From NCBI GenBank assembly GCA_964406105.1, contig CAYOQK010000021.1, positions 38,665 through 102,664 of the forward strand: a DNA stretch of 64,000 nt, in the 5' to 3' direction. The DNA is from an uncultured bacterium (GTDB lineage Bacteria > Hydrothermota > Hydrothermia > WGAB01). Position 1 is the stretch's first letter. The number at the start of each line of letters is the position of its first letter. The notes under the pieces were generated by a model. It had not been told where the DNA came from, searched no databases, and saw only the letters and a list, made by a program, of their open reading frames with translations. Position numbers and translations under genes: made by a program. Below are positions 1 through 64,000 of this stretch, piece by piece.

Positions 1-2820
1 CGGAAGATCGTGCTGCGGGGCGTGCGCGTGCACAACCTGAAGATTGATTACCTGGAGATCCCGCGGGAGAAACTCGTGGTGATCACCGGGATCTCAGGGT
101 CAGGGAAGTCGTCGTTGGCCTTTGATACCCTGTATGCCGAGGGCCAGCGACGGTACGTGGAGTCGCTGTCCGCGTATGCCCGGCAGTTTTTGGGGCTCAT
201 GGAGAAACCCGATGTGGATCACATTGAGGGGCTTTCCCCGGCCATCGCCATTGAACAACGCAAGGCCTCCAAAAACCCTCGGTCCACCGTGGCCACGGTC
301 ACCGAGATCTACGACTATCTGCGGCTCCTGTTTGCCCGCATCGGCGAGCCCCATTGCCCCCACTGTGGCGTTCCCTTGAAAAAGAGCACTGTGGACGAGA
401 TGGTTGATGCGGTGCTGGCCCTGCCCCCAGGGTCTCGGATCCAGATCCTGGCCCCGGTGGTCCGCGGTCGCAAGGGGGAGTACCGCGATCTGTTTGAACG
501 ACTCCGGCGCCGCGGCTTTGTGCGGGTGCGGGTGGACGGTGAGGTGTACCTGCTGGAGGAACCCCCGGAGTTGGACCGCTACAAGATGCACACCATTGAG
601 GTGGTGGTGGATCGCCTCAGGGTTAAGCCCGAGAACCGCTCGCGGATCGCTGATTCCATTGAGCAGGCGCTCCGCGAGGCCCAGGGGGTTGTGAAGATCC
701 TTACAGACGACGGAGAACGGGTGTTCAGCGAGAGCCTGATGTGCCCCAAGTGCGGGTTTTCCATGCCCGAACCCGAACCGCGAACCTTCTCGTTTAACTC
801 CCCCTATGGGGCGTGCCCAGCGTGTTCAGGGCTGGGGGTCATCATGGAGATTGATCCCCACCTGCTGGTGACCCGGCCCGAGGCGCCGATCACCGAGGGC
901 GCCATCCGGGTGCTGGGCGGGCCCACCTCGCCCTCTATATGGCGGGTGGCCCGCACCCTGCGTCGCCTGGGCGTGGACCCCGATACCCCTTGGAACCAGC
1001 TGCCCAAAACGGTTCAGAACATCGTACTCTATGGCAACGAAGAGGGCACCTTTGATTACCAAAACCCCGAGGAGCATCTCCACGTGTACAGCTTTGAGGG
1101 GGTGATCCCCCACCTGTGGCGGCGGTACCTGGAAACCGAATCCGACTGGGTACGAGAGGAGATCGGCAAGTACTTGGTGAAGCGGCCGTGTCCCGCCTGC
1201 CAGGGGGCTCGGCTGAAGCCCGAGGCCCTGGCCGTGCGGATTCAAGGACGAAACATCGCCGAGGTCACCCGCATGTCGGTGGCCGAGGCCCTGAGGTTCT
1301 TTGAAACCCTGAGGCTCACTCCCCGCCAACGGAAGATCGTGCACCAGGTGCTCAAGGAAATCCGGAACCGGCTGCGATTTCTACTGGACGTGGGCCTGGG
1401 CTACCTCACCTTGGACCGGCCCACGGAAACCCTCTCAGGTGGAGAGGACCAGCGGGTTCGGTTGGCCACCCAGATCGGGTCTGGGCTCACTGGGGTGATG
1501 TACGTCTTGGACGAGCCCACGGTGGGCCTGCACCCCCGGGATACCGAGAGGTTGGTGCATACCCTGCTTCACCTACGGGATTTGGGCAATACCGTTATCG
1601 TGGTGGAACACGATCCCCTCACCATCCAGCACGCGGATTGGGTGGTGGACCTGGGCCCCTTGGCCGGCGAGCAAGGGGGGCGGGTGGTGGCCCAGGGGCC
1701 GCCGGATAAGATCCCAGAGTTTCCCGAGTCGCTGACCGGCGATTACCTGGCCGGCCGTCGGGAGATCCCGGTGCCCGAGCAACGACGATCGCCGGGCGAC
1801 CGGTTTCTGGAGATTCGTGGGGCCAAGGGCAACAACCTAAAGGACCTCACGGTCCGAATCCCCTTGGGCCTGTTTGTGGTGGTTACTGGGGTGTCGGGGT
1901 CTGGGAAGTCCACCCTGGTGGAGGACACCCTCTATCGGGCACTCCGCCGCCATTTTCACGGCAGCGGTGAGCCTCCCCTGCCCTACGATGAACTCCGAGG
2001 GCTGGAGCACCTGGACAAGGTGGTGAACATAGACCAGTCGCCCATTGGCCGAACCCCACGCTCCAATCCAGCCACGTACACCGGGGTGTTCACCCCTATT
2101 CGGCAACTGTTTGCGAGCCTGCCCGAGGCGCGGGCCCGGGGGTACAAACCGGGCCGGTTCTCCTTCAACGTGCGCGGGGGTCGCTGCGAGGCCTGCCAAG
2201 GGGAGGGGTTCCTGCGGATTGAGATGCAGTTCCTGCCCGATGTGTACGTGCCCTGTGAGGTGTGCCAGGGCCGGCGATACAACCGGGAAACCTTAGAGGT
2301 GAAGTTCAAGGGGTTTAGCATCGCCGATGTGTTGGAGATGTCGGTGGACCAGGCCTTGGAGCTGTTCCGGGACATTCCGGTGATTCGGCGGAAACTCCAG
2401 CTCCTGCAGGATGTGGGGCTGGGGTACATCAAGCTGGGGCAGCCGGCCACCACCCTCTCCGGGGGTGAGGCGCAGAGGATCAAGCTGGCGCGGGAACTGT
2501 CCAAGGTGGCCACGGGCCGCACGCTGTACATTCTGGATGAGCCGACGGTGGGGCTGCACTACGAGGATGTGCGCAGACTCATCCAGGTGCTTCAGCGGTT
2601 GGTGGACAAGGGGAACACGGTGCTCGTGATTGAGCACAATTTGGATGTGATCAAGTCTGCGGACTGGGTGATTGACCTGGGCCCCGAGGGGGGCGATGCA
2701 GGCGGTGAATTGGTAGCCGAAGGGCCTCCCGAGGCGGTGGCCCAGAGTCCGCGATCCGTGACGGGCCAGTTCCTGCGGGAGGCCCTAAAGCACCAAAGCG
2801 TCAAAGCGTCAAAACGCTAA
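1..2820 (+). CDS. uvrA: Excinuclease ABC subunit A (true start probably just upstream of the window)
   Basis: Two ABC ATPase modules ([27 protein letters not shown] signatures) and CxxC zinc fingers. The frame is open from base 1 ([14 protein letters not shown] matches the usual UvrA N-terminus). Confidence 0.98.
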
Positions 2821-3278
2821 GTCTCATCAGAGGCCTCTTGCGCTGCCCTTTGGGCGTCGCGGGCCAACTGCTCCTTAACCCTTTCGGCCAGGTCCTTCAC
2901 CGTGATCTTGCGGAGCTCGTTGGCAAACACCTCTTGCACGTGTTCCCAGGCCAGGCCCAGGGGACACACGCTGCCGTGGGGGCACTCCTCAGGATACAGG
3001 GCACAGCGGTTGAAGGACAGGGGACCCTCTACGGCCTCCAGAATGTCCAATAGGGTGATCTTGGCAGGGTCCACGGCCAACCGCAGGCCGCCCATCTTCC
3101 CCCGCTCCGTGCGCACAAAGCCCTTGGTGGAGAGGATCAGCACGATCTTGGGCAGGTAGCTGCGCGGGATCAACTGCCGCTCGGAGATGTCCTTGCTGGA
3201 AACCACCTCGTTCTCTCCATGCATGGCCAGCTCAACCAGGGTGCGCAGGGTGTAGTGGGTGGTCCGGGTAATATCCAT
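2817..3278 (-). CDS. Rrf2-family transcriptional regulator with three C-terminal Cys (probable Fe-S ligands)
   Basis: Winged-helix motifs YLPKIV and [22 protein letters not shown], then C-x6-C-x5-C. SD AAAGGAGG upstream. Confidence 0.93.
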
Positions 3279-3338
3279 ATCAGCACCCTCCTTTCCTTGA
3301 TTTCTGCAATTGAAAACTCAGCAATGATACCTTGGCAA

Positions 3339-3367
3339 ATTATACATGAAATGCTTCAGGGTGTAAA
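3339..3367 (-). promoter_or_regulatory. sigma70-type promoter for the Rrf2 gene
   Basis: Minus strand TTTACA-17 nt-TATAAT in an AT-rich gap. Confidence 0.75.
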
Positions 3368-4045
3368 GCTGACCCGGACCGATGTGTCGGGGGGCTTGTG
3401 GGCGATCCAAAGGCCCGCCGTACCCCCAAGCAACAACCGCGTGTCCACCAACGCAAAGCCGGTGGCCTGCAAGAGGCCCCGAATCTCCGTGACAGGCAGC
3501 CGATGGATGGACTCAGCCAGGTACTCGTAGTCCGCCCGTGGAGCCCCCCACAGGGCCGCTAAGCGAGGCAGCAGATGCCGAAGATACAGGCTGTAGGGCC
3601 ACCGTACCGGCGCCTCTGGCAGGATCATGTCCAGGATCACCCACCTGCCGCCGGGCCGCAGCACCCGGTACACCTCGGCGAACAGCCGACGGGGTTGTGC
3701 GATGTTTCGGAGGCCGAAGAAACAGGTTGCCGTTTGGAACTGGCCGTTGGCGAAGGGTAAAGCCAGGGCATCGGCACGCACCCATTGGGCGTTGGGCCAG
3801 CGTGCCCGGGCTCGTCGCAGCATGGCTTCAGAAAAGTCCAGGCCCACGCCACCGGGCAGGCCAAACCGATGGAGCAAGGCCGCCACCTCGCCGGTGCCAC
3901 AACAGAGGTCCAGCACCGGGGGCTTCAGGTATCGCAGGGTTTGACGCCGCCAGTAGTGGTCTATTCGCAGCGACAGCCGATGGTTCAGCCGCTCGTAATG
4001 GTCCACCAACCGGTCAAACATCCGTTGGATCTCAGAGGGATGCAT
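3356..4045 (-). CDS. ubiE: UbiE/MenG-family quinone C-methyltransferase
   Basis: MFD..YERLNH, VLDLCCGTG, DALALPF, FFGLRN, YRVLRPGG, YEYLAESI. Start moved to ATG 4045 (SD GGAGG). Confidence 0.85.
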   Translation of the reverse strand: MHPSEIQRMFDRLVDHYERLNHRLSLRIDHYWRRQTLRYLKPPVLDLCCGTGEVAALLHRFGLPGGVGLDFSEAMLRRARARWPNAQWVRADALALPFANGQFQTATCFFGLRNIAQPRRLFAEVYRVLRPGGRWVILDMILPEAPVRWPYSLYLRHLLPRLAALWGAPRADYEYLAESIHRLPVTEIRGLLQATGFALVDTRLLLGGTAGLWIAHKPPDTSVRVSFTP

Positions 4046-4229
4046 GGCCTCCAATCTTACGGGTTTGAAAACCGCCTCGGCTGAACCCGGGAGGAACCGC
4101 GGGCCCCAGGAGCCAAGGAACAAGGCCACCCGGGTGGGGGGCCCGTGGAGCGTGGAGGTGCTATGGGGATCGGTCCTTCGCAGTAGACGGATCTTGGGGA
4201 AACCGTGGTGCGGAAGGATGCAGCCGGGC

Positions 4230-5378
4230 TCACCCACTGGGCGATTGGATCTGCTCGTACAGTTGGAGGGTTTGGGCCACCATGCGATCTACGGAGAACT
4301 GCCGGACGGTTTCCTTGGCCCGTTTGCCCATATGTCGTCGCAGGTTTGGGTCGGTGGCGAGCCGGACCATCCGATCGGCCAGGGTCTCCTCGTCGTTGCA
4401 GGGCACCACGAAGCCGTTCACGCCGTCCTGCAGGATCTCCGGGGCCATGCCCACGCGGGTGGTCACCACGGGCAAGCCGACGGCCATGGCCTCCAGCAGC
4501 ACGTAAGGCCCCACTTCGTAATCGCTGGAGATGACGAACAGGTCAAACCCGCACAGGGCCTCTTCGGCCTTCATGAATCCGGGGAGGAAAACCCGATCCT
4601 GCAGCCCCCAGGAGTGGAGGGTTCGCTGCAGGGGTTCGGCCAAGGGCCCGGATCCCGCCAGCACCAGGGTGGTGGAGTGGGGCAGGGCCTCCAGAGCCTT
4701 GGCGAAGGCCCTAAGGAGGAGAAAAGGGTTCTTTTGGTGGTCCAGGCGACCCAGAAAGCCGATCACGAGGCCCGAGTCGGGCACGCCCCATCTCCTGCGC
4801 ACGGAGCGGCAACCTGCAGGAGGGTTCAGAGGGTGAATGCCGTGATAGATCTTGACCAGTTTTGCCGGGGGATAGCCCAGCCGCAGCGCCTCTTCCCGTT
4901 CCACCTCGGACACGGCGATCAACCGGGTGGTGAAGGGAGCCAGCAGCCTTTCCACAGCGCCGTATACCCTCCGTTTCCAACCCATCCACTGGGCCAAGGT
5001 GACGAAGGCGTGGGGGGTGTACACCAGGGGAGTTTGGCGCACGGATCGGCTTAAGAGGGCCAGCAGGCGGGTGATGCCGCCTGCTTTGCTGCTGTGGGCA
5101 TGGATCACATCAAAGGGCCCTTGTTGCTGGATGTAGGCGTGGAGCCGAGCCATCGCCCGGAGATCGCTCCAGTGCGGGGCCCGTCGCATGGGCAGGGCAT
5201 ACGGGCGTACCCCCAGTTGTTGGAGCCTTTCCAGGCCCCGTTGCATGAGGGCGTCCATCCGCACCGGCGAGTACACCAGGTGCACCTCCACCCCGTGTTG
5301 CACCAGCCCTGTGCAGAGGTCAATCAGGTGCCGGGCTACGCCTGCCTCGGAGGCTTCCACCACGTGGAGCACCTTCAT
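4230..5378 (-). CDS. Glycosyltransferase family 4 (GT-B)
   Basis: DVIHAHSSKAG, GRLDHQKN, YEVGPYVLLEAMAVGLPVVTT. Confidence 0.92.
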   Translation of the reverse strand: MKVLHVVEASEAGVARHLIDLCTGLVQHGVEVHLVYSPVRMDALMQRGLERLQQLGVRPYALPMRRAPHWSDLRAMARLHAYIQQQGPFDVIHAHSSKAGGITRLLALLSRSVRQTPLVYTPHAFVTLAQWMGWKRRVYGAVERLLAPFTTRLIAVSEVEREEALRLGYPPAKLVKIYHGIHPLNPPAGCRSVRRRWGVPDSGLVIGFLGRLDHQKNPFLLLRAFAKALEALPHSTTLVLAGSGPLAEPLQRTLHSWGLQDRVFLPGFMKAEEALCGFDLFVISSDYEVGPYVLLEAMAVGLPVVTTRVGMAPEILQDGVNGFVVPCNDEETLADRMVRLATDPNLRRHMGKRAKETVRQFSVDRMVAQTLQLYEQIQSPSG

Positions 5379-5661
5379 CCTTGCTGCTCCGCCTGGGGTA
5401 GAGGTGTCCTTTGGGTCAGGAGGTTCATGTGAACAGTGTCCTTGTGGGTTTAGGCTCGTCTCCTCCGGCCGTTTCAGGGCGTTGAGGAGAGGGCCCAGTG
5501 CCTACGACCGTTTTCCGAGGCTTCCGATGATATAACCCGCCCCAGGAGCACGCAAGGGCGCCCGGGCTTGGCTCGGAGGGAAGGCTCCGGTTCCCTGGCG
5601 GAGTAGAGCAGGAGGAGGCAGGCATCCGGTTCGGGGGTTCTGTTCCTTATACTTGCTCCCT

Positions 5662-6504
5662 ATGGGATGGGAACGGGTGCGGCGTTGTCGGATCTTGCGG
5701 GCCCTGAAGGCTCTGGGGACCCTGTGGGTGGGGTTTGATCGGCGTTTAGGGCCGTTATTGTCGGCTGCTGTGGCCTTTTACTTCCTGCTGGGCCTTATCC
5801 CGGTGCTCTTCCTGACGGCGGCCGCGGCCAGCTTCTTCTTGGGCCAAAATCCTCAGGCCTTTCGGGCGTTGGAACACAGTCTCCTGGGGTTCCTACCGCC
5901 GGGTTTGGGCCGCGAGATCTTCGGCCAAATCCAAGCGGCAGCCAGCCGGTGGAAGGCCTTCGGCGCCTTTGGCATTCTGTCCCTGTTCCTGGTGGCCATG
6001 GGCCTGTTTGATGCCCTGGACGTGGGGGTAAACCGAATGATGGACCTGCGAAAGCACGTGGGGTTCCTGCGGGGCCGGTTGCTGTCGTTGCTCTATGTGT
6101 TGGGCGCCCTGGCCTTTTTCTCCATGGCTGGAGTGGCGGATTACCTGGTGGCGGTCATCAGCCCCATGCTGCCCGTACGCCTCTGGGGACCACTGGGGCA
6201 GTTGGTGTCCTTCCTGGCCTTTAGCGTGTTCCTCCTCATCGTGTACCAGGTGTTTCCCAGCCGACGCCCGCAGTTCCGTAAGAGTGCGGGCGTGGCCCTG
6301 GGGGTATCCATCCTGTGGTTCGTGCTCCAGCGGTTTGGCACCCGGATCACCGCAGGAGTGCTGCGGCGTCAAGCCATCTATGGGATCCTCGCCGGGGCCA
6401 CCATCTTCCTCACATGGATGTACCTGTTGGCCTTCCTGATCCTGATGGGGGCCCGGATCCTGGCCATTTGGAACCGGTCTTCCGCCTCATCGGGCCCCCG
6501 GTGA
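5662..6504 (+). CDS. YihY/virulence factor BrkB-family membrane protein
   Basis: AAVAFYFLLGLIP, multiple TM segments, IYGILAGATIFLTWMYL..LILMGA. Confidence 0.85.
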   Translation: MGWERVRRCRILRALKALGTLWVGFDRRLGPLLSAAVAFYFLLGLIPVLFLTAAAASFFLGQNPQAFRALEHSLLGFLPPGLGREIFGQIQAAASRWKAFGAFGILSLFLVAMGLFDALDVGVNRMMDLRKHVGFLRGRLLSLLYVLGALAFFSMAGVADYLVAVISPMLPVRLWGPLGQLVSFLAFSVFLLIVYQVFPSRRPQFRKSAGVALGVSILWFVLQRFGTRITAGVLRRQAIYGILAGATIFLTWMYLLAFLILMGARILAIWNRSSASSGPR

Positions 6505-9500
6505 TCCCGGCGCCTCCCGGGCGATCCCCAGAGAATCCACCTCAAAGGACAACACCAGGTTGAAGGGTTGAGGGGGCTGCTCTACCGTGCATCCCTGGGC
6601 ATACAGCCAGTACACCCCGGGCTCGGCAAAGTGCACCACCAACACCTCGTGGTTGGTGGGGGAAGTGGAACTCGCCACGGTTTCCTTTTTGGAGGGCTGG
6701 CCGTCGCCGTTGGCATCCCGGTAGAGGAACAGGTCCAGATCCAGGCCTTCGGCCTCTGGAGCCTCGGACTCTACATAGAGCAGCCGCAGGGTATCTATGA
6801 CCTGAAACCGCAGGATCCAGGAGGCAGAGGGCTCAGGGGCCTGGGGGTCGTCCTGATCCACCCATTGGCGGTGGAACTGCCAGGTGGGCAAAAGGGTGAG
6901 GGGAAGGGTATCGGAGGCAGTGGTGCGGCCTGCCAAATCGGTGAGCACCGCCACCACACGGTAGGTGCCGGGGAGCAGAGGGCCACCGGCCCCTGTGTGC
7001 AGGGTGTCGTCCACGCGGGCCTGGAGGAGCCGCCAAGGAGTGGCCTCTATGGGATGCCAGCGATCCTGAAGGGGGATCCGTCGCCACACCGAATCGCCCC
7101 GGAGCAGGCGTACCTCGGCTGTTTGGATCCCTGCCGGTGCCTGGAGGTCCACCGTCATGGGCACGGGGTGCCCGGTGGCCACCCGCAGGGATGCCAGGGA
7201 AAGGCGCACCTGGGCGGGTTCTGCCGGCACGGGTAGAGGGATGCGGGCCCGGACTCGGAGGGTCAGGTAGGGATGGGGGTTGGTCAGACGCCAGCCCTGG
7301 GCCTCGGGTTCCACCACGGGCCACCAGGGCCCTATGGTGATGGGTTGGAACAGGGTGCCCTCGTAGCCGGCAGCGCGCAGGGTGGGGCTGGAGATCCGGT
7401 ACGGCCGAGAGGTGATGGGGTTGTGCACCTCCAGCCAACCCTGGCTTTCCAGGGACAGGTCGGTGACGGGGGAACGAGGCGGGGCCGGGGCCTGCCCTGG
7501 CACCTGCAGCTTCTCTTGGTACCGTTGTCCGGGCTCGTGGAGGGCGTGTTCTACCCCGGCGATGCCCAAGGGGCTTAGCACCTCTATGGCATTGCCCAAT
7601 GGGGGTTGATAGCCCACGGGAAGGTGCCACCGCCCCGTGTGATCGGTGTATCCCCACACCGCCCGCATGTCGCGGCGGTTCCAGTGGCTCCGCAGAACCA
7701 CCAGGGCACCGGGCACGGGGTTCCCCAGGGTGTCTTGAACGATGAAGTCCACCGAGGCGGTGTCCACGTATCGGCCGGTGATCACGAAGAGTGAATCGTC
7801 GGGTCGCCAGCCCACCACGGCGGTGATGGTTTTTTTCATCACCGAGGTGGCGGGGTGGTCAATGCCCTTAAGGGTATCCGAGTTCACGTCCAGGTGGTGC
7901 CACTGGCCGCAGCACCAGAACTCGTTCCATTGGTGGTCTTCGCCCATGTCAATGGCCACGTAGGTAGGGATCAGGGCGGTGCGGGCCAGGGCCGCGAACA
8001 GGATAGACTGTTCCCCGCAGGATCCGTAGGCTTTCCGGTAGATCACCACGGGTTGGAGGTCCTGGGTTTTGTAGCCGAAGGTCATGAAGCCGCCGGTGTT
8101 CCATCCTTGGAACAGGTACAAGTGGCGGACGGCCTCGTGCAGGGTTCGGGCCGAGGCCACGGCGTCCACCGGGGTGCGGCCGTAGGTGCTATCGCGGAGG
8201 AACAGCGTGCGCCAGAAGACCCCGCGATCGGGATGGGCGTACACGTCCTCTTCGTGCCGTAGCCAGGTATCGCGGTCTATGCCATACTCCTGCCAGCTTC
8301 GGCTCCAGTACGAAGCGTCCACCCGATAGGGGATCTCGTACAGGATACGAGGATGCACCACGTACCACCCGTAGAGGTCTGGGGGCAGGGTGTCGCCCTC
8401 GGCATACGCCACGGTGGTGCGGCCGTCAGGAAGATCCACCAGGGTGGCATAGGCCAGCAGGGTATCGGCGCGGTACACCGCCCGGGCGTTTTCCAGGAAC
8501 ACGTCCTCTTGGTGCAAGCGGGCCAGTACCCGAAGGATCTCGGCCGGTGTGTGGGCCAGGCTAAAGGCCACTTCGTCCAGCAGAGCGGGCGGGGTGTGTT
8601 CCAGGAGTTCCGCATAGGCCCATAGGGTATCCGCCTGCACCCGGAGGGCCCAGCCTGCGGGGTCCAGGTAGGACCGCCGCAGGTATTCGGCCAGGGTGCG
8701 CACCGACCGCTGGGGACGGAAGTGCCAGGAGTTCCGTTCCACGAAGCGGAGCCGATGGTCCTGATGTACGGCCTCGTAGGCAAACACCCGGCCACCCAGG
8801 GTGGCCACCGCCAGATCGGGCCAGGGATCCTGGTTGAGGTGGACCACAGCGGGGATGGCCATCTCCGGGGTGGTCATTCCGAGTTCAGGTTGTTCCTGCC
8901 ACAGGGTATCGTTCACCTGTTGCCAAACCCGCACGCCTCCCCGTTGTTGTCCGATCACGAGTTCGGGATCACCGTCGCCCGTGAGGTCCACGGCCACAGG
9001 GAACACGGAGCCCCGCTCCGGGGGTGGGCTTAGGCGAAGGGTATCGCCTGTGTCCAGGCGGATCACATGGCCCCAGGCGTCGCCTGCGTACCAGTGGCCG
9101 TGGATCTGCACCGGAGCCGCAAAGGCTTGAACCTGGCCCAGGAGCCGGGGAGACGCCTCTGAGGAGGCCAGAGCCCAAACCCGACCATCGGCCAGGCCTA
9201 CCACCAGGTCGGGCAGGGTGTCGGGATCCAGAAAGGCATGTTGGATCACGGGGTACAGGAGCCCTTCCAACCCGAGGATCTGCCGTAGATCCAGAAGGGT
9301 GTCCACACGCCAGGTGGACTGTTGGCGGTGCAGGGCATACACCCTTCCCTCAGGGGTGGCCAGGAAGCCTTGACGGGACGAGGTAAAGGTGAGGGAAGGG
9401 GCAAACCCCCGCCGGAACGGAAACCACACGCGGTGGCTGGTGTCCGGTGCGATCAGGGTACCCTGGGGCGATTGCCAGCGGTACCAAGGGTGTTGATCGT

Positions 9501-10269
9501 AGAGGAACACGAGATCCCTTAGGCCGTCCCCATTGAGATCCTGCCATGTGGCATGATGGCTTCCCGGGGGCAGATGGGCAAACACAGGCCCACCCACCCG
9601 AAGGTACAGACGGCCCAGGGAGTCCAAAAGACCGGGGGCCTCCTCGCCGGTTGCCAGGAGCCATCCTCCAGGGCTATAGGCCCGCCAGCGGAATCCCAAA
9701 AGGCCGGAGCTGCCGTGGTACACGCTGTCGGCGGTAGAAACCCACAGGCCATTGGGTGTAATCACAACGCTTCGGGCGTTGGGGAATTGCCGCAGCGGAC
9801 GCTTCCCCGTGGGCACAGTCCGGGTGGGTGTGATCCAGAGGCGGCCCAGGGTATCCAGGACAACCCAGGAGCCGGAGGGGTCTCTTGCCCAAGCCAGTAG
9901 GGCGGCCGAGGGGCCTGGGCCTGTGGGGGCGAGATCGGGCCATCGGTATCCCTGCCAAGTAGAGCACCCTTCACGAAGGAGCCACAGCGTATCTCCAGGC
10001 CCTGGCTGAAGACGGCGGCACCGAGGCCACTCCAGCATCAAACGGTCCAGGTTCTGTTGAAGGGGGTGACGCAAGGCCAAAGGCAATTGTTGTTTCACCC
10101 TTTCCGGTAGTGGGTATCGGGGCGGCTGGGGAGGCAGTTCTACCCGATGGATGCCCACAAAGGCTTGGCTTCCTGGGGGCAGGATCCAGGCGGTATCTCG
10201 TTCCACGCTGGCCGCTGAGGTTGAGGGGCCAGCGATCCCCAAGATCAGGGACAGGAACACTGAGATCAT
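6487..10269 (-). CDS. Large secreted protein: FG-GAP/VCBS-like repeats, transglutaminase-like (Cys-His-Asp) domain, PPC-like C-terminal domain
   Basis: Signal peptide. DLNGDGLRDL, DLTGDGDPEL and HLNQDPWPDL repeats. GSCGEQS..HQWNEFW..WHHLD triad. C-terminal DLDLFLY..EPGVYWLYAQG. Confidence 0.75.
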   Translation of the reverse strand: MISVFLSLILGIAGPSTSAASVERDTAWILPPGSQAFVGIHRVELPPQPPRYPLPERVKQQLPLALRHPLQQNLDRLMLEWPRCRRLQPGPGDTLWLLREGCSTWQGYRWPDLAPTGPGPSAALLAWARDPSGSWVVLDTLGRLWITPTRTVPTGKRPLRQFPNARSVVITPNGLWVSTADSVYHGSSGLLGFRWRAYSPGGWLLATGEEAPGLLDSLGRLYLRVGGPVFAHLPPGSHHATWQDLNGDGLRDLVFLYDQHPWYRWQSPQGTLIAPDTSHRVWFPFRRGFAPSLTFTSSRQGFLATPEGRVYALHRQQSTWRVDTLLDLRQILGLEGLLYPVIQHAFLDPDTLPDLVVGLADGRVWALASSEASPRLLGQVQAFAAPVQIHGHWYAGDAWGHVIRLDTGDTLRLSPPPERGSVFPVAVDLTGDGDPELVIGQQRGGVRVWQQVNDTLWQEQPELGMTTPEMAIPAVVHLNQDPWPDLAVATLGGRVFAYEAVHQDHRLRFVERNSWHFRPQRSVRTLAEYLRRSYLDPAGWALRVQADTLWAYAELLEHTPPALLDEVAFSLAHTPAEILRVLARLHQEDVFLENARAVYRADTLLAYATLVDLPDGRTTVAYAEGDTLPPDLYGWYVVHPRILYEIPYRVDASYWSRSWQEYGIDRDTWLRHEEDVYAHPDRGVFWRTLFLRDSTYGRTPVDAVASARTLHEAVRHLYLFQGWNTGGFMTFGYKTQDLQPVVIYRKAYGSCGEQSILFAALARTALIPTYVAIDMGEDHQWNEFWCCGQWHHLDVNSDTLKGIDHPATSVMKKTITAVVGWRPDDSLFVITGRYVDTASVDFIVQDTLGNPVPGALVVLRSHWNRRDMRAVWGYTDHTGRWHLPVGYQPPLGNAIEVLSPLGIAGVEHALHEPGQRYQEKLQVPGQAPAPPRSPVTDLSLESQGWLEVHNPITSRPYRISSPTLRAAGYEGTLFQPITIGPWWPVVEPEAQGWRLTNPHPYLTLRVRARIPLPVPAEPAQVRLSLASLRVATGHPVPMTVDLQAPAGIQTAEVRLLRGDSVWRRIPLQDRWHPIEATPWRLLQARVDDTLHTGAGGPLLPGTYRVVAVLTDLAGRTTASDTLPLTLLPTWQFHRQWVDQDDPQAPEPSASWILRFQVIDTLRLLYVESEAPEAEGLDLDLFLYRDANGDGQPSKKETVASSTSPTNHEVLVVHFAEPGVYWLYAQGCTVEQPPQPFNLVLSFEVDSLGIAREAPGSPGAR

Positions 10270-10282
10270 GGCTGTTGCTCCC

Positions 10283-11293
10283 TTAAGGCCGGCGGTGCAA
10301 ACGCCGGTAGATGCGTTTTTTTAGGGTTTTAAGGCGGCCCTGAAGGTCTTTCACAAGGTCTGTGCGCCAATCCTGTTTGAGCAGGTCTTCTACCACGCGG
10401 GCGTAATACGCGGCTGTAGCGTATTGCCCGCGGTTATAGCTGGCCTTGGCCATCCAGTACACCACGATGGCCAGGTTGTAGGGGTATTCTTTGTGGTCTG
10501 GCAGGCTGTAGTACAGGATCTCCTCGTACGTGCGGAGGGCGTCCCGATACTTGCCCGCCCGGTAATAGGCAAAGGCCAAGGTCCAGCGAAAGGTGCGGCT
10601 GTGGGGGAACTCTTGGACGAGTTCTTGGGCGATTTGGACCCCCTCGTAGGGCCGAGCATCGTAGGCCAGCACCCAGGCCAGGCCATCTTTGGCGGCGTAT
10701 CGGCTCAGCAGGCCTCGTTCAGCGGCCAGCCGGATCTCCCGGAGCCCCTGTTCGCGTTTGTCGCCGATCCCAGGAATCCACTTCACAAACTTGGGCAGTT
10801 CCGAAAGGGCATAGTGATAGGTGCCCAGGCCCAGGTAGGCGTCGTACAGGGTGGAATCCAGGGCCACGGCGTCTTGCAGGTGTTGCAGGGCTCGCCAAGC
10901 GTGCTTCAGGGCTGGCAAGTACTGGCGGTTTCGGCCGAATCGCATGGCCTTGTAGGCCGCGGCAGCGCCGGTATAAAAGTGGCCCCAGGCCCGCTGGCTT
11001 GGGTTGGAAGATCGGAGCCAGGGTTGGGCCTTTTCCTCGCAGAGATCGGCGTATCGGAAGAACTGGGCCGTGCTGTCGTTCACGGAATAGTCCAACATGA
11101 AGAGATCGTAGAGCCCGGTCATGAGCAGGTAGCCGAGGGGATCCTCAGGGGCCTGGTGGATCACCTCTTGGAACAGGCGGCGAGCCCCAGCGAAGTCCTC
11201 TTGGAACGCCCGAGCTTGCCCCTGGTGCACCAGGGGCAGCAGCTGGGGGTCAGGATAGGCCAGCAGGCCGAGAGCAAAAAGCCAGGCGATCAT
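10283..11293 (-). CDS. Exported tetratricopeptide-repeat protein
   Basis: Short signal peptide and helical TPR-like repeats (DAYLGLGTYHY, LAFAYYRAGKYRDALRTYEE). Confidence 0.8.
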   Translation of the reverse strand: MIAWLFALGLLAYPDPQLLPLVHQGQARAFQEDFAGARRLFQEVIHQAPEDPLGYLLMTGLYDLFMLDYSVNDSTAQFFRYADLCEEKAQPWLRSSNPSQRAWGHFYTGAAAAYKAMRFGRNRQYLPALKHAWRALQHLQDAVALDSTLYDAYLGLGTYHYALSELPKFVKWIPGIGDKREQGLREIRLAAERGLLSRYAAKDGLAWVLAYDARPYEGVQIAQELVQEFPHSRTFRWTLAFAYYRAGKYRDALRTYEEILYYSLPDHKEYPYNLAIVVYWMAKASYNRGQYATAAYYARVVEDLLKQDWRTDLVKDLQGRLKTLKKRIYRRLHRRP

Positions 11294-11886
11294 GGGCGTC
11301 GTAAGGTTAACAGGTAACTGCCTTCTGTGGCTTCAATGGGAGTGAATTCTACAGCCAAGCCCAAAGCACGAACCCTTTGGATCACCTGCTCCGGAGGGTC
11401 CAGGTACACCTCGCTGCGGGCCACGCGTCGGTAAAACCAACGGTGCCAACGGGTGAGCAGGGTTTCGGTGGTGAGGGTGATCAGGGCAGTGCCCCCGGGA
11501 GCCAGGAGATCCCGCAGGCGTTGGAAAGCCGGGTCAGGGGGCAGCAGTTGAAACACGTTCATGCTCACCACCAGGGGGAAGGCATTGGCCGGCAGTTGGT
11601 ATCCAAAGTCGGCCACGCGGAAGTGGACACCAGGAAGGTGTCGCCGCTGGGCCCGGCGGATGGCCCTGCGGGAGAGATCCACCGCCCAGATCTCCGTGTG
11701 GGGGTACTTCTCCCGCAGTTTCCGGGTGAGGAATCCGGTGGAACACCCGATTTCCAGGAGGCGATGAGGGGGATCGGCGGGCAAGTGATGAAGGACTGCC
11801 CGCAGGGTAACCTGCCGCCAGAACAGCAATGGGGGCCACAGGAACGCCCATTCGCGGAGCAGGGGGTGCTCGTAATAGGCCTTCAC
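11290..11886 (-). CDS. Class I SAM-dependent methyltransferase
   Basis: LLEIGCSTG motif I, AVDLS, LRDLLAPGG. GTG start overlaps the folC stop (GTGA). Confidence 0.85.
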   Translation of the reverse strand: MKAYYEHPLLREWAFLWPPLLFWRQVTLRAVLHHLPADPPHRLLEIGCSTGFLTRKLREKYPHTEIWAVDLSRRAIRRAQRRHLPGVHFRVADFGYQLPANAFPLVVSMNVFQLLPPDPAFQRLRDLLAPGGTALITLTTETLLTRWHRWFYRRVARSEVYLDPPEQVIQRVRALGLAVEFTPIEATEGSYLLTLRRP

Positions 11887-13145
11887 GGTTCCCAACGTTG
11901 GAGGATATCGCCCACCAGGTACGCCGAGCCTGTGACCAACACCAGACCACGGGGGCCAGCCAGGCGGCGGGCCAGGGCCACCGCCTTCCAGGGATCCTGA
12001 ACCACTTTCACTTGGATGCCCGGGGTTTCGTGGAGCAGGGCGGCCATGTCCCAGGGTGAGGCAGCCCTGGGATTGGAAAACTGGGTCAACACAAACATGC
12101 GGCTCCAGCGGCTGAGGATATCCAGCATGCTTTGGATGTCTTTATCGCGGGAAGCGGCAAACACGGGGACCATCTCCTCAAAGTCCAAAAGCTCCCGCAC
12201 CGCATCCAGTAGGGCTCGCAGCGAGAAGGGGTTGTGGGCACAATCCACCACGGTGTACGGCTCGGTGTCCAACAGTTGGCACCGGCCTGGAAACCGCAAC
12301 CCCTCAAAGGAGATGGGGGAGATCCCGAGTTTCTGCAACGTGAGGGCCGCCAGGGCTGCGTTGTCCACCTGGAACCGGCCGCATAGGGGAGTGAAGAGGG
12401 TGAGGGGCTCGGATCCCTGGTTCAGTTCAAACCGGCTGCCCTCCAGGCTGGTTTCCAGGATCCGTAGATGTTTCCGGTTCAGCACGTGCAGAGGTACCCC
12501 TGCTGCATGGGCGTGCTGTTTGAGCACCCGGAGGGCCTCGGGTTCTTGGGGGGCCGAGGTGGCCACCGGCGACCCGTGAAGGATACCAGCCTTTTCGCGG
12601 GCAATAGACTCCAGAGTGGTCCCCAGGATGTGGGTGTGGTCAAAGCTGATGGGGGTGAACACCGTGGCCACGGGGTCCACGGTGTTGGTGGCATCCAAGC
12701 GGCCTCCTAAGCCCACTTCCAAAACGGCGTAGTCCACCCGTTGGTCTTGGAAGTACAAGAAGGCCAGGGCCGTGAGGGTCTCAAAAAAGGTACGGAACCC
12801 GCCGGACCGTTGTTGCAGGTAGGGCAACAGGAGCTCCATAAGTTGGCCGAAGGCCTCCTTTGGGATCCACTGACCGTTCACCTGGATCCGCTCCCGGAGG
12901 TCCACCAAGTGAGGCGACAGGTACAGGCCGGTGCGGTACCCGGCGTTTTGCAGGGCTTGGGCCAGATGCACGGCGGTGGATCCCTTGCCCTTGGTGCCGG
13001 CCACGAGGAGAGAACGGAAGGACTGTTGGGGATTCCCGAGTTTGACGAGCCACTGGCGGAAGGGGTCCAGATCCCGAACGAAGCCCGGCTGTCGTTCGTA
13101 ATTCACCCGTTGATAAAGGAGTTGAACCGCCTCTTCGTACTTCAC
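11883..13145 (-). CDS. folC: Folylpolyglutamate synthase/dihydrofolate synthase
   Basis: VAGTKGKGST, SPHLVDLRERI, EVGLGGRLDATN, DHTHILG, IAREKAGI, DCAHNP. Confidence 0.96.
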   Translation of the reverse strand: MKYEEAVQLLYQRVNYERQPGFVRDLDPFRQWLVKLGNPQQSFRSLLVAGTKGKGSTAVHLAQALQNAGYRTGLYLSPHLVDLRERIQVNGQWIPKEAFGQLMELLLPYLQQRSGGFRTFFETLTALAFLYFQDQRVDYAVLEVGLGGRLDATNTVDPVATVFTPISFDHTHILGTTLESIAREKAGILHGSPVATSAPQEPEALRVLKQHAHAAGVPLHVLNRKHLRILETSLEGSRFELNQGSEPLTLFTPLCGRFQVDNAALAALTLQKLGISPISFEGLRFPGRCQLLDTEPYTVVDCAHNPFSLRALLDAVRELLDFEEMVPVFAASRDKDIQSMLDILSRWSRMFVLTQFSNPRAASPWDMAALLHETPGIQVKVVQDPWKAVALARRLAGPRGLVLVTGSAYLVGDILQRWEP

Positions 13146-13162
13146 AGTGTCCTAATGATCCA

Positions 13163-13322
13163 GGAGAGAGTTGCCTGAGGCTACCCCTCCGTCCAGAACC
13201 GAACCCCCTCCCCTGAGATCCGGTGAAGAATCTGTTTGGTGCAAACGAGCACGACACAAACGAGTGTTGAGGGTCCGAACCAAAGAAGGTTACGCTGCTG
13301 TGGAGACCCGAGGTTCTCTCCC
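13163..13322. ncRNA. Candidate structured RNA, 6S/SsrS-like rod with branched apex (strand unresolved)
   Basis: Ends GGAGAGA/TCTCTCC pair, with inner helices CTCC/GGAG and CCCTC/GAGGG around an asymmetric bubble. The apex has hairpins GTGC-AAACGA-GCAC and ACAC-AAACGA-GTGT. It fills a 203-bp intergenic gap. Confidence 0.5.
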
Positions 13323-13348
13323 GTAGTGTGTAAATCCGGCACGGAAGT

Positions 13349-15115
13349 TTAAAGCCAGCCCTTCCGTTGACGGAGGAACCACTCTAAGAGGAGTGTGCAG
13401 AGGAGGGCAAGGAAAAGCCAAGGGGAACGCGCAAAACGCAGGTGCAGGGTTTCTCTTTGAATGTATGGATGCACAGGGGGTAGGCCGGTGTCAGGCCATA
13501 CGGCCCCGCCGGTGCGCCGGGCAAGGTACAGGAGCAGGAGGCTGTCGGTACCCTGGGTGAGGCGTTCCAAGGGCAGGGGTTGGGTCCGATACCGCAAGGT
13601 GGCCATTCCCAAGGTGTCATCTCCCACACCGTACATCACCTGAAGCCGGTGGTCGCCCACGCTGTCGGCTGCCAGCAAACGGGCTTGGTAGCGCCCGGGC
13701 TCCAGTTCCAACAGTTGGGGACCCCGAACCACCTGGACCCAAGCCTTTGGAAGTCGGCGGCCCCGGAAATCTGTGAGCAGGGCCTCCACCGTAAGCGGGG
13801 CCCGGGGGGCAGCCACAGGGGGCGAAACCGAGGCCCGGAACAGCACCCGATGGGCAAGGAGCCGCGAAAGCCACGCATCCCAAAGGGAATCCCATACGGC
13901 GGGTTGGGCCAACGCCCATCGCCATCCTTGGCCCGAAAGGAGCCAAAGCCGAAGGGGACCGGTGGTGTCCCACACCACCCAAGGGGTGCGCTGCCCCTTG
14001 GGTCCCTGGAGGATTAGGTCTCCCTGGCCCACGAGTCCTGGAGGGGGAAGCCTGAGGTATTCCAAGGGTGGCAGGTTTGGGTGAGAAGGCCAAAGCCAGG
14101 GACCTGGAAGGGTATGCCAACCCTCCGGTGCCTCTGGCCCTGCGATCACCACGTGCCCGAAGGAGTCCGCAGGGGCCTGGGAGGGCGCCACATCCACCAC
14201 CAGAGGGTACTCTTTGGGGTTGGGTGGTGTGCTTTGAGCAGAGGGCGATGCACCGAGGCGTCGCCAGCCCGAGGGACCATGGAACCACACCTCCACCTGC
14301 CCATAGGTCTCCAAGGTTCGTCGGAGTGCCCGCACCACCGGAAGCGGGCGGTACACACGGATCAACGCCCGGAAGGGCACAGGTTCTACCTGGATCTTGA
14401 CGTGCCGCGAGGTCCGCTGAGGGAGCCAAATAGCCTTGACGCTATGACTCCCTGGAGGTAAACCCGGCAGGGAAAGGGAGGCCTGCCACGACGTCCCTGC
14501 AGCGAGGCCATAGGTGGCCACCAGGGAATCGTTGAGAAACACCGCCAACGTGCCTGCCGGAGGCCGAGGCCAGAAGAGGGTAAGCGTGAAGGGCGTGTGC
14601 TCCAGCCAGCGATGGGGCATGCGGAACTCTAGCCTCTCCAGCGGAGACCCCCGGAAGGGCACCCGAGGCCACCATACCGACACCGGGTACGCATAGGGTA
14701 GGTCCAGGGGAGAGGGGCCGGCGTTGTGTAGGCCATCCGACAGGAGGATTACAGGGGCCTGCAGGTGTCGCAGGGGTACCGAGAGATCGGTAAAGTTCCC
14801 CTGGGGAGAGTCCACCGAGGCCACTTGTTGGCTATCCACCAGGTATTGCACCGGCAGGGCGTAGGGGGCCAGCCGTTGGAGCAGGTGTTGCACCTGGGCC
14901 CATTTTCCGTCTTGAGCCATGCTTTGGGAGGCATCCACTACCACCACGGGCTGCAGAGCCCGTTGACGGTGCCAGGTGAAGGTGGGGTCCAGCAGCATGA
15001 GCAGGAGCAAGAGCAGGCTAAGGCCCCGTAGGCCCAGGAGGCCTGGTTGCCGTCGGCCGTAAAGCCACAGGGCTGCGCCCAAGGCCAGAAGGAACACCAA
15101 CAAGTGGATCAGCAT
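13349..15115 (-). CDS. Membrane-anchored vWA-domain protein
   Basis: Two N-terminal TMs, MIDAS-like VVVVDASQSM and VILLSDG, C-terminal PWLFLALL..EWFLRQRKGWL anchor. Confidence 0.75.
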   Translation of the reverse strand: MLIHLLVFLLALGAALWLYGRRQPGLLGLRGLSLLLLLLMLLDPTFTWHRQRALQPVVVVDASQSMAQDGKWAQVQHLLQRLAPYALPVQYLVDSQQVASVDSPQGNFTDLSVPLRHLQAPVILLSDGLHNAGPSPLDLPYAYPVSVWWPRVPFRGSPLERLEFRMPHRWLEHTPFTLTLFWPRPPAGTLAVFLNDSLVATYGLAAGTSWQASLSLPGLPPGSHSVKAIWLPQRTSRHVKIQVEPVPFRALIRVYRPLPVVRALRRTLETYGQVEVWFHGPSGWRRLGASPSAQSTPPNPKEYPLVVDVAPSQAPADSFGHVVIAGPEAPEGWHTLPGPWLWPSHPNLPPLEYLRLPPPGLVGQGDLILQGPKGQRTPWVVWDTTGPLRLWLLSGQGWRWALAQPAVWDSLWDAWLSRLLAHRVLFRASVSPPVAAPRAPLTVEALLTDFRGRRLPKAWVQVVRGPQLLELEPGRYQARLLAADSVGDHRLQVMYGVGDDTLGMATLRYRTQPLPLERLTQGTDSLLLLYLARRTGGAVWPDTGLPPVHPYIQRETLHLRFARSPWLFLALLCTLLLEWFLRQRKGWL

Positions 15116-15292
15116 GGGCAGGGATTAGGATATGGCTTCTGAGCCCTGAAGTGCTCTTTGACTGGCCGGAGGAGCCTCACGGGTGAGATGCCGGAAAGGA
15201 CTGCAGGGGTTTCATCGACTGGTGGTGTGCTGTTTCCGAACACCCTACCGAAGAACTTGGGGCGTGGGGGCTTAAACCGTGGGGAAACCCAT

Positions 15293-16222
15293 CTACTCTG
15301 AAGATGGGGGGGATGAGCGGTGCTGGTTTTGGAGGCGTTGGATTTCGTTGTACAGGCCTGCGATGAGCTCGCCCAGGAACCCTGCCACAAACAGGATGAT
15401 TCCGGCCAATACCAGCAGCACCACGAGGTACAGGATCGGCCGGTAGCCCATATGCCGAGCAAAGCGGAGGTACAGGGCCACCACGCCGGCCACGAATCCC
15501 AGCAAAAAAGACAGAAGTCCCAGGGATCCGAAGAAGAGCATGGGTTTCCGCATGAAGGTCAATTGGAACTTCACCGCCAGCAGGTCCAGAAAGCCGATCA
15601 CCACCCGTTTGGGTCCCTTGAATTTGGACTCACCGTGGCGGCGGGGAAGCAGGGGCACCTTCACTTCGGCGATCCGATACCCCCGATCGTGGGCCAGGGG
15701 TACGATGTACCGGTGCCAATCCCGTCGCAAGGGCAGATCAAAGAACATCTCTCTCCGCATGGCCTTGATGGAGTTCAGGTCGTGCACGGGCACGCGGAAC
15801 AGGAGTCGGGAGAGCCAGTTGTACACGCTGGACACGAACTTTTTTTCGTACTTACCCTGTTTCCACCCGGTTACCAGGTCGTAGCCGCCTTCTTCCATTT
15901 TCTGGATCAGGCGGTACGCATGTTCGGGCAGGTGTTGCAGGTCGGCGGGGAAGAACACGAACACCTCGCCGGTGGCGTGGCGGGCGGCGGTGATCAGGGC
16001 ATCGGTCACCCCCAGATTCCGACGGTGCCGCACCACCTTGAGGAAGGGGTATCTTTGGGCCAGTTCCTGGGCCACCTCATACGTCCGGTCGGTGGATCCA
16101 TCATCCACCAGCACCACCTCCCAATCCAGGCCCGTTTCCTGCAGGAAACGGTGGATCTCCTGCAGGAGTTCGGGTAGGTTTTCCTCTTCGTTATAGGCCG
16201 GGATCAGGAGCGACACCCGCAT
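15293..16222 (-). CDS. GT2 polyprenyl-phosphate glycosyltransferase (ArnC/GtrB/DPM1-like)
   Basis: LIPAYNEEENL, VDDGSTD, ADLQH, RRHGESKF, two C-terminal TMs. Confidence 0.9.
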   Translation of the reverse strand: MRVSLLIPAYNEEENLPELLQEIHRFLQETGLDWEVVLVDDGSTDRTYEVAQELAQRYPFLKVVRHRRNLGVTDALITAARHATGEVFVFFPADLQHLPEHAYRLIQKMEEGGYDLVTGWKQGKYEKKFVSSVYNWLSRLLFRVPVHDLNSIKAMRREMFFDLPLRRDWHRYIVPLAHDRGYRIAEVKVPLLPRRHGESKFKGPKRVVIGFLDLLAVKFQLTFMRKPMLFFGSLGLLSFLLGFVAGVVALYLRFARHMGYRPILYLVVLLVLAGIILFVAGFLGELIAGLYNEIQRLQNQHRSSPPSSE

Positions 16223-16224
16223 GG

Positions 16225-17403
16225 CTATCCTGTGTAAAAGGCCCGGATCACCTGTACCACATACTCCTGTTGTTCCTGGGTGAGTTCGGGGTAAATGGGC
16301 AGCGACAGCACCTCTTGGGCTGCCTGTTCGCTCATCGGAAGGTCACCGGGTTGATAGCCCAAATGCCGAAAGCAGTTTTGAAGGTGGAGAGGTACGGGGT
16401 AGTAAACAGCCACGCCGACTCCGTGGGCCTTTAAGTGGTCCACTAAGGCATCCCGCCGTTGGACCCTTATGGTGTACTGATGGTACACGTGTCGGGTGGC
16501 ATAGGGAGCCACCTGGGGCAGTTGCACCCATCCCTTATCCACCAGGCCAGCTTCGTGGAAGAGTTGGTGATACCGGGCCGCGCGTTCCGCCCGTTGTTGG
16601 TTCCAGGTGTCCAAGTGGGGCAGTTTCACGAGGAGCACCGCGGCTTGGATCTCGTCCAGTCGGCTGTTTAGGCCCACGAGATCGTGGTGGTACTTGCGGC
16701 GGGAACCGTGGACCCGGAGCATCCGGATGCGTTCCCCGAGTTCGGGGTTCTGGGTGGTCACCAGTCCACCATCGCCGTAGCCTCCCAGATTTTTGCTGGG
16801 GAAGAAGCTAAAGGCTCCGAAGTCGCCGAAACTGCCCACCCGAACTCCCCGGTACTCAGCGCCGATGGCCTGGGCTGCGTCTTCCACCAGGGCCAAGTGG
16901 TACTCCCGAGCGAGTTCCAGAAGGGGCTCCAGGTCCGCCGTTTGGCCGTAGAGGTGGACGGGCAGCAGGGCCTTCACGGTCCATTCCTGGCCCAGCCGTC
17001 GGTGCACGAGCCGCCCGTTGCGGCGGACCGTTTGGGTTTCTAAGAACCTGCGGACCCTTTGGGGATCCAGGTTGTAGGTTTGGGGGTCAATGTCCACGAA
17101 GATGGGCAGAGCACCCAGCCGGGCAATAGATCCCGCGGTGGCAAAGAAGGTGAAGGGAGTGGTGATCACGGCGTCGCCGTGGCCTACGCCCAGGGCCATG
17201 AGGGAGATCAGCAGGGCATCGGACCCCGAGGCCACACCGATGGCGTCGGCCACGTTCAGATAGGCTTTGAGTTGCTCCTCCAGGGCCCGCACTTTGGGCC
17301 CCAGGATGAAGCGTTGGCTGTCCAACACCTCTTCCAGCGCTTGGAGGATCTCGGAACGCAGAGAGCGGTACTGGGCTTTGAGATCCAACAGGGGCACGGT
17401 CAT
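16225..17403 (-). CDS. DegT/DnrJ/EryC1/StrS sugar aminotransferase (WbpE/GnnB-like)
   Basis: VPLLDL, FTFFATA, PVHLYGQ, EDAAQAIGA, SFFPSKNLGGYGDGG (PLP Lys), NSRLDEIQAA. ATG overlaps the upstream stop. Confidence 0.93.
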   Translation of the reverse strand: MTVPLLDLKAQYRSLRSEILQALEEVLDSQRFILGPKVRALEEQLKAYLNVADAIGVASGSDALLISLMALGVGHGDAVITTPFTFFATAGSIARLGALPIFVDIDPQTYNLDPQRVRRFLETQTVRRNGRLVHRRLGQEWTVKALLPVHLYGQTADLEPLLELAREYHLALVEDAAQAIGAEYRGVRVGSFGDFGAFSFFPSKNLGGYGDGGLVTTQNPELGERIRMLRVHGSRRKYHHDLVGLNSRLDEIQAAVLLVKLPHLDTWNQQRAERAARYHQLFHEAGLVDKGWVQLPQVAPYATRHVYHQYTIRVQRRDALVDHLKAHGVGVAVYYPVPLHLQNCFRHLGYQPGDLPMSEQAAQEVLSLPIYPELTQEQQEYVVQVIRAFYTG

Positions 17404-18407
17404 CCGAGGCTGATCCATTTCCCGCCTCCTTTCATGGACCGCTCGGCAGCATCCAGGATCCGCAGGACTTGCAGGGCTTCCTGACCGTCCGAGCGGGGGC
17501 GTTGCTGATGCAACACCGCTTGGACGAAGTGTTCCAGTTCTTCTTTTAAGGGCTCGCGCATCTCAATCTTGGGGGAGTAAATGTCGCCGTAGCGCACGGC
17601 GATGGTGCCGGGGGGCAAGGCCTCGGGCACTTGCAAGGCCCGCGGGTCCACCCCCTTGTCGTAGATCTTGAGTTTTTCTTCGGGTTGCATGTCGTCAAAC
17701 ACCGCCATCTTCCGGCTGCCCACCACGGTAAGGCTGCGGATCTTATGGGGATCCAGCCAGGACACGTGAATATGGGCCAGGGCACCTTCGTACTCCACCA
17801 CGAGGAACGCCACATCCTCCAGGTGCTGTTGGATGAAGGACTTGCCGGTGGCGCTCACCCGCAAGGGGCGTTGTCCCAGTAGGAAATTGGCCACGGAGAG
17901 GTCGTGGGGGGCCAGGCTCCACATCACGTTCTCATCCCGACGGATCCGGCCCAAGTTCAGCCGTTGAGAGTACAGGTAGTACACTTGGCCCAATTCGCCC
18001 TGATCCACGATTTCTTTGAGTTTTAGCACACCGGGATGGAAGAGCAGCAGGTGCCCCACCATGAGCACCAGGCCTCTTTGCTCGGCCAGGTTTACGAGCT
18101 CTTCGCCATGCCGAACACTCAAGGCCAGCGGTTTTTCCACGAACACCGGGAGGCCGAACTCCAGGGCCTGGCGGGCCAGGCTATAGTGGGATTTGGCGGA
18201 ACTGGCGATCACCACCGCCTCGCTGCGTCGGAGGAGGTCTTGGGCATCGTCGGTGACGTAGAGCCGGGGGTAATCGTGTTGAACACGGCTGCGCACCGCG
18301 GGATCCAGGTCACATACCCCCACGAGTTCCACGGATTTGAGGGAGGAAAGCACCCGCAGGTGGTTCCTTCCCCAATTGCCGGACCCAATGAGACCGATCT
18401 TCAGCAC
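17400..18407 (-). CDS. Gfo/Idh/MocA NAD-dependent oxidoreductase (WbpB/GnnA-like)
   Basis: IGLIGSGNWGRNH, VFVEKPLA, LMVGH, APHD. Confidence 0.9.
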   Translation of the reverse strand: MLKIGLIGSGNWGRNHLRVLSSLKSVELVGVCDLDPAVRSRVQHDYPRLYVTDDAQDLLRRSEAVVIASSAKSHYSLARQALEFGLPVFVEKPLALSVRHGEELVNLAEQRGLVLMVGHLLLFHPGVLKLKEIVDQGELGQVYYLYSQRLNLGRIRRDENVMWSLAPHDLSVANFLLGQRPLRVSATGKSFIQQHLEDVAFLVVEYEGALAHIHVSWLDPHKIRSLTVVGSRKMAVFDDMQPEEKLKIYDKGVDPRALQVPEALPPGTIAVRYGDIYSPKIEMREPLKEELEHFVQAVLHQQRPRSDGQEALQVLRILDAAERSMKGGGKWISLG

Positions 18408-18442
18408 AGCGTTTAAGTATACGCTGCCGCAGGGAAAGGGGG

Positions 18443-19306
18443 TCAGCCTTGGGCCAATTCGCGTTCCAGAAAGGTCAAAAAGGCCTGAAGCAGCCGCTGG
18501 GTGGCTGGGCCGGGCTTTCCTGAGCCAATGGTTTGACGGTCCACCCGGACCACGGGCAGCACGTGTTTGGTGGTGCTGGCCAGAAAGGCCTCTTCTACGG
18601 CCTTCAGATCCCGCACGAACAAGGGTTGCTCTACAACACGCAGGCCGGCCTCTGGGGCCACCTGATACAGGAGGCTCCGGGTGATGCTGGGCAGGATCCG
18701 GGGCCCCAAGGGAGGCAGGAGGACGGTGTTCTCTTGGATCACGCCAAAGGCTGCAGCCGTAGATTCGGTGATCTCGCCGGTTTCCAAAACGAACAGTGCA
18801 TCAAAAAAGCCGTGCTCTACAGCCTCCATGCGGGCCAGCACGTTGGGTAACAGCAGGATGGTTTTGATGTCGCAACGGAGCCAACGGATCTCCGGGTAAG
18901 TCATCAGGGAAACCCCCTGCTCGTACAGGGAAGAGGGCAGGGGAACGAACTCCCGAAAGGTCATGACCACGGTGGGCTGGAGGCCTGAAGGAGGCAGGTG
19001 CTCGCGGGGAGCGGCCCCCCGGGTTACCTGGATATACACCTGTTGGCTTTCATAGCCGGCGCGTTGGATTCCTTCGTGGACCAGGTGCTCAAACTCCTCC
19101 AGGGAATAGGGCAGGGGGATCTTGACCTCCGAGGCGCTCCGTTGGAGCCTCAGCAGGTGGTCCCGCAGTCGGAAGGGGCGTTGCTTCAGGACCAGGATCA
19201 CCTCGTACACACCATCGGCAAACTGGAACCCCCGATCCTCCACGGAGACCTGGGCCTCGTGGATGGGCATGAAGGAGCCGTTCACAAAGGCGATGGCCTG
19301 AGGCAT
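18443..19306 (-). CDS. dat: D-amino-acid aminotransferase (PLP fold type IV)
   Basis: EDRGFQFADGVYEV, YIQVTRG, RCDIKTILLLPNVLA, ILPSITR, EAFLASTT. Confidence 0.85.
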   Translation of the reverse strand: MPQAIAFVNGSFMPIHEAQVSVEDRGFQFADGVYEVILVLKQRPFRLRDHLLRLQRSASEVKIPLPYSLEEFEHLVHEGIQRAGYESQQVYIQVTRGAAPREHLPPSGLQPTVVMTFREFVPLPSSLYEQGVSLMTYPEIRWLRCDIKTILLLPNVLARMEAVEHGFFDALFVLETGEITESTAAAFGVIQENTVLLPPLGPRILPSITRSLLYQVAPEAGLRVVEQPLFVRDLKAVEEAFLASTTKHVLPVVRVDRQTIGSGKPGPATQRLLQAFLTFLERELAQG

Positions 19307-19316
19307 AAAAGAAAGG

Positions 19317-19388
19317 CTGGGGCGCCAGGATTCGAACCTGGATTCCGGGATCCAAAGTCCCGTGTCCTGCCCATTGGACGACGCCCCA
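19317..19388 (-). tRNA. tRNA-Gln (anticodon TTG), CCA not encoded
   Basis: TGGGGCG/CGCCCCA acceptor stem, anticodon arm CGGGA-CTTTGGA-TCCCG, T-arm GGTTCGAATCC. Confidence 0.97.
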
Positions 19389-19436
19389 GTGTGCCAAAAG
19401 ATTATAAAGCGATGGGAAATCCCTTGGAGGCCGGGG

Positions 19437-20222
19437 TTAGGTGAGGTTCTCTCCGCCGTCCACGTTGATCACGTTGCCCGTCACCCAATACAGGTCTTCG
19501 GATACCAGGGCCGCCAGTGCCCGGGCCACATCCTCGGGGGTGGTGAGCCGACCGCTGGGGTTCCGGGCCAGGGCCTCCTGCTTGAGGTGCTCGTGGCCTG
19601 GAATCTTCCGCAGTGCAGGGGTATCGGTGACCCCTGCCCGCAGTGCGTTCACGGTGATCCCCTTGGGGGCCAGTTCCAAGGCCAACTGCCGCACGTGGCT
19701 CTCCAGGGCTGCCTTGGCTGCGGAGACGGCTCCGTAATAGGGGAACACCCGTTGGCTCCCAGAGCTGGTCATGGCGAAGATGCGGCCCCCTCGTTTCATC
19801 AACTTGCGGTGGATCAACTCCTGGGTCCAGTACACCAGCGTGTGGGCCATCACGTCCAGGGTCATGTTCATCTGTTGAGGGGTGATTTGCTCTTCTGGGT
19901 TGTCGGCGATAAAGAGCCGGAGGGTGCCGAAGGCCAGGGAGTGCACCAGCACGCGCACGGTGGCCCCAGGTTCTGCTTTGAGGCGTTTTTCTATGTCTTC
20001 CATCACCCGTTTGCGTTTCTTGGGGTCCGCTGCGTTCACGTTGAAAAACACGGCATCGCGGCCGGTGCGTTCAATCTCTCGGATCAAGGCCTCCACCTGG
20101 GGCAGGGTCGCCCGCCGGTCCAGATGGACGCCAAAGATGTGGAATCCCCGGCGCGCCAACTCCCGAGCGATGGCTGCGCCGAAGCCACTGGACGCTCCCA
20201 GGATCAGTGCCCATTCCTTCAT
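19437..20222 (-). CDS. fabL: SDR-family enoyl-ACP reductase, FabL-like
   Basis: LILGASSGFG, YGAVSAAKAALE, VNALRAGVTDTPAL, VTGNVINVDGG. Confidence 0.8.
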   Translation of the reverse strand: MKEWALILGASSGFGAAIARELARRGFHIFGVHLDRRATLPQVEALIREIERTGRDAVFFNVNAADPKKRKRVMEDIEKRLKAEPGATVRVLVHSLAFGTLRLFIADNPEEQITPQQMNMTLDVMAHTLVYWTQELIHRKLMKRGGRIFAMTSSGSQRVFPYYGAVSAAKAALESHVRQLALELAPKGITVNALRAGVTDTPALRKIPGHEHLKQEALARNPSGRLTTPEDVARALAALVSEDLYWVTGNVINVDGGENLT

Positions 20223-20228
20223 GCCCCC

Positions 20229-20257
20229 ATTGTAATCGTAGCCTCAACGCTTCTCAA
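20229..20257 (-). promoter_or_regulatory. sigma70 promoter placed for leaderless fabL mRNA
   Basis: TTGAGA-17-TACAAT-6 nt-ATG, no SD. Confidence 0.8.
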
Positions 20258-20371
20258 CAGGCCCTAAGGGTTGGGCTTCCGAAGCTTTGCGGGGAACTTG
20301 CCCCAGGGGTTCCGTTTTCGGGATACTGGCTGGTGAAGGAAAACGGGATGCTGCGAGAGGATAAACGAAAG

Positions 20372-20445
20372 TGCCGGCGGAGGGACTCGAACCCCCGACA
20401 CGCGGATTATGATTCCGCTGCTCTAGCCAACTGAGCTACGCCGGC
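20372..20445 (-). tRNA. tRNA-Met (CAT), elongator-type, CCA not encoded
   Basis: GCCGGCG/CGCCGGC acceptor with paired 1-72, TAGCTCAG D-arm, GCGGA-ATCATAA-TCCGC anticodon arm, GGTTCGAGTCC T-arm. Confidence 0.95.
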
Positions 20446-20457
20446 ACAGGCCCTTTT

Positions 20458-20486
20458 ATTCTACGCACTCGGCCGGAGGCCCGCAA
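20458..20486 (-). promoter_or_regulatory. sigma70 promoter of tRNA-Met
   Basis: TTGCGG-17-TAGAAT just upstream of the tRNA. Confidence 0.7.
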
Positions 20487-20500
20487 GGGATCCTCCGGTG

Positions 20501-23500
20501 TTACGGGGCAAGGCGGGGTGGTGCCCGTCGCGAGCCCTGCATCACCTGTTGGGCCAAGGCTGCCAGGTCGCGATCGTCCACCTGGCCATCCTGGTTGACG
20601 TCGGCCCGGTCCAGGGGTTGGGGAGCAGGGTGTTTGTAGTAGAGATAGCCGGCCAGTGCCGCGATGTCCTCGGCGTCCACATCGCCATCAGCATCCACAT
20701 CGCCCCGGATCCAAACCCAACCGAACTCCGGGGCTGTGAGCCAAGGCCGATAGGCCACGTAGTCGCTCACCGGATCGCCTTGGCCCGAGGGGTTGTAGTC
20801 CGGGGGGCCGGTGGAGGGGTCATAGGGGCCCGAGGCATGGCCCCAGAAGTTGTATGTGGCCTGAACGTTCAGGGACGTGGCTGTACTGTTTACCCCCTGG
20901 GTATTGCCGAAGAAATCGCACTTCCGGATCACCGGGGGCTGGCCGCTCAGGTACACGCCGCCCACCAACACCGCGGTGCCGTTCCACAGGAATCGGCAGG
21001 AGTCAACCTTGGGTGCAGCGTTCGTAATGTACAAGGCCGTTTGGTTGTGGCGGAAGGTGGTGGCCTTCACCTGGAGATCCACATCTTCGCCCGAGGCCGC
21101 CAAAGCGCCGGAGCTGGAAGCACCGGTCAGCACCGCGTACTGGATGCGTGCATAGGCAGAGCCGAAGAGGGAGATTTGGCTCCAGGTGGTGCTGTCGGTG
21201 TCGCCGCTGAACACCACGCTATCGGCCGGAAGCCCCCATACCTGTAGGGTGCCCCGCACCGTGATGCTGGCGTTTTCCACGAGCCGGATCTTGGGAGAGC
21301 GGTCGGCCGTTAGGGCGTGTTGGATCACTAAGGCGCCGTCGCTTGCCACCGATACCGGGCCCGAGATCAAATAGTCGGCTCCCACGGGCCACCATTCCTT
21401 GTGTTGGTCGGTGGACGAGGAAAGAACCCGGATCACAGCGTGTTCGTTGGCCGAGAGGTCCACCCAGGAGTAGCGGGTAAGGTCAGAGGCCATATCCACG
21501 GCCAAGGGCCAGGTGTTGTGTTCAAAGGTGCACTGGCTCACCCGTGTGCTGGGGCTTTGGTGCAGGGCCAAGGCCCCCTCGCTTTGGCCACTGTAGCGGA
21601 ACACTTGGTTCCGGACCTCCAAATAGGGCATCTGCTGGGCATATACGCCCCAATCGTTGAACTCAAACACGTTGGGCAGGGTTAGGTCGTAGCCGGAGAG
21701 GCCCGAGAGCTTCAGGGCGTATCGGTTGTGCCGGAAGTGGCACTGGTCCAGGACCACCCCGGGGTCCTCCACCTGGAGCGCCGGGTTGTAGGGATTGCGG
21801 TTGTATTCAAAACGACAATAGCGGAACACCCCTGGCGCTGTGGCCCGAAGCTGGTTCCAGCCCTTGGCCGTGTCGGAGGCGGTGAATACGATGGTGTCGC
21901 TGACCGTGCCCTCTATGGTGAAGCTGTCGGATAGGGTGATGCTGGCCAGAGAATCCAGAAATACCACCACGCCAGGGTCCAGGGTGAGCGGGTGGTTGAA
22001 GGTGATCGGACCTGTAACCTGGTATGGCTGATTGAGGTGGTGCCAAACCACGGCGGTGTCGGTGGTCCCAGTGTACACCTGGATCCGGTTTCGGTGGGAG
22101 GGGGCAATGAAACTGCTGGCCTCCAGTTGGCAGTCCGGGGACATGGACAAGAACCACTCGTTGTCCACAGAGATGTTGTCCCCGAGCCAGAGCCTCCGGG
22201 TTTCCTCAAACCGCAGGGCTCCGTAAGTAGAATCCGCGGTGTGGTGTTCAAAGCGTTGGAACCGAAGGGCGATGGAATCGCACTCCCGGCCCCAGATGCC
22301 GGCCTGTTTGTTATAGGCAAAGGTGTTCCAATAGCCCAAGGCCAGGTTCTTCACCTTGTACAGGTACAGGCCACAGGTGTTGTGTTCAAAGCGGGTGTGG
22401 CTCACCTGGACCTCTGGAGAGCGGTACAGGTACAGGGCCCCGCCAAACCCTGGGCTATGGGTATGGGAGATCCGGGCATACCGGAGCTCCAGGTGGCCGT
22501 TGGAGTAGATCCGAAGACCGCCCCACAGGGTATCGGGCATTGCGTCCAGCACGATGGAGTCCGCCTCCGTGCCCAGAGCCTGTAGGTGTCCATACACCGT
22601 GAGCACGGTGCCGAACGAGGCCACCCGCAGGGTGACGCCGGGGCTCACCCGGACGAAACCGTAGATATGGGGTACCGACTGAACCGTGGTAAGGTGGTAC
22701 TCTACGCCCAGGGCATAGAGGGCCACGGTGTCGGTGTTCCTGCCAGATACCTGCACCGCGTTGTAGAGGTTGTCCTCCAGGATCAGGGTGCTGGTGGAGT
22801 CCAGGTAGGAGTTGAAGTCCATGGCCACAGGGTACCGGTTTCGTCGGAACTCGCAGGCCTCCACGTGCACCTGAGGAGAGGCGTTCAGGTAGAGCCCCCC
22901 GTACTGTGCGTCCATGTGGTCTTCAAAGGTTTGGTGAGCGATCCAACTGTTGGGGGAATCGTTTAAACGAAGGCCAGCCCAGACGTGGTTCGTGAAGAGG
23001 TTGGGCGTGGCCAGGGTACAGTGGGGTGAGGATTCAATCTCCAGGCCAAAGGTGTTGTCGTGGAACCAACAGTGTTCCACAGGCACCCGGGGTGACTGGT
23101 TCAGGGTGAGGGCGCCCTGGATCAAACTCCGAACCCCGGAGAACTCGCAGTAGCGAAAGGCACTGGCCGGCAAGGAGTCGGCGAAGCTCACCCAAACCCC
23201 ATGCCAGCCAGAGTCTGGGTAGAGGGCAGCGAAGCGGATGGTGTCGGTGACGGTGCCCACCGCGTACAGCCCCGCGTTGGGGTTCCCTTGGACATACACG
23301 GGCAGGGAAACCAACGGGGCGAAGAGCAGGGTGACACCTGGTTCCACGTCCAGCCGGCCGTCCACCCGGGGGGATTGGAAACATCGGCTCAACACGTAAG
23401 GAATGCCCAGGGAGTAAAAGGTGCGGGTGCTGTCGTTGGGCAGGATGCCGCTCACCTGGATGGCATCGTGGCGATTGGCCGAAGCAGGGAACTGGCTGCT

Positions 23501-24973
23501 TGGAGTCAATTGGGAAATCATGTCCTGGGTAAGGGTCCAGGAGTTGCTGTCGCCCACGCACTGGCGCACTTCTACGGGATACGACTCCCGCAGCACGATG
23601 GCTCCCCACTCCGACCGGTGATCCCGAAGGGTTTGGTTTGCGAGGGTGATGGAGTGGCTCTCCTCTATCCAGATGCCCGCACACCGGTTCCGTTCCCACA
23701 GGTTGGGCTGGGTGATCTGGAACCCCTCCACCTGGTGGATCCGGATCCCGTAGAAACTGTGGCGGAAGGCACAGTGCTCCAGGGACACCGAGGGGTTTGA
23801 GAAGCCCTTGAGGACCACGGCAGCAGCGCTGTCCAGGTTTGCGTATTCCACCACGGTGTACTGCATTCTGCCGTCGTCCAATTCCAAACCCTGCCAGGGG
23901 TGGGTGGTGTCTAAGGCGGTAAACCGCACGGAGTCCGACGGTGTGCCCCAGGCGTAGATGTTCTGGACTTCCACCTTTAAAGACTCTGCCACCATCACCG
24001 TAACCCCGGGCCCCAGAGCCAGCCGCAGGTATCGGTACTGGGGATACAGCCGACCGGTAAAGGCATAGGGCACCCCAAAGTCGGTTAGGGAGTCCATTCG
24101 GTAGGAGGAGGAAGACCCCACCACCTGGATCACGTTCTGTTGGTTGCCCTCGGCGGGTACCCAGGTATCCTCGTCCAGCTGGAGGCCATGGGTGATGGTC
24201 ATGGGATAGGAGCAGTTGTGGATCTCATTGGTGTTGGTGAACCGCACCCATTGGTTGTCCTTCAGGTACACAGCCCCCAAGGAATGGGTGATGTTTTGGA
24301 ACTGGTTGGCATATACCCGTGCGCTGTCGCAGTTCCAGAGTTCTAAACTCGGGGTGGAACTGAGGTTTTGAAAAGTGCAGCCGGTGATCCATGCCTGTTG
24401 CGCTTGGTAAACCCTGAGGCCACCCCCGCCAAGGAAATGGCAATCATGCACCCACGCAGTATCCCCCTGGGAGATCACAGCACCGGCGGAGTTGTTTCGG
24501 AATACGCACTGCTGCAGTTGGACGTGGTTGAGGGCAAGGAGATGGGCGTTCCCTTCAAACACACAGTAAGAGAACCGGCTCAGGTACTTTTGGGTGTAAA
24601 TCCCTGGGTTCAGGTTAATGTTCCTCCAGGAGGCGCCGTTGTAGCCGCGGAAGTAGATGGAATCCGTGGCAGTGCCCTCGGCCACGATCCGCACCAGGGA
24701 GTCGTGCACGGTGCTGAGGCCGATGTAGGCATCGGCCTCCAGTTCAATCACACAGCCAGGCTCAATTTCCAAAAGGGCGTTCCCCTCCAGGAGCACATAG
24801 CCTACGATGCGATGGGGATTCCCGGAGGGGCTCCACACCACGTGGCTTGAAATCACCTCGTGGTCGTGGAGGGTTTCAGCAGTGAGCATCAGGGGAATGA
24901 GCCAGAGGACCAGGCTCCACCCCCACCAGCATCGGGCGCGCCGGGCGCCGGGCTTGCCAATACCCCTTCCCAT
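20501..24973 (-). CDS. Secreted right-handed beta-helix repeat protein with C-terminal dockerin-type domain
   Basis: Strong SD AAAGGAGGT and signal peptide. Six repeats of PGV..GTxxDxIxF..W plus C.F..N beta-helix rungs. Duplicated GDVDADGDVDAED / ADVNQDGQVDDRD motif at the end. Confidence 0.82.
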   Translation of the reverse strand: MGRGIGKPGARRARCWWGWSLVLWLIPLMLTAETLHDHEVISSHVVWSPSGNPHRIVGYVLLEGNALLEIEPGCVIELEADAYIGLSTVHDSLVRIVAEGTATDSIYFRGYNGASWRNINLNPGIYTQKYLSRFSYCVFEGNAHLLALNHVQLQQCVFRNNSAGAVISQGDTAWVHDCHFLGGGGLRVYQAQQAWITGCTFQNLSSTPSLELWNCDSARVYANQFQNITHSLGAVYLKDNQWVRFTNTNEIHNCSYPMTITHGLQLDEDTWVPAEGNQQNVIQVVGSSSSYRMDSLTDFGVPYAFTGRLYPQYRYLRLALGPGVTVMVAESLKVEVQNIYAWGTPSDSVRFTALDTTHPWQGLELDDGRMQYTVVEYANLDSAAAVVLKGFSNPSVSLEHCAFRHSFYGIRIHQVEGFQITQPNLWERNRCAGIWIEESHSITLANQTLRDHRSEWGAIVLRESYPVEVRQCVGDSNSWTLTQDMISQLTPSSQFPASANRHDAIQVSGILPNDSTRTFYSLGIPYVLSRCFQSPRVDGRLDVEPGVTLLFAPLVSLPVYVQGNPNAGLYAVGTVTDTIRFAALYPDSGWHGVWVSFADSLPASAFRYCEFSGVRSLIQGALTLNQSPRVPVEHCWFHDNTFGLEIESSPHCTLATPNLFTNHVWAGLRLNDSPNSWIAHQTFEDHMDAQYGGLYLNASPQVHVEACEFRRNRYPVAMDFNSYLDSTSTLILEDNLYNAVQVSGRNTDTVALYALGVEYHLTTVQSVPHIYGFVRVSPGVTLRVASFGTVLTVYGHLQALGTEADSIVLDAMPDTLWGGLRIYSNGHLELRYARISHTHSPGFGGALYLYRSPEVQVSHTRFEHNTCGLYLYKVKNLALGYWNTFAYNKQAGIWGRECDSIALRFQRFEHHTADSTYGALRFEETRRLWLGDNISVDNEWFLSMSPDCQLEASSFIAPSHRNRIQVYTGTTDTAVVWHHLNQPYQVTGPITFNHPLTLDPGVVVFLDSLASITLSDSFTIEGTVSDTIVFTASDTAKGWNQLRATAPGVFRYCRFEYNRNPYNPALQVEDPGVVLDQCHFRHNRYALKLSGLSGYDLTLPNVFEFNDWGVYAQQMPYLEVRNQVFRYSGQSEGALALHQSPSTRVSQCTFEHNTWPLAVDMASDLTRYSWVDLSANEHAVIRVLSSSTDQHKEWWPVGADYLISGPVSVASDGALVIQHALTADRSPKIRLVENASITVRGTLQVWGLPADSVVFSGDTDSTTWSQISLFGSAYARIQYAVLTGASSSGALAASGEDVDLQVKATTFRHNQTALYITNAAPKVDSCRFLWNGTAVLVGGVYLSGQPPVIRKCDFFGNTQGVNSTATSLNVQATYNFWGHASGPYDPSTGPPDYNPSGQGDPVSDYVAYRPWLTAPEFGWVWIRGDVDADGDVDAEDIAALAGYLYYKHPAPQPLDRADVNQDGQVDDRDLAALAQQVMQGSRRAPPRLAP

Positions 24974-25116
24974 GATCCACCTCCTTTAACCTCTGGGGAA
25001 CGCTCCCGGCGCTTTTGTTCCGGAAACCTTCCCTCGTCGGTATAGATAACCTGGAATGCCGCAGACGTCAAGCGCTGAGCCAGGTGCCAGGCCCGGGACC
25101 GTATCATACTTATGCC

Positions 25117-26862
25117 ATGACCAAGAACAAGGAACTGGCCCGCATCTTTGATCGGATGGCCGATGCCCTGGAGTTTTTGGGCGAGATCCCCTTTAAGGTG
25201 GTGGCCTATCGCAAAGCCGCCCGGGTGCTGGAGGATCTTCCCGAGGATGTGGAAGAGATTTACCGCCAAGGCGGCATGGCTGCCCTGATGCGTTTACCCG
25301 GTATCGGCGAAGGGATCGCCAAGAAGATCGCCCAGTATCTGGACGAGGGCCGTATTGACCGATACGAAGAGGTCATGCGGCAGGTACCCCAGGACCTCCT
25401 GGACCTGATGGAAGTGCAGGGCATTGGCCCCCGAACCCTGCGGCTGGCCTATGAAAAACTCGGGGTCCGCACCAAGGAGGACTTCAAACGAGCCCTGGAA
25501 GACGGCTCCCTGGCCCGCTTGCCCGGCATGGGCCCCAAAAAGATTGAGAACATCAAGCGGGGCTTGGAACTCTACGAACGGATGGCCCAGCGGATCCCCC
25601 TGGGAGCCGCCTACCCCTTGGTCCAAGACATCGTGGAAGCCCTGCGAGCCCTGCCGGAGGTGCTGGAGATCTCACCGGCCGGGTCCTTCCGCCGGATGAA
25701 GGAAACCGTGGGAGACCTGGACATCCTGGTGGCCGCCCGGCCGGAACACGGCCGGCAGGTGATCCAGGCCTTCGTTTCCCTACCCCAGGTTACCCAGGTG
25801 TTGGCTGCTGGGGATACCAAGGGATCCGCCATCTTTCAGGATCGGTACCAGGTAGACCTGCGGGTGGTTCCACCGGAGTCCTACGGGGCGGCCCTCCAGT
25901 ACTTTACCGGCTCTAAGGCCCACAACGTTCACCTGCGGGGCATCGCCCGGGGCATGGGGCTGAAGATCTCGGAGTACGGAGTGTTCCGGGGGCCCGAGAA
26001 GATCGCCGGCGAAACTGAGGAGAGTGTGTACCGGGCGGTGGGCCTGGTGTGGATTCCACCGGAACTCCGGGAGGATCGGGGCGAGATTGAGGCCGCCCAA
26101 CGTGGCCAATTGCCCCGACTGGTGGAGTACCAGGAGATCCGAGGCGATTTGCATGTGCACTCTCGGTACTCCGACGGCACCGCTACCCTGGAGGAACTCG
26201 CCCACTTCGGCCAACGGATGGGCTATGAGTACCTGGCAGTGTGCGACCACTCCCAGAGCGTCAAATACGCCCGAGGCCTGGAGATTGAACGATTGCGGAA
26301 GAAGAACCAGGAGATTGACCGCTTGAACGCACACCTGCAGGGTTTCCGTCTGCTCAAGGGGACGGAGGTGGACATCCTCCCCGATGGCTCCTTGGACTAC
26401 CCCGACGAGGTTTTGGCAGAACTGGACTTTGTGGTGGCCTCGGTGCACCAGTGGCGGAAGGGCGAAGACGTTACCGAGCGCATCCTGCGCGCGATGGAAA
26501 ACCCCTTTGTGCATGCCATCGGCCACCCCACCGGCCGGTTAATCTCCACCCGTGAAGGCTACCGGGTGGATGTAGAAGCCCTGATCCAAAAGGCCAGGGA
26601 AACCGGCACCTTTTTGGAAATCAACGCCTACTATGAACGGCTGGATCTCAACGACGTGCACGCCCGCTTGGCCGGAGAACAGGGCGTGCTCCTGGTCATC
26701 GGCACCGACGCCCACCAAGCCGGCCAATTGTGGCAGATGCGCCTGGGGGTGGGGGTGGCCCGCCGCGCTTGGCTGGGTCCCCACCACATCGTGAACACCC
26801 GCCCCTTAACCGAACTCCTGGAACTGCTCCAGGCAAAACGCCGAAAACGGGGCATGCGATAA
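25117..26862 (+). CDS. polX: DNA polymerase X family with C-terminal PHP domain
   Basis: LPGIG and VQGIGP HhH motifs, GSFRR, GDLDIL, VDLR, YFTGSKAHN, DLHVHS, HPTGR, GTDAH. Start moved to ATG 25117. Confidence 0.95.
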   Translation: MTKNKELARIFDRMADALEFLGEIPFKVVAYRKAARVLEDLPEDVEEIYRQGGMAALMRLPGIGEGIAKKIAQYLDEGRIDRYEEVMRQVPQDLLDLMEVQGIGPRTLRLAYEKLGVRTKEDFKRALEDGSLARLPGMGPKKIENIKRGLELYERMAQRIPLGAAYPLVQDIVEALRALPEVLEISPAGSFRRMKETVGDLDILVAARPEHGRQVIQAFVSLPQVTQVLAAGDTKGSAIFQDRYQVDLRVVPPESYGAALQYFTGSKAHNVHLRGIARGMGLKISEYGVFRGPEKIAGETEESVYRAVGLVWIPPELREDRGEIEAAQRGQLPRLVEYQEIRGDLHVHSRYSDGTATLEELAHFGQRMGYEYLAVCDHSQSVKYARGLEIERLRKKNQEIDRLNAHLQGFRLLKGTEVDILPDGSLDYPDEVLAELDFVVASVHQWRKGEDVTERILRAMENPFVHAIGHPTGRLISTREGYRVDVEALIQKARETGTFLEINAYYERLDLNDVHARLAGEQGVLLVIGTDAHQAGQLWQMRLGVGVARRAWLGPHHIVNTRPLTELLELLQAKRRKRGMR

Positions 26863-26884
26863 GCCGCGGGCCCGTCTTTTTGTG

Positions 26885-26913
26885 TTGTGTCCCTTGGGGG
26901 CTGTGTCTATAAT
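26885..26913 (+). promoter_or_regulatory. sigma70 promoter of the HAD-lpx operon (leaderless)
   Basis: TTGTGT-17-TATAAT-6 nt-ATG. Confidence 0.8.
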
Positions 26914-26919
26914 CGGGGC

Positions 26920-27618
26920 ATGATCCGGGCGATCGTTTTTGATTTGGACAATACCCTGGTGGATTTCATGCGGATGAAGGAGGCCGGGGTGGAGGCCGCT
27001 GCAGAGGCCATGATTGACGCTGGCCTCAAAATGGACAAGGCCGAGGTCATCCGGCGGATCTACGAGATCTACGATGAGGTGGGCATTGAGGACCAACGGA
27101 TCTTCAACCGTTTCCTGCAGCGGATTTTGGGGTACGAGGATCCCCGAATGCTGGCCGCCGCCATCGTGGCGTACCGACGGGCCAAGGATGCCGCCCTGGT
27201 GCTCTACCCCCATGTCCGCTACACGCTGATGGAACTCTTGAAACGGGGGTACCGGTTGGCTGTGGTCTCCGACGCCCCGAGGCTCCAAGCCTGGACCCGT
27301 CTGGTGCAGGTGGGGCTCCACGATTTCTTTGAGGTGGTGGTGACCTTTGAGGATACCGGCGAACGCAAACCCTCACCGAAACCCTTCCGAGTGACCTTGG
27401 AGAAACTGGGAGTTCCTCCCCAGGAGGCGATGATGGTGGGAGATTGGCCCGAACGCGACATCACCGGGGCTGCCCATCTGGGGATGATCACGGTGTTCGC
27501 CCGCTATGGAGACACCTTCGGCACAGTCAACTCCGGTGCTGACTACGAGATCAACGACATCATTGAACTCCTGGAGATCCTGGACCAAATCAAGGAGACC
27601 CCTCGTGAACGCGGCTGA
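26920..27618 (+). CDS. HAD-superfamily hydrolase (subfamily IA)
   Basis: [33 protein letters not shown]. Confidence 0.92.
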
Positions 27619-28633
27619 TCTCGCCAGGCTCTTGCAGGCTCCCCTGGAGGGAGATCCTACGGTGGAACTTCGGGGCGTGGCCCTACCCGAGGAGGGGGGA
27701 CCCGATCGGGTGGTGTTCCTGTTCTCGCCCAAAACCCCCCTCAAAACCCCGGTGGGGGCGGTGATCGCTCGGAAACGCCTGCCCATAGAAGGGGTGAGGG
27801 CGTGGATCCTGGTGGAGGATCCTAAGCGGGCGATGGTGTGGGTGCTGCAGCAGTTCCGCCAACCCGACTGGCTGCAGGAGGGCGTACATCCACAGGCTTG
27901 GGTGTCGCCCAAGGCCCACTTGGCCGAAGGCGTGAGCGTAGGGGCCTTCGCTGTGGTGGAAGCCGGTGCGCGCATCGGCCGGAACACGCGCATCGGGCCC
28001 GGGGTGTTCGTTGGACCTGAGGTGGAGATCGGTGAGGATTGCGTCATCTACCCCGGGGTGTACCTGGGCCGCGGAACCCGGATTGGCCACCGAGTGCGCA
28101 TTGAGCCCGGGGCGGTCATTGGCCGTGAGGGCTTTGGCTTTGTGGAGCACCAAGGGCGGTTCGTGCGGATCCCCCAAGTGGGCCGGGTGGTCATTGAGGA
28201 CGACTGCGAGATCGGAGCAAACACCTGCATTGACCGGGCCACAGTGGGTGAAACCCGCATCGGCCAAGGCACCAAGATTGACAACCTGGTGCAGATCGGT
28301 CACAACGTTCGCATCGGTCCCCACACCGTGATCGCGGGGCAAACCGGCATTGCCGGCAGTGTGGAGGTGGGGGAGCGTGTGCTCATGGGAGGGCAGGTGG
28401 GCATTGCGGACCACCTGCGCATTGGCCCTCGGGCGATCCTCACCGCCAAGGCCGGCATCATTTCCGATGTGCCGGAGGGCGCAGTGTATTCCGGCCCCTA
28501 TGCCCGCCCCCGGGGACAGTACCTGCGGGCCATGAGCCTGTTCTTTAAACTTCCAGACCTGGTCCGACGGATCCAGGCCCTGGAAAGGGAAATCCAACGG
28601 CTGAAGAAGCATGAAGGCACACACCCTCGGTAA
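27605..28633 (+). CDS. lpxD: UDP-3-O-acylglucosamine N-acyltransferase
   Basis: Hexapeptide repeats, [40 protein letters not shown]. Confidence 0.96.
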
Positions 28634-29861
28634 ATCCCTGGAGTTCGTGGGTAAAGGGGTGCACTCAGGCCAACAGGTGCGGGTGGTCATAGAGCCCCGT
28701 ACCGACCAAGTGGGCTTTTTATTGATCCACGAGCCCTCGGGTTTGCAGTTTGAAGCGACACCCCAGCAGGTGATCACCACCCAGCGGTACACCGGCATCG
28801 GCACACCAGAGGTCCATATCCAGGTGCCTGAGCATGTGCTCTCGGCCCTTTTCGGCATGGGATTTGACGCTGCGATCCTTCGCTTGAGCCATACCGAGCC
28901 TCCTTTTTACGACGGCAGTGCCCTGGAGTATGCCCGGGCCTTGGCCGAGGTGCCCCGGGTGCCCCTGGAGTTTGAGGTGCCCGGGTTTGCTCCGCCCGAT
29001 CCCTTGGAGATTCGCGAGGAGGACGCTTGGGTTACCGTCACCGCCGCTGACCGCTGGGAGGTTTCCTATGCGCTCTCCTACCGCGCTGGGATGCTGCAGG
29101 GTGCCGCCCATTTCCCTGTGACCCCTGAGGTCTATTTGCGAGAGATCGCCCCGGCCCGCACCTATTTGTTTGAGGACGAGGTGGAAACCTTACGGGCTCG
29201 GGGGCTGGCTCAAGGGGGCACCTTGGAGAACGCTGTGGTGTTCCGCAGCGATGGCACTGTGTTGAACCCCGAAGGCCTGCGGTTTCCGGATGAGCCCGTG
29301 CGGCACAAAATCCTGGACTTGATCGGCGATCTCGCCCTGGCGCGGAAGCGACCCCAAGCCCACTTGGTGGTGTGGAAAGGAGGGCACGCCCTCCACCAGG
29401 CCCTGGCTCGCCGGATTGCGGCCTTTGCTCCAGACTTTGACATCCGGAAGGTGCTCCACCACATGCCCCACCGGTACCCCTTTCTGCTGGTGGATCGGGT
29501 GCTCTACCTGGAGGACACGTGGATCCAAGCGGTGAAGAACGTGACCTTCAACGAACCCTTTTTTACGGGTCATTTCCCAGAAAACCCCATCATGCCTGGA
29601 GTGCTCATCGTGGAGGCCCTGGCCCAGGCGGGTGGGTTCCTGTTGCTGCACCGGGTTCCGGATCCCGAAGGCAAACTGCTGGTGTTCGCTGGCCTGGACA
29701 AGGTTCGGTTCCGGCATACCGTTCGGCCAGGGGATCGCCTGTTGCTGGAGGGTGAACTCCTGCGGTTTGGTGGACGCTTGGCCAAACTCCGGGCGGTGGC
29801 CCGGGTGGGGTCGCGGGTGGTGGCGGAGGGCGAGTTCATGGCTTCGGTGGTGGACGCATGA
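28611..29861 (+). CDS. lpxC: Bifunctional LpxC deacetylase / FabZ dehydratase
   Basis: LpxC motifs [25 protein letters not shown], then Fab[34 protein letters not shown]. Confidence 0.95.
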
Positions 29862-30652
29862 GAAGGATCCATCCCACAGCCGTGGTTCATCCCCGGGCAG
29901 AGATCGCCGAAGAGGTGGAGATCGGCGCCTACGCTGTGATCGGGCCCCAGGTGCGGATTGGACGAGGTACCCAGATCCAGAGCCATGTGCGCATTGAGGG
30001 CCGGGTGACCATCGGCGAGTACAACCGGATTTACCACGCCGCCGCCATCGGCATGCCCCCCCAAGACGTGACGTACCAGGGAGAGGAAACCGAGGTGGTC
30101 ATTGGACACCACAACCTAATCCGCGAGTTCGCCACCATTCACCGGGCCACGGGGGCCGGAGAGCGTACGGTGATCGGCGACCATAACTTCATCATGGCGT
30201 ATGCCCATGTGGCCCACAACTGCCAAGTGGGTTCCCACGTGATCCTGGTGAACAGTGCCCAACTGGCGGGCCACGTGGTGGTGGAGGACTACGCCTTTAT
30301 CTCCGGCTTGGTGGGGGTGCACCAGTTCGCGCGCATCGGCGCCCATGCCATGGTGGGCGGCATGAGCCGCATCAATCTGGACGTGCCCCCGTACATGCTC
30401 GTGGAGGGCAACCCGCCCCGGGTGTACGGTCCGAACCTGGTGGGACTTCGGCGACGGGGGTTTCCTCGGGAGGTGATCGCTGCCCTCAAAGAGGCGTATC
30501 GCCGCATCTACCGTACTCCAGGGCTCCCGTTGGAAGAGGCGCTGGAGCAACTCCTGGCGGAGTACGGCCATTTCCCGGAGATCCAGCACCTGGTGCGCTT
30601 CTTCCGAACGAGCCGACGGGGAGTGATCAAGCGAGCGGGAGGCCGGCGATGA
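29858..30652 (+). CDS. lpxA: Acyl-ACP--UDP-N-acetylglucosamine acyltransferase
   Basis: IHPTAVV, PQD, REFATIHR, HVAHNC, LAGHV, HQF, DVPPY, NLVGLRRRGF. Confidence 0.97.
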   Translation: MRRIHPTAVVHPRAEIAEEVEIGAYAVIGPQVRIGRGTQIQSHVRIEGRVTIGEYNRIYHAAAIGMPPQDVTYQGEETEVVIGHHNLIREFATIHRATGAGERTVIGDHNFIMAYAHVAHNCQVGSHVILVNSAQLAGHVVVEDYAFISGLVGVHQFARIGAHAMVGGMSRINLDVPPYMLVEGNPPRVYGPNLVGLRRRGFPREVIAALKEAYRRIYRTPGLPLEEALEQLLAEYGHFPEIQHLVRFFRTSRRGVIKRAGGRR

Positions 30653-31584
30653 TCCGCACCGGCGTGGTGGGCGTGGGCCATTTGGGCTCCGTGCACGCTC
30701 GGATCTTGGCTACATTGGAGGAGTCCCAACTGGTGGGGGTGTATGACATCATCTCCGAACGGGCCCAAGCGGTGGCGCGGCAGTGGAACGTGCAGGCTTT
30801 TCCCTCCCTGGAAGCCCTTTTGGAGGCGGTGGAAGCGGTATCGGTGGTGACCCCTACAGAAACCCACTACCCTGTGGCCCGGCGGGTGCTGGAAGCAGGC
30901 CGGCACCTGTTCCTGGAGAAACCCATGACCCAACATCTGGAAGAAGCCCGTGCCCTGGTGGATCTCGCCCGAAGACAGGGCGTGCGGTTCCAGGTGGGCC
31001 ACGTGGAACGCTTTAATCCGGCAGTATTGGCCGTGCGCGATTGGGTCCACAACCCCCGATTCATTGAAAGTCACCGGCTCACCCTGTTCCCTGGCCGGGG
31101 TACAGATGTGGACGTGGTTCTGGACCTCATGATCCACGACCTGGACCTGGTGCTGTATTTCGTGGGCCCCCAGGAGATAGAGTTCCTGGACGCGGTGGGG
31201 GTGCCCGTGCTCACCCACAAGGTGGACATTGCCAATGCACGGTTACGATTCAAAAACGGGTGTACCGTGAACCTGACGGCCTCGCGAGTGTATTCCTCGC
31301 ATATGCGGAAGTTCCGCATCTTTCAACGTGACACCTACATCTCGCTGGACACCCGAAAGAAGGACGTAGAGGTGTACATCCTCAGGGACGGCACCGTTTT
31401 GCCCTATTTCCCCGAAGTGGACCGGAGCCAGGAACCCTTGGCCCTGGAACTGCGGGCCTTCCTGCAGGCCATCCAGCATCGGCAGGATCCTCCAGTGACC
31501 GGTGAGGACGGTCTCCGTGCCCTGGAGCTCGCCCACCGGATCCTGGACACCATCCACGAAAACCTGAAGCGATATGAGGTCTGA
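30649..31584 (+). CDS. Gfo/Idh/MocA oxidoreductase coupled to lpxA (GnnA-like)
   Basis: GVVGVGHLG, LEKPM, VGHVERFNPA, IESHRL, DVVLDLMIHDLD, DIANARL. ATGA overlap with lpxA. Confidence 0.85.
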   Translation: MIRTGVVGVGHLGSVHARILATLEESQLVGVYDIISERAQAVARQWNVQAFPSLEALLEAVEAVSVVTPTETHYPVARRVLEAGRHLFLEKPMTQHLEEARALVDLARRQGVRFQVGHVERFNPAVLAVRDWVHNPRFIESHRLTLFPGRGTDVDVVLDLMIHDLDLVLYFVGPQEIEFLDAVGVPVLTHKVDIANARLRFKNGCTVNLTASRVYSSHMRKFRIFQRDTYISLDTRKKDVEVYILRDGTVLPYFPEVDRSQEPLALELRAFLQAIQHRQDPPVTGEDGLRALELAHRILDTIHENLKRYEV

Positions 31585-32173
31585 GCGGCGGGGTGTGCGC
31601 TGGGGGCAACGGCTGTTCCGGATCCGGAGTTATGCCGGGGTGCCGCTGGTTCTGCTGGCGTTGCTGGTGGGACAAGCCGGGGTGGAGGAATGGATCGCTG
31701 GCCTGGGTTTGATCTTTGTAGGTGAGCTCCTGCGCCTTGTGGCTGTGGCCTTTACCGGCCCCACCACCCGATCCCGACGGATCCAGGCTCCTCAACTCGT
31801 CACCCGGGGGCCTTATCGCTACACCCGCAATCCCATCTACCTGGGCAACTTCTTTCTGGGGGCCGGCTTTTTGATGGTCCTGGCCGGCACCACCCTTTGG
31901 CTGTGGGTGATGTACCTGGTGCTTTTCTGGGTAGAGTATGTGCTCATCGTGGAAGCCGAGGAGGCCTACCTGGAAGAGAAGTTCGGTGAAACCTATCGCC
32001 GGTACCGCCAGGAAACCCCCCGGTTCGTTCCCGTGCCAGGGCGGCACAGTCAGAGGTCTTTGGGACCTGAGCCCGATTGGAGCCTGGCGATCCGATCGGA
32101 AAGGAGCACCCTGCTGTTAATCCTGGGCATTCTATTGCTGGCCCTTCTAAAAGCCACCCTTTTGAAAACCTAA
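31574..32173 (+). CDS. ICMT/PEMT-family membrane methyltransferase (LmtA-like)
   Basis: LFRIRSY, LVTRGPYRYTRNPIYLGNF, EEAYLEEKFG..Y..Y...PRFVP. Confidence 0.8.
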   Translation: MRSERRGVRWGQRLFRIRSYAGVPLVLLALLVGQAGVEEWIAGLGLIFVGELLRLVAVAFTGPTTRSRRIQAPQLVTRGPYRYTRNPIYLGNFFLGAGFLMVLAGTTLWLWVMYLVLFWVEYVLIVEAEEAYLEEKFGETYRRYRQETPRFVPVPGRHSQRSLGPEPDWSLAIRSERSTLLLILGILLLALLKATLLKT

Positions 32174-32231
32174 CCCCATGCTTGAAGACCCAGCCCATCT
32201 TGGTACTTCTTGGGTTGAGAGGGCAGAAGTG

Positions 32232-32260
32232 TTGCCCAGGGCCGCAGTTCGTCCTATACT
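32232..32260 (+). promoter_or_regulatory. sigma70 promoter, leaderless GTG start
   Basis: TTGCCC-17-TATACT-6 nt-GTG. Confidence 0.75.
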
Positions 32261-32266
32261 CAGGGC

Positions 32267-32860
32267 GTGAAACGCAAAAACGTACCCTCTCAGGAGCCCT
32301 GGGTGCCGGCGCGTCCCCTCGGCCCCCAAGGACGCCTGTGGGTGGCTCTTATCCTGTTGGGCATCGCTTTGCTCTGGCTCCTTTGGGCCGATGCCCACGC
32401 CTCTCTGCCCGCCCGGGTCCCCTCCCACTTCAACTTTAAGGGACAAGCCGACGATTACGGCGGAAAGGGCCACCTGTTGTTCATCACCCTCTGCTTTACG
32501 TTGGTGTCCCTGTCTTTGCTGGTGCTGGTTAGGTTCCGGTTTCTGCTGGTGAACCGCTGGCCGGAACTTTTGAACCTTCCCGCCTTTTTCCTGTACGCGC
32601 CCCTGTTGCCACCCGAGCGCAGGGCCGTATGGCTCAACCGTTACTTTGAAACCTTGCTGTTTCTGGATGTGGAGCTCACGGCCTATTTCTTGCTGGTGCA
32701 GTGGGGGCTGGTGCAGGGCGCCCGCACGGGGCAACTCCCCCCTTGGTTTACGCCTGTAGCCCTGGCGTTCCCCTTGGTACTGATCCTGCCAGGGCTGCTC
32801 CAGTTCTTCCGATTGGGCCGCCAATTGCGCGAGGAGAGTAAACGATACACTGCCCCATAG
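32267..32860 (+). CDS. DUF1648-type membrane protein
   Basis: LPARVPSHFNFKGQADDYGGK after TM1, then three further TMs. Confidence 0.75.
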   Translation: MKRKNVPSQEPWVPARPLGPQGRLWVALILLGIALLWLLWADAHASLPARVPSHFNFKGQADDYGGKGHLLFITLCFTLVSLSLLVLVRFRFLLVNRWPELLNLPAFFLYAPLLPPERRAVWLNRYFETLLFLDVELTAYFLLVQWGLVQGARTGQLPPWFTPVALAFPLVLILPGLLQFFRLGRQLREESKRYTAP

Positions 32861-32880
32861 CCTGTGGAGGCAGCCCGGAG

Positions 32881-33060
32881 TTACCTTTGGGAGGGATCGG
32901 AAAGCCGGTGGATCTTGCCTTGGCGGACCTCCACACGTTCTCCCTCAAAGAGAATCTGGAAACCAGAGGCCTCGGCCAAGTCCCGATAGTTGAAGCGGAC
33001 CCGCTCTCCGGTATCCAAACGCAGCAGGCCTTGCCCCAGGTTCTCGTCAAAGAACACCAC
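32881..33060 (-). CDS. Small cold-shock-domain-like OB-fold protein (start uncertain)
   Basis: GIVVFFDENLGQGLL..RVRFNYRDL..GFQILFEGERVEV follows the CSD pattern GxVKWF..KGFGFI..VFVH..GFxxLxEGxxVEF. Confidence 0.55.
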   Translation of the reverse strand: MVFFDENLGQGLLRLDTGERVRFNYRDLAEASGFQILFEGERVEVRQGKIHRLSDPSQR

Positions 33061-33085
33061 GATGCCCCGGGCGCCTTCGGGTAAC

Positions 33086-34372
33086 CTACTTTTGGGGGGC
33101 CTGGGCTTCTCCGGTGGTGTCTTGGATTTCAAGGTGGAACTGCTGTTCCAGCTCCTGGACCTTTTGGGTGAGGTCGTCTTTATACTGCACGCCGTACTTC
33201 TTGCGGAGCTCCTGACGGAAGGCTTCCCAGCGCTTCTTCTCGGCTTCTCTACGCAGCCGGTTCTCAATGGTGTGTCGCACGTTCTCCAGCGGCCGGTAGG
33301 ATTCCGGCGTGAGTTTCTCCACCTTCACGATGGCGAATTTCCCGTCCTTCAGCGGGATGATGCCCGAGATCTGCCCTTCCTTCATCTTGAACACCACGTG
33401 GGCGATCTCCTCGGGCTTGGTGGAGGGGGTGAATCCCCGGATCAGCCCGCCGTTGGCGGCTTCAGGGGACTGGGACCGCGCCTTGGCCAGGGAATCAAAG
33501 GGTGCTCCCTCGTGCAGCAGGTTCAGGATCTCCTGGGCCTCTTCGCGGGAGTTCACCACGATGCGACGGATATCAGCCCGGGCCGGCATTTTGAATTCTT
33601 CCTTGTGCTGTCGGTAGTACTTTTCAATATCGGCGTCGGAGATCTGGACCTTGTTTTTGACCTCTTCTTCGTACAGGGCCCGTTGCAGGATCTGGGCCCG
33701 AGCCCGCCGCAGCTGTTGCCGCACGTTCTCCTTGAGGTACAGTTTGCGGGCCTCCGCCTCCTGGGTCATCAGGATTTCGTCAATCATGCGGTCCAGCAGA
33801 TTTTTCCGGCCCTCGGGTGTTTCGTACTTGCCGCGGAACAGCGGAGGCATTTCCTCAATTCGGGCGTCCACCTCCACCTTTGTGATGGGCACATCGCCCA
33901 CAATGGCTTCCACCTCTTTGAAGTTCTTTTTGAAGGCCTCTTCTACGCCATCCAAGGCGTCTTCAAAGTAGGGGCTTTTGGGGAACCGTGTGGCCACGGT
34001 TTCAAAGGCACGGGCCGCATCCACGTACCGGCCGAGTTCCATGTACGTGAGCCCCAGCAGGTAATACACCCGATCCATCTTACGGTAGTTTTCGCCATAC
34101 AGCGCCTTCGCTTGCATCAGGTGCACCAGGGCGCTGTCGGGATTCTTCAGGGCTTCATCGTCGCTGAGCTCCAGGGCAGCGAGCTCGGTGAGGATCTCAA
34201 ACCGCAGGTCCTTTTTAGGGTTTTCCTTTAGGGCCTGGTGCAGCAGTTGGTACGCTTGGGCCTTGAGGCCCTTCTGCTCCAGGGTTCGGGCTTCTTTGAG
34301 GAGCTCTTGGGGGTTGGCAAAGGCCAGGCCAGCCAAGGCCAGCAGGGTTGTGAGAAACACCATACGCTTCAT
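33086..34372 (-). CDS. Exported PpiC/parvulin peptidyl-prolyl isomerase with N-terminal TPR (SurA/PrsA-like)
   Basis: Signal peptide, TPR (YYLLGLTYMELGRY), SurA-N-like helices, FDSLAKARS..NGGLI. SD AGGAGG. Confidence 0.85.
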   Translation of the reverse strand: MKRMVFLTTLLALAGLAFANPQELLKEARTLEQKGLKAQAYQLLHQALKENPKKDLRFEILTELAALELSDDEALKNPDSALVHLMQAKALYGENYRKMDRVYYLLGLTYMELGRYVDAARAFETVATRFPKSPYFEDALDGVEEAFKKNFKEVEAIVGDVPITKVEVDARIEEMPPLFRGKYETPEGRKNLLDRMIDEILMTQEAEARKLYLKENVRQQLRRARAQILQRALYEEEVKNKVQISDADIEKYYRQHKEEFKMPARADIRRIVVNSREEAQEILNLLHEGAPFDSLAKARSQSPEAANGGLIRGFTPSTKPEEIAHVVFKMKEGQISGIIPLKDGKFAIVKVEKLTPESYRPLENVRHTIENRLRREAEKKRWEAFRQELRKKYGVQYKDDLTQKVQELEQQFHLEIQDTTGEAQAPQK

Positions 34373-34388
34373 AGGAATCGCCTCCTTT

Positions 34389-34982
34389 TCATAGGTGCAA
34401 GCCCCCGAGCAGGAGTCCGCTTGCCAAGGGAACCCACAGGTTGTCGTCCGGGGGCGGGCTCAAGGCCTCCATTCCGGTGGCCACAAGAACGGCCATAATT
34501 TTAACGGATACAGGGATTTGCGGGAACCAAAGGGCCACCAAGGCACCGGTGATCAAAAAGGCCAGGCTCCCCTCTACGGTTTTCGTGCCGATGCGGCGGG
34601 TCCCCCAGCGCATGCCCACCATGGCAGCCACAGGGTCGGCCAGGGAAGCCATGAAGAGGGCAAAGGCTGCCTTGGGCGGCGGAAGGGTCCAGGCCAGCAG
34701 CGTGGCACTCAACAGAAGCCAGGTGGCCCCGGTGATCCGATGGCCCCGCTCCTGGGGTTTCATCCACACCCCCACCAACCCGTGGAACCATCGGCGGAAA
34801 CCCGGCCGGTGGAACCGCAGCAGTTCCGCTGTCAAGGCGGTGACCAGCAGCAGGGGCAGGGCGAACCGGAAGAACAGGGCACCCTTGGGCCCCATCATCA
34901 AACCCACAGGGATCACGTTGGCCAGGAGATGGATCCCCTTCCGCAGATACGGAGCCCGGGAGTTTACCGCTATGGGAGCCAA
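34389..34982 (-). CDS. CTP-dependent polyprenol/diacylglycerol kinase family (SEC59/DGK1/VTE5-like); start approximate
   Basis: RKGIH, LADPVAAMVG..G...KTVEGSLAF, DDNLWVP. Confidence 0.8.
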   Translation of the reverse strand: MAPIAVNSRAPYLRKGIHLLANVIPVGLMMGPKGALFFRFALPLLLVTALTAELLRFHRPGFRRWFHGLVGVWMKPQERGHRITGATWLLLSATLLAWTLPPPKAAFALFMASLADPVAAMVGMRWGTRRIGTKTVEGSLAFLITGALVALWFPQIPVSVKIMAVLVATGMEALSPPPDDNLWVPLASGLLLGGLHL

Positions 34983-35917
34983 AGGGCCAGGGATACCCGA
35001 TGGGAGTTTTTGAGGTCTGCGTGGCCCATAAAGGCGTAGTCCAGGGTGAGCCCTCGGTATCGGAGTCCTCCGCCCAGGGTGGGGTTGCCACGATCCAAGC
35101 CGGCACGCAAGGATACTGCGGGGTGGGGCCGCCATTCCGCGCCCACATGGAGGTCCAGGGAAAGCGGACCCAAGGCTAAAGCCGCGGCGTCACCGTAGTT
35201 TTCCATATGGGTTTCCAGGTCCAGCAAGATCCGCAGACCCTCAGACCCCACCGCTCCACCCAACACCAGCGAGGGCACGAGCCACTCCCGGGTGCCCGTG
35301 GACCAGAAGAGGGGGGTGGGCAGGGGATTGTGGACCGTCAGCCCAAAGGACCAGGGGAACGAGGACCATTGGATCCCCAGGTCCAACCCTAAGCCATAGG
35401 CGGTTTCCACACCAGCATTTTGGTACAGGAGCTTCAAGAGCAGGCCGGCTTGGACCCCATGAAGCCGCCGGGCAAAGCCAAGCTTGAAGGCCATGCTGCG
35501 GTACGCCACCTCTTCGCGAACCACAGGGGGATTATCCTCTCCCAAGGAATCATCGGGCTGCGAGAGCTCGGTGAGTTTGATGCCCGGGGATTGGAACAGG
35601 TACATGCCGACCCCTAACCACGTGTTTTCGCCCAGCAGGCGAGGCGTAGCCCAGGCCAAGTGGTCGGTGGTGTGGAGCCCGCCGAAGTAACTCCCGTGGA
35701 GGAAACCCAGCGCATGGGAGCCCGGAGTGCCTGCCAGGCCAGCCACGTTCCAATCCAGAGCAGCAGGACCCTGAACCACCGCAACCCCCGCACTGCCCAG
35801 GGCCAGGTAAGAGGCTTGATTTCCGAAGGACCACACCTCGTCGGCGTATTTCGCCGCCCAAAGAGGAAACCCTAAGAACAGAGGAAGCAGCGTCCAAACA
35901 CCTCGCATGATGATCAC
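34970..35917 (-). CDS. PorV/PorQ-like (UPF0164/FadL-like) outer-membrane beta-barrel
   Basis: Signal peptide, LALGSAGVAVVQGPAALDWNVAGLA, GLGLDLGI, VSLRAG, LDYAF, SHRVSL. Confidence 0.72.
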   Translation of the reverse strand: MIIMRGVWTLLPLFLGFPLWAAKYADEVWSFGNQASYLALGSAGVAVVQGPAALDWNVAGLAGTPGSHALGFLHGSYFGGLHTTDHLAWATPRLLGENTWLGVGMYLFQSPGIKLTELSQPDDSLGEDNPPVVREEVAYRSMAFKLGFARRLHGVQAGLLLKLLYQNAGVETAYGLGLDLGIQWSSFPWSFGLTVHNPLPTPLFWSTGTREWLVPSLVLGGAVGSEGLRILLDLETHMENYGDAAALALGPLSLDLHVGAEWRPHPAVSLRAGLDRGNPTLGGGLRYRGLTLDYAFMGHADLKNSHRVSLALWLP

Positions 35918-35925
35918 CGCGCCCT

Positions 35926-35954
35926 ATGGTATGCCCAATGGCGTGTGAATTCAA
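35926..35954 (-). promoter_or_regulatory. sigma70 promoter of the PorV-like operon
   Basis: TTGAAT-17-TACCAT-8 nt-GTG. Confidence 0.65.
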
Positions 35955-36017
35955 CGGCCTTTCCCCTTGTATTGTTCCGCGGGCCACGAACCCTGCCCAA
36001 TGGGATTTTGGAATTTC

Positions 36018-36046
36018 TTGAGGCCTCTTGGGGGGCCACGTATAAT
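36018..36046 (+). promoter_or_regulatory. sigma70 promoter of ftsK (leaderless)
   Basis: TTGAGG-17-TATAAT-7 nt-ATG. Confidence 0.8.
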
Positions 36047-36053
36047 TGACTGG

Positions 36054-38444
36054 ATGGGCGAAGCACTGATTTTCGTGGGGGGCCTGCTCTTCTTGGGCCT
36101 GCTCGTGTGGTTGGCCAACACCCCGATGCACCGCACTTGGCGGCTGGCCTTCCGGCTGGCCGTGTTTACCTTGGGGGTTCTGTTGGTCGCCAGCCTGGCA
36201 GGAGGCATAGGCCTGCTGGGAGGGCGTTGGGTGGGCTCCATGGGGCTCAAAACCGCCCAATGGCTCTTGTACCATTGGGGGTTCGGCCCGGCGCTGCTCT
36301 TCATTTTGTACCTGTGGAGCCTGGCCTGGATGCCCACGGAACGGGCCCGCACCTTTGCGTGGAAAGGGGCCTTGGCCTGGCTGTCCCTGTACTTTCTACT
36401 GACCCTGGGGCCCTTGTGGATGGGAAGTACAGAGTTCACCGGAGTGCTGCAGGACCGGTGGGCTGCCCACCTTCAACGTAGCTTGGGACTCTTTGGAGGA
36501 ACCGTCGTGCTCCTCTTCTTCGCAGGCTTGGCCGCTACCCCCCTCTGGCCCACCCGATGGCCCCGTTTGCGAAGGCCCCGCCTTCCCAGGCTTCGGCTCC
36601 GGTGGTTCAAAAAAAAACCCCGTGAGCTCTCCCCCCCAGAAACCCCATCCCCTCCTGCTCCGGTCCCTTCTGACCCTTCCCCGAAGGAGCCCCCTCCTCC
36701 TGCCCCGCCTGCTGAACCACCTACCCCATCCCAGGCTGCTCCTCCCCCCACCCTGCCGGATACCGATGCGCTCATGACCCTGTTGGACAAGCCTGCGGTG
36801 ACCTCGGAGGTGGACGAGGCCGAACTGGAACGGGTGGCCCGGCAGATTGAAGAAAAACTGCAGGAGTTCCGGGCCAGTGGCCGGGTGGTGGATTACAAAC
36901 CGGGCCCGGTGGTCACGCGATACGAGTTTGAACCGGATCCTGGGGTGAAGATCTCCCGAGTGGTGAGCCTCGCGGACGACCTGGCTTTGAAGATCAAAAC
37001 CAGCCATGTACGCATTGTGGCCCCACTCCCAGACACCGGCCGCATTGGCATTGAGATCCCCAACAAGAAGCGCAAGATCGTGTACTTCAGTCATTTGGCC
37101 CAGGAGCCCGATTTCCGCAGGATGAAGTCCCGCCTGGGTTTTGTGCTGGGTGTGGACACCTCGGGCCATCCAGTGTTTGCCGACCTGGCCCGTATGCCCC
37201 ATCTGCTGATCGCTGGCGCTACCGGGAGCGGGAAATCCGTATGCATCAACACCATCCTCACCTCTATCCTGTTCCGGGCCTCCCCCAAGGAGGTTCGGTT
37301 CCTGCTCATTGATCCCAAGCGCATTGAACTCTCCTACTATGAGGGGATTCCCCACTTGCTGGTTCCGGTGGTGAAGGACCGGGAACAGGCGGTGGCCGCA
37401 CTGAACCAGGCGGTGCGTTGGATGGAACTGCGGTATCGCCACTTTGCCCAGGACGGAGTGCGCGATATTGAAAGCCACAATCGCTCGGCCCAGGCTCGGG
37501 GCGACGAACCCGTGCCCTACATTGTCATCATCATTGACGAGTTTGCCGACCTGATCCTTTCCACTGGCCGGAAGGTGGAAGAACCCTTGGCCCGACTGGC
37601 CCAGATGGCCCGGGCTGTGGGGATCCACCTGGTGGTGGCCACCCAGCGCCCCTCGGTGGACGTGATCACGGGCATCATCAAGGCCAATTTCCCGGTGCGC
37701 ATTGCCTTCAAGGTGCCCTCCAAGGTGGACTCCCGAACCATCTTGGACGAGATGGGGGCCGAAAAACTGCTGGGCCGCGGGGACATGCTCTTCATTCCTC
37801 CAGGAGCCTCCGAGCCCACCCGGATCCACGGGGCCTTCATCTCGGAGGAAGAAACCAAACGCATCACCCGGAGCCTCCAGCAAGCCTATCTCCAACAGAA
37901 GTTCCAGGAAACCTTTGGCGCTGGCCCCTGGGACCAGGTGGCCTCGCAGATCTTGGACGCAGGCCACCTGGCTGCCCTAACCCGGGACGACGAGCCTGGC
38001 GGACGGGAACGCCTGGACCTGATCGCCCGCCGGATCCTTCATCCTGTCCTCCAACGGCCTGTGCCCGAGATCCTGGCACTGCTGGAACAGATCCGCGACC
38101 ACTACTACGAACCCATTGAGGAGATGCTGGAAGCCCCCATCCCCGTCGGTCTCAGCGAGGAGGACGACGAAGAAATGGACCTGGGGGAAGGGCTGGATCC
38201 CCTACTGTTGCAAGCGGCGAAGATTGCCACATCCCGCAAAACCCTTTCCGCTACCCTGCTCCAACGAAAACTCAAGATCGGCTTCGCCCGGGCCGCACGG
38301 ATCATGGACCAACTGGAAGAGCTGGGCGTGGTGGGCCCCCAAGAGGGGTCCAAGCCTCGCCAGGTGCTCTTGACCTATGAGGAATTCCAAACCCGGCTGG
38401 TGGGTCGTCAGCAGAACCCACCCTCCGAAGAGCCCCCAGGATGA
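36054..38444 (+). CDS. ftsK: FtsK/SpoIIIE DNA translocase
   Basis: N-terminal TMs, Pro-rich linker, GPVVTRYE, PHLLIAGATGSGKSV, IDPKRIEL, DEFADL, ATQRPSVDVITG, gamma domain IGFARAARIMDQLE. Confidence 0.96.
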   Translation: MGEALIFVGGLLFLGLLVWLANTPMHRTWRLAFRLAVFTLGVLLVASLAGGIGLLGGRWVGSMGLKTAQWLLYHWGFGPALLFILYLWSLAWMPTERARTFAWKGALAWLSLYFLLTLGPLWMGSTEFTGVLQDRWAAHLQRSLGLFGGTVVLLFFAGLAATPLWPTRWPRLRRPRLPRLRLRWFKKKPRELSPPETPSPPAPVPSDPSPKEPPPPAPPAEPPTPSQAAPPPTLPDTDALMTLLDKPAVTSEVDEAELERVARQIEEKLQEFRASGRVVDYKPGPVVTRYEFEPDPGVKISRVVSLADDLALKIKTSHVRIVAPLPDTGRIGIEIPNKKRKIVYFSHLAQEPDFRRMKSRLGFVLGVDTSGHPVFADLARMPHLLIAGATGSGKSVCINTILTSILFRASPKEVRFLLIDPKRIELSYYEGIPHLLVPVVKDREQAVAALNQAVRWMELRYRHFAQDGVRDIESHNRSAQARGDEPVPYIVIIIDEFADLILSTGRKVEEPLARLAQMARAVGIHLVVATQRPSVDVITGIIKANFPVRIAFKVPSKVDSRTILDEMGAEKLLGRGDMLFIPPGASEPTRIHGAFISEEETKRITRSLQQAYLQQKFQETFGAGPWDQVASQILDAGHLAALTRDDEPGGRERLDLIARRILHPVLQRPVPEILALLEQIRDHYYEPIEEMLEAPIPVGLSEEDDEEMDLGEGLDPLLLQAAKIATSRKTLSATLLQRKLKIGFARAARIMDQLEELGVVGPQEGSKPRQVLLTYEEFQTRLVGRQQNPPSEEPPG

Positions 38445-39733
38445 TGTGGGCCCTTTTGCTGAGCCTGTGGACCTGGTTTCCCGTGGAAACACCGGTACTG
38501 CCTATGGGCGAAGGGGATCCGTGGCTCTACCCGTGGTGGTACGCTCCTGAAGATGTGACAGAACAAGTGGTCCCCCTGTTTGACGTGCCCTGGCAACTCT
38601 GGGGAGAAGCCCTGCCCGTCGTCCCCCAGTTTTTGGCCCTCTCCCCCCTCTGGGTAACCCCCGGGGCCCTCTGGCAACTCCGCCCGTTGGAACTCCCGGA
38701 TTCCCTCCCCCAACCGGTCACCCACCTGTTCTCCCGACGCGGTACCCAGGAGTACACCCATCTGGGCGGGGTGTTTGCCCGGCCACTGGGATCTTGGCAG
38801 GTGCTCCTGGGGGCGGATTTCCGGGAACATCGGTGGCTGACCTATCCCCTGCGTCGGGAGGGATACGGAATAGAACTCCAGAGTTCAGGGTGGCACCTGT
38901 GGTACCGAAAGTTTGCCTCTCGGGGACTGTCTACCCTGTGGAGCCTGGATGTGAAACGGGCGGAGTTTCGCCATCCCGTAGGCCGCCTTACCCTGGTGGG
39001 AATGCGCCTGCCCTATCGGGTCAATTTCTACCGGGTACGGGTAACTACCCGCACGTGGCAACTGGAGGCCGAGGGGTGCCGGGGCCACGGTTTGGGTCGC
39101 CTCGTGTACAGGATCCCCCCGCCGATGGGGTTTTTGCATCTCACCGCAGGAGTTTCGGGAACAGGGCACCAGTGGTTCCCAGACCTCCAAGTGACCGTAG
39201 AAGGGCCCAGGTACCACTGGACCGCAGGCTATCGGGTGTGGAGCCGGGTGGATTCACTGCGCCAGCATCGCGTGTGGCCCAGGGCCTACTTGCAGATGTG
39301 GGGCCAAACCGGGCCCTGGGAGGCCTGGAGCGAAATCGCTTACAGCCGAGACCTGGAGGTGGAACAGGACCAAGCACTCCATCGCCTGGACCGGGCGATC
39401 ACCGGAGCGGCCGCGGTCCGGGTCCAAGGGCACTGGAAAGGGCTGGAACTTTCAGGGTTCGCAGCTGCCGCTGCCTACGCCGCAGAACAGGATACCGTGG
39501 GCCAATGGACTCTGCGACCGGAGGTCGGGTTCCCCCTGCGGGTGTACCAGGGGCGGGTGGGCTTCCGGCCGTGGTCAGCTCTGGTACTCACCAGCCGTCA
39601 TTGGCGTTGGGATGCGGGGGTGGCGTTGGATCTGTTCCGGAGCGTGCAAGGGGAGTTTCGGGCCGAGGGCCTGGTGTCCTCGGGGTCTCTGCGTCGCTAT
39701 ACCCTCCTCTTGGCGGTGGTGTTCCCTGATTGA
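38441..39733 (+). CDS. Hypothetical exported protein, probable outer-membrane beta-barrel
   Basis: Signal-like N-terminus and alternating hydrophobic/aromatic beta strands. Translationally coupled to ftsK. Confidence 0.55.
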   Translation: MMWALLLSLWTWFPVETPVLPMGEGDPWLYPWWYAPEDVTEQVVPLFDVPWQLWGEALPVVPQFLALSPLWVTPGALWQLRPLELPDSLPQPVTHLFSRRGTQEYTHLGGVFARPLGSWQVLLGADFREHRWLTYPLRREGYGIELQSSGWHLWYRKFASRGLSTLWSLDVKRAEFRHPVGRLTLVGMRLPYRVNFYRVRVTTRTWQLEAEGCRGHGLGRLVYRIPPPMGFLHLTAGVSGTGHQWFPDLQVTVEGPRYHWTAGYRVWSRVDSLRQHRVWPRAYLQMWGQTGPWEAWSEIAYSRDLEVEQDQALHRLDRAITGAAAVRVQGHWKGLELSGFAAAAAYAAEQDTVGQWTLRPEVGFPLRVYQGRVGFRPWSALVLTSRHWRWDAGVALDLFRSVQGEFRAEGLVSSGSLRRYTLLLAVVFPD

Positions 39734-39838
39734 AACCCACTGTGCAGAGCCTCACCGTTATGGATGAGGGGGGTTTACACCCTGATAAACCAGCGATCGG
39801 GCTGCCCCTTCCCGGAGCCATAAAAGCACCTTCACCGC

Positions 39839-42800
39839 CTAAGGCAGCACAAGCACCCGCTGGGTCCGTCGGATTTCGGGAGCCCTGAGGTGCAGGAAGT
39901 ACAGCCCCGGTGTAACCCGATGCCCCGAGGCATCGGTGAGATCCCAGGCGAGGGAGTGTACCCCTGGAGACAGGGCACCTTGGAACAGAGTGCGGACCCG
40001 CCGGCCGGTCACGTCGTACACCTCCAGAGCAAACCGGGCCGGTTCTGCCACCGTGACCGCCAGAGTGATGGGCCCTGGGGTGGGGTTCGGCAGAGGCGCC
40101 GCCAAGCCCCACTGCAGGGAGGGCACGGTGACAGAGGCTTGGATTCCCTTGGGTGAATGCCGCCACCAGGGGTTTTCCTCGGCGTTGCCAGTGTGGTAGA
40201 TGTCGTGTTGAGCCATGGGCCAGGCGTAGTCACTGGGCCCCAAGGATCCTGTGAGGTCAAACACGTACACCCGTTCCAGGCCCAGCACCACCAGTTCTGC
40301 GCCGCCATCCTGGTCCACATCGGCCACCACTGGGGTGGTTTTGATCTCGTTGTTCACGAAGATGGGGAACCCCGACACCACTTGACCTTCACTCCAAGCG
40401 TAAATGTACCCGTCACCGTGGATGCCAAAGACCTCATTGACGTTTTCCCCGGTGATATCGGCCAACACCGGTTGTGCGAAGTTCTGCAGTTGAGCAAACT
40501 GGAACAGCATGTCCCCTATGTTGTTCCCCAAGGTGTCCAGGGCCAGGATCTCTTCCTTGGTGGTGACCAAGAGTTCCAGTTGATCGTCGTTGTTGATGTC
40601 GGCCAAAGTGGGCAGGGTGTAGATGGATCCAGAAACGTTGATGCTCCGGGTGTAAAGGTTGGGCAGGAACTGGCCGGAGGCGTCCACGGTGCCTACGTAG
40701 TGGTAGGTGGTTAGATCGTCAACCTTGCGGCTCCATACGAAGGCGATCTCCAGGCCTGGACGGTACCGGTTAAAGTCCCCCAAGGCCACGCTGCTTTGGG
40801 AGTACTCGGTATATGAGGGGTGATGGACCAAAGGGAACCCTGGCATCGGGGTGCCATCGGGTTCAAGGGCCCAGAGGAATCCTGAGGAGGACACCGAGGT
40901 GACCACCACCTCGGGTTGGCCGTCTCCGTCCACGTCACCCACAGCAAGCCCGCCAGCATCCCAGTTGTAAGCACCCAGATTGGCAAAGAGGCCATCGCTA
41001 CCCGAAAGATACGGGGTGCCATCGCCGTGCCAGCACCATACCTTGCCGGACATGCCGTGGATGAGCACCTCGGGCTGACCGTCCTGATCCAAGTCGTAGA
41101 CCACAGGGCTGGCGTATGCTCCCATTCGGCTGACCTCCTGGCCCGGGGTACCCCCGCCGGTGAAATCCACCGGCCAACCACTAACCGGGGAGCCGTCCAC
41201 TTCAAAGGCATACACCCGGTCAATCATGCGTGGAGCCACCACGAGTTCCAACTGGCCATCTTGGTCCAGGTCCCCTAAGGCCACGCTGTTCCACACCTGG
41301 GCCGGAGGGTCCAGGTCTACGGGCCATCCGCTCACAGGCGTGCCATCGGCGTGGAAGGCATAGACCTTGCCTGTGCTGGTGCCGAAGAGGATCTCCAAGC
41401 CAGGATACGAGGGGTCAAAATCGGCCACCACCGGGTGGTGGGACTCGCCCCCGCCCTCGTAGGTCACCGGCCATCCTGGAAGAAGCGGGGGTTGTGTGGT
41501 GCCTGTGGCCTCATAACTCGGGACGCTGGCATTCCAGTATTGGTCCACCGTCACGATCCGATACCTGGCGGTTTCTCCAAAGGACACCTGGGGATCAATG
41601 TACTCGGCGTGAGGCCAAAGATTGAAGGTCAACCGCTCCCAGGTTCCCCGTTGATCGTTGAGCCGGAACACCAGGTACCCCCGAGCCAGGTACACCGAGG
41701 ACCAGTGTACCCGTACTCCCTCGGGGTGGGGATCCACCCGCACGTTGGCCGGTGGTGAGACATCGCGGTTGGCATGGAGCAAGGTGGTATCACCTCGGCC
41801 CCGTTCCTCGTGGAGTGTCCAGTTTTCCCGGATCCAGAAGAGGTTGGTGTGCAGTTTCCTCACCCGTACCGGAGCGTGGAACAAGGTGTCAAAGTGCAGA
41901 GCCTGGGCCGGCAAGAAACCCAGGAAATACATGGTATCCAACACCTCGGTAAAGGTGGAAGCAGCTTGGACCCGGATCCAGAGATTGCGGGCATCGTCGT
42001 GGCCGAGGTTGACAATCTCGGGCCAAAGGAACAGGGTGTCCCCGGAGATCTTCCGGTAGATCCGAACGATCCTGGGACGGGCAGCTTGAACCCACATCTT
42101 GAGGGTATCACAGGGGCCGACCTCTGGGGTGAGGGTGTCGGTGCGCACGCTTGCCGGATCCACCACTACAGCGAACTTCAGGTACTGGGCATCCGGGGTT
42201 TCAGGCACCAGGTATAGGGGAAACACCGCCTCCACCGTGTCACCGGAAAACACAGGCCCCACAGATACCGAATCCACCGGCAACAGAGCGTAGGGATGCA
42301 GGGGTACCAGCCGCACTGTAGCTCCGGCAAGGGGCTCGGTTCCAAGGAGGGTGAAGCGGAGGTGCACCTGTACGGATTCCGCAGCCTCAGGGATGCCGTC
42401 TCCGTCGCCATACCCATGATCGTCATAGTCCACCCCTACCCAATGGAGCACGGCTCCCTGGGCCTCTACGGGGATACGTCGCAATACCGGTACGAAACCG
42501 TTGGCTGTTACGGTGATCCGAACCGAGTCCGCTGTGGAGAGATACAGGGGGATTCGGGCCCAACCCTGGGCATCCGTGTAAACCCGCTGGTACAGGTTCC
42601 CCCCGGGTTGCCACAGGACCACGGCTGCCTGGGGCAGCGGTTCCTGGTTGTCGGCGTTTCTTACCTGGATCTCCAGGGTATCCCAACCTATACGCAGAGA
42701 GGCGGGGATGGAAACGGCCAAGGTGCGGGGTGCCCCAACCCAAACGGGCAGGGCAGGGTCGCCCAGGAGCGTTTTGGACAAGTAAATGTAGCGCTTGGTG

Positions 42801-44527
42801 GTGTTCCCTGAAACGGCCCAGAGGTGTTTGGTAAGGTAGAAGAGGCCCAAACCCAACACAGGCGCCGGGCTTTCAAAGAAGGCCCGGAAAAAGAGCTGGT
42901 TCATGAAGAGATCGCTATAGGGATAGTCCAAGCGCACCGTGGCGATGCCCCCCACGATGCCGTTCTCGGTGCCCACCAGCAGGTATTCCAGAATGCTGGT
43001 TTTGTCCCATCCTCCGCTGTGGCAGGTGGCGAGTTGGAGGATGGGCCATTGGTACCGGTTGGCCAGCAACTGGATCTCTGGGATGCCGAAGGGAATGTAC
43101 GGCTCTTTGTTCACCGCGAAGAAGGGGTAACTGCCGTGGGCCTCTACGAACATCAGACTCGCCCCTTGATTCACAGCGTTAACGAACTCTTCCACCGTGG
43201 TTTGATGGGTTTCGGTTTCGTACACACGCCTCCGCTCCAGCCATGTGGGGATGGCCTCGGCCACCCGCTCTGCCACTTTGTAACCCCAACCGTTGGAACG
43301 ATCTAAGTACGAGGCCGCCAGGATGACGTGGTTGAGGTATTCCGTGTTCATGAACAGCGAGTCGCCACCGGGCATGGTGCTATGGACCAGCACCTTCCAC
43401 ACGAAGCGCTCTGCCTGTTCCGGTGTGTTCAGTGGAACCCGCCCCACCAGGAGTTCTGGAAACATGTCCACTGAGTCTGCCCACTCCCCGATGAGATCAT
43501 CCCCGTCCCTGTTCCAATTGCCATCCAGATTGGCATAGAACCAGTCCGAGGGCGGGGTCCAGTCCGTATAGTTGCCGTGGGGGAGGGGGTGGTAGATCGT
43601 TTGATAGGGGACGAAGTCGGCATCCCCAGCCAGCAGCACGTACTGGATCCCCCAGGTTTGGTAAGCCTCCCGAAGGAAGTTGCGGATCTGGTCTGCCGAG
43701 TTTCGGCCGGAATAGTGGCTGAGGATCCAATCCACCGTATAGATGGCCGTGGGCAGGCCCCAAGCGGTGTGGAAGTCAGCCAGGGGCTGAAGGGCAGGTA
43801 CAAAGGCTGTATCGGTGACGATGAGATAGGCATAGGGTCCCCTGTCCAGTTGACGGGCATGGGGCTGGGCCAGGTGGACCTGGCTTAAGGGTACCTCGGG
43901 GATGTGGGGCCGGTATGTGGCCAAGGCCTCGGGGTTATCCACCAGGTGCGCCACGAAGGTGTCCAGCACGTGGCGGACGCCGGCCACCGCCTGGCGGGGC
44001 ACCATCCCGGGTTTCCGGGCCGGCCGTGTGTGTACCGTGAAGGTCAGGTGAGTGGCCACCTCCACGGTGCCACTCACGGGGTCAAAGCGAACGGGGTTCA
44101 CCTGTAGCACCGCAATCCGGTACCCTCCCAGGTTCCCCGTGGTGATCAGTTCCACCACCTGCGAGGGAAAGGGATGGGTTCCGTGGTAGATCTCCGGCTT
44201 AGGGGCTGCTGTGGGCACAGCGGGCCCTCCGATGTAGGTCTCGGTTTGGGTGGGCTCAGGGATTCCCTTGGCCAGAAAAGCGAATTCCAGCGATTGGATT
44301 TCCACTTGATCCGCCTCGGTTCCAGGGGGGAGCAGCAGGTTCACCCCCACGGAGGGCAAGGCGGGTTCGCCCGACCGGGTATTGATGGCCGCATCAGGGT
44401 GAGAAATGCGGATCCAGCCTTGTGGGGTGTGCGAAACCGTGAACTCGGAGGGTTGGAAGGAAAGGGTGTAAGTGACACCGGCAAAAAGGCTCCCTGCGCT
44501 CAAGAGGAGCGGCAAAAAAGCACGCAT
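39839..44527 (-). CDS. C25 (gingipain-family) cysteine peptidase with propeptide, FN3-like, FG-GAP propeller and FlgD-Ig/T9SS-type C-terminal domain
   Basis: SD GGAGGT and signal peptide. YVLLAGDAD, SDWFYA, VGRVP, AHGS (His), LATCHSG (Cys), LLGDPAL. GWPV/DLDQDG repeats. PNPT..VYDVTGRRVRTL..WDLTD..PGLYFLHL. Confidence 0.9.
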   Translation of the reverse strand: MRAFLPLLLSAGSLFAGVTYTLSFQPSEFTVSHTPQGWIRISHPDAAINTRSGEPALPSVGVNLLLPPGTEADQVEIQSLEFAFLAKGIPEPTQTETYIGGPAVPTAAPKPEIYHGTHPFPSQVVELITTGNLGGYRIAVLQVNPVRFDPVSGTVEVATHLTFTVHTRPARKPGMVPRQAVAGVRHVLDTFVAHLVDNPEALATYRPHIPEVPLSQVHLAQPHARQLDRGPYAYLIVTDTAFVPALQPLADFHTAWGLPTAIYTVDWILSHYSGRNSADQIRNFLREAYQTWGIQYVLLAGDADFVPYQTIYHPLPHGNYTDWTPPSDWFYANLDGNWNRDGDDLIGEWADSVDMFPELLVGRVPLNTPEQAERFVWKVLVHSTMPGGDSLFMNTEYLNHVILAASYLDRSNGWGYKVAERVAEAIPTWLERRRVYETETHQTTVEEFVNAVNQGASLMFVEAHGSYPFFAVNKEPYIPFGIPEIQLLANRYQWPILQLATCHSGGWDKTSILEYLLVGTENGIVGGIATVRLDYPYSDLFMNQLFFRAFFESPAPVLGLGLFYLTKHLWAVSGNTTKRYIYLSKTLLGDPALPVWVGAPRTLAVSIPASLRIGWDTLEIQVRNADNQEPLPQAAVVLWQPGGNLYQRVYTDAQGWARIPLYLSTADSVRITVTANGFVPVLRRIPVEAQGAVLHWVGVDYDDHGYGDGDGIPEAAESVQVHLRFTLLGTEPLAGATVRLVPLHPYALLPVDSVSVGPVFSGDTVEAVFPLYLVPETPDAQYLKFAVVVDPASVRTDTLTPEVGPCDTLKMWVQAARPRIVRIYRKISGDTLFLWPEIVNLGHDDARNLWIRVQAASTFTEVLDTMYFLGFLPAQALHFDTLFHAPVRVRKLHTNLFWIRENWTLHEERGRGDTTLLHANRDVSPPANVRVDPHPEGVRVHWSSVYLARGYLVFRLNDQRGTWERLTFNLWPHAEYIDPQVSFGETARYRIVTVDQYWNASVPSYEATGTTQPPLLPGWPVTYEGGGESHHPVVADFDPSYPGLEILFGTSTGKVYAFHADGTPVSGWPVDLDPPAQVWNSVALGDLDQDGQLELVVAPRMIDRVYAFEVDGSPVSGWPVDFTGGGTPGQEVSRMGAYASPVVYDLDQDGQPEVLIHGMSGKVWCWHGDGTPYLSGSDGLFANLGAYNWDAGGLAVGDVDGDGQPEVVVTSVSSSGFLWALEPDGTPMPGFPLVHHPSYTEYSQSSVALGDFNRYRPGLEIAFVWSRKVDDLTTYHYVGTVDASGQFLPNLYTRSINVSGSIYTLPTLADINNDDQLELLVTTKEEILALDTLGNNIGDMLFQFAQLQNFAQPVLADITGENVNEVFGIHGDGYIYAWSEGQVVSGFPIFVNNEIKTTPVVADVDQDGGAELVVLGLERVYVFDLTGSLGPSDYAWPMAQHDIYHTGNAEENPWWRHSPKGIQASVTVPSLQWGLAAPLPNPTPGPITLAVTVAEPARFALEVYDVTGRRVRTLFQGALSPGVHSLAWDLTDASGHRVTPGLYFLHLRAPEIRRTQRVLVLP

Positions 44528-44611
44528 AAACCCACCTCCAGATAAACGTTCCGAATAGCGTCCGGTTAGGGGGGACGCCCGTTCAGTAAGAGCCACCTGT
44601 GTGTGCTAAGA

Positions 44612-44935
44612 TTAAGCCGATCCGGGGTGGATTTCCAGGACTTGGATCCGGGTGGCTTCCTGCCGGTGTCCCTTTTTGCGGCGATAGTTCTTGCGGCGTT
44701 TGTATTTGAAAACGATGACTTTAGGCTGTTTGAAGGTCTCCAACACCCGTGCCCTGACGTAGGCGCCGGACACATAGGGGTTTCCAACCTTCATGTGGTC
44801 GCCATCGCGAACGTAGAGGACCGATTTCAAGAGGATCTCCTCGCCTTCGTTGGCGTGGATCTTTGGAACTTCCAGGGTTTGTCCTTCTTGGGCCAGGAAT
44901 TGAAAGCCTTTGATTTCCACGTATGCGTACTTCAT
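44612..44935 (-). CDS. rplU: 50S ribosomal protein L21
   Basis: YAYVEIKGFQF, KVIVFKYKRRKNYRRKKGHRQ. Confidence 0.97.
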   Translation of the reverse strand: MKYAYVEIKGFQFLAQEGQTLEVPKIHANEGEEILLKSVLYVRDGDHMKVGNPYVSGAYVRARVLETFKQPKVIVFKYKRRKNYRRKKGHRQEATRIQVLEIHPGSA

Positions 44936-45270
44936 TGCCCTTCTCCTTGTTGCGTTTGCTCAGGGGCCTGGAGGGGTTGCAGGGGTAAGGTTTGTTGCTG
45001 TTGCTGCAGGGCACGTTCAATGGCCGTCCCCGCCACCCGGTGGGGAGAGTTCATCAGGGAAAGGACCAGGGAAAGAACGAGATACAAGCCGCCCAGGACG
45101 GCAGTGAGTTTGGTAAAGAAGGTGGGGGCACCACGAACCCCCAGGATATTCTCTACGCCTCCGCCACCGAGGGCTGCGGTCAGGCCGCCGCCTCGGGGTT
45201 GCTGCACCAGGATCACCGCGATCAGGAGCAGCACGATCACCAGGTAGATCATGAGCAAAAGGGCCATCAT
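44932..45270 (-). CDS. secG: Preprotein translocase subunit SecG
   Basis: VILVQQPRGGGL..ALGGG..KLTAVL. Confidence 0.93.
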   Translation of the reverse strand: MMALLLMIYLVIVLLLIAVILVQQPRGGGLTAALGGGGVENILGVRGAPTFFTKLTAVLGGLYLVLSLVLSLMNSPHRVAGTAIERALQQQQQTLPLQPLQAPEQTQQGEGQ

Positions 45271-45283
45271 CGCAGTCTTCTCC

Positions 45284-46054
45284 TTACGCCCCGGAAAAAC
45301 GGGCGCGCTTGATTATAGCGGCAAAGGAATCGGCCTTCAAGGAAGCCCCACCCACCAGGGCACCATCAATATCGGGCTGTTCCGAGAGCCCGGCGATGTT
45401 CTCGGGCTTTACGCTGCCCCCGTACAGGATGGGAATCTCCTCGGCCCGAGCGCCCATCTCGGCCAGGATCCGCCGCACGTGGGCGTGCATCTCCTGGGCC
45501 TGTTCAGGTGTGGCCGTGTGGCCGGTCCCGATGGCCCATACCGGCTCGTAGGCGATCAGCACCCGTTGGAGATCCTCCGGCGAAAGGCCCTGAAGGGATG
45601 CCCGCACCTGTTGTTCCACCACTTCTAAGGCGCGGCCTCCTTGCCGTTCCTCCAGCGTTTCACCCACACACACCACAGGGGTCAGCCCATGGTCCAGGGC
45701 TGCTCGCACCTTGCGGGCTACGAACTCGTTGGTTTCCCCGAAGAGATGTCGTCGTTCGGAGTGGCCCAGAATCACAAAGTCCACGGCCAGATCCTGCAGC
45801 ATCACAGGGGAGATTTCACCCGTGAACGCCCCCTTCTCCGCGGGGTAAAGGTTCTGGGCACCCAGCAGGAAGGAGGCCCGGAGTTCGGTGCGGACCTGTA
45901 GAGCGGTTTCCAGGGCCGTAAAGGGAGGAGCGAAGCCGAAACGCACCGGGCCCGAGTACCCTTGAAGGGCCTTGTGGAAAGCCTCCAGGGTGGTGCGGGT
46001 TTCGGCCCGGGTTTTGTGCATCTTCCAATTGCCCAGAATATGGGGGATTCTCAT
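45284..46054 (-). CDS. tpiA: Triosephosphate isomerase
   Basis: [46 protein letters not shown]. Confidence 0.98.
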
Positions 46055-47082
46055 GATGTGGCCTCCGGTGTGGGTTCTATACCGAGAGCCTTGAGGATCT
46101 CGTGTTCCAGGGCCCGGGCCACCTCAGGGTGTTCCTTCAGGTACAGGCGGGCACGTTCGGCCCCCTGCCCCAGTTGCTTGTCGCCCCAGGAGTACCAGGC
46201 CCCCGAACGCTTCAGAATCCCGGTTTTCAGTCCCAGATCCAGGAGTTCTGCCTCCCGGGAGATGCCTTCGCCGTAGATGATTTCAAACTCGGCTTCGCGG
46301 AACGGCGGGGCCAGTTTGTTCTTGACCACCTTTACCCGCACCTTATTGCCAATGATCTGATCGCCGGCCTTCACGGCGCCGATGCGGCGGATGTCCAGCC
46401 GTACGGAGGCGTGGAACTTCAGGGCCAATCCTCCAGGGGTGGTTTCGGGGCTGCCGTAGCTTTGCCCGATCTTCATCCGTACCTGGTTAATGAAGATGGC
46501 GCAGGTGTTGGACTTGGAAAGCACGCCTACGAGTTTCCGCATGGCTTTGGCCATCAGCCGGGCTTGGAGCCCCACCTGGGAGTCGCCCATTTCGCCGGTG
46601 ATCTCTGCGGTGGGCACGAGGGCCGCCACGGAGTCCACCACGATCAGGTCTACGGCACCGCTTCGGACCAAGGTTTCGGCGATGTCCAGCGCCTGTTCCC
46701 CGGATTCGGGCTGGGAGATCAGCAGGTTGTCCAAGTCCACCCCCAACTGGCGGGCGTACTGGGGGTCCAGGGCGTGTTCGGCGTCAATGAAGGCTGCAAT
46801 GCCGCCTTCTCGCTGCACATTGGCGATGGCATGCAGGGCCAAAGTGGTTTTTCCAGAGGCCTCTGGCCCGTAGATTTCCACGATTCGGCCTCGGGGATAG
46901 CCCCCCACGCCCAAGGCGATGTCCAGCGAAAGGGACCCTGTGGGGATCACGGGCACGCGTACCCGGGCCCGTTCTCCCAGCCGCATGACGGCCCCTTTGC
47001 CAAATTGCTTTTCAATCTGTTGAATGGCGGCCTGCAGGCTTTTAAACCGTTCCTCCTGCTCTTTGCTCTTTTTTTCTGCCAT
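46051..47082 (-). CDS. recA: Recombinase RecA
   Basis: [48 protein letters not shown] 47082 with SD AGGAGGT. Confidence 0.98.
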
Positions 47083-47095
47083 AGAGATGCACCTC

Positions 47096-47656
47096 CTATC
47101 GTTCCACCTTCGGGGGCACCACACCCCGCTGGGCCTGGTACTTCCCCTTGCGATCTTTGTAACTGATGCGGCACTCCTCGTCGGCCTCCAAAAAGATCAA
47201 CTGGGCAATGCCCTCGTTGGCGTAGATCTTGGCCGGCAGGGGAGTGGTATTGGAGATTTCAATGGTCAGGTGTCCCTCCCATTCGGGTTCTAAGGGGGTG
47301 ATGTTCACCACGATGCCACAGCGGGCATAGGTGGATTTTCCCAGGCAGATCCCCATGACTCCGCGGGGAATCCGGAAGTACTCCACACTGCGGGCCAAGC
47401 AAAAGGAATTGGGAGGGATGATGCACTCCTCGCCTTTGAAGTCCACGAGGGACCGAGGGTCAAAGTTCTTCGGGTCCACCACACTGCCCCATACGTTGGT
47501 GAAGATCTTGAACTCGTCCGCCACTCGGATATCGTAGCCATAGGAGGAGAGGCCGTAGGAGATCCGGCCCTCACGGATGAGCCGGGGTTCAAAGGGCTCA
47601 ATCATCCGGTGCCTTTCGCACATCTCTTGGATCCAGCGATCGTTTTTCAGTCCCAT
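47096..47656 (-). CDS. dcd: dCTP deaminase
   Basis: [39 protein letters not shown]. Start moved to ATG 47656. Confidence 0.95.
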
Positions 47657-47663
47657 GGCGGCA

Positions 47664-47694
47664 ATTTTAGGGGCATTCGGGGCGGCTGTAAAAT
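47664..47694. promoter_or_regulatory. Overlapping divergent sigma70 promoters for dcd and holB, both leaderless
   Basis: Minus: TTTACA(47692-47687)-17-TAAAAT(47669-47664)-7-ATG. Plus: TTTAGG(47666-47671)-17-TAAAAT(47689-47694)-7-ATG. Confidence 0.75.
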
Positions 47695-47701
47695 CACCAA
47701 A

Positions 47702-48763
47702 ATGGCGGTGCGATACGAGTTTTCCGGGGTCGTGGGCCAAGCGCCCGCCAAGCGGATCCTGGTGGCTGCACTGCAGACCGGCCGGGTGGCGCCTGCATAC
47801 CTGTTGGAAGGTCCTCCAGGGGTGGGCAAGGCCTCGCTGGCCCTGGCCTTTGCCCAAGCCCTGAACTGTACCCATCCCCACCGTCGCCCCTGTGGCGAGG
47901 GTGCAGTGTGTCGCCGCATCGCCCAGTTCCAGTTCCCTGACCTGTGGCCTTTGGTCCCCGATCGGGTGCGCCACGAGCCCTTAGGGGTAGAGGGCTGGAT
48001 CCGGCCACCGGGGTTTCACCCCACCCTCAAGATCTCCATTGATCAGGTGCGGGAGGTGGAACAGGAGATCAGCCGTCCTCCGGTGGAGGGTCGCCGGCGC
48101 GTGGTGCTCGTCCTGAATGCCGAAAACCTCACCCTGGAGGCCCAAAACGCCCTGTTGAAGGTGCTGGAAGAACCCCCTGAGCACACGGTATTCCTGCTGG
48201 TGAGTTCCAGCCCCACTGCAGTGCTGCCCACCATCCGGTCACGGTGTCGGACCCTACGGTTTACTGCGCTCTCGCAAGAGGAGTTTCGCCAGATCCCCTG
48301 GCCCACCGACCGAGTGCCCATCACCACGCTGTACCGGCTTTCTGGTGGGCGTCCGGGGACCGCCCGGCTCCTGTTGGAGCGGGCAGTACTCTCGCTGCGG
48401 AATGAGCTTTTGGACCGATGGCATGAGCAGGGGGTGCCAGGCCTGCTGGAGTTCCTTCATCTCAACGTTGGGGACCGTCAAGAGGCTCATACCCTCCTTT
48501 GGCTGTTGGCTCAGGTGGCCCGTGATCTGCTGCTGCTGAAGCTGGGATTGGAGCATCTGGTGGCCAACGTGGACCGCTTGGAAACGCTGCAGGCGCTGGC
48601 AAGCCGGGTTTCAGAAGCTGCTTTAGAAGGGCTTTTCCGAGAGATCCAAGAAGTGGACACGGCTTTCGCACGGAACATTGGGGCCCGAGCTGCTACACTC
48701 AGCGCCTTGGCTCCCTTGGTTCCTCCCTCATACCTGGACGTCCTGCCCCGTGGAGGACCGTAG
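47702..48763 (+). CDS. holB: DNA polymerase III delta' subunit
   Basis: [41 protein letters not shown]. Confidence 0.92.
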
Positions 48764-48775
48764 CGCAGGTCTATC

Positions 48776-49444
48776 TCACCCCGTGGGGAACGGAGAACCG
48801 TAACGGCGTTCCAACTCAGCCCAGCGTTGTTTCAGCCGACGGGCGGCCTCTTCAGGGTCAGGGGCAGCGAAGACGGCGGAAACCACGGCGAAGAGATCAG
48901 GGCGAGCCTCTCGGTACAGTTGTTCCAGGTTTTCCAAGGTGATGCCCCCGATGGCCACCAGGGGGATGTGCAGGCGTTGACGGGCCTCTCGGAACACCGC
49001 TAAGGGCACTACAGGCTCTTCGGGTTTGGTGGGGGAGGGAAACACTGCGCCGAAGGCCACATAACTGGCCCCTTGGCGTTCCAGTTCCACGGCCAGCTCT
49101 ACGGAGCCATAGGCGCTGGCCCCGATGATGGCCTCTGGTCCCAGGATTCTCCGGGCCTCTGCCACTGGGGGGTCGTCCTTGCCCACGTGGACCCCGTCGG
49201 CGCCGATGGCGCGAGCGATCTCTGGGTGATCGTTGACGATTAGGGGGACGCCATACCGGTGGCATAGGGTGAGCAGTTGGCGGCCTTCTTGGATCAGGGT
49301 TGCGGGTGGGGCGTTCTTGTGGCGGAGTTGGACAAGGTCGGCGCCGCCCTGCAGGGCGGCGCCGACCTTGTCCAGAAGCTGATGGGGAGGCGTTAAACGG
49401 GGATCTGTGATCACGTACAGCGGCCCGCGGTACCAGGCCCTCAT
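48776..49444 (-). CDS. thiE: Thiamine-phosphate synthase
   Basis: LYVITD, VQLRHK, LIVND, GVHVGKDD, IIGAS, FPSPTK, VAIGGI, AVVSAV. Confidence 0.95.
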   Translation of the reverse strand: MRAWYRGPLYVITDPRLTPPHQLLDKVGAALQGGADLVQLRHKNAPPATLIQEGRQLLTLCHRYGVPLIVNDHPEIARAIGADGVHVGKDDPPVAEARRILGPEAIIGASAYGSVELAVELERQGASYVAFGAVFPSPTKPEEPVVPLAVFREARQRLHIPLVAIGGITLENLEQLYREARPDLFAVVSAVFAAPDPEEAARRLKQRWAELERRYGSPFPTG

Positions 49445-50514
49445 GACAGCCCCTCTTCAAAGGCCCGCCGGATCGCACCCCAGAAGGGGTCTACCCTGGG
49501 GTGTTCCAAGGGTTGTCGGCCCTCCGGCGTCACAAGCCACCGCCCCTCTTCCGCGGGCAGCACCTCACCAATCTCTGCAGCGAGAATGCCCTTTTGTTCC
49601 AAGGCCTTCAGCAGAGCCTGAACCCGGTGCGGCCGCACCGTGATGATCAGAGTGCCCTCACTGATGGAGGTGTAGGGGTCCATCCCAAAGGCCTGGGTGA
49701 TGGCCTCCACGGCCTCGGGAACCGGAATGCGGTCCCGGTGGATCTCCAGCCCCACGCCAGAGGCCTCTGCCACCTCGTACAGGCCGCCCAAAACCCCACA
49801 TTCGGTGGCATCGTGTAGGGCGGTCACCCCCTCATGGCGCACGCCTACGGTTACGGCGGTGAGGGCGTCTTCCACGGTGCTCATCTGGTAAAACAGGGCC
49901 TGCCCTTGTTCAGCGATGGCCTCGCCCAGTTTCCGCTCAATGGTGCGGGGGAAGGTGGCGGCGAAGATGCCTGTGGCCTCAATGGCGGCTCCCTTGGTGA
50001 TCACCACGCGGTCGCCAGGCTGAGCCATCTCCGGTGTGAGATACCGGTCCTCAGGACCCACGGCTAAGAACGTCGCGCCCCCCACCATGGGGTAATCGGT
50101 GCCGTCGTATCGGGCGGTGTGGCCAGCGACCACCGCGGCTCCGTACTTTTCCGACTCCTGGTGCCAAATGCGCCACACGATCTCAAATTCTTCCTCGGTG
50201 ATGCTGATGGGCAGGTTGAAATCCGGGATCACGAAGGCCGGGGGAAAGCCGGAGGTGGTCACATCCGAAGCCAGGATGTGCCAGGAAAACCAGGCTGCAC
50301 GCTCCCAGCCGTACTGGGGAACGATGTAGATGGGGTCTGTCGTAATGGCCATCACCTGGCCGTTCCCGATGCTCACGATGCCTACGTCCACGCCGTGGCG
50401 CGGCCCCACGAGCACATCTGCACGAGGAGCGCCCAGACGAGGGTAGATGAAGTGGTCAAAGAACTCCCGCGAGATCTTCCCGAGATCGGGAAACTGTACC
50501 TTGGGTTTTGCCAT
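49441..50514 (-). CDS. AIR-synthase/PurM-HypE-like family protein of unknown function
   Basis: GPRHGVDVG, TTDP, ASDVTTSG, GHT, PGDRVVITKG, HDATECGVLGGLYEVAEASG, ISEGTLI. Confidence 0.85.
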   Translation of the reverse strand: MAKPKVQFPDLGKISREFFDHFIYPRLGAPRADVLVGPRHGVDVGIVSIGNGQVMAITTDPIYIVPQYGWERAAWFSWHILASDVTTSGFPPAFVIPDFNLPISITEEEFEIVWRIWHQESEKYGAAVVAGHTARYDGTDYPMVGGATFLAVGPEDRYLTPEMAQPGDRVVITKGAAIEATGIFAATFPRTIERKLGEAIAEQGQALFYQMSTVEDALTAVTVGVRHEGVTALHDATECGVLGGLYEVAEASGVGLEIHRDRIPVPEAVEAITQAFGMDPYTSISEGTLIITVRPHRVQALLKALEQKGILAAEIGEVLPAEEGRWLVTPEGRQPLEHPRVDPFWGAIRRAFEEGLS

Positions 50515-50575
50515 CGTAAACCTCCCGTTCCGTCGGTTTTGGCACTGACGGGGGAGGAACCTGAGACAGGGCCAA

Positions 50576-50679
50576 CGGCAACTTCCCTACGCCGGCATGA
50601 CCCGGATCAGGTTCCAGGGGTCGATCCCGCTTTGACAAGGGATCCTCTCAGCCGGCTTGCACCGACTCCCCCGTTGCCG
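50576..50679 (-). promoter_or_regulatory. TPP riboswitch (THI box)
   Basis: Minus strand GGGAGTC..GCTGAGAGG..GACCCCTGGAACCTGATCCGGGTCATGCCGGCGTAGGGAAG, P1 CGGCAAC/GTTGCCG, upstream of a thiE operon. Confidence 0.96.
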
Positions 50680-50795
50680 ATGGCTATGATACGGCATGGA
50701 GGGCATATACTTTGGCCTTCGGGCAGGGGGGCGTGAACCCCCTTCTTAGAAGAGGTCCAAGGGATGCGATCAGAAGCACACTTGGGTGACACGCC

Positions 50796-52013
50796 ATGAA
50801 GATCTTGCACGTAAATGTCCTGTACCCCCCGTTTGTGTGGGGAGGTGCGGAGCGATCGGTCCAGACGCTGGCCGAAGCTCTGGCCCACAGGGGGCACCAG
50901 GTTTGGGTACTTTCTCAAACACCAGAACCACACCCTCAAAAGGACTTGATCAACGGGGTGCACGTGATCCGGTGGCCCACTCAAAACCTGTATTTCCCCT
51001 ATCCTTCGCGGCGTCCTCCTGCTCCACTGCGTCTGTTATGGCACTCCAAAGACACCTTGAACCCCCAGGTGGCCCGGAAGACGCTGCGACTGCTTCAGGA
51101 ACTTCAGCCCGACCTGGTGCATACCCATCTGCTGATTGGCTTCTCCGTGAGCGTGTGGTGGGCGGTCCATCGCCGCCGGATTCCCCTGGTGCACACCCTC
51201 CGGGATCACTACCTGCTTTGTGCCCGGAGTTCTATGTACAAGCACGGTCGGAACTGCAAAACCATCTGTGCGGCCTGCCGCCCCTTTGTTCGTCCCCGTA
51301 GGGAAATGAGCGCCTTGGTGGATGGAGTAATCGGGCCCAGCCGTTTCATCCTGCGGCGTCACCTCAACTTCGGATACTTTCCCCATGCCCAGTGGGCAGT
51401 GATCCCCCATGGCGTTGAGATCCCTCCAGAAACCGAGATTCCTCCATCACCACCGATTCCCCCTTTGCGTTTTGGATACTTGGGTCGCCTGGATCCTTAC
51501 AAGGGCATTGAACTGCTGCTGGAGGTTTTCCATCGTTGGCAGGAACCCTCGGCTGAGCTTTGGATTGCGGGGAGAAGCATGCCTGAAACGTATGGGCTTT
51601 CTTTGAAGGACAGGTACGCACACGATCGGCGAATCCGCTGGTTAGGTGTTGTCCATCCTTCGGAGTTGTTCCAACAAATCCATGTTTTGGTGGTTCCCAC
51701 ACTGATTCACGAGACTCTGGCCCGGGTGATCCTGGAGGCCAACGCCTATGGAATTCCAGTCATTGCAGCCCACCGTGGCGGGATCCCCGAGGAGGTACGG
51801 GAGGGCGAAACCGGTTTTCTGTTTGACCCCGATCGCCCCGAAACCCTGGAACAATGGTTCCGACATATCCGTAAAAACCCCCGAATCCTGGAACCCATGC
51901 GGCAGAAAGCCCGGAGGTGGGGAGAGGCCTTTAGCATAGACCGAATGATAGAGGCACACCTGGACTTTTATCGCCGGATTGTGTATCACAAGCACCAGGA
52001 TGGACCCCTTTGA
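50796..52013 (+). CDS. Glycosyltransferase family 4
   Basis: GGAERS, PDLVHTH, HTLRDHYLLC, GYLGRL..KG, ETLARVILEA..GGIPE. Confidence 0.92.
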   Translation: MKILHVNVLYPPFVWGGAERSVQTLAEALAHRGHQVWVLSQTPEPHPQKDLINGVHVIRWPTQNLYFPYPSRRPPAPLRLLWHSKDTLNPQVARKTLRLLQELQPDLVHTHLLIGFSVSVWWAVHRRRIPLVHTLRDHYLLCARSSMYKHGRNCKTICAACRPFVRPRREMSALVDGVIGPSRFILRRHLNFGYFPHAQWAVIPHGVEIPPETEIPPSPPIPPLRFGYLGRLDPYKGIELLLEVFHRWQEPSAELWIAGRSMPETYGLSLKDRYAHDRRIRWLGVVHPSELFQQIHVLVVPTLIHETLARVILEANAYGIPVIAAHRGGIPEEVREGETGFLFDPDRPETLEQWFRHIRKNPRILEPMRQKARRWGEAFSIDRMIEAHLDFYRRIVYHKHQDGPL

Positions 52014-52602
52014 ACCCTGGAAACTTCGGCTCCTGGGAGGGTTGTACCGCCTGTGGGCTTCTACTCTGCGGCTTCATACTGATCCATTGCCCCCTGCTCC
52101 CGCGGTTATGGCCCTCTGGCATCGCAATCTCTTTGCCGCCCTGTGGGCATATCGGCACCAGGGAATTGTGATCCTGGCCTCTCGGCATCGGGACGGCCGA
52201 CGCATCGCCGAGCTGGCCTGGACCCTGGGATACCAGCCTGTTCTGGGGTCCTCTACTCGGGGTGGGGCCGCTGGGGCCCGCGGTCTTCTTCGGGCGTTGA
52301 GGGAGCCGCGCGTGGTGGCCATAACGCCCGATGGTCCCAAGGGCCCCCGGTTTGTGGTGAAGCCCGGGGTCTTGGAGATCGCCCGTTGGGCTCAGGTGCC
52401 CGTGTATGCCGTGGGGGTGGCCTGTAGCCCTTGCCGGAGTGTGAATTCCTGGGATCAGTTCGTGATTCCATTGCCCTTTGCCCGTTGCCGGGTGCGGTTC
52501 CTGGGTCCGTGGGATCCCCACCATCTCTCCCCCGACGGGCTGGCCCAACGGCTGCATCAGGCCGATCGTCTGGCGGCTCAATCCCTTTCCCCTCAGGGGT
52601 AA
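52000..52602 (+). CDS. DUF374 / lysophospholipid acyltransferase-like protein
   Basis: WH, ASRHRDG, GSSTRGG, ITPDGPKGP, NSWDQFVIPLPF. Confidence 0.85.
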   Translation: MDPFEPWKLRLLGGLYRLWASTLRLHTDPLPPAPAVMALWHRNLFAALWAYRHQGIVILASRHRDGRRIAELAWTLGYQPVLGSSTRGGAAGARGLLRALREPRVVAITPDGPKGPRFVVKPGVLEIARWAQVPVYAVGVACSPCRSVNSWDQFVIPLPFARCRVRFLGPWDPHHLSPDGLAQRLHQADRLAAQSLSPQG

Positions 52603-52613
52603 TCTATCCCCTG

Positions 52614-53798
52614 TTACAGAGCAGCGGAGTCCTGGCCCAAGAGTTCGTGGATGATGGCTTGACCCAAGCCTACGATGTTGCCCATGGTGACCACCACCAG
52701 GCGCTCAGCCGGCAACTGCACCAAGGTTTGCACCACTTCGGTGGCGGATTTCCCCTCCAGGTCCAGGATCCGGTCCGCTGGCACCCCCCGATGTCGCAGG
52801 GCCCTGGCCACCGGATGCACCACTTGGCCGGCCAGCAGGTACCAGTCCGCTTGGATGCCTGAGCCCAAAAGCCGGGCAAAGGCCTCGGTTCGCTGGGGCC
52901 GATCCTTGCGGGCCACGAACAGTGCCACCGTTTGGGCCTCGGGATGCCGGGGAACCACGGTGTGCCAGATCACTTGGGTGGACTCAGGATCGTTGGCTGC
53001 AAAGGCGTTATACACCCAAAGGGTTTGTGCGCCCCGTTGGATGCGGAACCGACGCAGTGCCCCAGGATCTGGGGGCACCTGCTGCATCCCCCGAAGGGCC
53101 TGCTCCCGGTCCACCCCAAAGTGTGCGGCTACAGCCAACGCCAGCGCCACGTTCTCCGTGTGTTCCACATAGGAAAAGCCTGTTAGGTCTTCCGGTTGAA
53201 CCCATTCCTCTGGCCGCACCACCACCACGCGGCTGTTCCGGCGGCGGGCTTCCTGTTCCAGCAGACGAACGAAGCGTTGATCTGCGGTGAACAGCACCCC
53301 GTTCCTGGGGGTGGTGAGGGCGAGGTGCTGGGCCACATGGGCCAGGGTGGGGCCCATGGTGTCCAGATGGTCCTCCCGAATGTTGGTGATCACCCCCACT
53401 GTGGATTGAACGATGCGGTCCTCCAAAACCCGAAGGTACTCCGGTGTGATGGCCATGCACTCCAGGACCAGGATATCCGCTTGGGCCTCTACTGCACGCT
53501 TTACGATGCGCAACTGCTCCAGGATGTTGGCCCGTCCTGCCCGGAATACGGGCACTTCTTTTCCGTCGGGAAACAGGAAACGGGGAGCAGTGCCTGTGGT
53601 TTTGGCCACCACCCGGTGGTTCGGCAGTTGCCGTAGTGCCCCATAGATCAATCGGGTTACCGAGGATTTCCCCCGGGTGCCGTTGACATGGATCCGGTGA
53701 GGGATACGGGCCAGGTTTCGTTGATGCTGTCGGTACCGGTAAGCCTCAATCCCTAAGAAAACGGCGGTGACCCCCAGGGAGACCTCCAGCAGTGGCAT
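52614..53798 (-). CDS. pgsB: Poly-gamma-glutamate synthase PgsB/CapB
   Basis: RIHVNGTRGKSSVTRLI, AKTTGT, NILEQ, ECMA, TNIREDHLDTMG, FAANDPEST. Confidence 0.95.
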   Translation of the reverse strand: MPLLEVSLGVTAVFLGIEAYRYRQHQRNLARIPHRIHVNGTRGKSSVTRLIYGALRQLPNHRVVAKTTGTAPRFLFPDGKEVPVFRAGRANILEQLRIVKRAVEAQADILVLECMAITPEYLRVLEDRIVQSTVGVITNIREDHLDTMGPTLAHVAQHLALTTPRNGVLFTADQRFVRLLEQEARRRNSRVVVVRPEEWVQPEDLTGFSYVEHTENVALALAVAAHFGVDREQALRGMQQVPPDPGALRRFRIQRGAQTLWVYNAFAANDPESTQVIWHTVVPRHPEAQTVALFVARKDRPQRTEAFARLLGSGIQADWYLLAGQVVHPVARALRHRGVPADRILDLEGKSATEVVQTLVQLPAERLVVVTMGNIVGLGQAIIHELLGQDSAAL

Positions 53799-53801
53799 GG
53801 T

Positions 53802-55577
53802 TCACCACCGGAAAACCGGGGAGCTCCAGGTCAAACCTGTGCTCCAGGCATCGTAGTTCTTGAAGACCAGATCGTGGGGGTTCTGATCCACCCAAACCCG
53901 TCTTCCGGTATAGGCCAGGAACCAATACAGCGTCCCCACGGGCGCCACCAGGGGTACGGTCACGCGGAGGCGGGTTTCCAGATCACGGCGGCCGTAGTGC
54001 AGGTCGTCATCGGCCTGGGGGGTTAGATAGGTTTTCCAGGCCAAACGCCCGAAGGCCCGGGCCTGTCTGGGAAGCGGGAATTCGCCGTAGCCTGCCAGTA
54101 GCCAATAGCTGGCATCGGGTTCCCAGGGTTGGGCGTCGGTAACCAAGAGGCCCAGGGTGCCGCCCAGGCGGTACCCTGGGATGCGGGCCTCAGCCTGGAG
54201 TTCCCATCGGTGCCCCGAAAGGTAAGAAAAGGGAGCCTGGTAGGCGAAGCGCTGCCATCGTAGGATCAGGGCGCCCCGGTTTCTTTGGCGTCGTCCTTGC
54301 ACCTTGAGATCCACGGCCAGCGCAGTGTACTGCAGGGGATCCGTGCGTTGCACACGGGAACGGTAAACGGGCCGCACGTACACCTGGGGACGCCAGGAGA
54401 ACCCTATGGTCCAAGGACTTCGCCTGCGAGACACCTCAAGCCGCAAGGCCGTGCGGTTTTTAACCGGATTCCGCAGATGGCCGTACAGGGTGACGGTGCT
54501 TCTCCAGCGGAAATCCCCGGGGTACCATCGCAGGAAGGCGCGAACCCGAAGGCGAAGGTCTGTGGGTGCGTGGACGTCGGGATAGCGGTAGGGCGCTGTA
54601 CCCTCTCGGATCCGCTGTAGGTCCTCCTCGGCGAAGGTGAAGGGGTTGCTGAGATAGGCCCATTGCCCCTGAACACTGAACCGCCAGGGGTGCCGTTGTC
54701 CTGGCGATGCCCACAGGTATGGGAGCATCCAGAGCTCTCCCCGAGGGGCCCGGAGGAGCCGTTCTCGGCGACTGGGGATCCGCCGCTGAGTGCGGGTTTT
54801 CTTGGAACGTACCTCACGGTAGAGTTTGACCAACCCCCGGCCTCCTTGGGTGCGGACCTGGTACTCGTGCTCGCCCTCAGGCACCTTGAGGAAACGTTTG
54901 CGAGGCCGAGTGAGACGCAGGGTGGTGTCCTCCAGGATGCGGGCCCGGTGGGAGGGTTTCCAGCGGTTACGGATGTGGAACAAGAGCGAGTCGCCCTCCC
55001 ACACCTGAAACGTGGGCGTTTGCCCGGTGATCCCCCGGAAGTAGAACCACACCCGAGCGGGTCCCCGCACCCGGAACACCACCGGTGAATCGGGGGTTAC
55101 CCAGTAATAGGTGGTGCGCTTGGTCTTCACTTGCAGGGTGGCCGGGAACCCTCCGGTTAAGGGGACCACCCGGCGGAGTTGGGGCTTTCGCCATTCGTAG
55201 TACCGCACCCGTACCGGCCTTTGGCTTTCCAAACGGTAGGTTCCTGGGGGCAAATGGATCTTGATCTCTCGGCGTTTTTTCACGGTCCAGGATTTGAATT
55301 CCTTGCCTTGGCGCAGGAGACGCACGCGGGCGGGCCCCTTTTTGCTGAGGTTCTCCAATCGGAGTTTCACGCTTTTGCCGCGCTTTAGCGTCCATTGGGC
55401 AGGATGACGGGCGCTAATCCGAACGTAGAGGTATCGCACGCTGTCACGCACCACGATGTGCCGTTTCCCCTTGAGGCGCGAGGTTTTATGCACCCAATAG
55501 GAGAACCCAGGGGGTGCGGAGCCCAAAAGCAGCAGGAGCCCCAAACCCCAGGAGAAGAGGGAAAGCCCTTTGGTCAT
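53802..55577 (-). CDS. Hypothetical exported basic protein with probable C-terminal outer-membrane beta-barrel, inside the pgs operon
   Basis: ATG overlaps the pgsW stop. Signal peptide, very K/R-rich beta-type N-half, amphipathic aromatic strands in the C-half, ends in ..SPVFRW. Confidence 0.7.
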   Translation of the reverse strand: MTKGLSLFSWGLGLLLLLGSAPPGFSYWVHKTSRLKGKRHIVVRDSVRYLYVRISARHPAQWTLKRGKSVKLRLENLSKKGPARVRLLRQGKEFKSWTVKKRREIKIHLPPGTYRLESQRPVRVRYYEWRKPQLRRVVPLTGGFPATLQVKTKRTTYYWVTPDSPVVFRVRGPARVWFYFRGITGQTPTFQVWEGDSLLFHIRNRWKPSHRARILEDTTLRLTRPRKRFLKVPEGEHEYQVRTQGGRGLVKLYREVRSKKTRTQRRIPSRRERLLRAPRGELWMLPYLWASPGQRHPWRFSVQGQWAYLSNPFTFAEEDLQRIREGTAPYRYPDVHAPTDLRLRVRAFLRWYPGDFRWRSTVTLYGHLRNPVKNRTALRLEVSRRRSPWTIGFSWRPQVYVRPVYRSRVQRTDPLQYTALAVDLKVQGRRQRNRGALILRWQRFAYQAPFSYLSGHRWELQAEARIPGYRLGGTLGLLVTDAQPWEPDASYWLLAGYGEFPLPRQARAFGRLAWKTYLTPQADDDLHYGRRDLETRLRVTVPLVAPVGTLYWFLAYTGRRVWVDQNPHDLVFKNYDAWSTGLTWSSPVFRW

Positions 55578-56698
55578 ACGGTTTCCTCCGGTGGTTCCTC
55601 GGGTTTGCCCAGCAGGCGACCCACCAGGTCGTAGTGGGGCAGAAGGTAGAGGAGGAGGCCATTGATCACCAGGAGTGCGAGCACCACTCCCAGGTGGTAC
55701 CGGGTTTGCCAAAACAGAGGCCCCACGCCAGGTTCTGGTGTTACGCCTGGGGCTATGGGCAGCCCGTGTTGGCGGGCCAAGCGAACGATCTCCAGCAGAT
55801 GGATCACCGGAACCCCTTGCTCCAGGAATCGGTACACCACACCCTGCACGGGAAGGTTCTGGAGGAACACGCGTTCTTCGGGCAAGTTGAGCCCTGGGCG
55901 AAGGAGATAGCCTGCCTCTGAGGTGCCCAGGCTGGCCACACCGCCTCCGATGTTGACATAGGCCCGGAGGGGCTGGCCGGCAGCAGCCTCCTGGAACCGC
56001 TGCATTCGCAGTTCAATGCTCCGTTCCAAGGGCAGTACGTGGATTTTGGGGATGCCGTTGCGCACGATGGCCGAATCCAACAGGGCCCGTCCTTCGGGGG
56101 AAAGGCCACGTCCCACATCGTCCGCTCCCCCGTAGGAGGCGGCTATGGAGCGCGTAGGGATCAGGTGGGCCGTGTAGAGTTCGTGTTCCATGTCCAGCCA
56201 GGTCCAAGAGGGACGATTGGCGCCCCAACTGGAGGATCCCACCGAGGTGATCACCACCGGGATCGCTCCCAGGGCCTGGATGGCCATCAGGGTGGCCACG
56301 TTGAGGGCGGGGAACGATCCCGTCATGCCCACCGCCACCCGATCGCCGGGCCGCACGCCGGCTTGGTGCAAAAACTCCACGATCAGGGCCGCAAAATTGG
56401 GGTTGATGCTGGTGAGCTTGGCGGTGAGGTTGCCCGAACTGGTGGTGATGGGGGAGTTTTCCAGACCGATGAGGCCTGTTTGGGCAGGGTCGTTGATGGG
56501 GTCCATCTCAAAACCGTGGGCCAAGAACTGCTGCTTTAAAAAGGCAAAGGCCCTGGCGGTGTTTTGGGCAGCCTGGAGTTTGATGTCGTACAGGGGCGCT
56601 TGGGTTTCGTGGAGAGACCACTCGGCGAGCCCCAGCGACACCAGAGCCACCAACGCCAGGAACCCCATATCGCGCAGTTTGAGCACCCGTCGCTTCAT
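55574..56698 (-). CDS. pgsW: Poly-gamma-glutamate system protein PgsW
   Basis: TGLIG..SPITTSSGNLTAKLTSINPNFAA, GDRVAVGMTGSFPALN, SVGSSSWGAN, YVNIGGG, VPVIHL. ATG overlaps the pgsC stop. Confidence 0.88.
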   Translation of the reverse strand: MKRRVLKLRDMGFLALVALVSLGLAEWSLHETQAPLYDIKLQAAQNTARAFAFLKQQFLAHGFEMDPINDPAQTGLIGLENSPITTSSGNLTAKLTSINPNFAALIVEFLHQAGVRPGDRVAVGMTGSFPALNVATLMAIQALGAIPVVITSVGSSSWGANRPSWTWLDMEHELYTAHLIPTRSIAASYGGADDVGRGLSPEGRALLDSAIVRNGIPKIHVLPLERSIELRMQRFQEAAAGQPLRAYVNIGGGVASLGTSEAGYLLRPGLNLPEERVFLQNLPVQGVVYRFLEQGVPVIHLLEIVRLARQHGLPIAPGVTPEPGVGPLFWQTRYHLGVVLALLVINGLLLYLLPHYDLVGRLLGKPEEPPEETV

Positions 56699-57147
56699 AG
56701 TACCGGCGCGCCTCCATGGATCAGGATGAGCAGGAGCCGAATGAGCACCGTGACCACCAGCAGCATGCTGAGGGTAGCCCGCACGCCCTGTTTGTCCATC
56801 CAATAGGCCATGAGGCCTGGGATGATGAACCCAAAGGCGCGGATGGCCAACACCAGGTCGCCCACGGGGGTTTGGCCCAGCAGTTGCGACGCTTGGGAGA
56901 AGAAGAACCCGATGACCACAGCCAAAAACAGGCGACGACGGCCATAGACCAACACATACCGAGACACCCCTTTGAGCAGGCCCAGGGTAAGGAAGGCGGC
57001 CAGAAGGGTGCCTGCCAAGAGGGCCGGGCGGGTGAGGATCAGGGCCACATACCCTGGTACCACCAAACCGCCGGCCACGTACCCCAGCACTTCCGAGAGG
57101 TAGAGCGACAGGAGAAGGCCCAAGGCGATGGATTCGGCAAGGATCAT
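56695..57147 (-). CDS. pgsC: Poly-gamma-glutamate biosynthesis protein PgsC/CapC
   Basis: GGLVVPGYVAL, VYGRRR, GFIIPGLMAYWMDKQG. Confidence 0.93.
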   Translation of the reverse strand: MILAESIALGLLLSLYLSEVLGYVAGGLVVPGYVALILTRPALLAGTLLAAFLTLGLLKGVSRYVLVYGRRRLFLAVVIGFFFSQASQLLGQTPVGDLVLAIRAFGFIIPGLMAYWMDKQGVRATLSMLLVVTVLIRLLLILIHGGAPVL

Positions 57148-57156
57148 CGGAATTCA

Positions 57157-57185
57157 ATTATGGGGACTGCCCCGCACAACTGCAA
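57157..57185 (-). promoter_or_regulatory. sigma70 promoter of the pgs operon
   Basis: TTGCAG-17-CATAAT-9 nt-ATG of pgsC. Confidence 0.7.
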
Positions 57186-57311
57186 TGTAACCGTTGGGAG
57201 GGCACGGACCCTGAAAAGGAAAACCCCCAGCCACCGAGCAGGGCACGGGGATGGAGCCATCGCCATCTGAAGAAAGGCCCGGAGTTCCTCTGGTGGAAAA
57301 CCCGGGAGCGC

Positions 57312-57506
57312 TCAGCACTTACGGGGGACACGGCCGTAGCCGCAGAGGTTACATTCCAGGTCGCCGTTGGCGTTGCGGGTGATCTTGCCGATCTTGCAAT
57401 GGGGGCAGGGGTCCCCCTCCTTTAGGAGCACGAGGCCCATGCCCAGTGCTCCCTGACTCATCTGAGTGCGGGTCTTATGACCGGTGTTTTTGGGTTCCTT
57501 CTTCAT
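57312..57506 (-). CDS. Small zinc-ribbon protein (64 aa)
   Basis: SD GGAGG, ATGA overlap with the PLD gene, CPHC..CNLC. Confidence 0.65.
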   Translation of the reverse strand: MKKEPKNTGHKTRTQMSQGALGMGLVLLKEGDPCPHCKIGKITRNANGDLECNLCGYGRVPRKC

Positions 57507-58447
57507 GGTGCCTCCACGGGTTCCACGCGCTTTGCCGTGAGTTCGTTGTAAAACCGCAGGCGTCCCACCTGCTTTACCGCGTAAAAGGTTCCCTCCACCC
57601 GAACCCATTGTCCCTCCTGCAGCGGGGGATGGCCTCGCAGGTAAACCTTTAGGGAGGCCACGCCGTCGTCCAGGCGGAATAGGGTATAGGGATTTCCCCG
57701 CCGGGAAAACTTCTGCCTCAGGTTTCGGACCCGTCCCTGGAGCACCAGGGTACGCTCATGGTAGGCCTCGGGGTGGCTTAGGATCTCCTGAATTTGAGAA
57801 GCCTGAGGGGAGTTGTTCTCTGGCGGGGTTTGGGGACGGAGGGTATCGGAGAGGGTAGAGGCGCTGGAGGGAACAAAGGGCTGGGCGACGCGCCACAGGG
57901 AATCAAAAAAGGCCGCCTGTTGGTGGACCGCCAGGCCGCCCCGCAGGAGCACGTTGGTTTCCAAGTTGTGGGTCAGGGCGTAGTAGGTCCAATTGGTAGA
58001 GCCCAACAGCAACCACTGGTCGTCCACCAGGAGCATTTTGCCGTGGGCAGTTTGGCCAGGGTTGTCCACTCGCACTTGGACCCCTGCACGGTGTAGCCGG
58101 GCCAGGGTTCGTCGGTTCCGCGGGCCCACTCGTCCCCTGAGGTGTTCCTCGCCCCCCTCCGTGATCACTCGGACGGACACGCCCCGTTGGGCTGCCTGTT
58201 CCAACAGGGTGTACAGGGAGTCCAGGGGATCTCCTGGCCGGGCCTCAAAGAGTTCAAACATCAGGAGACGCACGCTCTGCTGTGCCCGTTGGAGCAGATC
58301 GCGGGCGATGGGATAGTAGGTTGTGCCGTTCACCGCGCGGGAGGCTGGGCGGCTTACGAGGCACAGGTACAGGAACGCTCCCAGCAGGAGCCCCACGCCG
58401 AAGGCTAAAAGGATCCGACGGTTCCGAAGGTTGCGCCACCCCTGCAT
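57503..58447 (-). CDS. Membrane-anchored PLD-family (single HKD, Nuc-like) protein with C-terminal OB fold
   Basis: N-terminal TM, AAQRGVSVRVI, HGKMLLVD..GSTNWT..NLE, then VLQGRV..GNPYTLFRLDDG. Confidence 0.82.
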   Translation of the reverse strand: MQGWRNLRNRRILLAFGVGLLLGAFLYLCLVSRPASRAVNGTTYYPIARDLLQRAQQSVRLLMFELFEARPGDPLDSLYTLLEQAAQRGVSVRVITEGGEEHLRGRVGPRNRRTLARLHRAGVQVRVDNPGQTAHGKMLLVDDQWLLLGSTNWTYYALTHNLETNVLLRGGLAVHQQAAFFDSLWRVAQPFVPSSASTLSDTLRPQTPPENNSPQASQIQEILSHPEAYHERTLVLQGRVRNLRQKFSRRGNPYTLFRLDDGVASLKVYLRGHPPLQEGQWVRVEGTFYAVKQVGRLRFYNELTAKRVEPVEAP

Positions 58448-58461
58448 CGGGGGGTTCTCCC

Positions 58462-58665
58462 TCAGGGCGCCTCGGGCTCCCCAAAGTGCTCTTGTTCCAG
58501 CCGGCGGAGCCGTTTTTCCAGGGCCCGTAGGCGTTTCTCAGGGCTCCGGGAGGCCACCCGTTCGCGGAGTTCTGGCCCCCGCCAGGGAGTCAAGAGCAGG
58601 GTCAAGGCTGCTCCCACCAGGCCCCCGGTGAGGAACAGCATCCAAAAGGCCGCTTTGCCCTTCAT
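58462..58665 (-). CDS. YtxH-like small protein
   Basis: GGLVGAALTLLLTPWRGPELRE followed by a coiled coil. Confidence 0.75.
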   Translation of the reverse strand: MKGKAAFWMLFLTGGLVGAALTLLLTPWRGPELRERVASRSPEKRLRALEKRLRRLEQEHFGEPEAP

Positions 58666-58668
58666 GGG

Positions 58669-59361
58669 TTACTCCTGGTTGGCGATCACTCGGATGAACT
58701 TGTGGGGCAAACGCCCGTCGTTGGTTTTCAGCATCAAAACGCCGCTGTAAGGTTTGTCTTGGCCTACGGTGATCTTCAGGTAGATGCGGCCGGTATCCCC
58801 TGGGGCGATGGTGTCGGGGTCCCAACCTTGAACGTCTACCCCTTTGAAGCCGTTGATGGACTCCAGCACCAGGGGCAGTTGGCCATCGCTGATCAGGAGT
58901 ACGGTATCCAGCACCACGGTGCCCGGCGGTACCTGTCCCAGGTTGAGCAGCGAGGGGTACACGTAGCCCCGTGGTTTGGGCATCTCTTTTACCTGGCCAC
59001 GGATCAACACCCGCACCTCGGGTTGGTCGGGATCGTTGCTCACGATGCTCACGGGTTTCACAAAGCTCCGGCCACCGTATCCCCGCGAGTTAAAGGACAC
59101 ATGGAGCACTTGACTGTCCCCTGGAGCGATGCTGGTGTTGTCCAGCAGGGTGGCGGTGCAGCCGCAGGAGGTGCGCACGGAAAAGATCTTCAGGGTGTCG
59201 GTGCCGGTGTTCTTCAGGACGAAATCGTGGGTGTAGATCTTGCCCTCATCAATGATGCCGAAGTCGTGGACCGGTGCCGGCACCTCCAAGTGCGGGGCGC
59301 CGGACAACAACCCTGCGAAGGTCAGTAAGAGCGCAAAAGCAAACCCCTTTCGCATGTTCAT
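58669..59361 (-). CDS. Exported DUF1573-domain (Ig-like) protein
   Basis: HDFG..F..KNTG..L.I..V.TSCGCT, IAPG, VSIVSNDP, second Ig-like unit. Confidence 0.82.
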   Translation of the reverse strand: MNMRKGFAFALLLTFAGLLSGAPHLEVPAPVHDFGIIDEGKIYTHDFVLKNTGTDTLKIFSVRTSCGCTATLLDNTSIAPGDSQVLHVSFNSRGYGGRSFVKPVSIVSNDPDQPEVRVLIRGQVKEMPKPRGYVYPSLLNLGQVPPGTVVLDTVLLISDGQLPLVLESINGFKGVDVQGWDPDTIAPGDTGRIYLKITVGQDKPYSGVLMLKTNDGRLPHKFIRVIANQE

Positions 59362-59415
59362 AGCCCTTTTATCATACGCCGTCCCTTACAATTAGACCAA
59401 CGGGAGGCATGCCAC

Positions 59416-59757
59416 ATGAGAGGTTTGGTGCTCCGCTGGATCCTGTCCATGGTATCCCTGTGGCTTGTGAGTTGGGTGCTCAAGGGCATTGAGGTTTCCG
59501 GGTTTTGGTCGTTGCTCTTTGCCTCTTTGGTGTTGGGGATCTTCAACGCCTTGATCCGCCCGGTGTTGATCCTCTTGACTCTACCGCTCACCCTGCTCAC
59601 CCTGGGGCTTTTCACCTTCGTGATCAATGGATTCCTCCTGTGGCTCACCGGTCAGGTGGTACGGGGTTTTGAAGTGCACGGGTTCCTTACGGCCTTTGTG
59701 GCGGCCATCCTCCTGGCGGTGTTCAATAGTGTGATCAATTGGCTGGTGCGAGGATGA
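59416..59757 (+). CDS. 4-TMS holin-superfamily (YvlD-like) membrane protein
   Basis: LGIFNALIRPVLILLTLPLTLLTLGLFTFVINGFLL..GFEV.GF. Confidence 0.88.
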   Translation: MRGLVLRWILSMVSLWLVSWVLKGIEVSGFWSLLFASLVLGIFNALIRPVLILLTLPLTLLTLGLFTFVINGFLLWLTGQVVRGFEVHGFLTAFVAAILLAVFNSVINWLVRG

Positions 59758-60005
59758 TGCGGACCGGTCGGTATACCCTGGCACTCTTTCTGATCCTCAG
59801 TGGGCTCCTGCTGTTGTTGGACAATCTGGGCCTGCTTCGGAGCAGCGCTTGGCACACCGTGGTGCGGTTCTGGCCCGTGCTGCTCATCTTCCTGGGGCTG
59901 GAGTTCCTCCTGGAGGAACGGTTCCAGTGGATCTTGGTGTACCTGCTGGTGTTCTTGGTGGGCTTCATTGGGGTGCTGGTGGTCCGCTCGGTGTTTTCCT
60001 TTTGA
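59754..60005 (+). CDS. Small membrane protein (DUF5668/LiaF-N-like)
   Basis: LILSGLLLLLDNLG..RFWPVLLIFLG. ATGA overlap with the upstream gene. Confidence 0.7.
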   Translation: MMRTGRYTLALFLILSGLLLLLDNLGLLRSSAWHTVVRFWPVLLIFLGLEFLLEERFQWILVYLLVFLVGFIGVLVVRSVFSF

Positions 60006-60008
60006 TCC

Positions 60009-60875
60009 ATGTCCCTCCTCCGTTCACCGTGCAAGATCAATGTGGGGCTCTTTGTGCTGGGTCGCCGGCCCGATGGGTTCCACGAGCTGGACACCCTATT
60101 CGCCCGGTTGGCCTTCAGTGATCGGATCACGGTGACCCCCGCCCCCCGGTTAACGGTCGTCGCAGAGCCCTGGGGGCCCCAAAACGAGGAGAACCTGGTG
60201 TATCGGGCCCTTCGGGAGGTGGAACGCCGGTGGGGAACCCCCTTGTCCCTAAGGGTTCATATTGAAAAGCGGGTGCCCATGGGTGCGGGATTGGGGGGTG
60301 GATCGGCCAACGCTGCAGTGGTGCTCCGCTGGCTGGTGCGCACCCATGGAGTGCCTAAGGACCTGGCCCGCGAGGTGGCTCGGCGCATCGGTGCCGATGT
60401 GGCCTTCTTCTTTGAGGAGGTCACGTGGGCCCGTGGCCGAGGCCGAGGCGATCAACTGGAGCCGCTGGTCGGATTGCCAGAAAGGGTGCCAGTCCTGCTG
60501 GTACTGCCGCCCTTCGGTGTGTCCACGGCCCAGGCGTACCAGGCTCTGGCCAAAAGCGGCGCCTATACACCGGCGGAGGAGGCCCAAGAACGCATGGAAC
60601 GCCTGGTCGCAGCCCTGCGAAGGCGCTTGTGGGCAGAGGCCAGTCAGCACCTGGCCAATGACTTTGAGCCCTTGGTGTTCCGCTGGCACCCCGAACTCCG
60701 GGAGTTGAAGGTGCACCTACGGCGGATGGGTGCGATGCTGGCTGGGTTGTCGGGCACAGGGTCAGCGCTGTTCGGCGTGTTCCCCCAGGGGCGTCCTGCG
60801 GAGCTCTCCCTGCCCCCTGGATTCCGAGGGGTCTGGACGCAGATCGGCGCGCCGGAGCACCACGAAGGCAGCTGA
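60009..60875 (+). CDS. ispE: 4-diphosphocytidyl-2-C-methyl-D-erythritol kinase
   Basis: PCKINVGL..RRPDGFHEL, KRVPMGAGLGGGSANAA, IGADV, NDFE, LSGTGSALFG. Confidence 0.95.
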   Translation: MSLLRSPCKINVGLFVLGRRPDGFHELDTLFARLAFSDRITVTPAPRLTVVAEPWGPQNEENLVYRALREVERRWGTPLSLRVHIEKRVPMGAGLGGGSANAAVVLRWLVRTHGVPKDLAREVARRIGADVAFFFEEVTWARGRGRGDQLEPLVGLPERVPVLLVLPPFGVSTAQAYQALAKSGAYTPAEEAQERMERLVAALRRRLWAEASQHLANDFEPLVFRWHPELRELKVHLRRMGAMLAGLSGTGSALFGVFPQGRPAELSLPPGFRGVWTQIGAPEHHEGS

Positions 60876-61568
60876 ACGGGCATGATCGTACAGGGGACGC
60901 ACCCACACCTGCAGGTAAAAGGGGTTGGTTTTCAAGGTATCCACCCGTTCCACCACGGCCACCGGTAGGCCTGGGGGAATGAGATGGCCTACCCCACTGC
61001 TGACGAAGGTGTCTCCAGGGGCTACCGAGGCCCAGGCTGGCAGGTACTTGATCCACGGGCGGCCCCCGCCAGCGAGAACCCCCAGCACGCCGGTGCGCAG
61101 GGAGGCGACCCCCACCCGAAAATCTGGGTGGAACACGGTGTACACCCATGCGGTGCGAGGCTGCACCTGCACCACCTTGCCCACCAGAACGCCGCGGTGC
61201 ACCAGCACCTCGCCGTACTCTATGCCGTCTTGGGCGCCTCGGTTGATGAGGATCCGTTGGGGCACCCCCAGGGGGTCAAAGGCCAAGGCATGGGCGATGC
61301 GGGAGGAGGAGGGTACGCCCCACAGGGAATCCAAACGGGCCAGGGCCTCCTGTTGGAGGTGGGGCGAGAGGTCCAGGAACACTTGAAGCCAGCGTTGTCG
61401 GTCGCGTTCTGCGGTGAGCAGGGTGGCGATCCGTTGGTCCAGGCGAAAGAGGGGTTGGTACACCGTGGCTGTCAGAACCCGTGAGGTCACCTCCCGAACC
61501 GGGGCAAAAAGGAACAACAGGGAAAGCAGGGCGAACAGGCCGGTGGAGGACCCAGGGGTGGACCTCAT
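60762..61568 (-). CDS. mreC: Rod shape-determining protein MreC
   Basis: ILINRGAQDGI, GVLVGKV, GDTFVSSG..PPGLPV. ATG overlaps the mreB stop. Confidence 0.88.
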   Translation of the reverse strand: MRSTPGSSTGLFALLSLLFLFAPVREVTSRVLTATVYQPLFRLDQRIATLLTAERDRQRWLQVFLDLSPHLQQEALARLDSLWGVPSSSRIAHALAFDPLGVPQRILINRGAQDGIEYGEVLVHRGVLVGKVVQVQPRTAWVYTVFHPDFRVGVASLRTGVLGVLAGGGRPWIKYLPAWASVAPGDTFVSSGVGHLIPPGLPVAVVERVDTLKTNPFYLQVWVRPLYDHARSAAFVVLRRADLRPDPSESRGQGELRRTPLGEHAEQR

Positions 61569-62620
61569 CGGGTGGTGACTTGGCTTCGGGGTTGGATCAG
61601 CACCTTGCGGTAGTGGTCCAGGTTTTCCAGAATCTTGCCGGCCCCTTGGACCACGCATTCCACGGGGTTTTCCACCACATTGACCGCCAGGTTGGTTTCC
61701 TCCCGCAGCAGGGCGGCAAAGCCGCGCAGTTGAGAGCCCCCGCCGGACAGGTAGATTCCGCGGTCAATGATGTCGGCTACGAGTTCTGGAGGGGTGCGTT
61801 CCAAGGCTCGTTTCACCGCGTCAATGATTTGGTACACCACGGGCTTGAGGGCCTCGCGGATCTCGTCGGAGTTGACCTCAATGGTCTTGGGGGCTCCGCT
61901 GACCAGGTCGCGTCCGCGGACCTCCATCCGCCGGGTTTCCTCCAAGGGGAACACGTTGCCGATCTCAATCTTGATTTGCTCTGCGGTTTGCTGGCCCACC
62001 TCCACCCGGTAATGGTCGCGGATGAACTGGATGATGGCTTCGTCCATCTCGTCGCCGGCCACACGGATGGAGGTGTCGGTGACGATGCCCGAGAGGGAGA
62101 TCACGGCGATTTCGGTGGTTCCGCCGCCCACGTCCACGATCATGTGGCCTGCGGGTTCGTCAATGTCAATGCCGATGCCCACAGCGGCGGCCACAGGTTC
62201 GGCCACCAGGAGCACCTCGCGGCTGCCTGCGCTTTCGGCAGAATCCCGAACGGCGCGGAGCTCCACCTCGGTGACTGCGGAGGGAACGGCGATCAGGGTT
62301 CGGGGGTTGGCCCAGAGGTGTTTGCTGATGGTTTTGGAGAGGAAGGTGTAGAGCATCTCCTGGACCATCTCAAAGTCAGTGATCACGCCGTCCTTCATGG
62401 GGCGTTTGGCCAGGATGCCCTTGTGGGTTTTCCCCAGCATCCGTTTGGCCTCATAGCCCACAGCCAGCACCTTGCCCGTGGCCTGGTCCACCGCCACCAC
62501 CGAGGGCTCGTTCAGCACGATGCCCTGGCCTTTGACGTACACCAGCGTGTAGGCCGTGCCGAGGTCCACCGCCACCTCGTTGCCCCACACGCGGAAAAAC
62601 CTTTTGAGGAACGAAAGCAT
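61565..62620 (-). CDS. mreB: Rod shape-determining protein MreB
   Basis: VDLGTAYTLVY, EPSVVA, RPMKDGVI, EPVAAA, VDVGGGTTE, LSGGG. Confidence 0.98.
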   Translation of the reverse strand: MLSFLKRFFRVWGNEVAVDLGTAYTLVYVKGQGIVLNEPSVVAVDQATGKVLAVGYEAKRMLGKTHKGILAKRPMKDGVITDFEMVQEMLYTFLSKTISKHLWANPRTLIAVPSAVTEVELRAVRDSAESAGSREVLLVAEPVAAAVGIGIDIDEPAGHMIVDVGGGTTEIAVISLSGIVTDTSIRVAGDEMDEAIIQFIRDHYRVEVGQQTAEQIKIEIGNVFPLEETRRMEVRGRDLVSGAPKTIEVNSDEIREALKPVVYQIIDAVKRALERTPPELVADIIDRGIYLSGGGSQLRGFAALLREETNLAVNVVENPVECVVQGAGKILENLDHYRKVLIQPRSQVTTR

Positions 62621-64000
62621 CAGGACTCCACTTCCTTCTTTAACTCGTAGAGCAAGTTTAAAGCATCCCTGGGGCTTAATCCATCCAAATCTACAGATTT
62701 TAAGCGTTGAAGCACCCTTTCGGCGGCCTTCGGAACCGATGGAGCCGGTTGGAACAGGTCCAGTTGAGTGAGCCGGGTGCGGATGGTGCCTTCCCGCTCA
62801 ATGTCCTCCTGGATCTCCTGGGCCCGGCGCACCACCTCCTCGGGGATGCCTGCCAACCGGGCCACGTGGATCCCGTAGCTGCGGTCGGTTTCTCCGGGTA
62901 CCACCTTTCGGAGAAAAATGACCTTGCCCTCCCATTCCTTCACCTTGGTGGTAAAGTTCTTTACGGCGGGATACATCTTGCCCAGTTTGGAGAGTTGGTG
63001 GTAGTGGGTGGCGAAGAGGGTTTTGGCTCCCACCCGGTTCAACAGGTACTCCACCACAGCCCAAGCAATGGCCAGACCGTCAAAGGTGGAGGTTCCTCGG
63101 CCCACCTCGTCCAGGATCACCAGGCTCTTGCGGGTGGCATTCCGTAGGATGTTGGCGGTTTCAATCATCTCGGCCATGAAGGTGGACACCCCACGGGCCA
63201 GGTCGTCGGAGGCCCCAATGCGGGTGAAGATGCGATCCACAAGGCCGATATGGGCCTTGGAGGCGGGCACGAAGGTGCCCATTTGGGCCATAAGGGTGAT
63301 CAAGGCCACCTGCCGCAGGAAGGTGCTCTTGCCCGACATGTTGGGCCCGGTGAGAATGAAGATCCGGCGATGGTGGAGATCCATCTCTGTGTCGTTGGGT
63401 ACGAAGGGTTCGTCAATCATCACCTCCACCATGGGGTGGCGACCCTCCTGGATCCGCAGGGTGCCGTCGTCCACCACCTCGGGCATCACGTACCGCCGTT
63501 TCCGGGCCACCAGGGCCTGCGACTGCAGGAAGTCTAACTCGGCGATGGTGGCGGCCACCGCCTTGAGACCAGGGGCCTGGTCCACCACCCTTCGGCGGAG
63601 CTGCTCCCAGATTTCCAGTTCCAGTCGGCGTGCCCGCTCCTCGGCCGACAGGATGCGGGCCTCCAGTTCCTTGAGTTCCGGGGTGTAAAACCGCTCGGCG
63701 TTGGTTAGGGTTTGTTTGCGGATGTAGTCCTGGGGAACCCGGCTCAGGTTGGCCTTGGTCACCTCAATGTAGTAGCCCAGCACGTTGTTGTACCCGATTT
63801 TGAGCGAGGCGATGCCGGTGCGTTCCCGCTCCCGTTGCTCCAAGGCCAAGATGCGGGTTTTTCCGTGATGGGCCAGGTCCAGAAGTTCAGCCAGCTCCCG
63901 CGACACCTCGGGCCGGATGAAACCGCCTTCCCGAACGCTGGCCGGGGGGTTCTCCACCACGGTGGCCACCAGTTCTTGGGCCAGATCCAGCAGTTGGGGG
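62620..64000 (-). CDS. mutS: DNA mismatch repair protein MutS (5' part outside the window)
   Basis: LKIGYNNVLGYYIEV, RKQTLTNAERF, GRHPMVE, TGPNMSGKSTFLRQ, STFMAEM, DEVGRGTST, FATHY, SYGIHVARLAG. Confidence 0.98.
   Translation of the reverse strand, partial: PQLLDLAQELVATVVENPPASVREGGFIRPEVSRELAELLDLAHHGKTRILALEQRERERTGIASLKIGYNNVLGYYIEVTKANLSRVPQDYIRKQTLTNAERFYTPELKELEARILSAEERARRLELEIWEQLRRRVVDQAPGLKAVAATIAELDFLQSQALVARKRRYVMPEVVDDGTLRIQEGRHPMVEVMIDEPFVPNDTEMDLHHRRIFILTGPNMSGKSTFLRQVALITLMAQMGTFVPASKAHIGLVDRIFTRIGASDDLARGVSTFMAEMIETANILRNATRKSLVILDEVGRGTSTFDGLAIAWAVVEYLLNRVGAKTLFATHYHQLSKLGKMYPAVKNFTTKVKEWEGKVIFLRKVVPGETDRSYGIHVARLAGIPEEVVRRAQEIQEDIEREGTIRTRLTQLDLFQPAPSVPKAAERVLQRLKSVDLDGLSPRDALNLLYELKKEVES

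Follow-up and report, generated by a model that had tools for sequence, protein, structure and literature searches.

The poly-gamma-glutamate (PGA) synthesis locus lies within a 64,000-nucleotide stretch of DNA, referred to here as the window. It comprises four minus-strand genes in the order pgsC, pgsW, X and pgsB, which form a translationally coupled operon (Table 1). ATGA overlaps are present at both the pgsC/pgsW and pgsW/X junctions, and a gap of 3 nt lies between X and pgsB. PgsC scores 104.4 bits against NCBIfam TIGR04011 (cut-off 96.45), matches Pfam PF14102 (E 5e-28), and is hydrophobic from end to end in the hydropathy profile. PgsB scores 403.5 bits against TIGR04012 (cut-off 222.7) and matches PF08245, and PgsW scores 316 bits against TIGR04332 (cut-off 100). 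The three assignments rest on these scores exceeding curated NCBIfam cut-offs, which are equivalog cut-offs for PgsB and PgsC. The genes pgsC and pgsB belong to one operon, with pgsW and X lying between them, and pgsB is convergent with a DUF374 gene at 51979-52602(+). The gene identities and the operon structure are thus shown, while PGA as the product is inferred.

Table 1. Position of the operon genes, the promoter-like element and the regions of protein X in the window
Feature	Position	Strand	Description
Promoter-like TTGCAG-17-CATAAT	57157-57185	-	Upstream of pgsC; found in sequence, conservation
pgsC	56695-57147	-	150 aa; polytopic membrane subunit of PGA synthase
pgsW	55574-56698	-	374 aa; "poly-gamma-glutamate system protein" type
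X	53802-55577	-	591 aa; no family assigned
X, signal peptide	55500-55577	-	aa 1-26; model helix 6-19
X, beta-sandwich module 1	55188-55499	-	aa 27-130; very basic; all-beta in AlphaFold2, pLDDT >90
X, beta-sandwich module 2	54810-55187	-	aa 131-256; motifs GGG..P..L / YTYY / KGP...R
X, Arg/Lys-rich linker	54687-54809	-	aa 257-297; net +10; disordered, pLDDT <50
X, predicted outer-membrane beta-barrel	53805-54686	-	aa 298-591; 14 strands (spanning 298-589)
pgsB	52614-53798	-	394 aa; Mur-ligase-type ATP-dependent amide ligase of the synthase; final gene of the operon

PgsW has hydrophobic helices at residues 11-29 and 332-356 (hydropathy), on either side of a domain of about 300 residues that is predicted to be periplasmic. 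Sequence searches of Pfam, NCBIfam and the PDB yield nothing usable for PgsW beyond TIGR04332, and no PDB relative is found. Its homologues fall into at least 1633 clusters, and those bearing names come from two-membrane phyla in every case. None of the four operon proteins matches PF09587 (PgsA/CapA), and a tblastn search with the CapA-like protein of a homologous locus (L011) detects no CapA in the window. The L011 locus additionally carries this CapA-like gene. No capD-like anchoring gene is seen in the operon, although no CapD-specific search was made.

The promoter-like element upstream of pgsC agrees with the sigma-70 consensus at 8 of 12 positions. A sigma-70 consensus scan calls no promoter at this site, and no convincing terminator either. 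Across the window, L001, L002 and L006, which are related loci, CATAAT and its flanks are kept 8-9 nt 5' of the ATG, and three of these four also keep TTGC[AG]G-17; the remaining region upstream of pgsC is not conserved among the four. Conservation is therefore the sole support for the promoter, which remains an inference. With the -10 hexamer ending 9 nt before the start codon of pgsC, the mRNA would have almost no leader. The window also encodes LpxC-FabZ. The presence of LpxC indicates that the host, a bacterium of candidate division WOR-3, produces lipid A and is bounded by two membranes, the outer one bearing LPS.

A preliminary description made from the sequence alone had proposed a diderm host, a tightly linked pgsC-pgsW-X-pgsB order behind a TTGCAG-17-CATAAT promoter, pgsB as the last rather than the first gene, and no capA or capD in the window. 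The LpxC-FabZ genes support the host, and the overlaps, the 3-nt gap and the NCBIfam scores support the order. The promoter string is present, its role being backed by conservation and not by the scanner. The claim on capA holds by tblastn, and that on capD is left without a specific search. The terminal position of pgsB is confirmed as a clade-specific rearrangement only, since pgsB stands at the end only in the window's own clade and farther loci show the usual B-C-W-X order.

The AlphaFold2 model of X, built from a 19-sequence alignment (pLDDT 86.8), shows beta-sandwich modules and, after them, 14 long strands running antiparallel, with a pLDDT of about 90 in the barrel. The signal peptide has no lipobox cysteine, and the mature end starts at the near-invariant Y27-W28. 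The two modules are diverged copies of each other (hhalign probability 91%, E 1e-6). The motifs of module 2 are conserved in the alignment, and this module is the unit repeated in the N-module genes of split homologues. The linker differs in length among family members. The barrel has short, inferred periplasmic turns of 2-5 residues and longer outer loops, consistent with the usual topology in which both barrel ends are periplasmic; its most conserved loop is L1 (aa 310-339). A Foldseek search with the whole model, dominated by the barrel, returns outer-membrane barrels exclusively, including the 14-strand OmpG (TM 0.55), Omp32, OpdK, FadL, the PgaA secretin (4y25), EstA and OprD/Occ. An outer-membrane-type barrel fold is thus predicted by the model, and the outer-membrane location is inferred. 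Alternation of hydrophobic and polar faces is found in 14 of 14 barrel strands across 46 family members.

Mature X has a net charge of +71 and a pI of 11.4, and its charge density is the highest among the credible ORFs of the window. The N modules carry net +41 versus +20 for the barrel. The inferred lumen face comprises 26 K/R and 9 D/E, or net +17. Judgements on the closure of the barrel, the width of the pore and the charge of the lumen rest on the strand count, the Foldseek matches and residue alternation, and not on coordinates. The C-terminal half is 16% aromatic and terminates in VFRW. The preliminary description had noted the signal peptide, about 31 K/R against about 6 D/E in the first 100 mature residues, and an aromatic, amphipathic C-terminal half ending in Trp. 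The signal peptide is borne out by the sequence and the model helix, the recount gives 30 against 5, and the strand alternation confirms the amphipathic character. The terminal Trp is true of X itself but is not kept in its homologues.

Sequence searches of X against Pfam, NCBIfam and the PDB give no family match. In these searches, also with the 19-member family and with PgsW, little else came up but a sub-threshold Cupredoxin_1 match and scattered single matches to Porin_4 and OMP_b-brl, and neither X nor 18 homologues have a Pfam or NCBIfam assignment to the AlgE, PgaA or BcsC families. No TPR match is present in X (Pfam); the periplasmic part consists of the two beta-sandwich modules instead. 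X-type and related proteins are labelled "hypothetical" in databases. A word-indexed homologue search with a diverse alignment (A2) recovered 5 proteins and was probably swamped by K/R-rich words, and a locus search with narrower alignments gave three genome loci and two metagenome loci. The family was opened up by an exhaustive representative search.

A TIGR04332 protein adjoining pgsB/pgsC is found in the window and in 15 other loci. Apart from the window, 15 loci have readable flanks, and in every one X modules, either fused or split as two genes, directly follow pgsW and adjoin pgsB and pgsC. The split loci have a signal peptide on each half separately. Two loci, from Nitrospirota (L017) and Ignavibacterium (L018), were picked by PgsW taxon only, and both carry X modules after pgsW, the barrels scoring 97-99 bits and the N modules 44-82 bits. 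The sample is small (16 loci in total), and most loci were reached via X homology; a C-only homologue (P0035, L012) on a 2-kb contig was excluded from the context count. Within this sample, strict genomic linkage of X and pgsW is shown in several two-membrane phyla. A chance position of X beside the pgs genes is rejected on the 15/15 count. Beyond X, these loci share no conserved outer-membrane candidate. X is less similar to its relatives than its neighbours are to theirs (58% versus 83-93% identity, and 30% versus 57-75%). Such fast evolution relative to the neighbours is a typical trait of envelope-exposed proteins.

The fused family is basic throughout, being K-rich or R-rich according to genome composition, and therefore it is the charge and not the sequence that is conserved. 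Estimated from residue alternation, without coordinates, the lumen-face net charge lies between +2 and +17 in each of the 19 fused members. For split barrels the values spread from -17 to +12 (median about 0), and the split N modules are only moderately basic, one being acidic. By the same alternation, every family member has a hydrophilic lumen dense in charged residues. A strongly basic lumen and guide is thus likely to be a trait of the fused WOR-3/Hydrothermae-type clade and not of the whole family.

The PgsB and PgsC of the window are orthologous to those of the Bacillus PgsBCA(E)/CapBCA(E)D systems, as the equivalog cut-offs are exceeded. In contrast to the canonical Bacillus system, the window has no PgsA/CapA, and PgsW and X fill the accessory positions. 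A barrel of this kind is lacking in Bacillus, as is an outer membrane. Like AlgE, PgaA and BcsC, X is a predicted beta-barrel encoded in a polymer-synthase operon, and like them it comes with a periplasmic part, on the same polypeptide or from a gene of its own, that is presumed to lead the chain. The pore of AlgE is electropositive; in the clade of X the lumen charge may likewise be complementary to the polymer, on an estimate from residue alternation that gives about 0 for split barrels. PgaA 4y25 is among the top Foldseek matches of X (TM 0.45-0.47). However, X has no sequence-family relationship to these porins, comprises 14 strands versus 16-18, and has two beta-sandwich modules where they have TPR repeats. 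Its substrate would be a gamma-linked polyamide, whereas AlgE, PgaA and BcsC carry the polysaccharides alginate, PNAG and cellulose.

As in LptD, a periplasmic all-beta module at the N terminus is joined to an outer-membrane barrel at the C terminus, and LptD likewise delivers a large amphipathic or charged molecule outwards, the cargo of X being inferred. LptD differs in having a 26-strand barrel plugged by LptE; the two match neither in sequence nor specifically in fold, and LptD is absent from the listed Foldseek matches. Type Va autotransporters have the same order of signal peptide, N-terminal domain, linker and C-terminal barrel. Their barrel has 12 strands with a helical linker inside, versus 14 strands and a disordered linker in X; X has no Pfam match to PF03797, and its family, unlike the autotransporters, is naturally split into two separately secreted proteins. 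An identity of X as a type Va autotransporter is rejected on these grounds. Among named families, only EpsL (TIGR03014), an outer-membrane protein from exopolysaccharide loci associated with XrtB/PEP-CTERM, gives any sequence signal. Weak matches to it come from six of the 27 stand-alone barrels of X type (best E 2.4e-12), and the pgs-linked Nitrospirota barrel matches at 1e-6. Scores of about 28 bits fall far short of the 275-bit equivalog cut-off, and X itself has no match. EpsL-type and X barrels both come from exopolymer loci, that of EpsL making polysaccharide, and to our knowledge EpsL has no experimentally defined function. A distant relationship of the X barrel to EpsL-type barrels is indicated by this weak sequence signal.

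PGA loci occur in many two-membrane phyla (PMC5542703). The accepted model of PGA synthesis has only inner-membrane parts, namely CapB/C and the accessory CapA/E, plus CapD, and two-membrane bacteria need at least one further protein for the crossing of the outer membrane (PMC5542703). The literature searched names no protein for this step; "pgsW" occurs there only as unrelated uses of the string, and "TIGR04332" and "poly-gamma-glutamate system protein" are absent.

The favoured reading, with a probability of roughly 0.6, assigns X the periplasmic and outer-membrane part in a trans-envelope PGA system of four genes, PgsB-PgsC-PgsW-X, in the LPS-bearing WOR-3 host; PGA production, localisation and export are all inferred. 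X would then act in the manner of AlgE, PgaA or BcsC without being a member of their families. Glutamate polymerisation by PgsB and PgsC is established for the family, and here it would take place at the inner membrane. PgsW, with a helix anchor at each end, may take up the nascent polyanion through its large periplasmic domain. The tandem polycationic modules and basic linker of X would bind the chain and hand it onward, and the 14-strand barrel, with a charged hydrophilic lumen that is net positive in this clade, would let it traverse the outer membrane. X is the best candidate yet for this crossing in Gram-negative-type bacteria, PGA transport itself being inferred.

The organisms are all uncultured, and there is no experimental evidence on PGA or X. 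Several observations count against export. A 14-strand monomeric barrel is narrower than those of AlgE (18 strands), PgaA (16) and BcsC (16), and the long conserved loop L1 may fold inward and narrow the pore. Not all of the family has a net-positive lumen, and the X family does not conserve the aromatic C-terminal residue that BAM substrates usually have. The preliminary description had already interpreted X as an exporter with a polycation-lined guide and a basic lumen, to be refuted by the lack of a barrel fold, by homologues mostly away from pgs genes, or by membership of a known unrelated family. None of these applies: the model gives beta-sandwich modules and a 14-strand barrel with only barrels as Foldseek matches, X modules follow pgsW in all informative loci, and X falls in no known family of Pfam, NCBIfam or the PDB. 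The interpretation is thus supported, with the passage of polyglutamate through the barrel still inferred. The basic guide and lumen hold for the fused clade only, and the distant kinship with EpsL is an addition.

An unlikely alternative is that X is a surface or envelope anchor and not a conduit. The barrel would fix X in place, and the polycationic modules, either periplasmic or displayed outside as in autotransporters, would hold the PGA capsule electrostatically, as a two-membrane counterpart of CapD-mediated anchoring. The autotransporter-like order with an N-terminal "passenger", the presence of EstA among the Foldseek matches, the concentration of positive charge in the N modules and the apparent lack of a capD-like gene, which was not specifically searched for, are in line with this. 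Against it, the barrel does not have 12 strands, the linker is disordered and basic and not a pore-filling helix, the Pfam Autotransporter match is missing, and in many genomes the N module comes from a separate gene and carries a signal peptide itself, an arrangement at odds with self-translocation. The charged, hydrophilic lumen of all members is channel-like, and an anchor would still need a separate exporter, of which none is visible.

There is less to recommend the view that X regulates or scaffolds the synthase, for example as a modulator of chain length or activity acting via PgsW, akin to the accessory roles proposed for PgsA/PgsE, with the polymer leaving otherwise or staying in the periplasm. 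It is suggested by the adjacency of X and pgsW in every informative locus, by the CapA-like gene of L011, which shows that accessory proteins can combine, and by the split barrels without a net positive lumen. A conserved transmembrane barrel with a hydrophilic lumen would be superfluous for a regulator, however, and the loci conserve no other outer-membrane candidate. Still less probable is that X works as a porin in the uptake or recycling of PGA or glutamate oligomers, or that it is just a general porin travelling with the operon. The nearest folds do include the substrate-specific uptake channels OprD/Occ, FadL and Omp32, but other barrel folds match equally well, X is embedded among biosynthetic genes with overlapping stop and start codons, and the window has no linked hydrolase or transporter gene. 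The 15/15 position after pgsW across phyla argues against hitch-hiking. A general porin is rejected on these grounds.

Under the export reading, a conserved barrel with a periplasmic module downstream of pgsW is a concrete and testable candidate for the crossing of the outer membrane by PGA. It could explain the release or display of PGA in Gram-negative-type bacteria, improve models for capsule prediction, aid PGA production in Gram-negative hosts, and add a new family and a new periplasmic domain to the exopolymer secretion porins. A bolder reading, which could as easily prove wrong as right, is that PgsW, the beta-sandwich module or modules and the 14-strand barrel constitute a complete TPR-free envelope-spanning apparatus for an anionic gamma-polypeptide. 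The apparatus would be widespread in two-membrane phyla, its range comprising WOR-3, Hydrothermae, Ignavibacteriota, Nitrospirota and probably other PgsW-bearing phyla. If true, it would define two new protein domains and would be the first known outer-membrane exporter for a non-polysaccharide, non-ribosomal polyamide.

The poly-gamma-glutamate (PGA) operon consists of four minus-strand genes within 52614-57185, of which pgsW is the label used here for the TIGR04332 'poly-gamma-glutamate system protein' gene and X is an unassigned gene. ATGA overlaps join pgsC to pgsW and pgsW to X, and only 3 nt separate X from pgsB. Judged from sequence, the four genes thus almost certainly form a single translationally coupled transcription unit. 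A DUF374 gene on the opposite strand is convergent with the operon.

Features of the window at and around the PGA operon
Feature	Position	Strand	Evidence or description
pgsC	56695-57147	-	TIGR04011, 104 bits, above cut-off; PF14102
pgsW	55574-56698	-	TIGR04332, 316 bits
X	53802-55577	-	591 aa, unassigned
pgsB	52614-53798	-	TIGR04012, 403 bits
TTGCAG-17-CATAAT	57185-57157		8 of 12 consensus positions
Conserved CCCCATAATTG	57148-57170	-	8-9 nt 5' of the pgsC start; also in L001, L002, L006
Small ORF	57312-57470	-	CxxC...CxxC zinc-ribbon motif (…CPHCKIGKITRNANGDLECNLCGYG…)
Upstream neighbour	57503-58447	-	
Upstream neighbour	58669-59361	-	
Upstream neighbour	59416-59757	+	
TPP riboswitch	50566-50682	-	RF00059, 72.5 bits
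AIRS/ThiL-like gene	49441-50514		downstream of the riboswitch
TMP-TENI/ThiE gene	48776-49444		probable, by synteny with L002; downstream of the riboswitch
LpxC-FabZ fusion	28611-29861	+	PF03331 + PF07977
Peptidase_C25 + FlgD_ig protein	39839-44596	-	at a distance from the pgs operon
Very large secreted protein	20501-24973	-	1490 aa, beta-helix/NosD, C-terminal dockerin
Very large secreted protein	6487-10269	-	1260 aa, FG-GAP/transglutaminase-core

The preliminary description placed a promoter, TTGCAG-17-CATAAT, ahead of pgsC. The sequence is present as described, and a promoter scan of the region did not call it. CATAAT and its immediate flanks are kept 8-9 nt upstream of the ATG in four related loci, while the remaining upstream sequence has diverged; a -35-like hexamer with 17-nt spacing is retained in three of the four. 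The conserved CCCCATAATTG lacks a Shine-Dalgarno sequence and lies close to the start codon, which suggests a nearly leaderless pgsC transcript. A genuine promoter is thus plausible on grounds of conservation, though unproven.

The small ORF with the zinc-ribbon motif lies between a PLD-like gene and pgsC, and is absent upstream of pgsC in L001. The upstream neighbours comprise a PLD-like protein with a C-terminal OB fold, a small YtxH-like protein, a secreted DUF1573 Ig-like protein, and a 4-TMS membrane protein of the 'phage holin 4' family. Nothing evident connects them with the operon, and relatives do not keep them beside it. The thiamine genes adjoin the pgs operon in L002 as well.

The nearest related loci are from 'candidate division WOR-3' metagenome-assembled genomes. 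The LpxC-FabZ fusion shows directly that this WOR-3 bacterium makes lipid A, and hence that it has an outer membrane. The Peptidase_C25 protein bears a FlgD_ig tail of the type carried by type IX secretion cargo, and SprA adjoins the pgs operon in one related WOR-3 locus. Together these indicate a host with two membranes and lipid A, and the earlier assumption of a diderm host held.

AlphaFold2 gives a mediocre model of X with four sequences (pLDDT 68.9) and a better one with a 19-member alignment (pLDDT 86.8). In the latter, a signal-peptide helix (residues 6-19) precedes an all-beta region (27-256), which a basic, disordered linker (257-297) connects to 14 long strands (298-589). Each half of the all-beta region holds one copy of a module of about 110-125 residues, and the two copies have diverged (hhalign probability 91%, E 1e-6). 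Foldseek against the PDB matches the model solely to outer-membrane barrels, each at 13% identity or less, including Omp32, OpdK/Occ channels, FadL, OmpF/C, PgaA secretin 4y25, and OmpG, the last 14-stranded and at TM 0.55. In each barrel strand, averaged over 46 family members, residues point alternately to a polar face and to a hydrophobic one rich in aromatics. The presumed periplasmic turns have 2-5 residues and the outer loops are longer, including a conserved 30-residue L1, as in the canonical layout. This arrangement places the N modules, by inference from the model, in the periplasm.

A word-indexed search with X found only three close homologues (56-59% identity), and an exhaustive search with a four-sequence profile found 104 proteins, made up of about 20 full-length two-module proteins together with N-only and C-only ones. 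No Pfam family was found for them, and any name carried is 'hypothetical protein'. Gene order was compared in 15 distinct loci besides the window; L012, an uninformative 2-kb contig, is outside this count. Fused X occurs in the order C-W-X-B (L001, L002, L004, L006, L007) or B-C-W-X (L009, L010, L011), whereas split X occurs as B-C-W followed by an N-module gene and a barrel gene, each with its own signal peptide (L008, L013-L016). In Nitrospirota L017 and Ignavibacterium L018, which were reached from the PgsW side only and picked by taxon, B-C-W is followed by genes of 178 and 338 aa and of 303 and 376 aa, respectively. Against the family profile, their barrels score 97-99 bits, and the proteins encoded just before them score 44 (L017) and 82 (L018) bits, corresponding to one and two module copies. 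X modules thus immediately follow pgsW in all 15 informative loci, and the pgsB-last order is a local rearrangement. PgsW has at least 1633 homologue clusters, named ones belonging to Nitrospirota, Fibrobacterota-type Chitinivibrionales, Bacteroidota, Chlorobi/Ignavibacteria, Fermentibacteria, Methylomirabilia, and Zixibacteria, so the X family is likely much larger than the 104 found. X diverges about twice as fast as its partners, its identity to the window's copy being 58% in L006 (pgsB, pgsC and pgsW 83-93%) and 30% in L007 (57-75%). Fast divergence is usual in envelope-exposed proteins.

Downstream of X in L011 lie genes for a secreted protein of 263 aa and for a CapA-like PGA_cap (PF09587) protein (9835-11624), so PgsW and CapA-type proteins are not mutually exclusive. 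A conserved LVIVD / 'choice-of-anchor B' beta-propeller gene lies directly after the barrel gene in L008, L014-L016, and L018. In L008 and L014-L016 the next genes encode large Peptidase_C25 and BNR proteins, and in L018 they encode Peptidase_S8 proteins with Por_Secre_tail (type IX secretion signal); the Peptidase_C25 gene of L018 is upstream of pgsB.

Mature X has a net charge of +71 and a pI of 11.4, with 30 K/R and 5 D/E in its first 100 residues, confirming the observation in the preliminary description. Its charge density exceeds that of all other credible ORFs of the window, whose ORFs are already fairly basic (median pI 8.9). The polar barrel face has 26 K/R and 9 D/E, as read from strand residue alternation and not from model coordinates. 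All 19 fused members are basic (pI 9.0-11.8; N modules +11 to +49), and are K-rich in low-GC and R-rich in high-GC lineages, which indicates that charge and not sequence is conserved. On the lumen side each of them has a positive net charge (+2 to +17), which is most extreme in the window's clade. Net charge is about +12 to +14 in split N modules, except for one at -8, and +2 to +8 in split barrels, except for P0035 (-6), whose genomic context is uninformative. Split lumen faces are densely charged and roughly neutral, though the residue register may be blurred in an alignment of about 20% identity. A polycationic guide and lumen, the latter inferred from residue alternation, are therefore strong features of the window's clade and do not define the family. 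With this correction and that of gene order, the main points of the earlier interpretation are supported; export stays inferred.

In the proposed mechanism, which is the best-supported reading, PgsB and PgsC would synthesise the polymer at the inner membrane. Given its hydrophobic helices at 11-29 and 332-356 and its basic N-terminus, PgsW would place the intervening domain of about 300 residues in the periplasm. Binding or guiding of the polyanion would fall to the beta-sandwich modules and linker of X, and its passage across the outer membrane to the barrel. This working is likened to AlgK/AlgE, PgaA, and BcsC. In contrast, X has no sequence relationship to AlgE, PgaA, or BcsC, has 14 strands against their 16-18, and has beta-sandwich modules in place of TPR repeats. 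Among named families, EpsL alone gives any sequence signal. It is the outer-membrane protein encoded in exosortase-linked polysaccharide loci, and weak matches to it, far under threshold, come from 6 of 27 stand-alone barrels. These matches are consistent with a shared origin of barrels in exopolymer loci.

X is very likely an envelope component dedicated to the PgsBCW system. Rather than the export conduit, it could be an autotransporter-like surface or envelope anchor, a regulator or scaffold, or an uptake porin. None of these is excluded, but all suit the split genes, strand number, hydrophilic lumen, and operon position less well than an export conduit. That role is inferred, and we favour it by a modest margin (probability about 0.6).

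According to a capsule survey (PMC5542703), most phyla contain PGA loci, which it defines by CapB/C with accessory CapA/E, and bacteria with two membranes require a further component in the outer membrane. No description of such a component for PGA or of TIGR04332 was found in the full-text literature searched, whose coverage is incomplete, and an earlier account of the component elsewhere is not ruled out. If export is correctly inferred, X would belong to a known type, the outer-membrane porins that are encoded in synthase operons and combined with a periplasmic module, but with two undescribed domains and a new substrate class.
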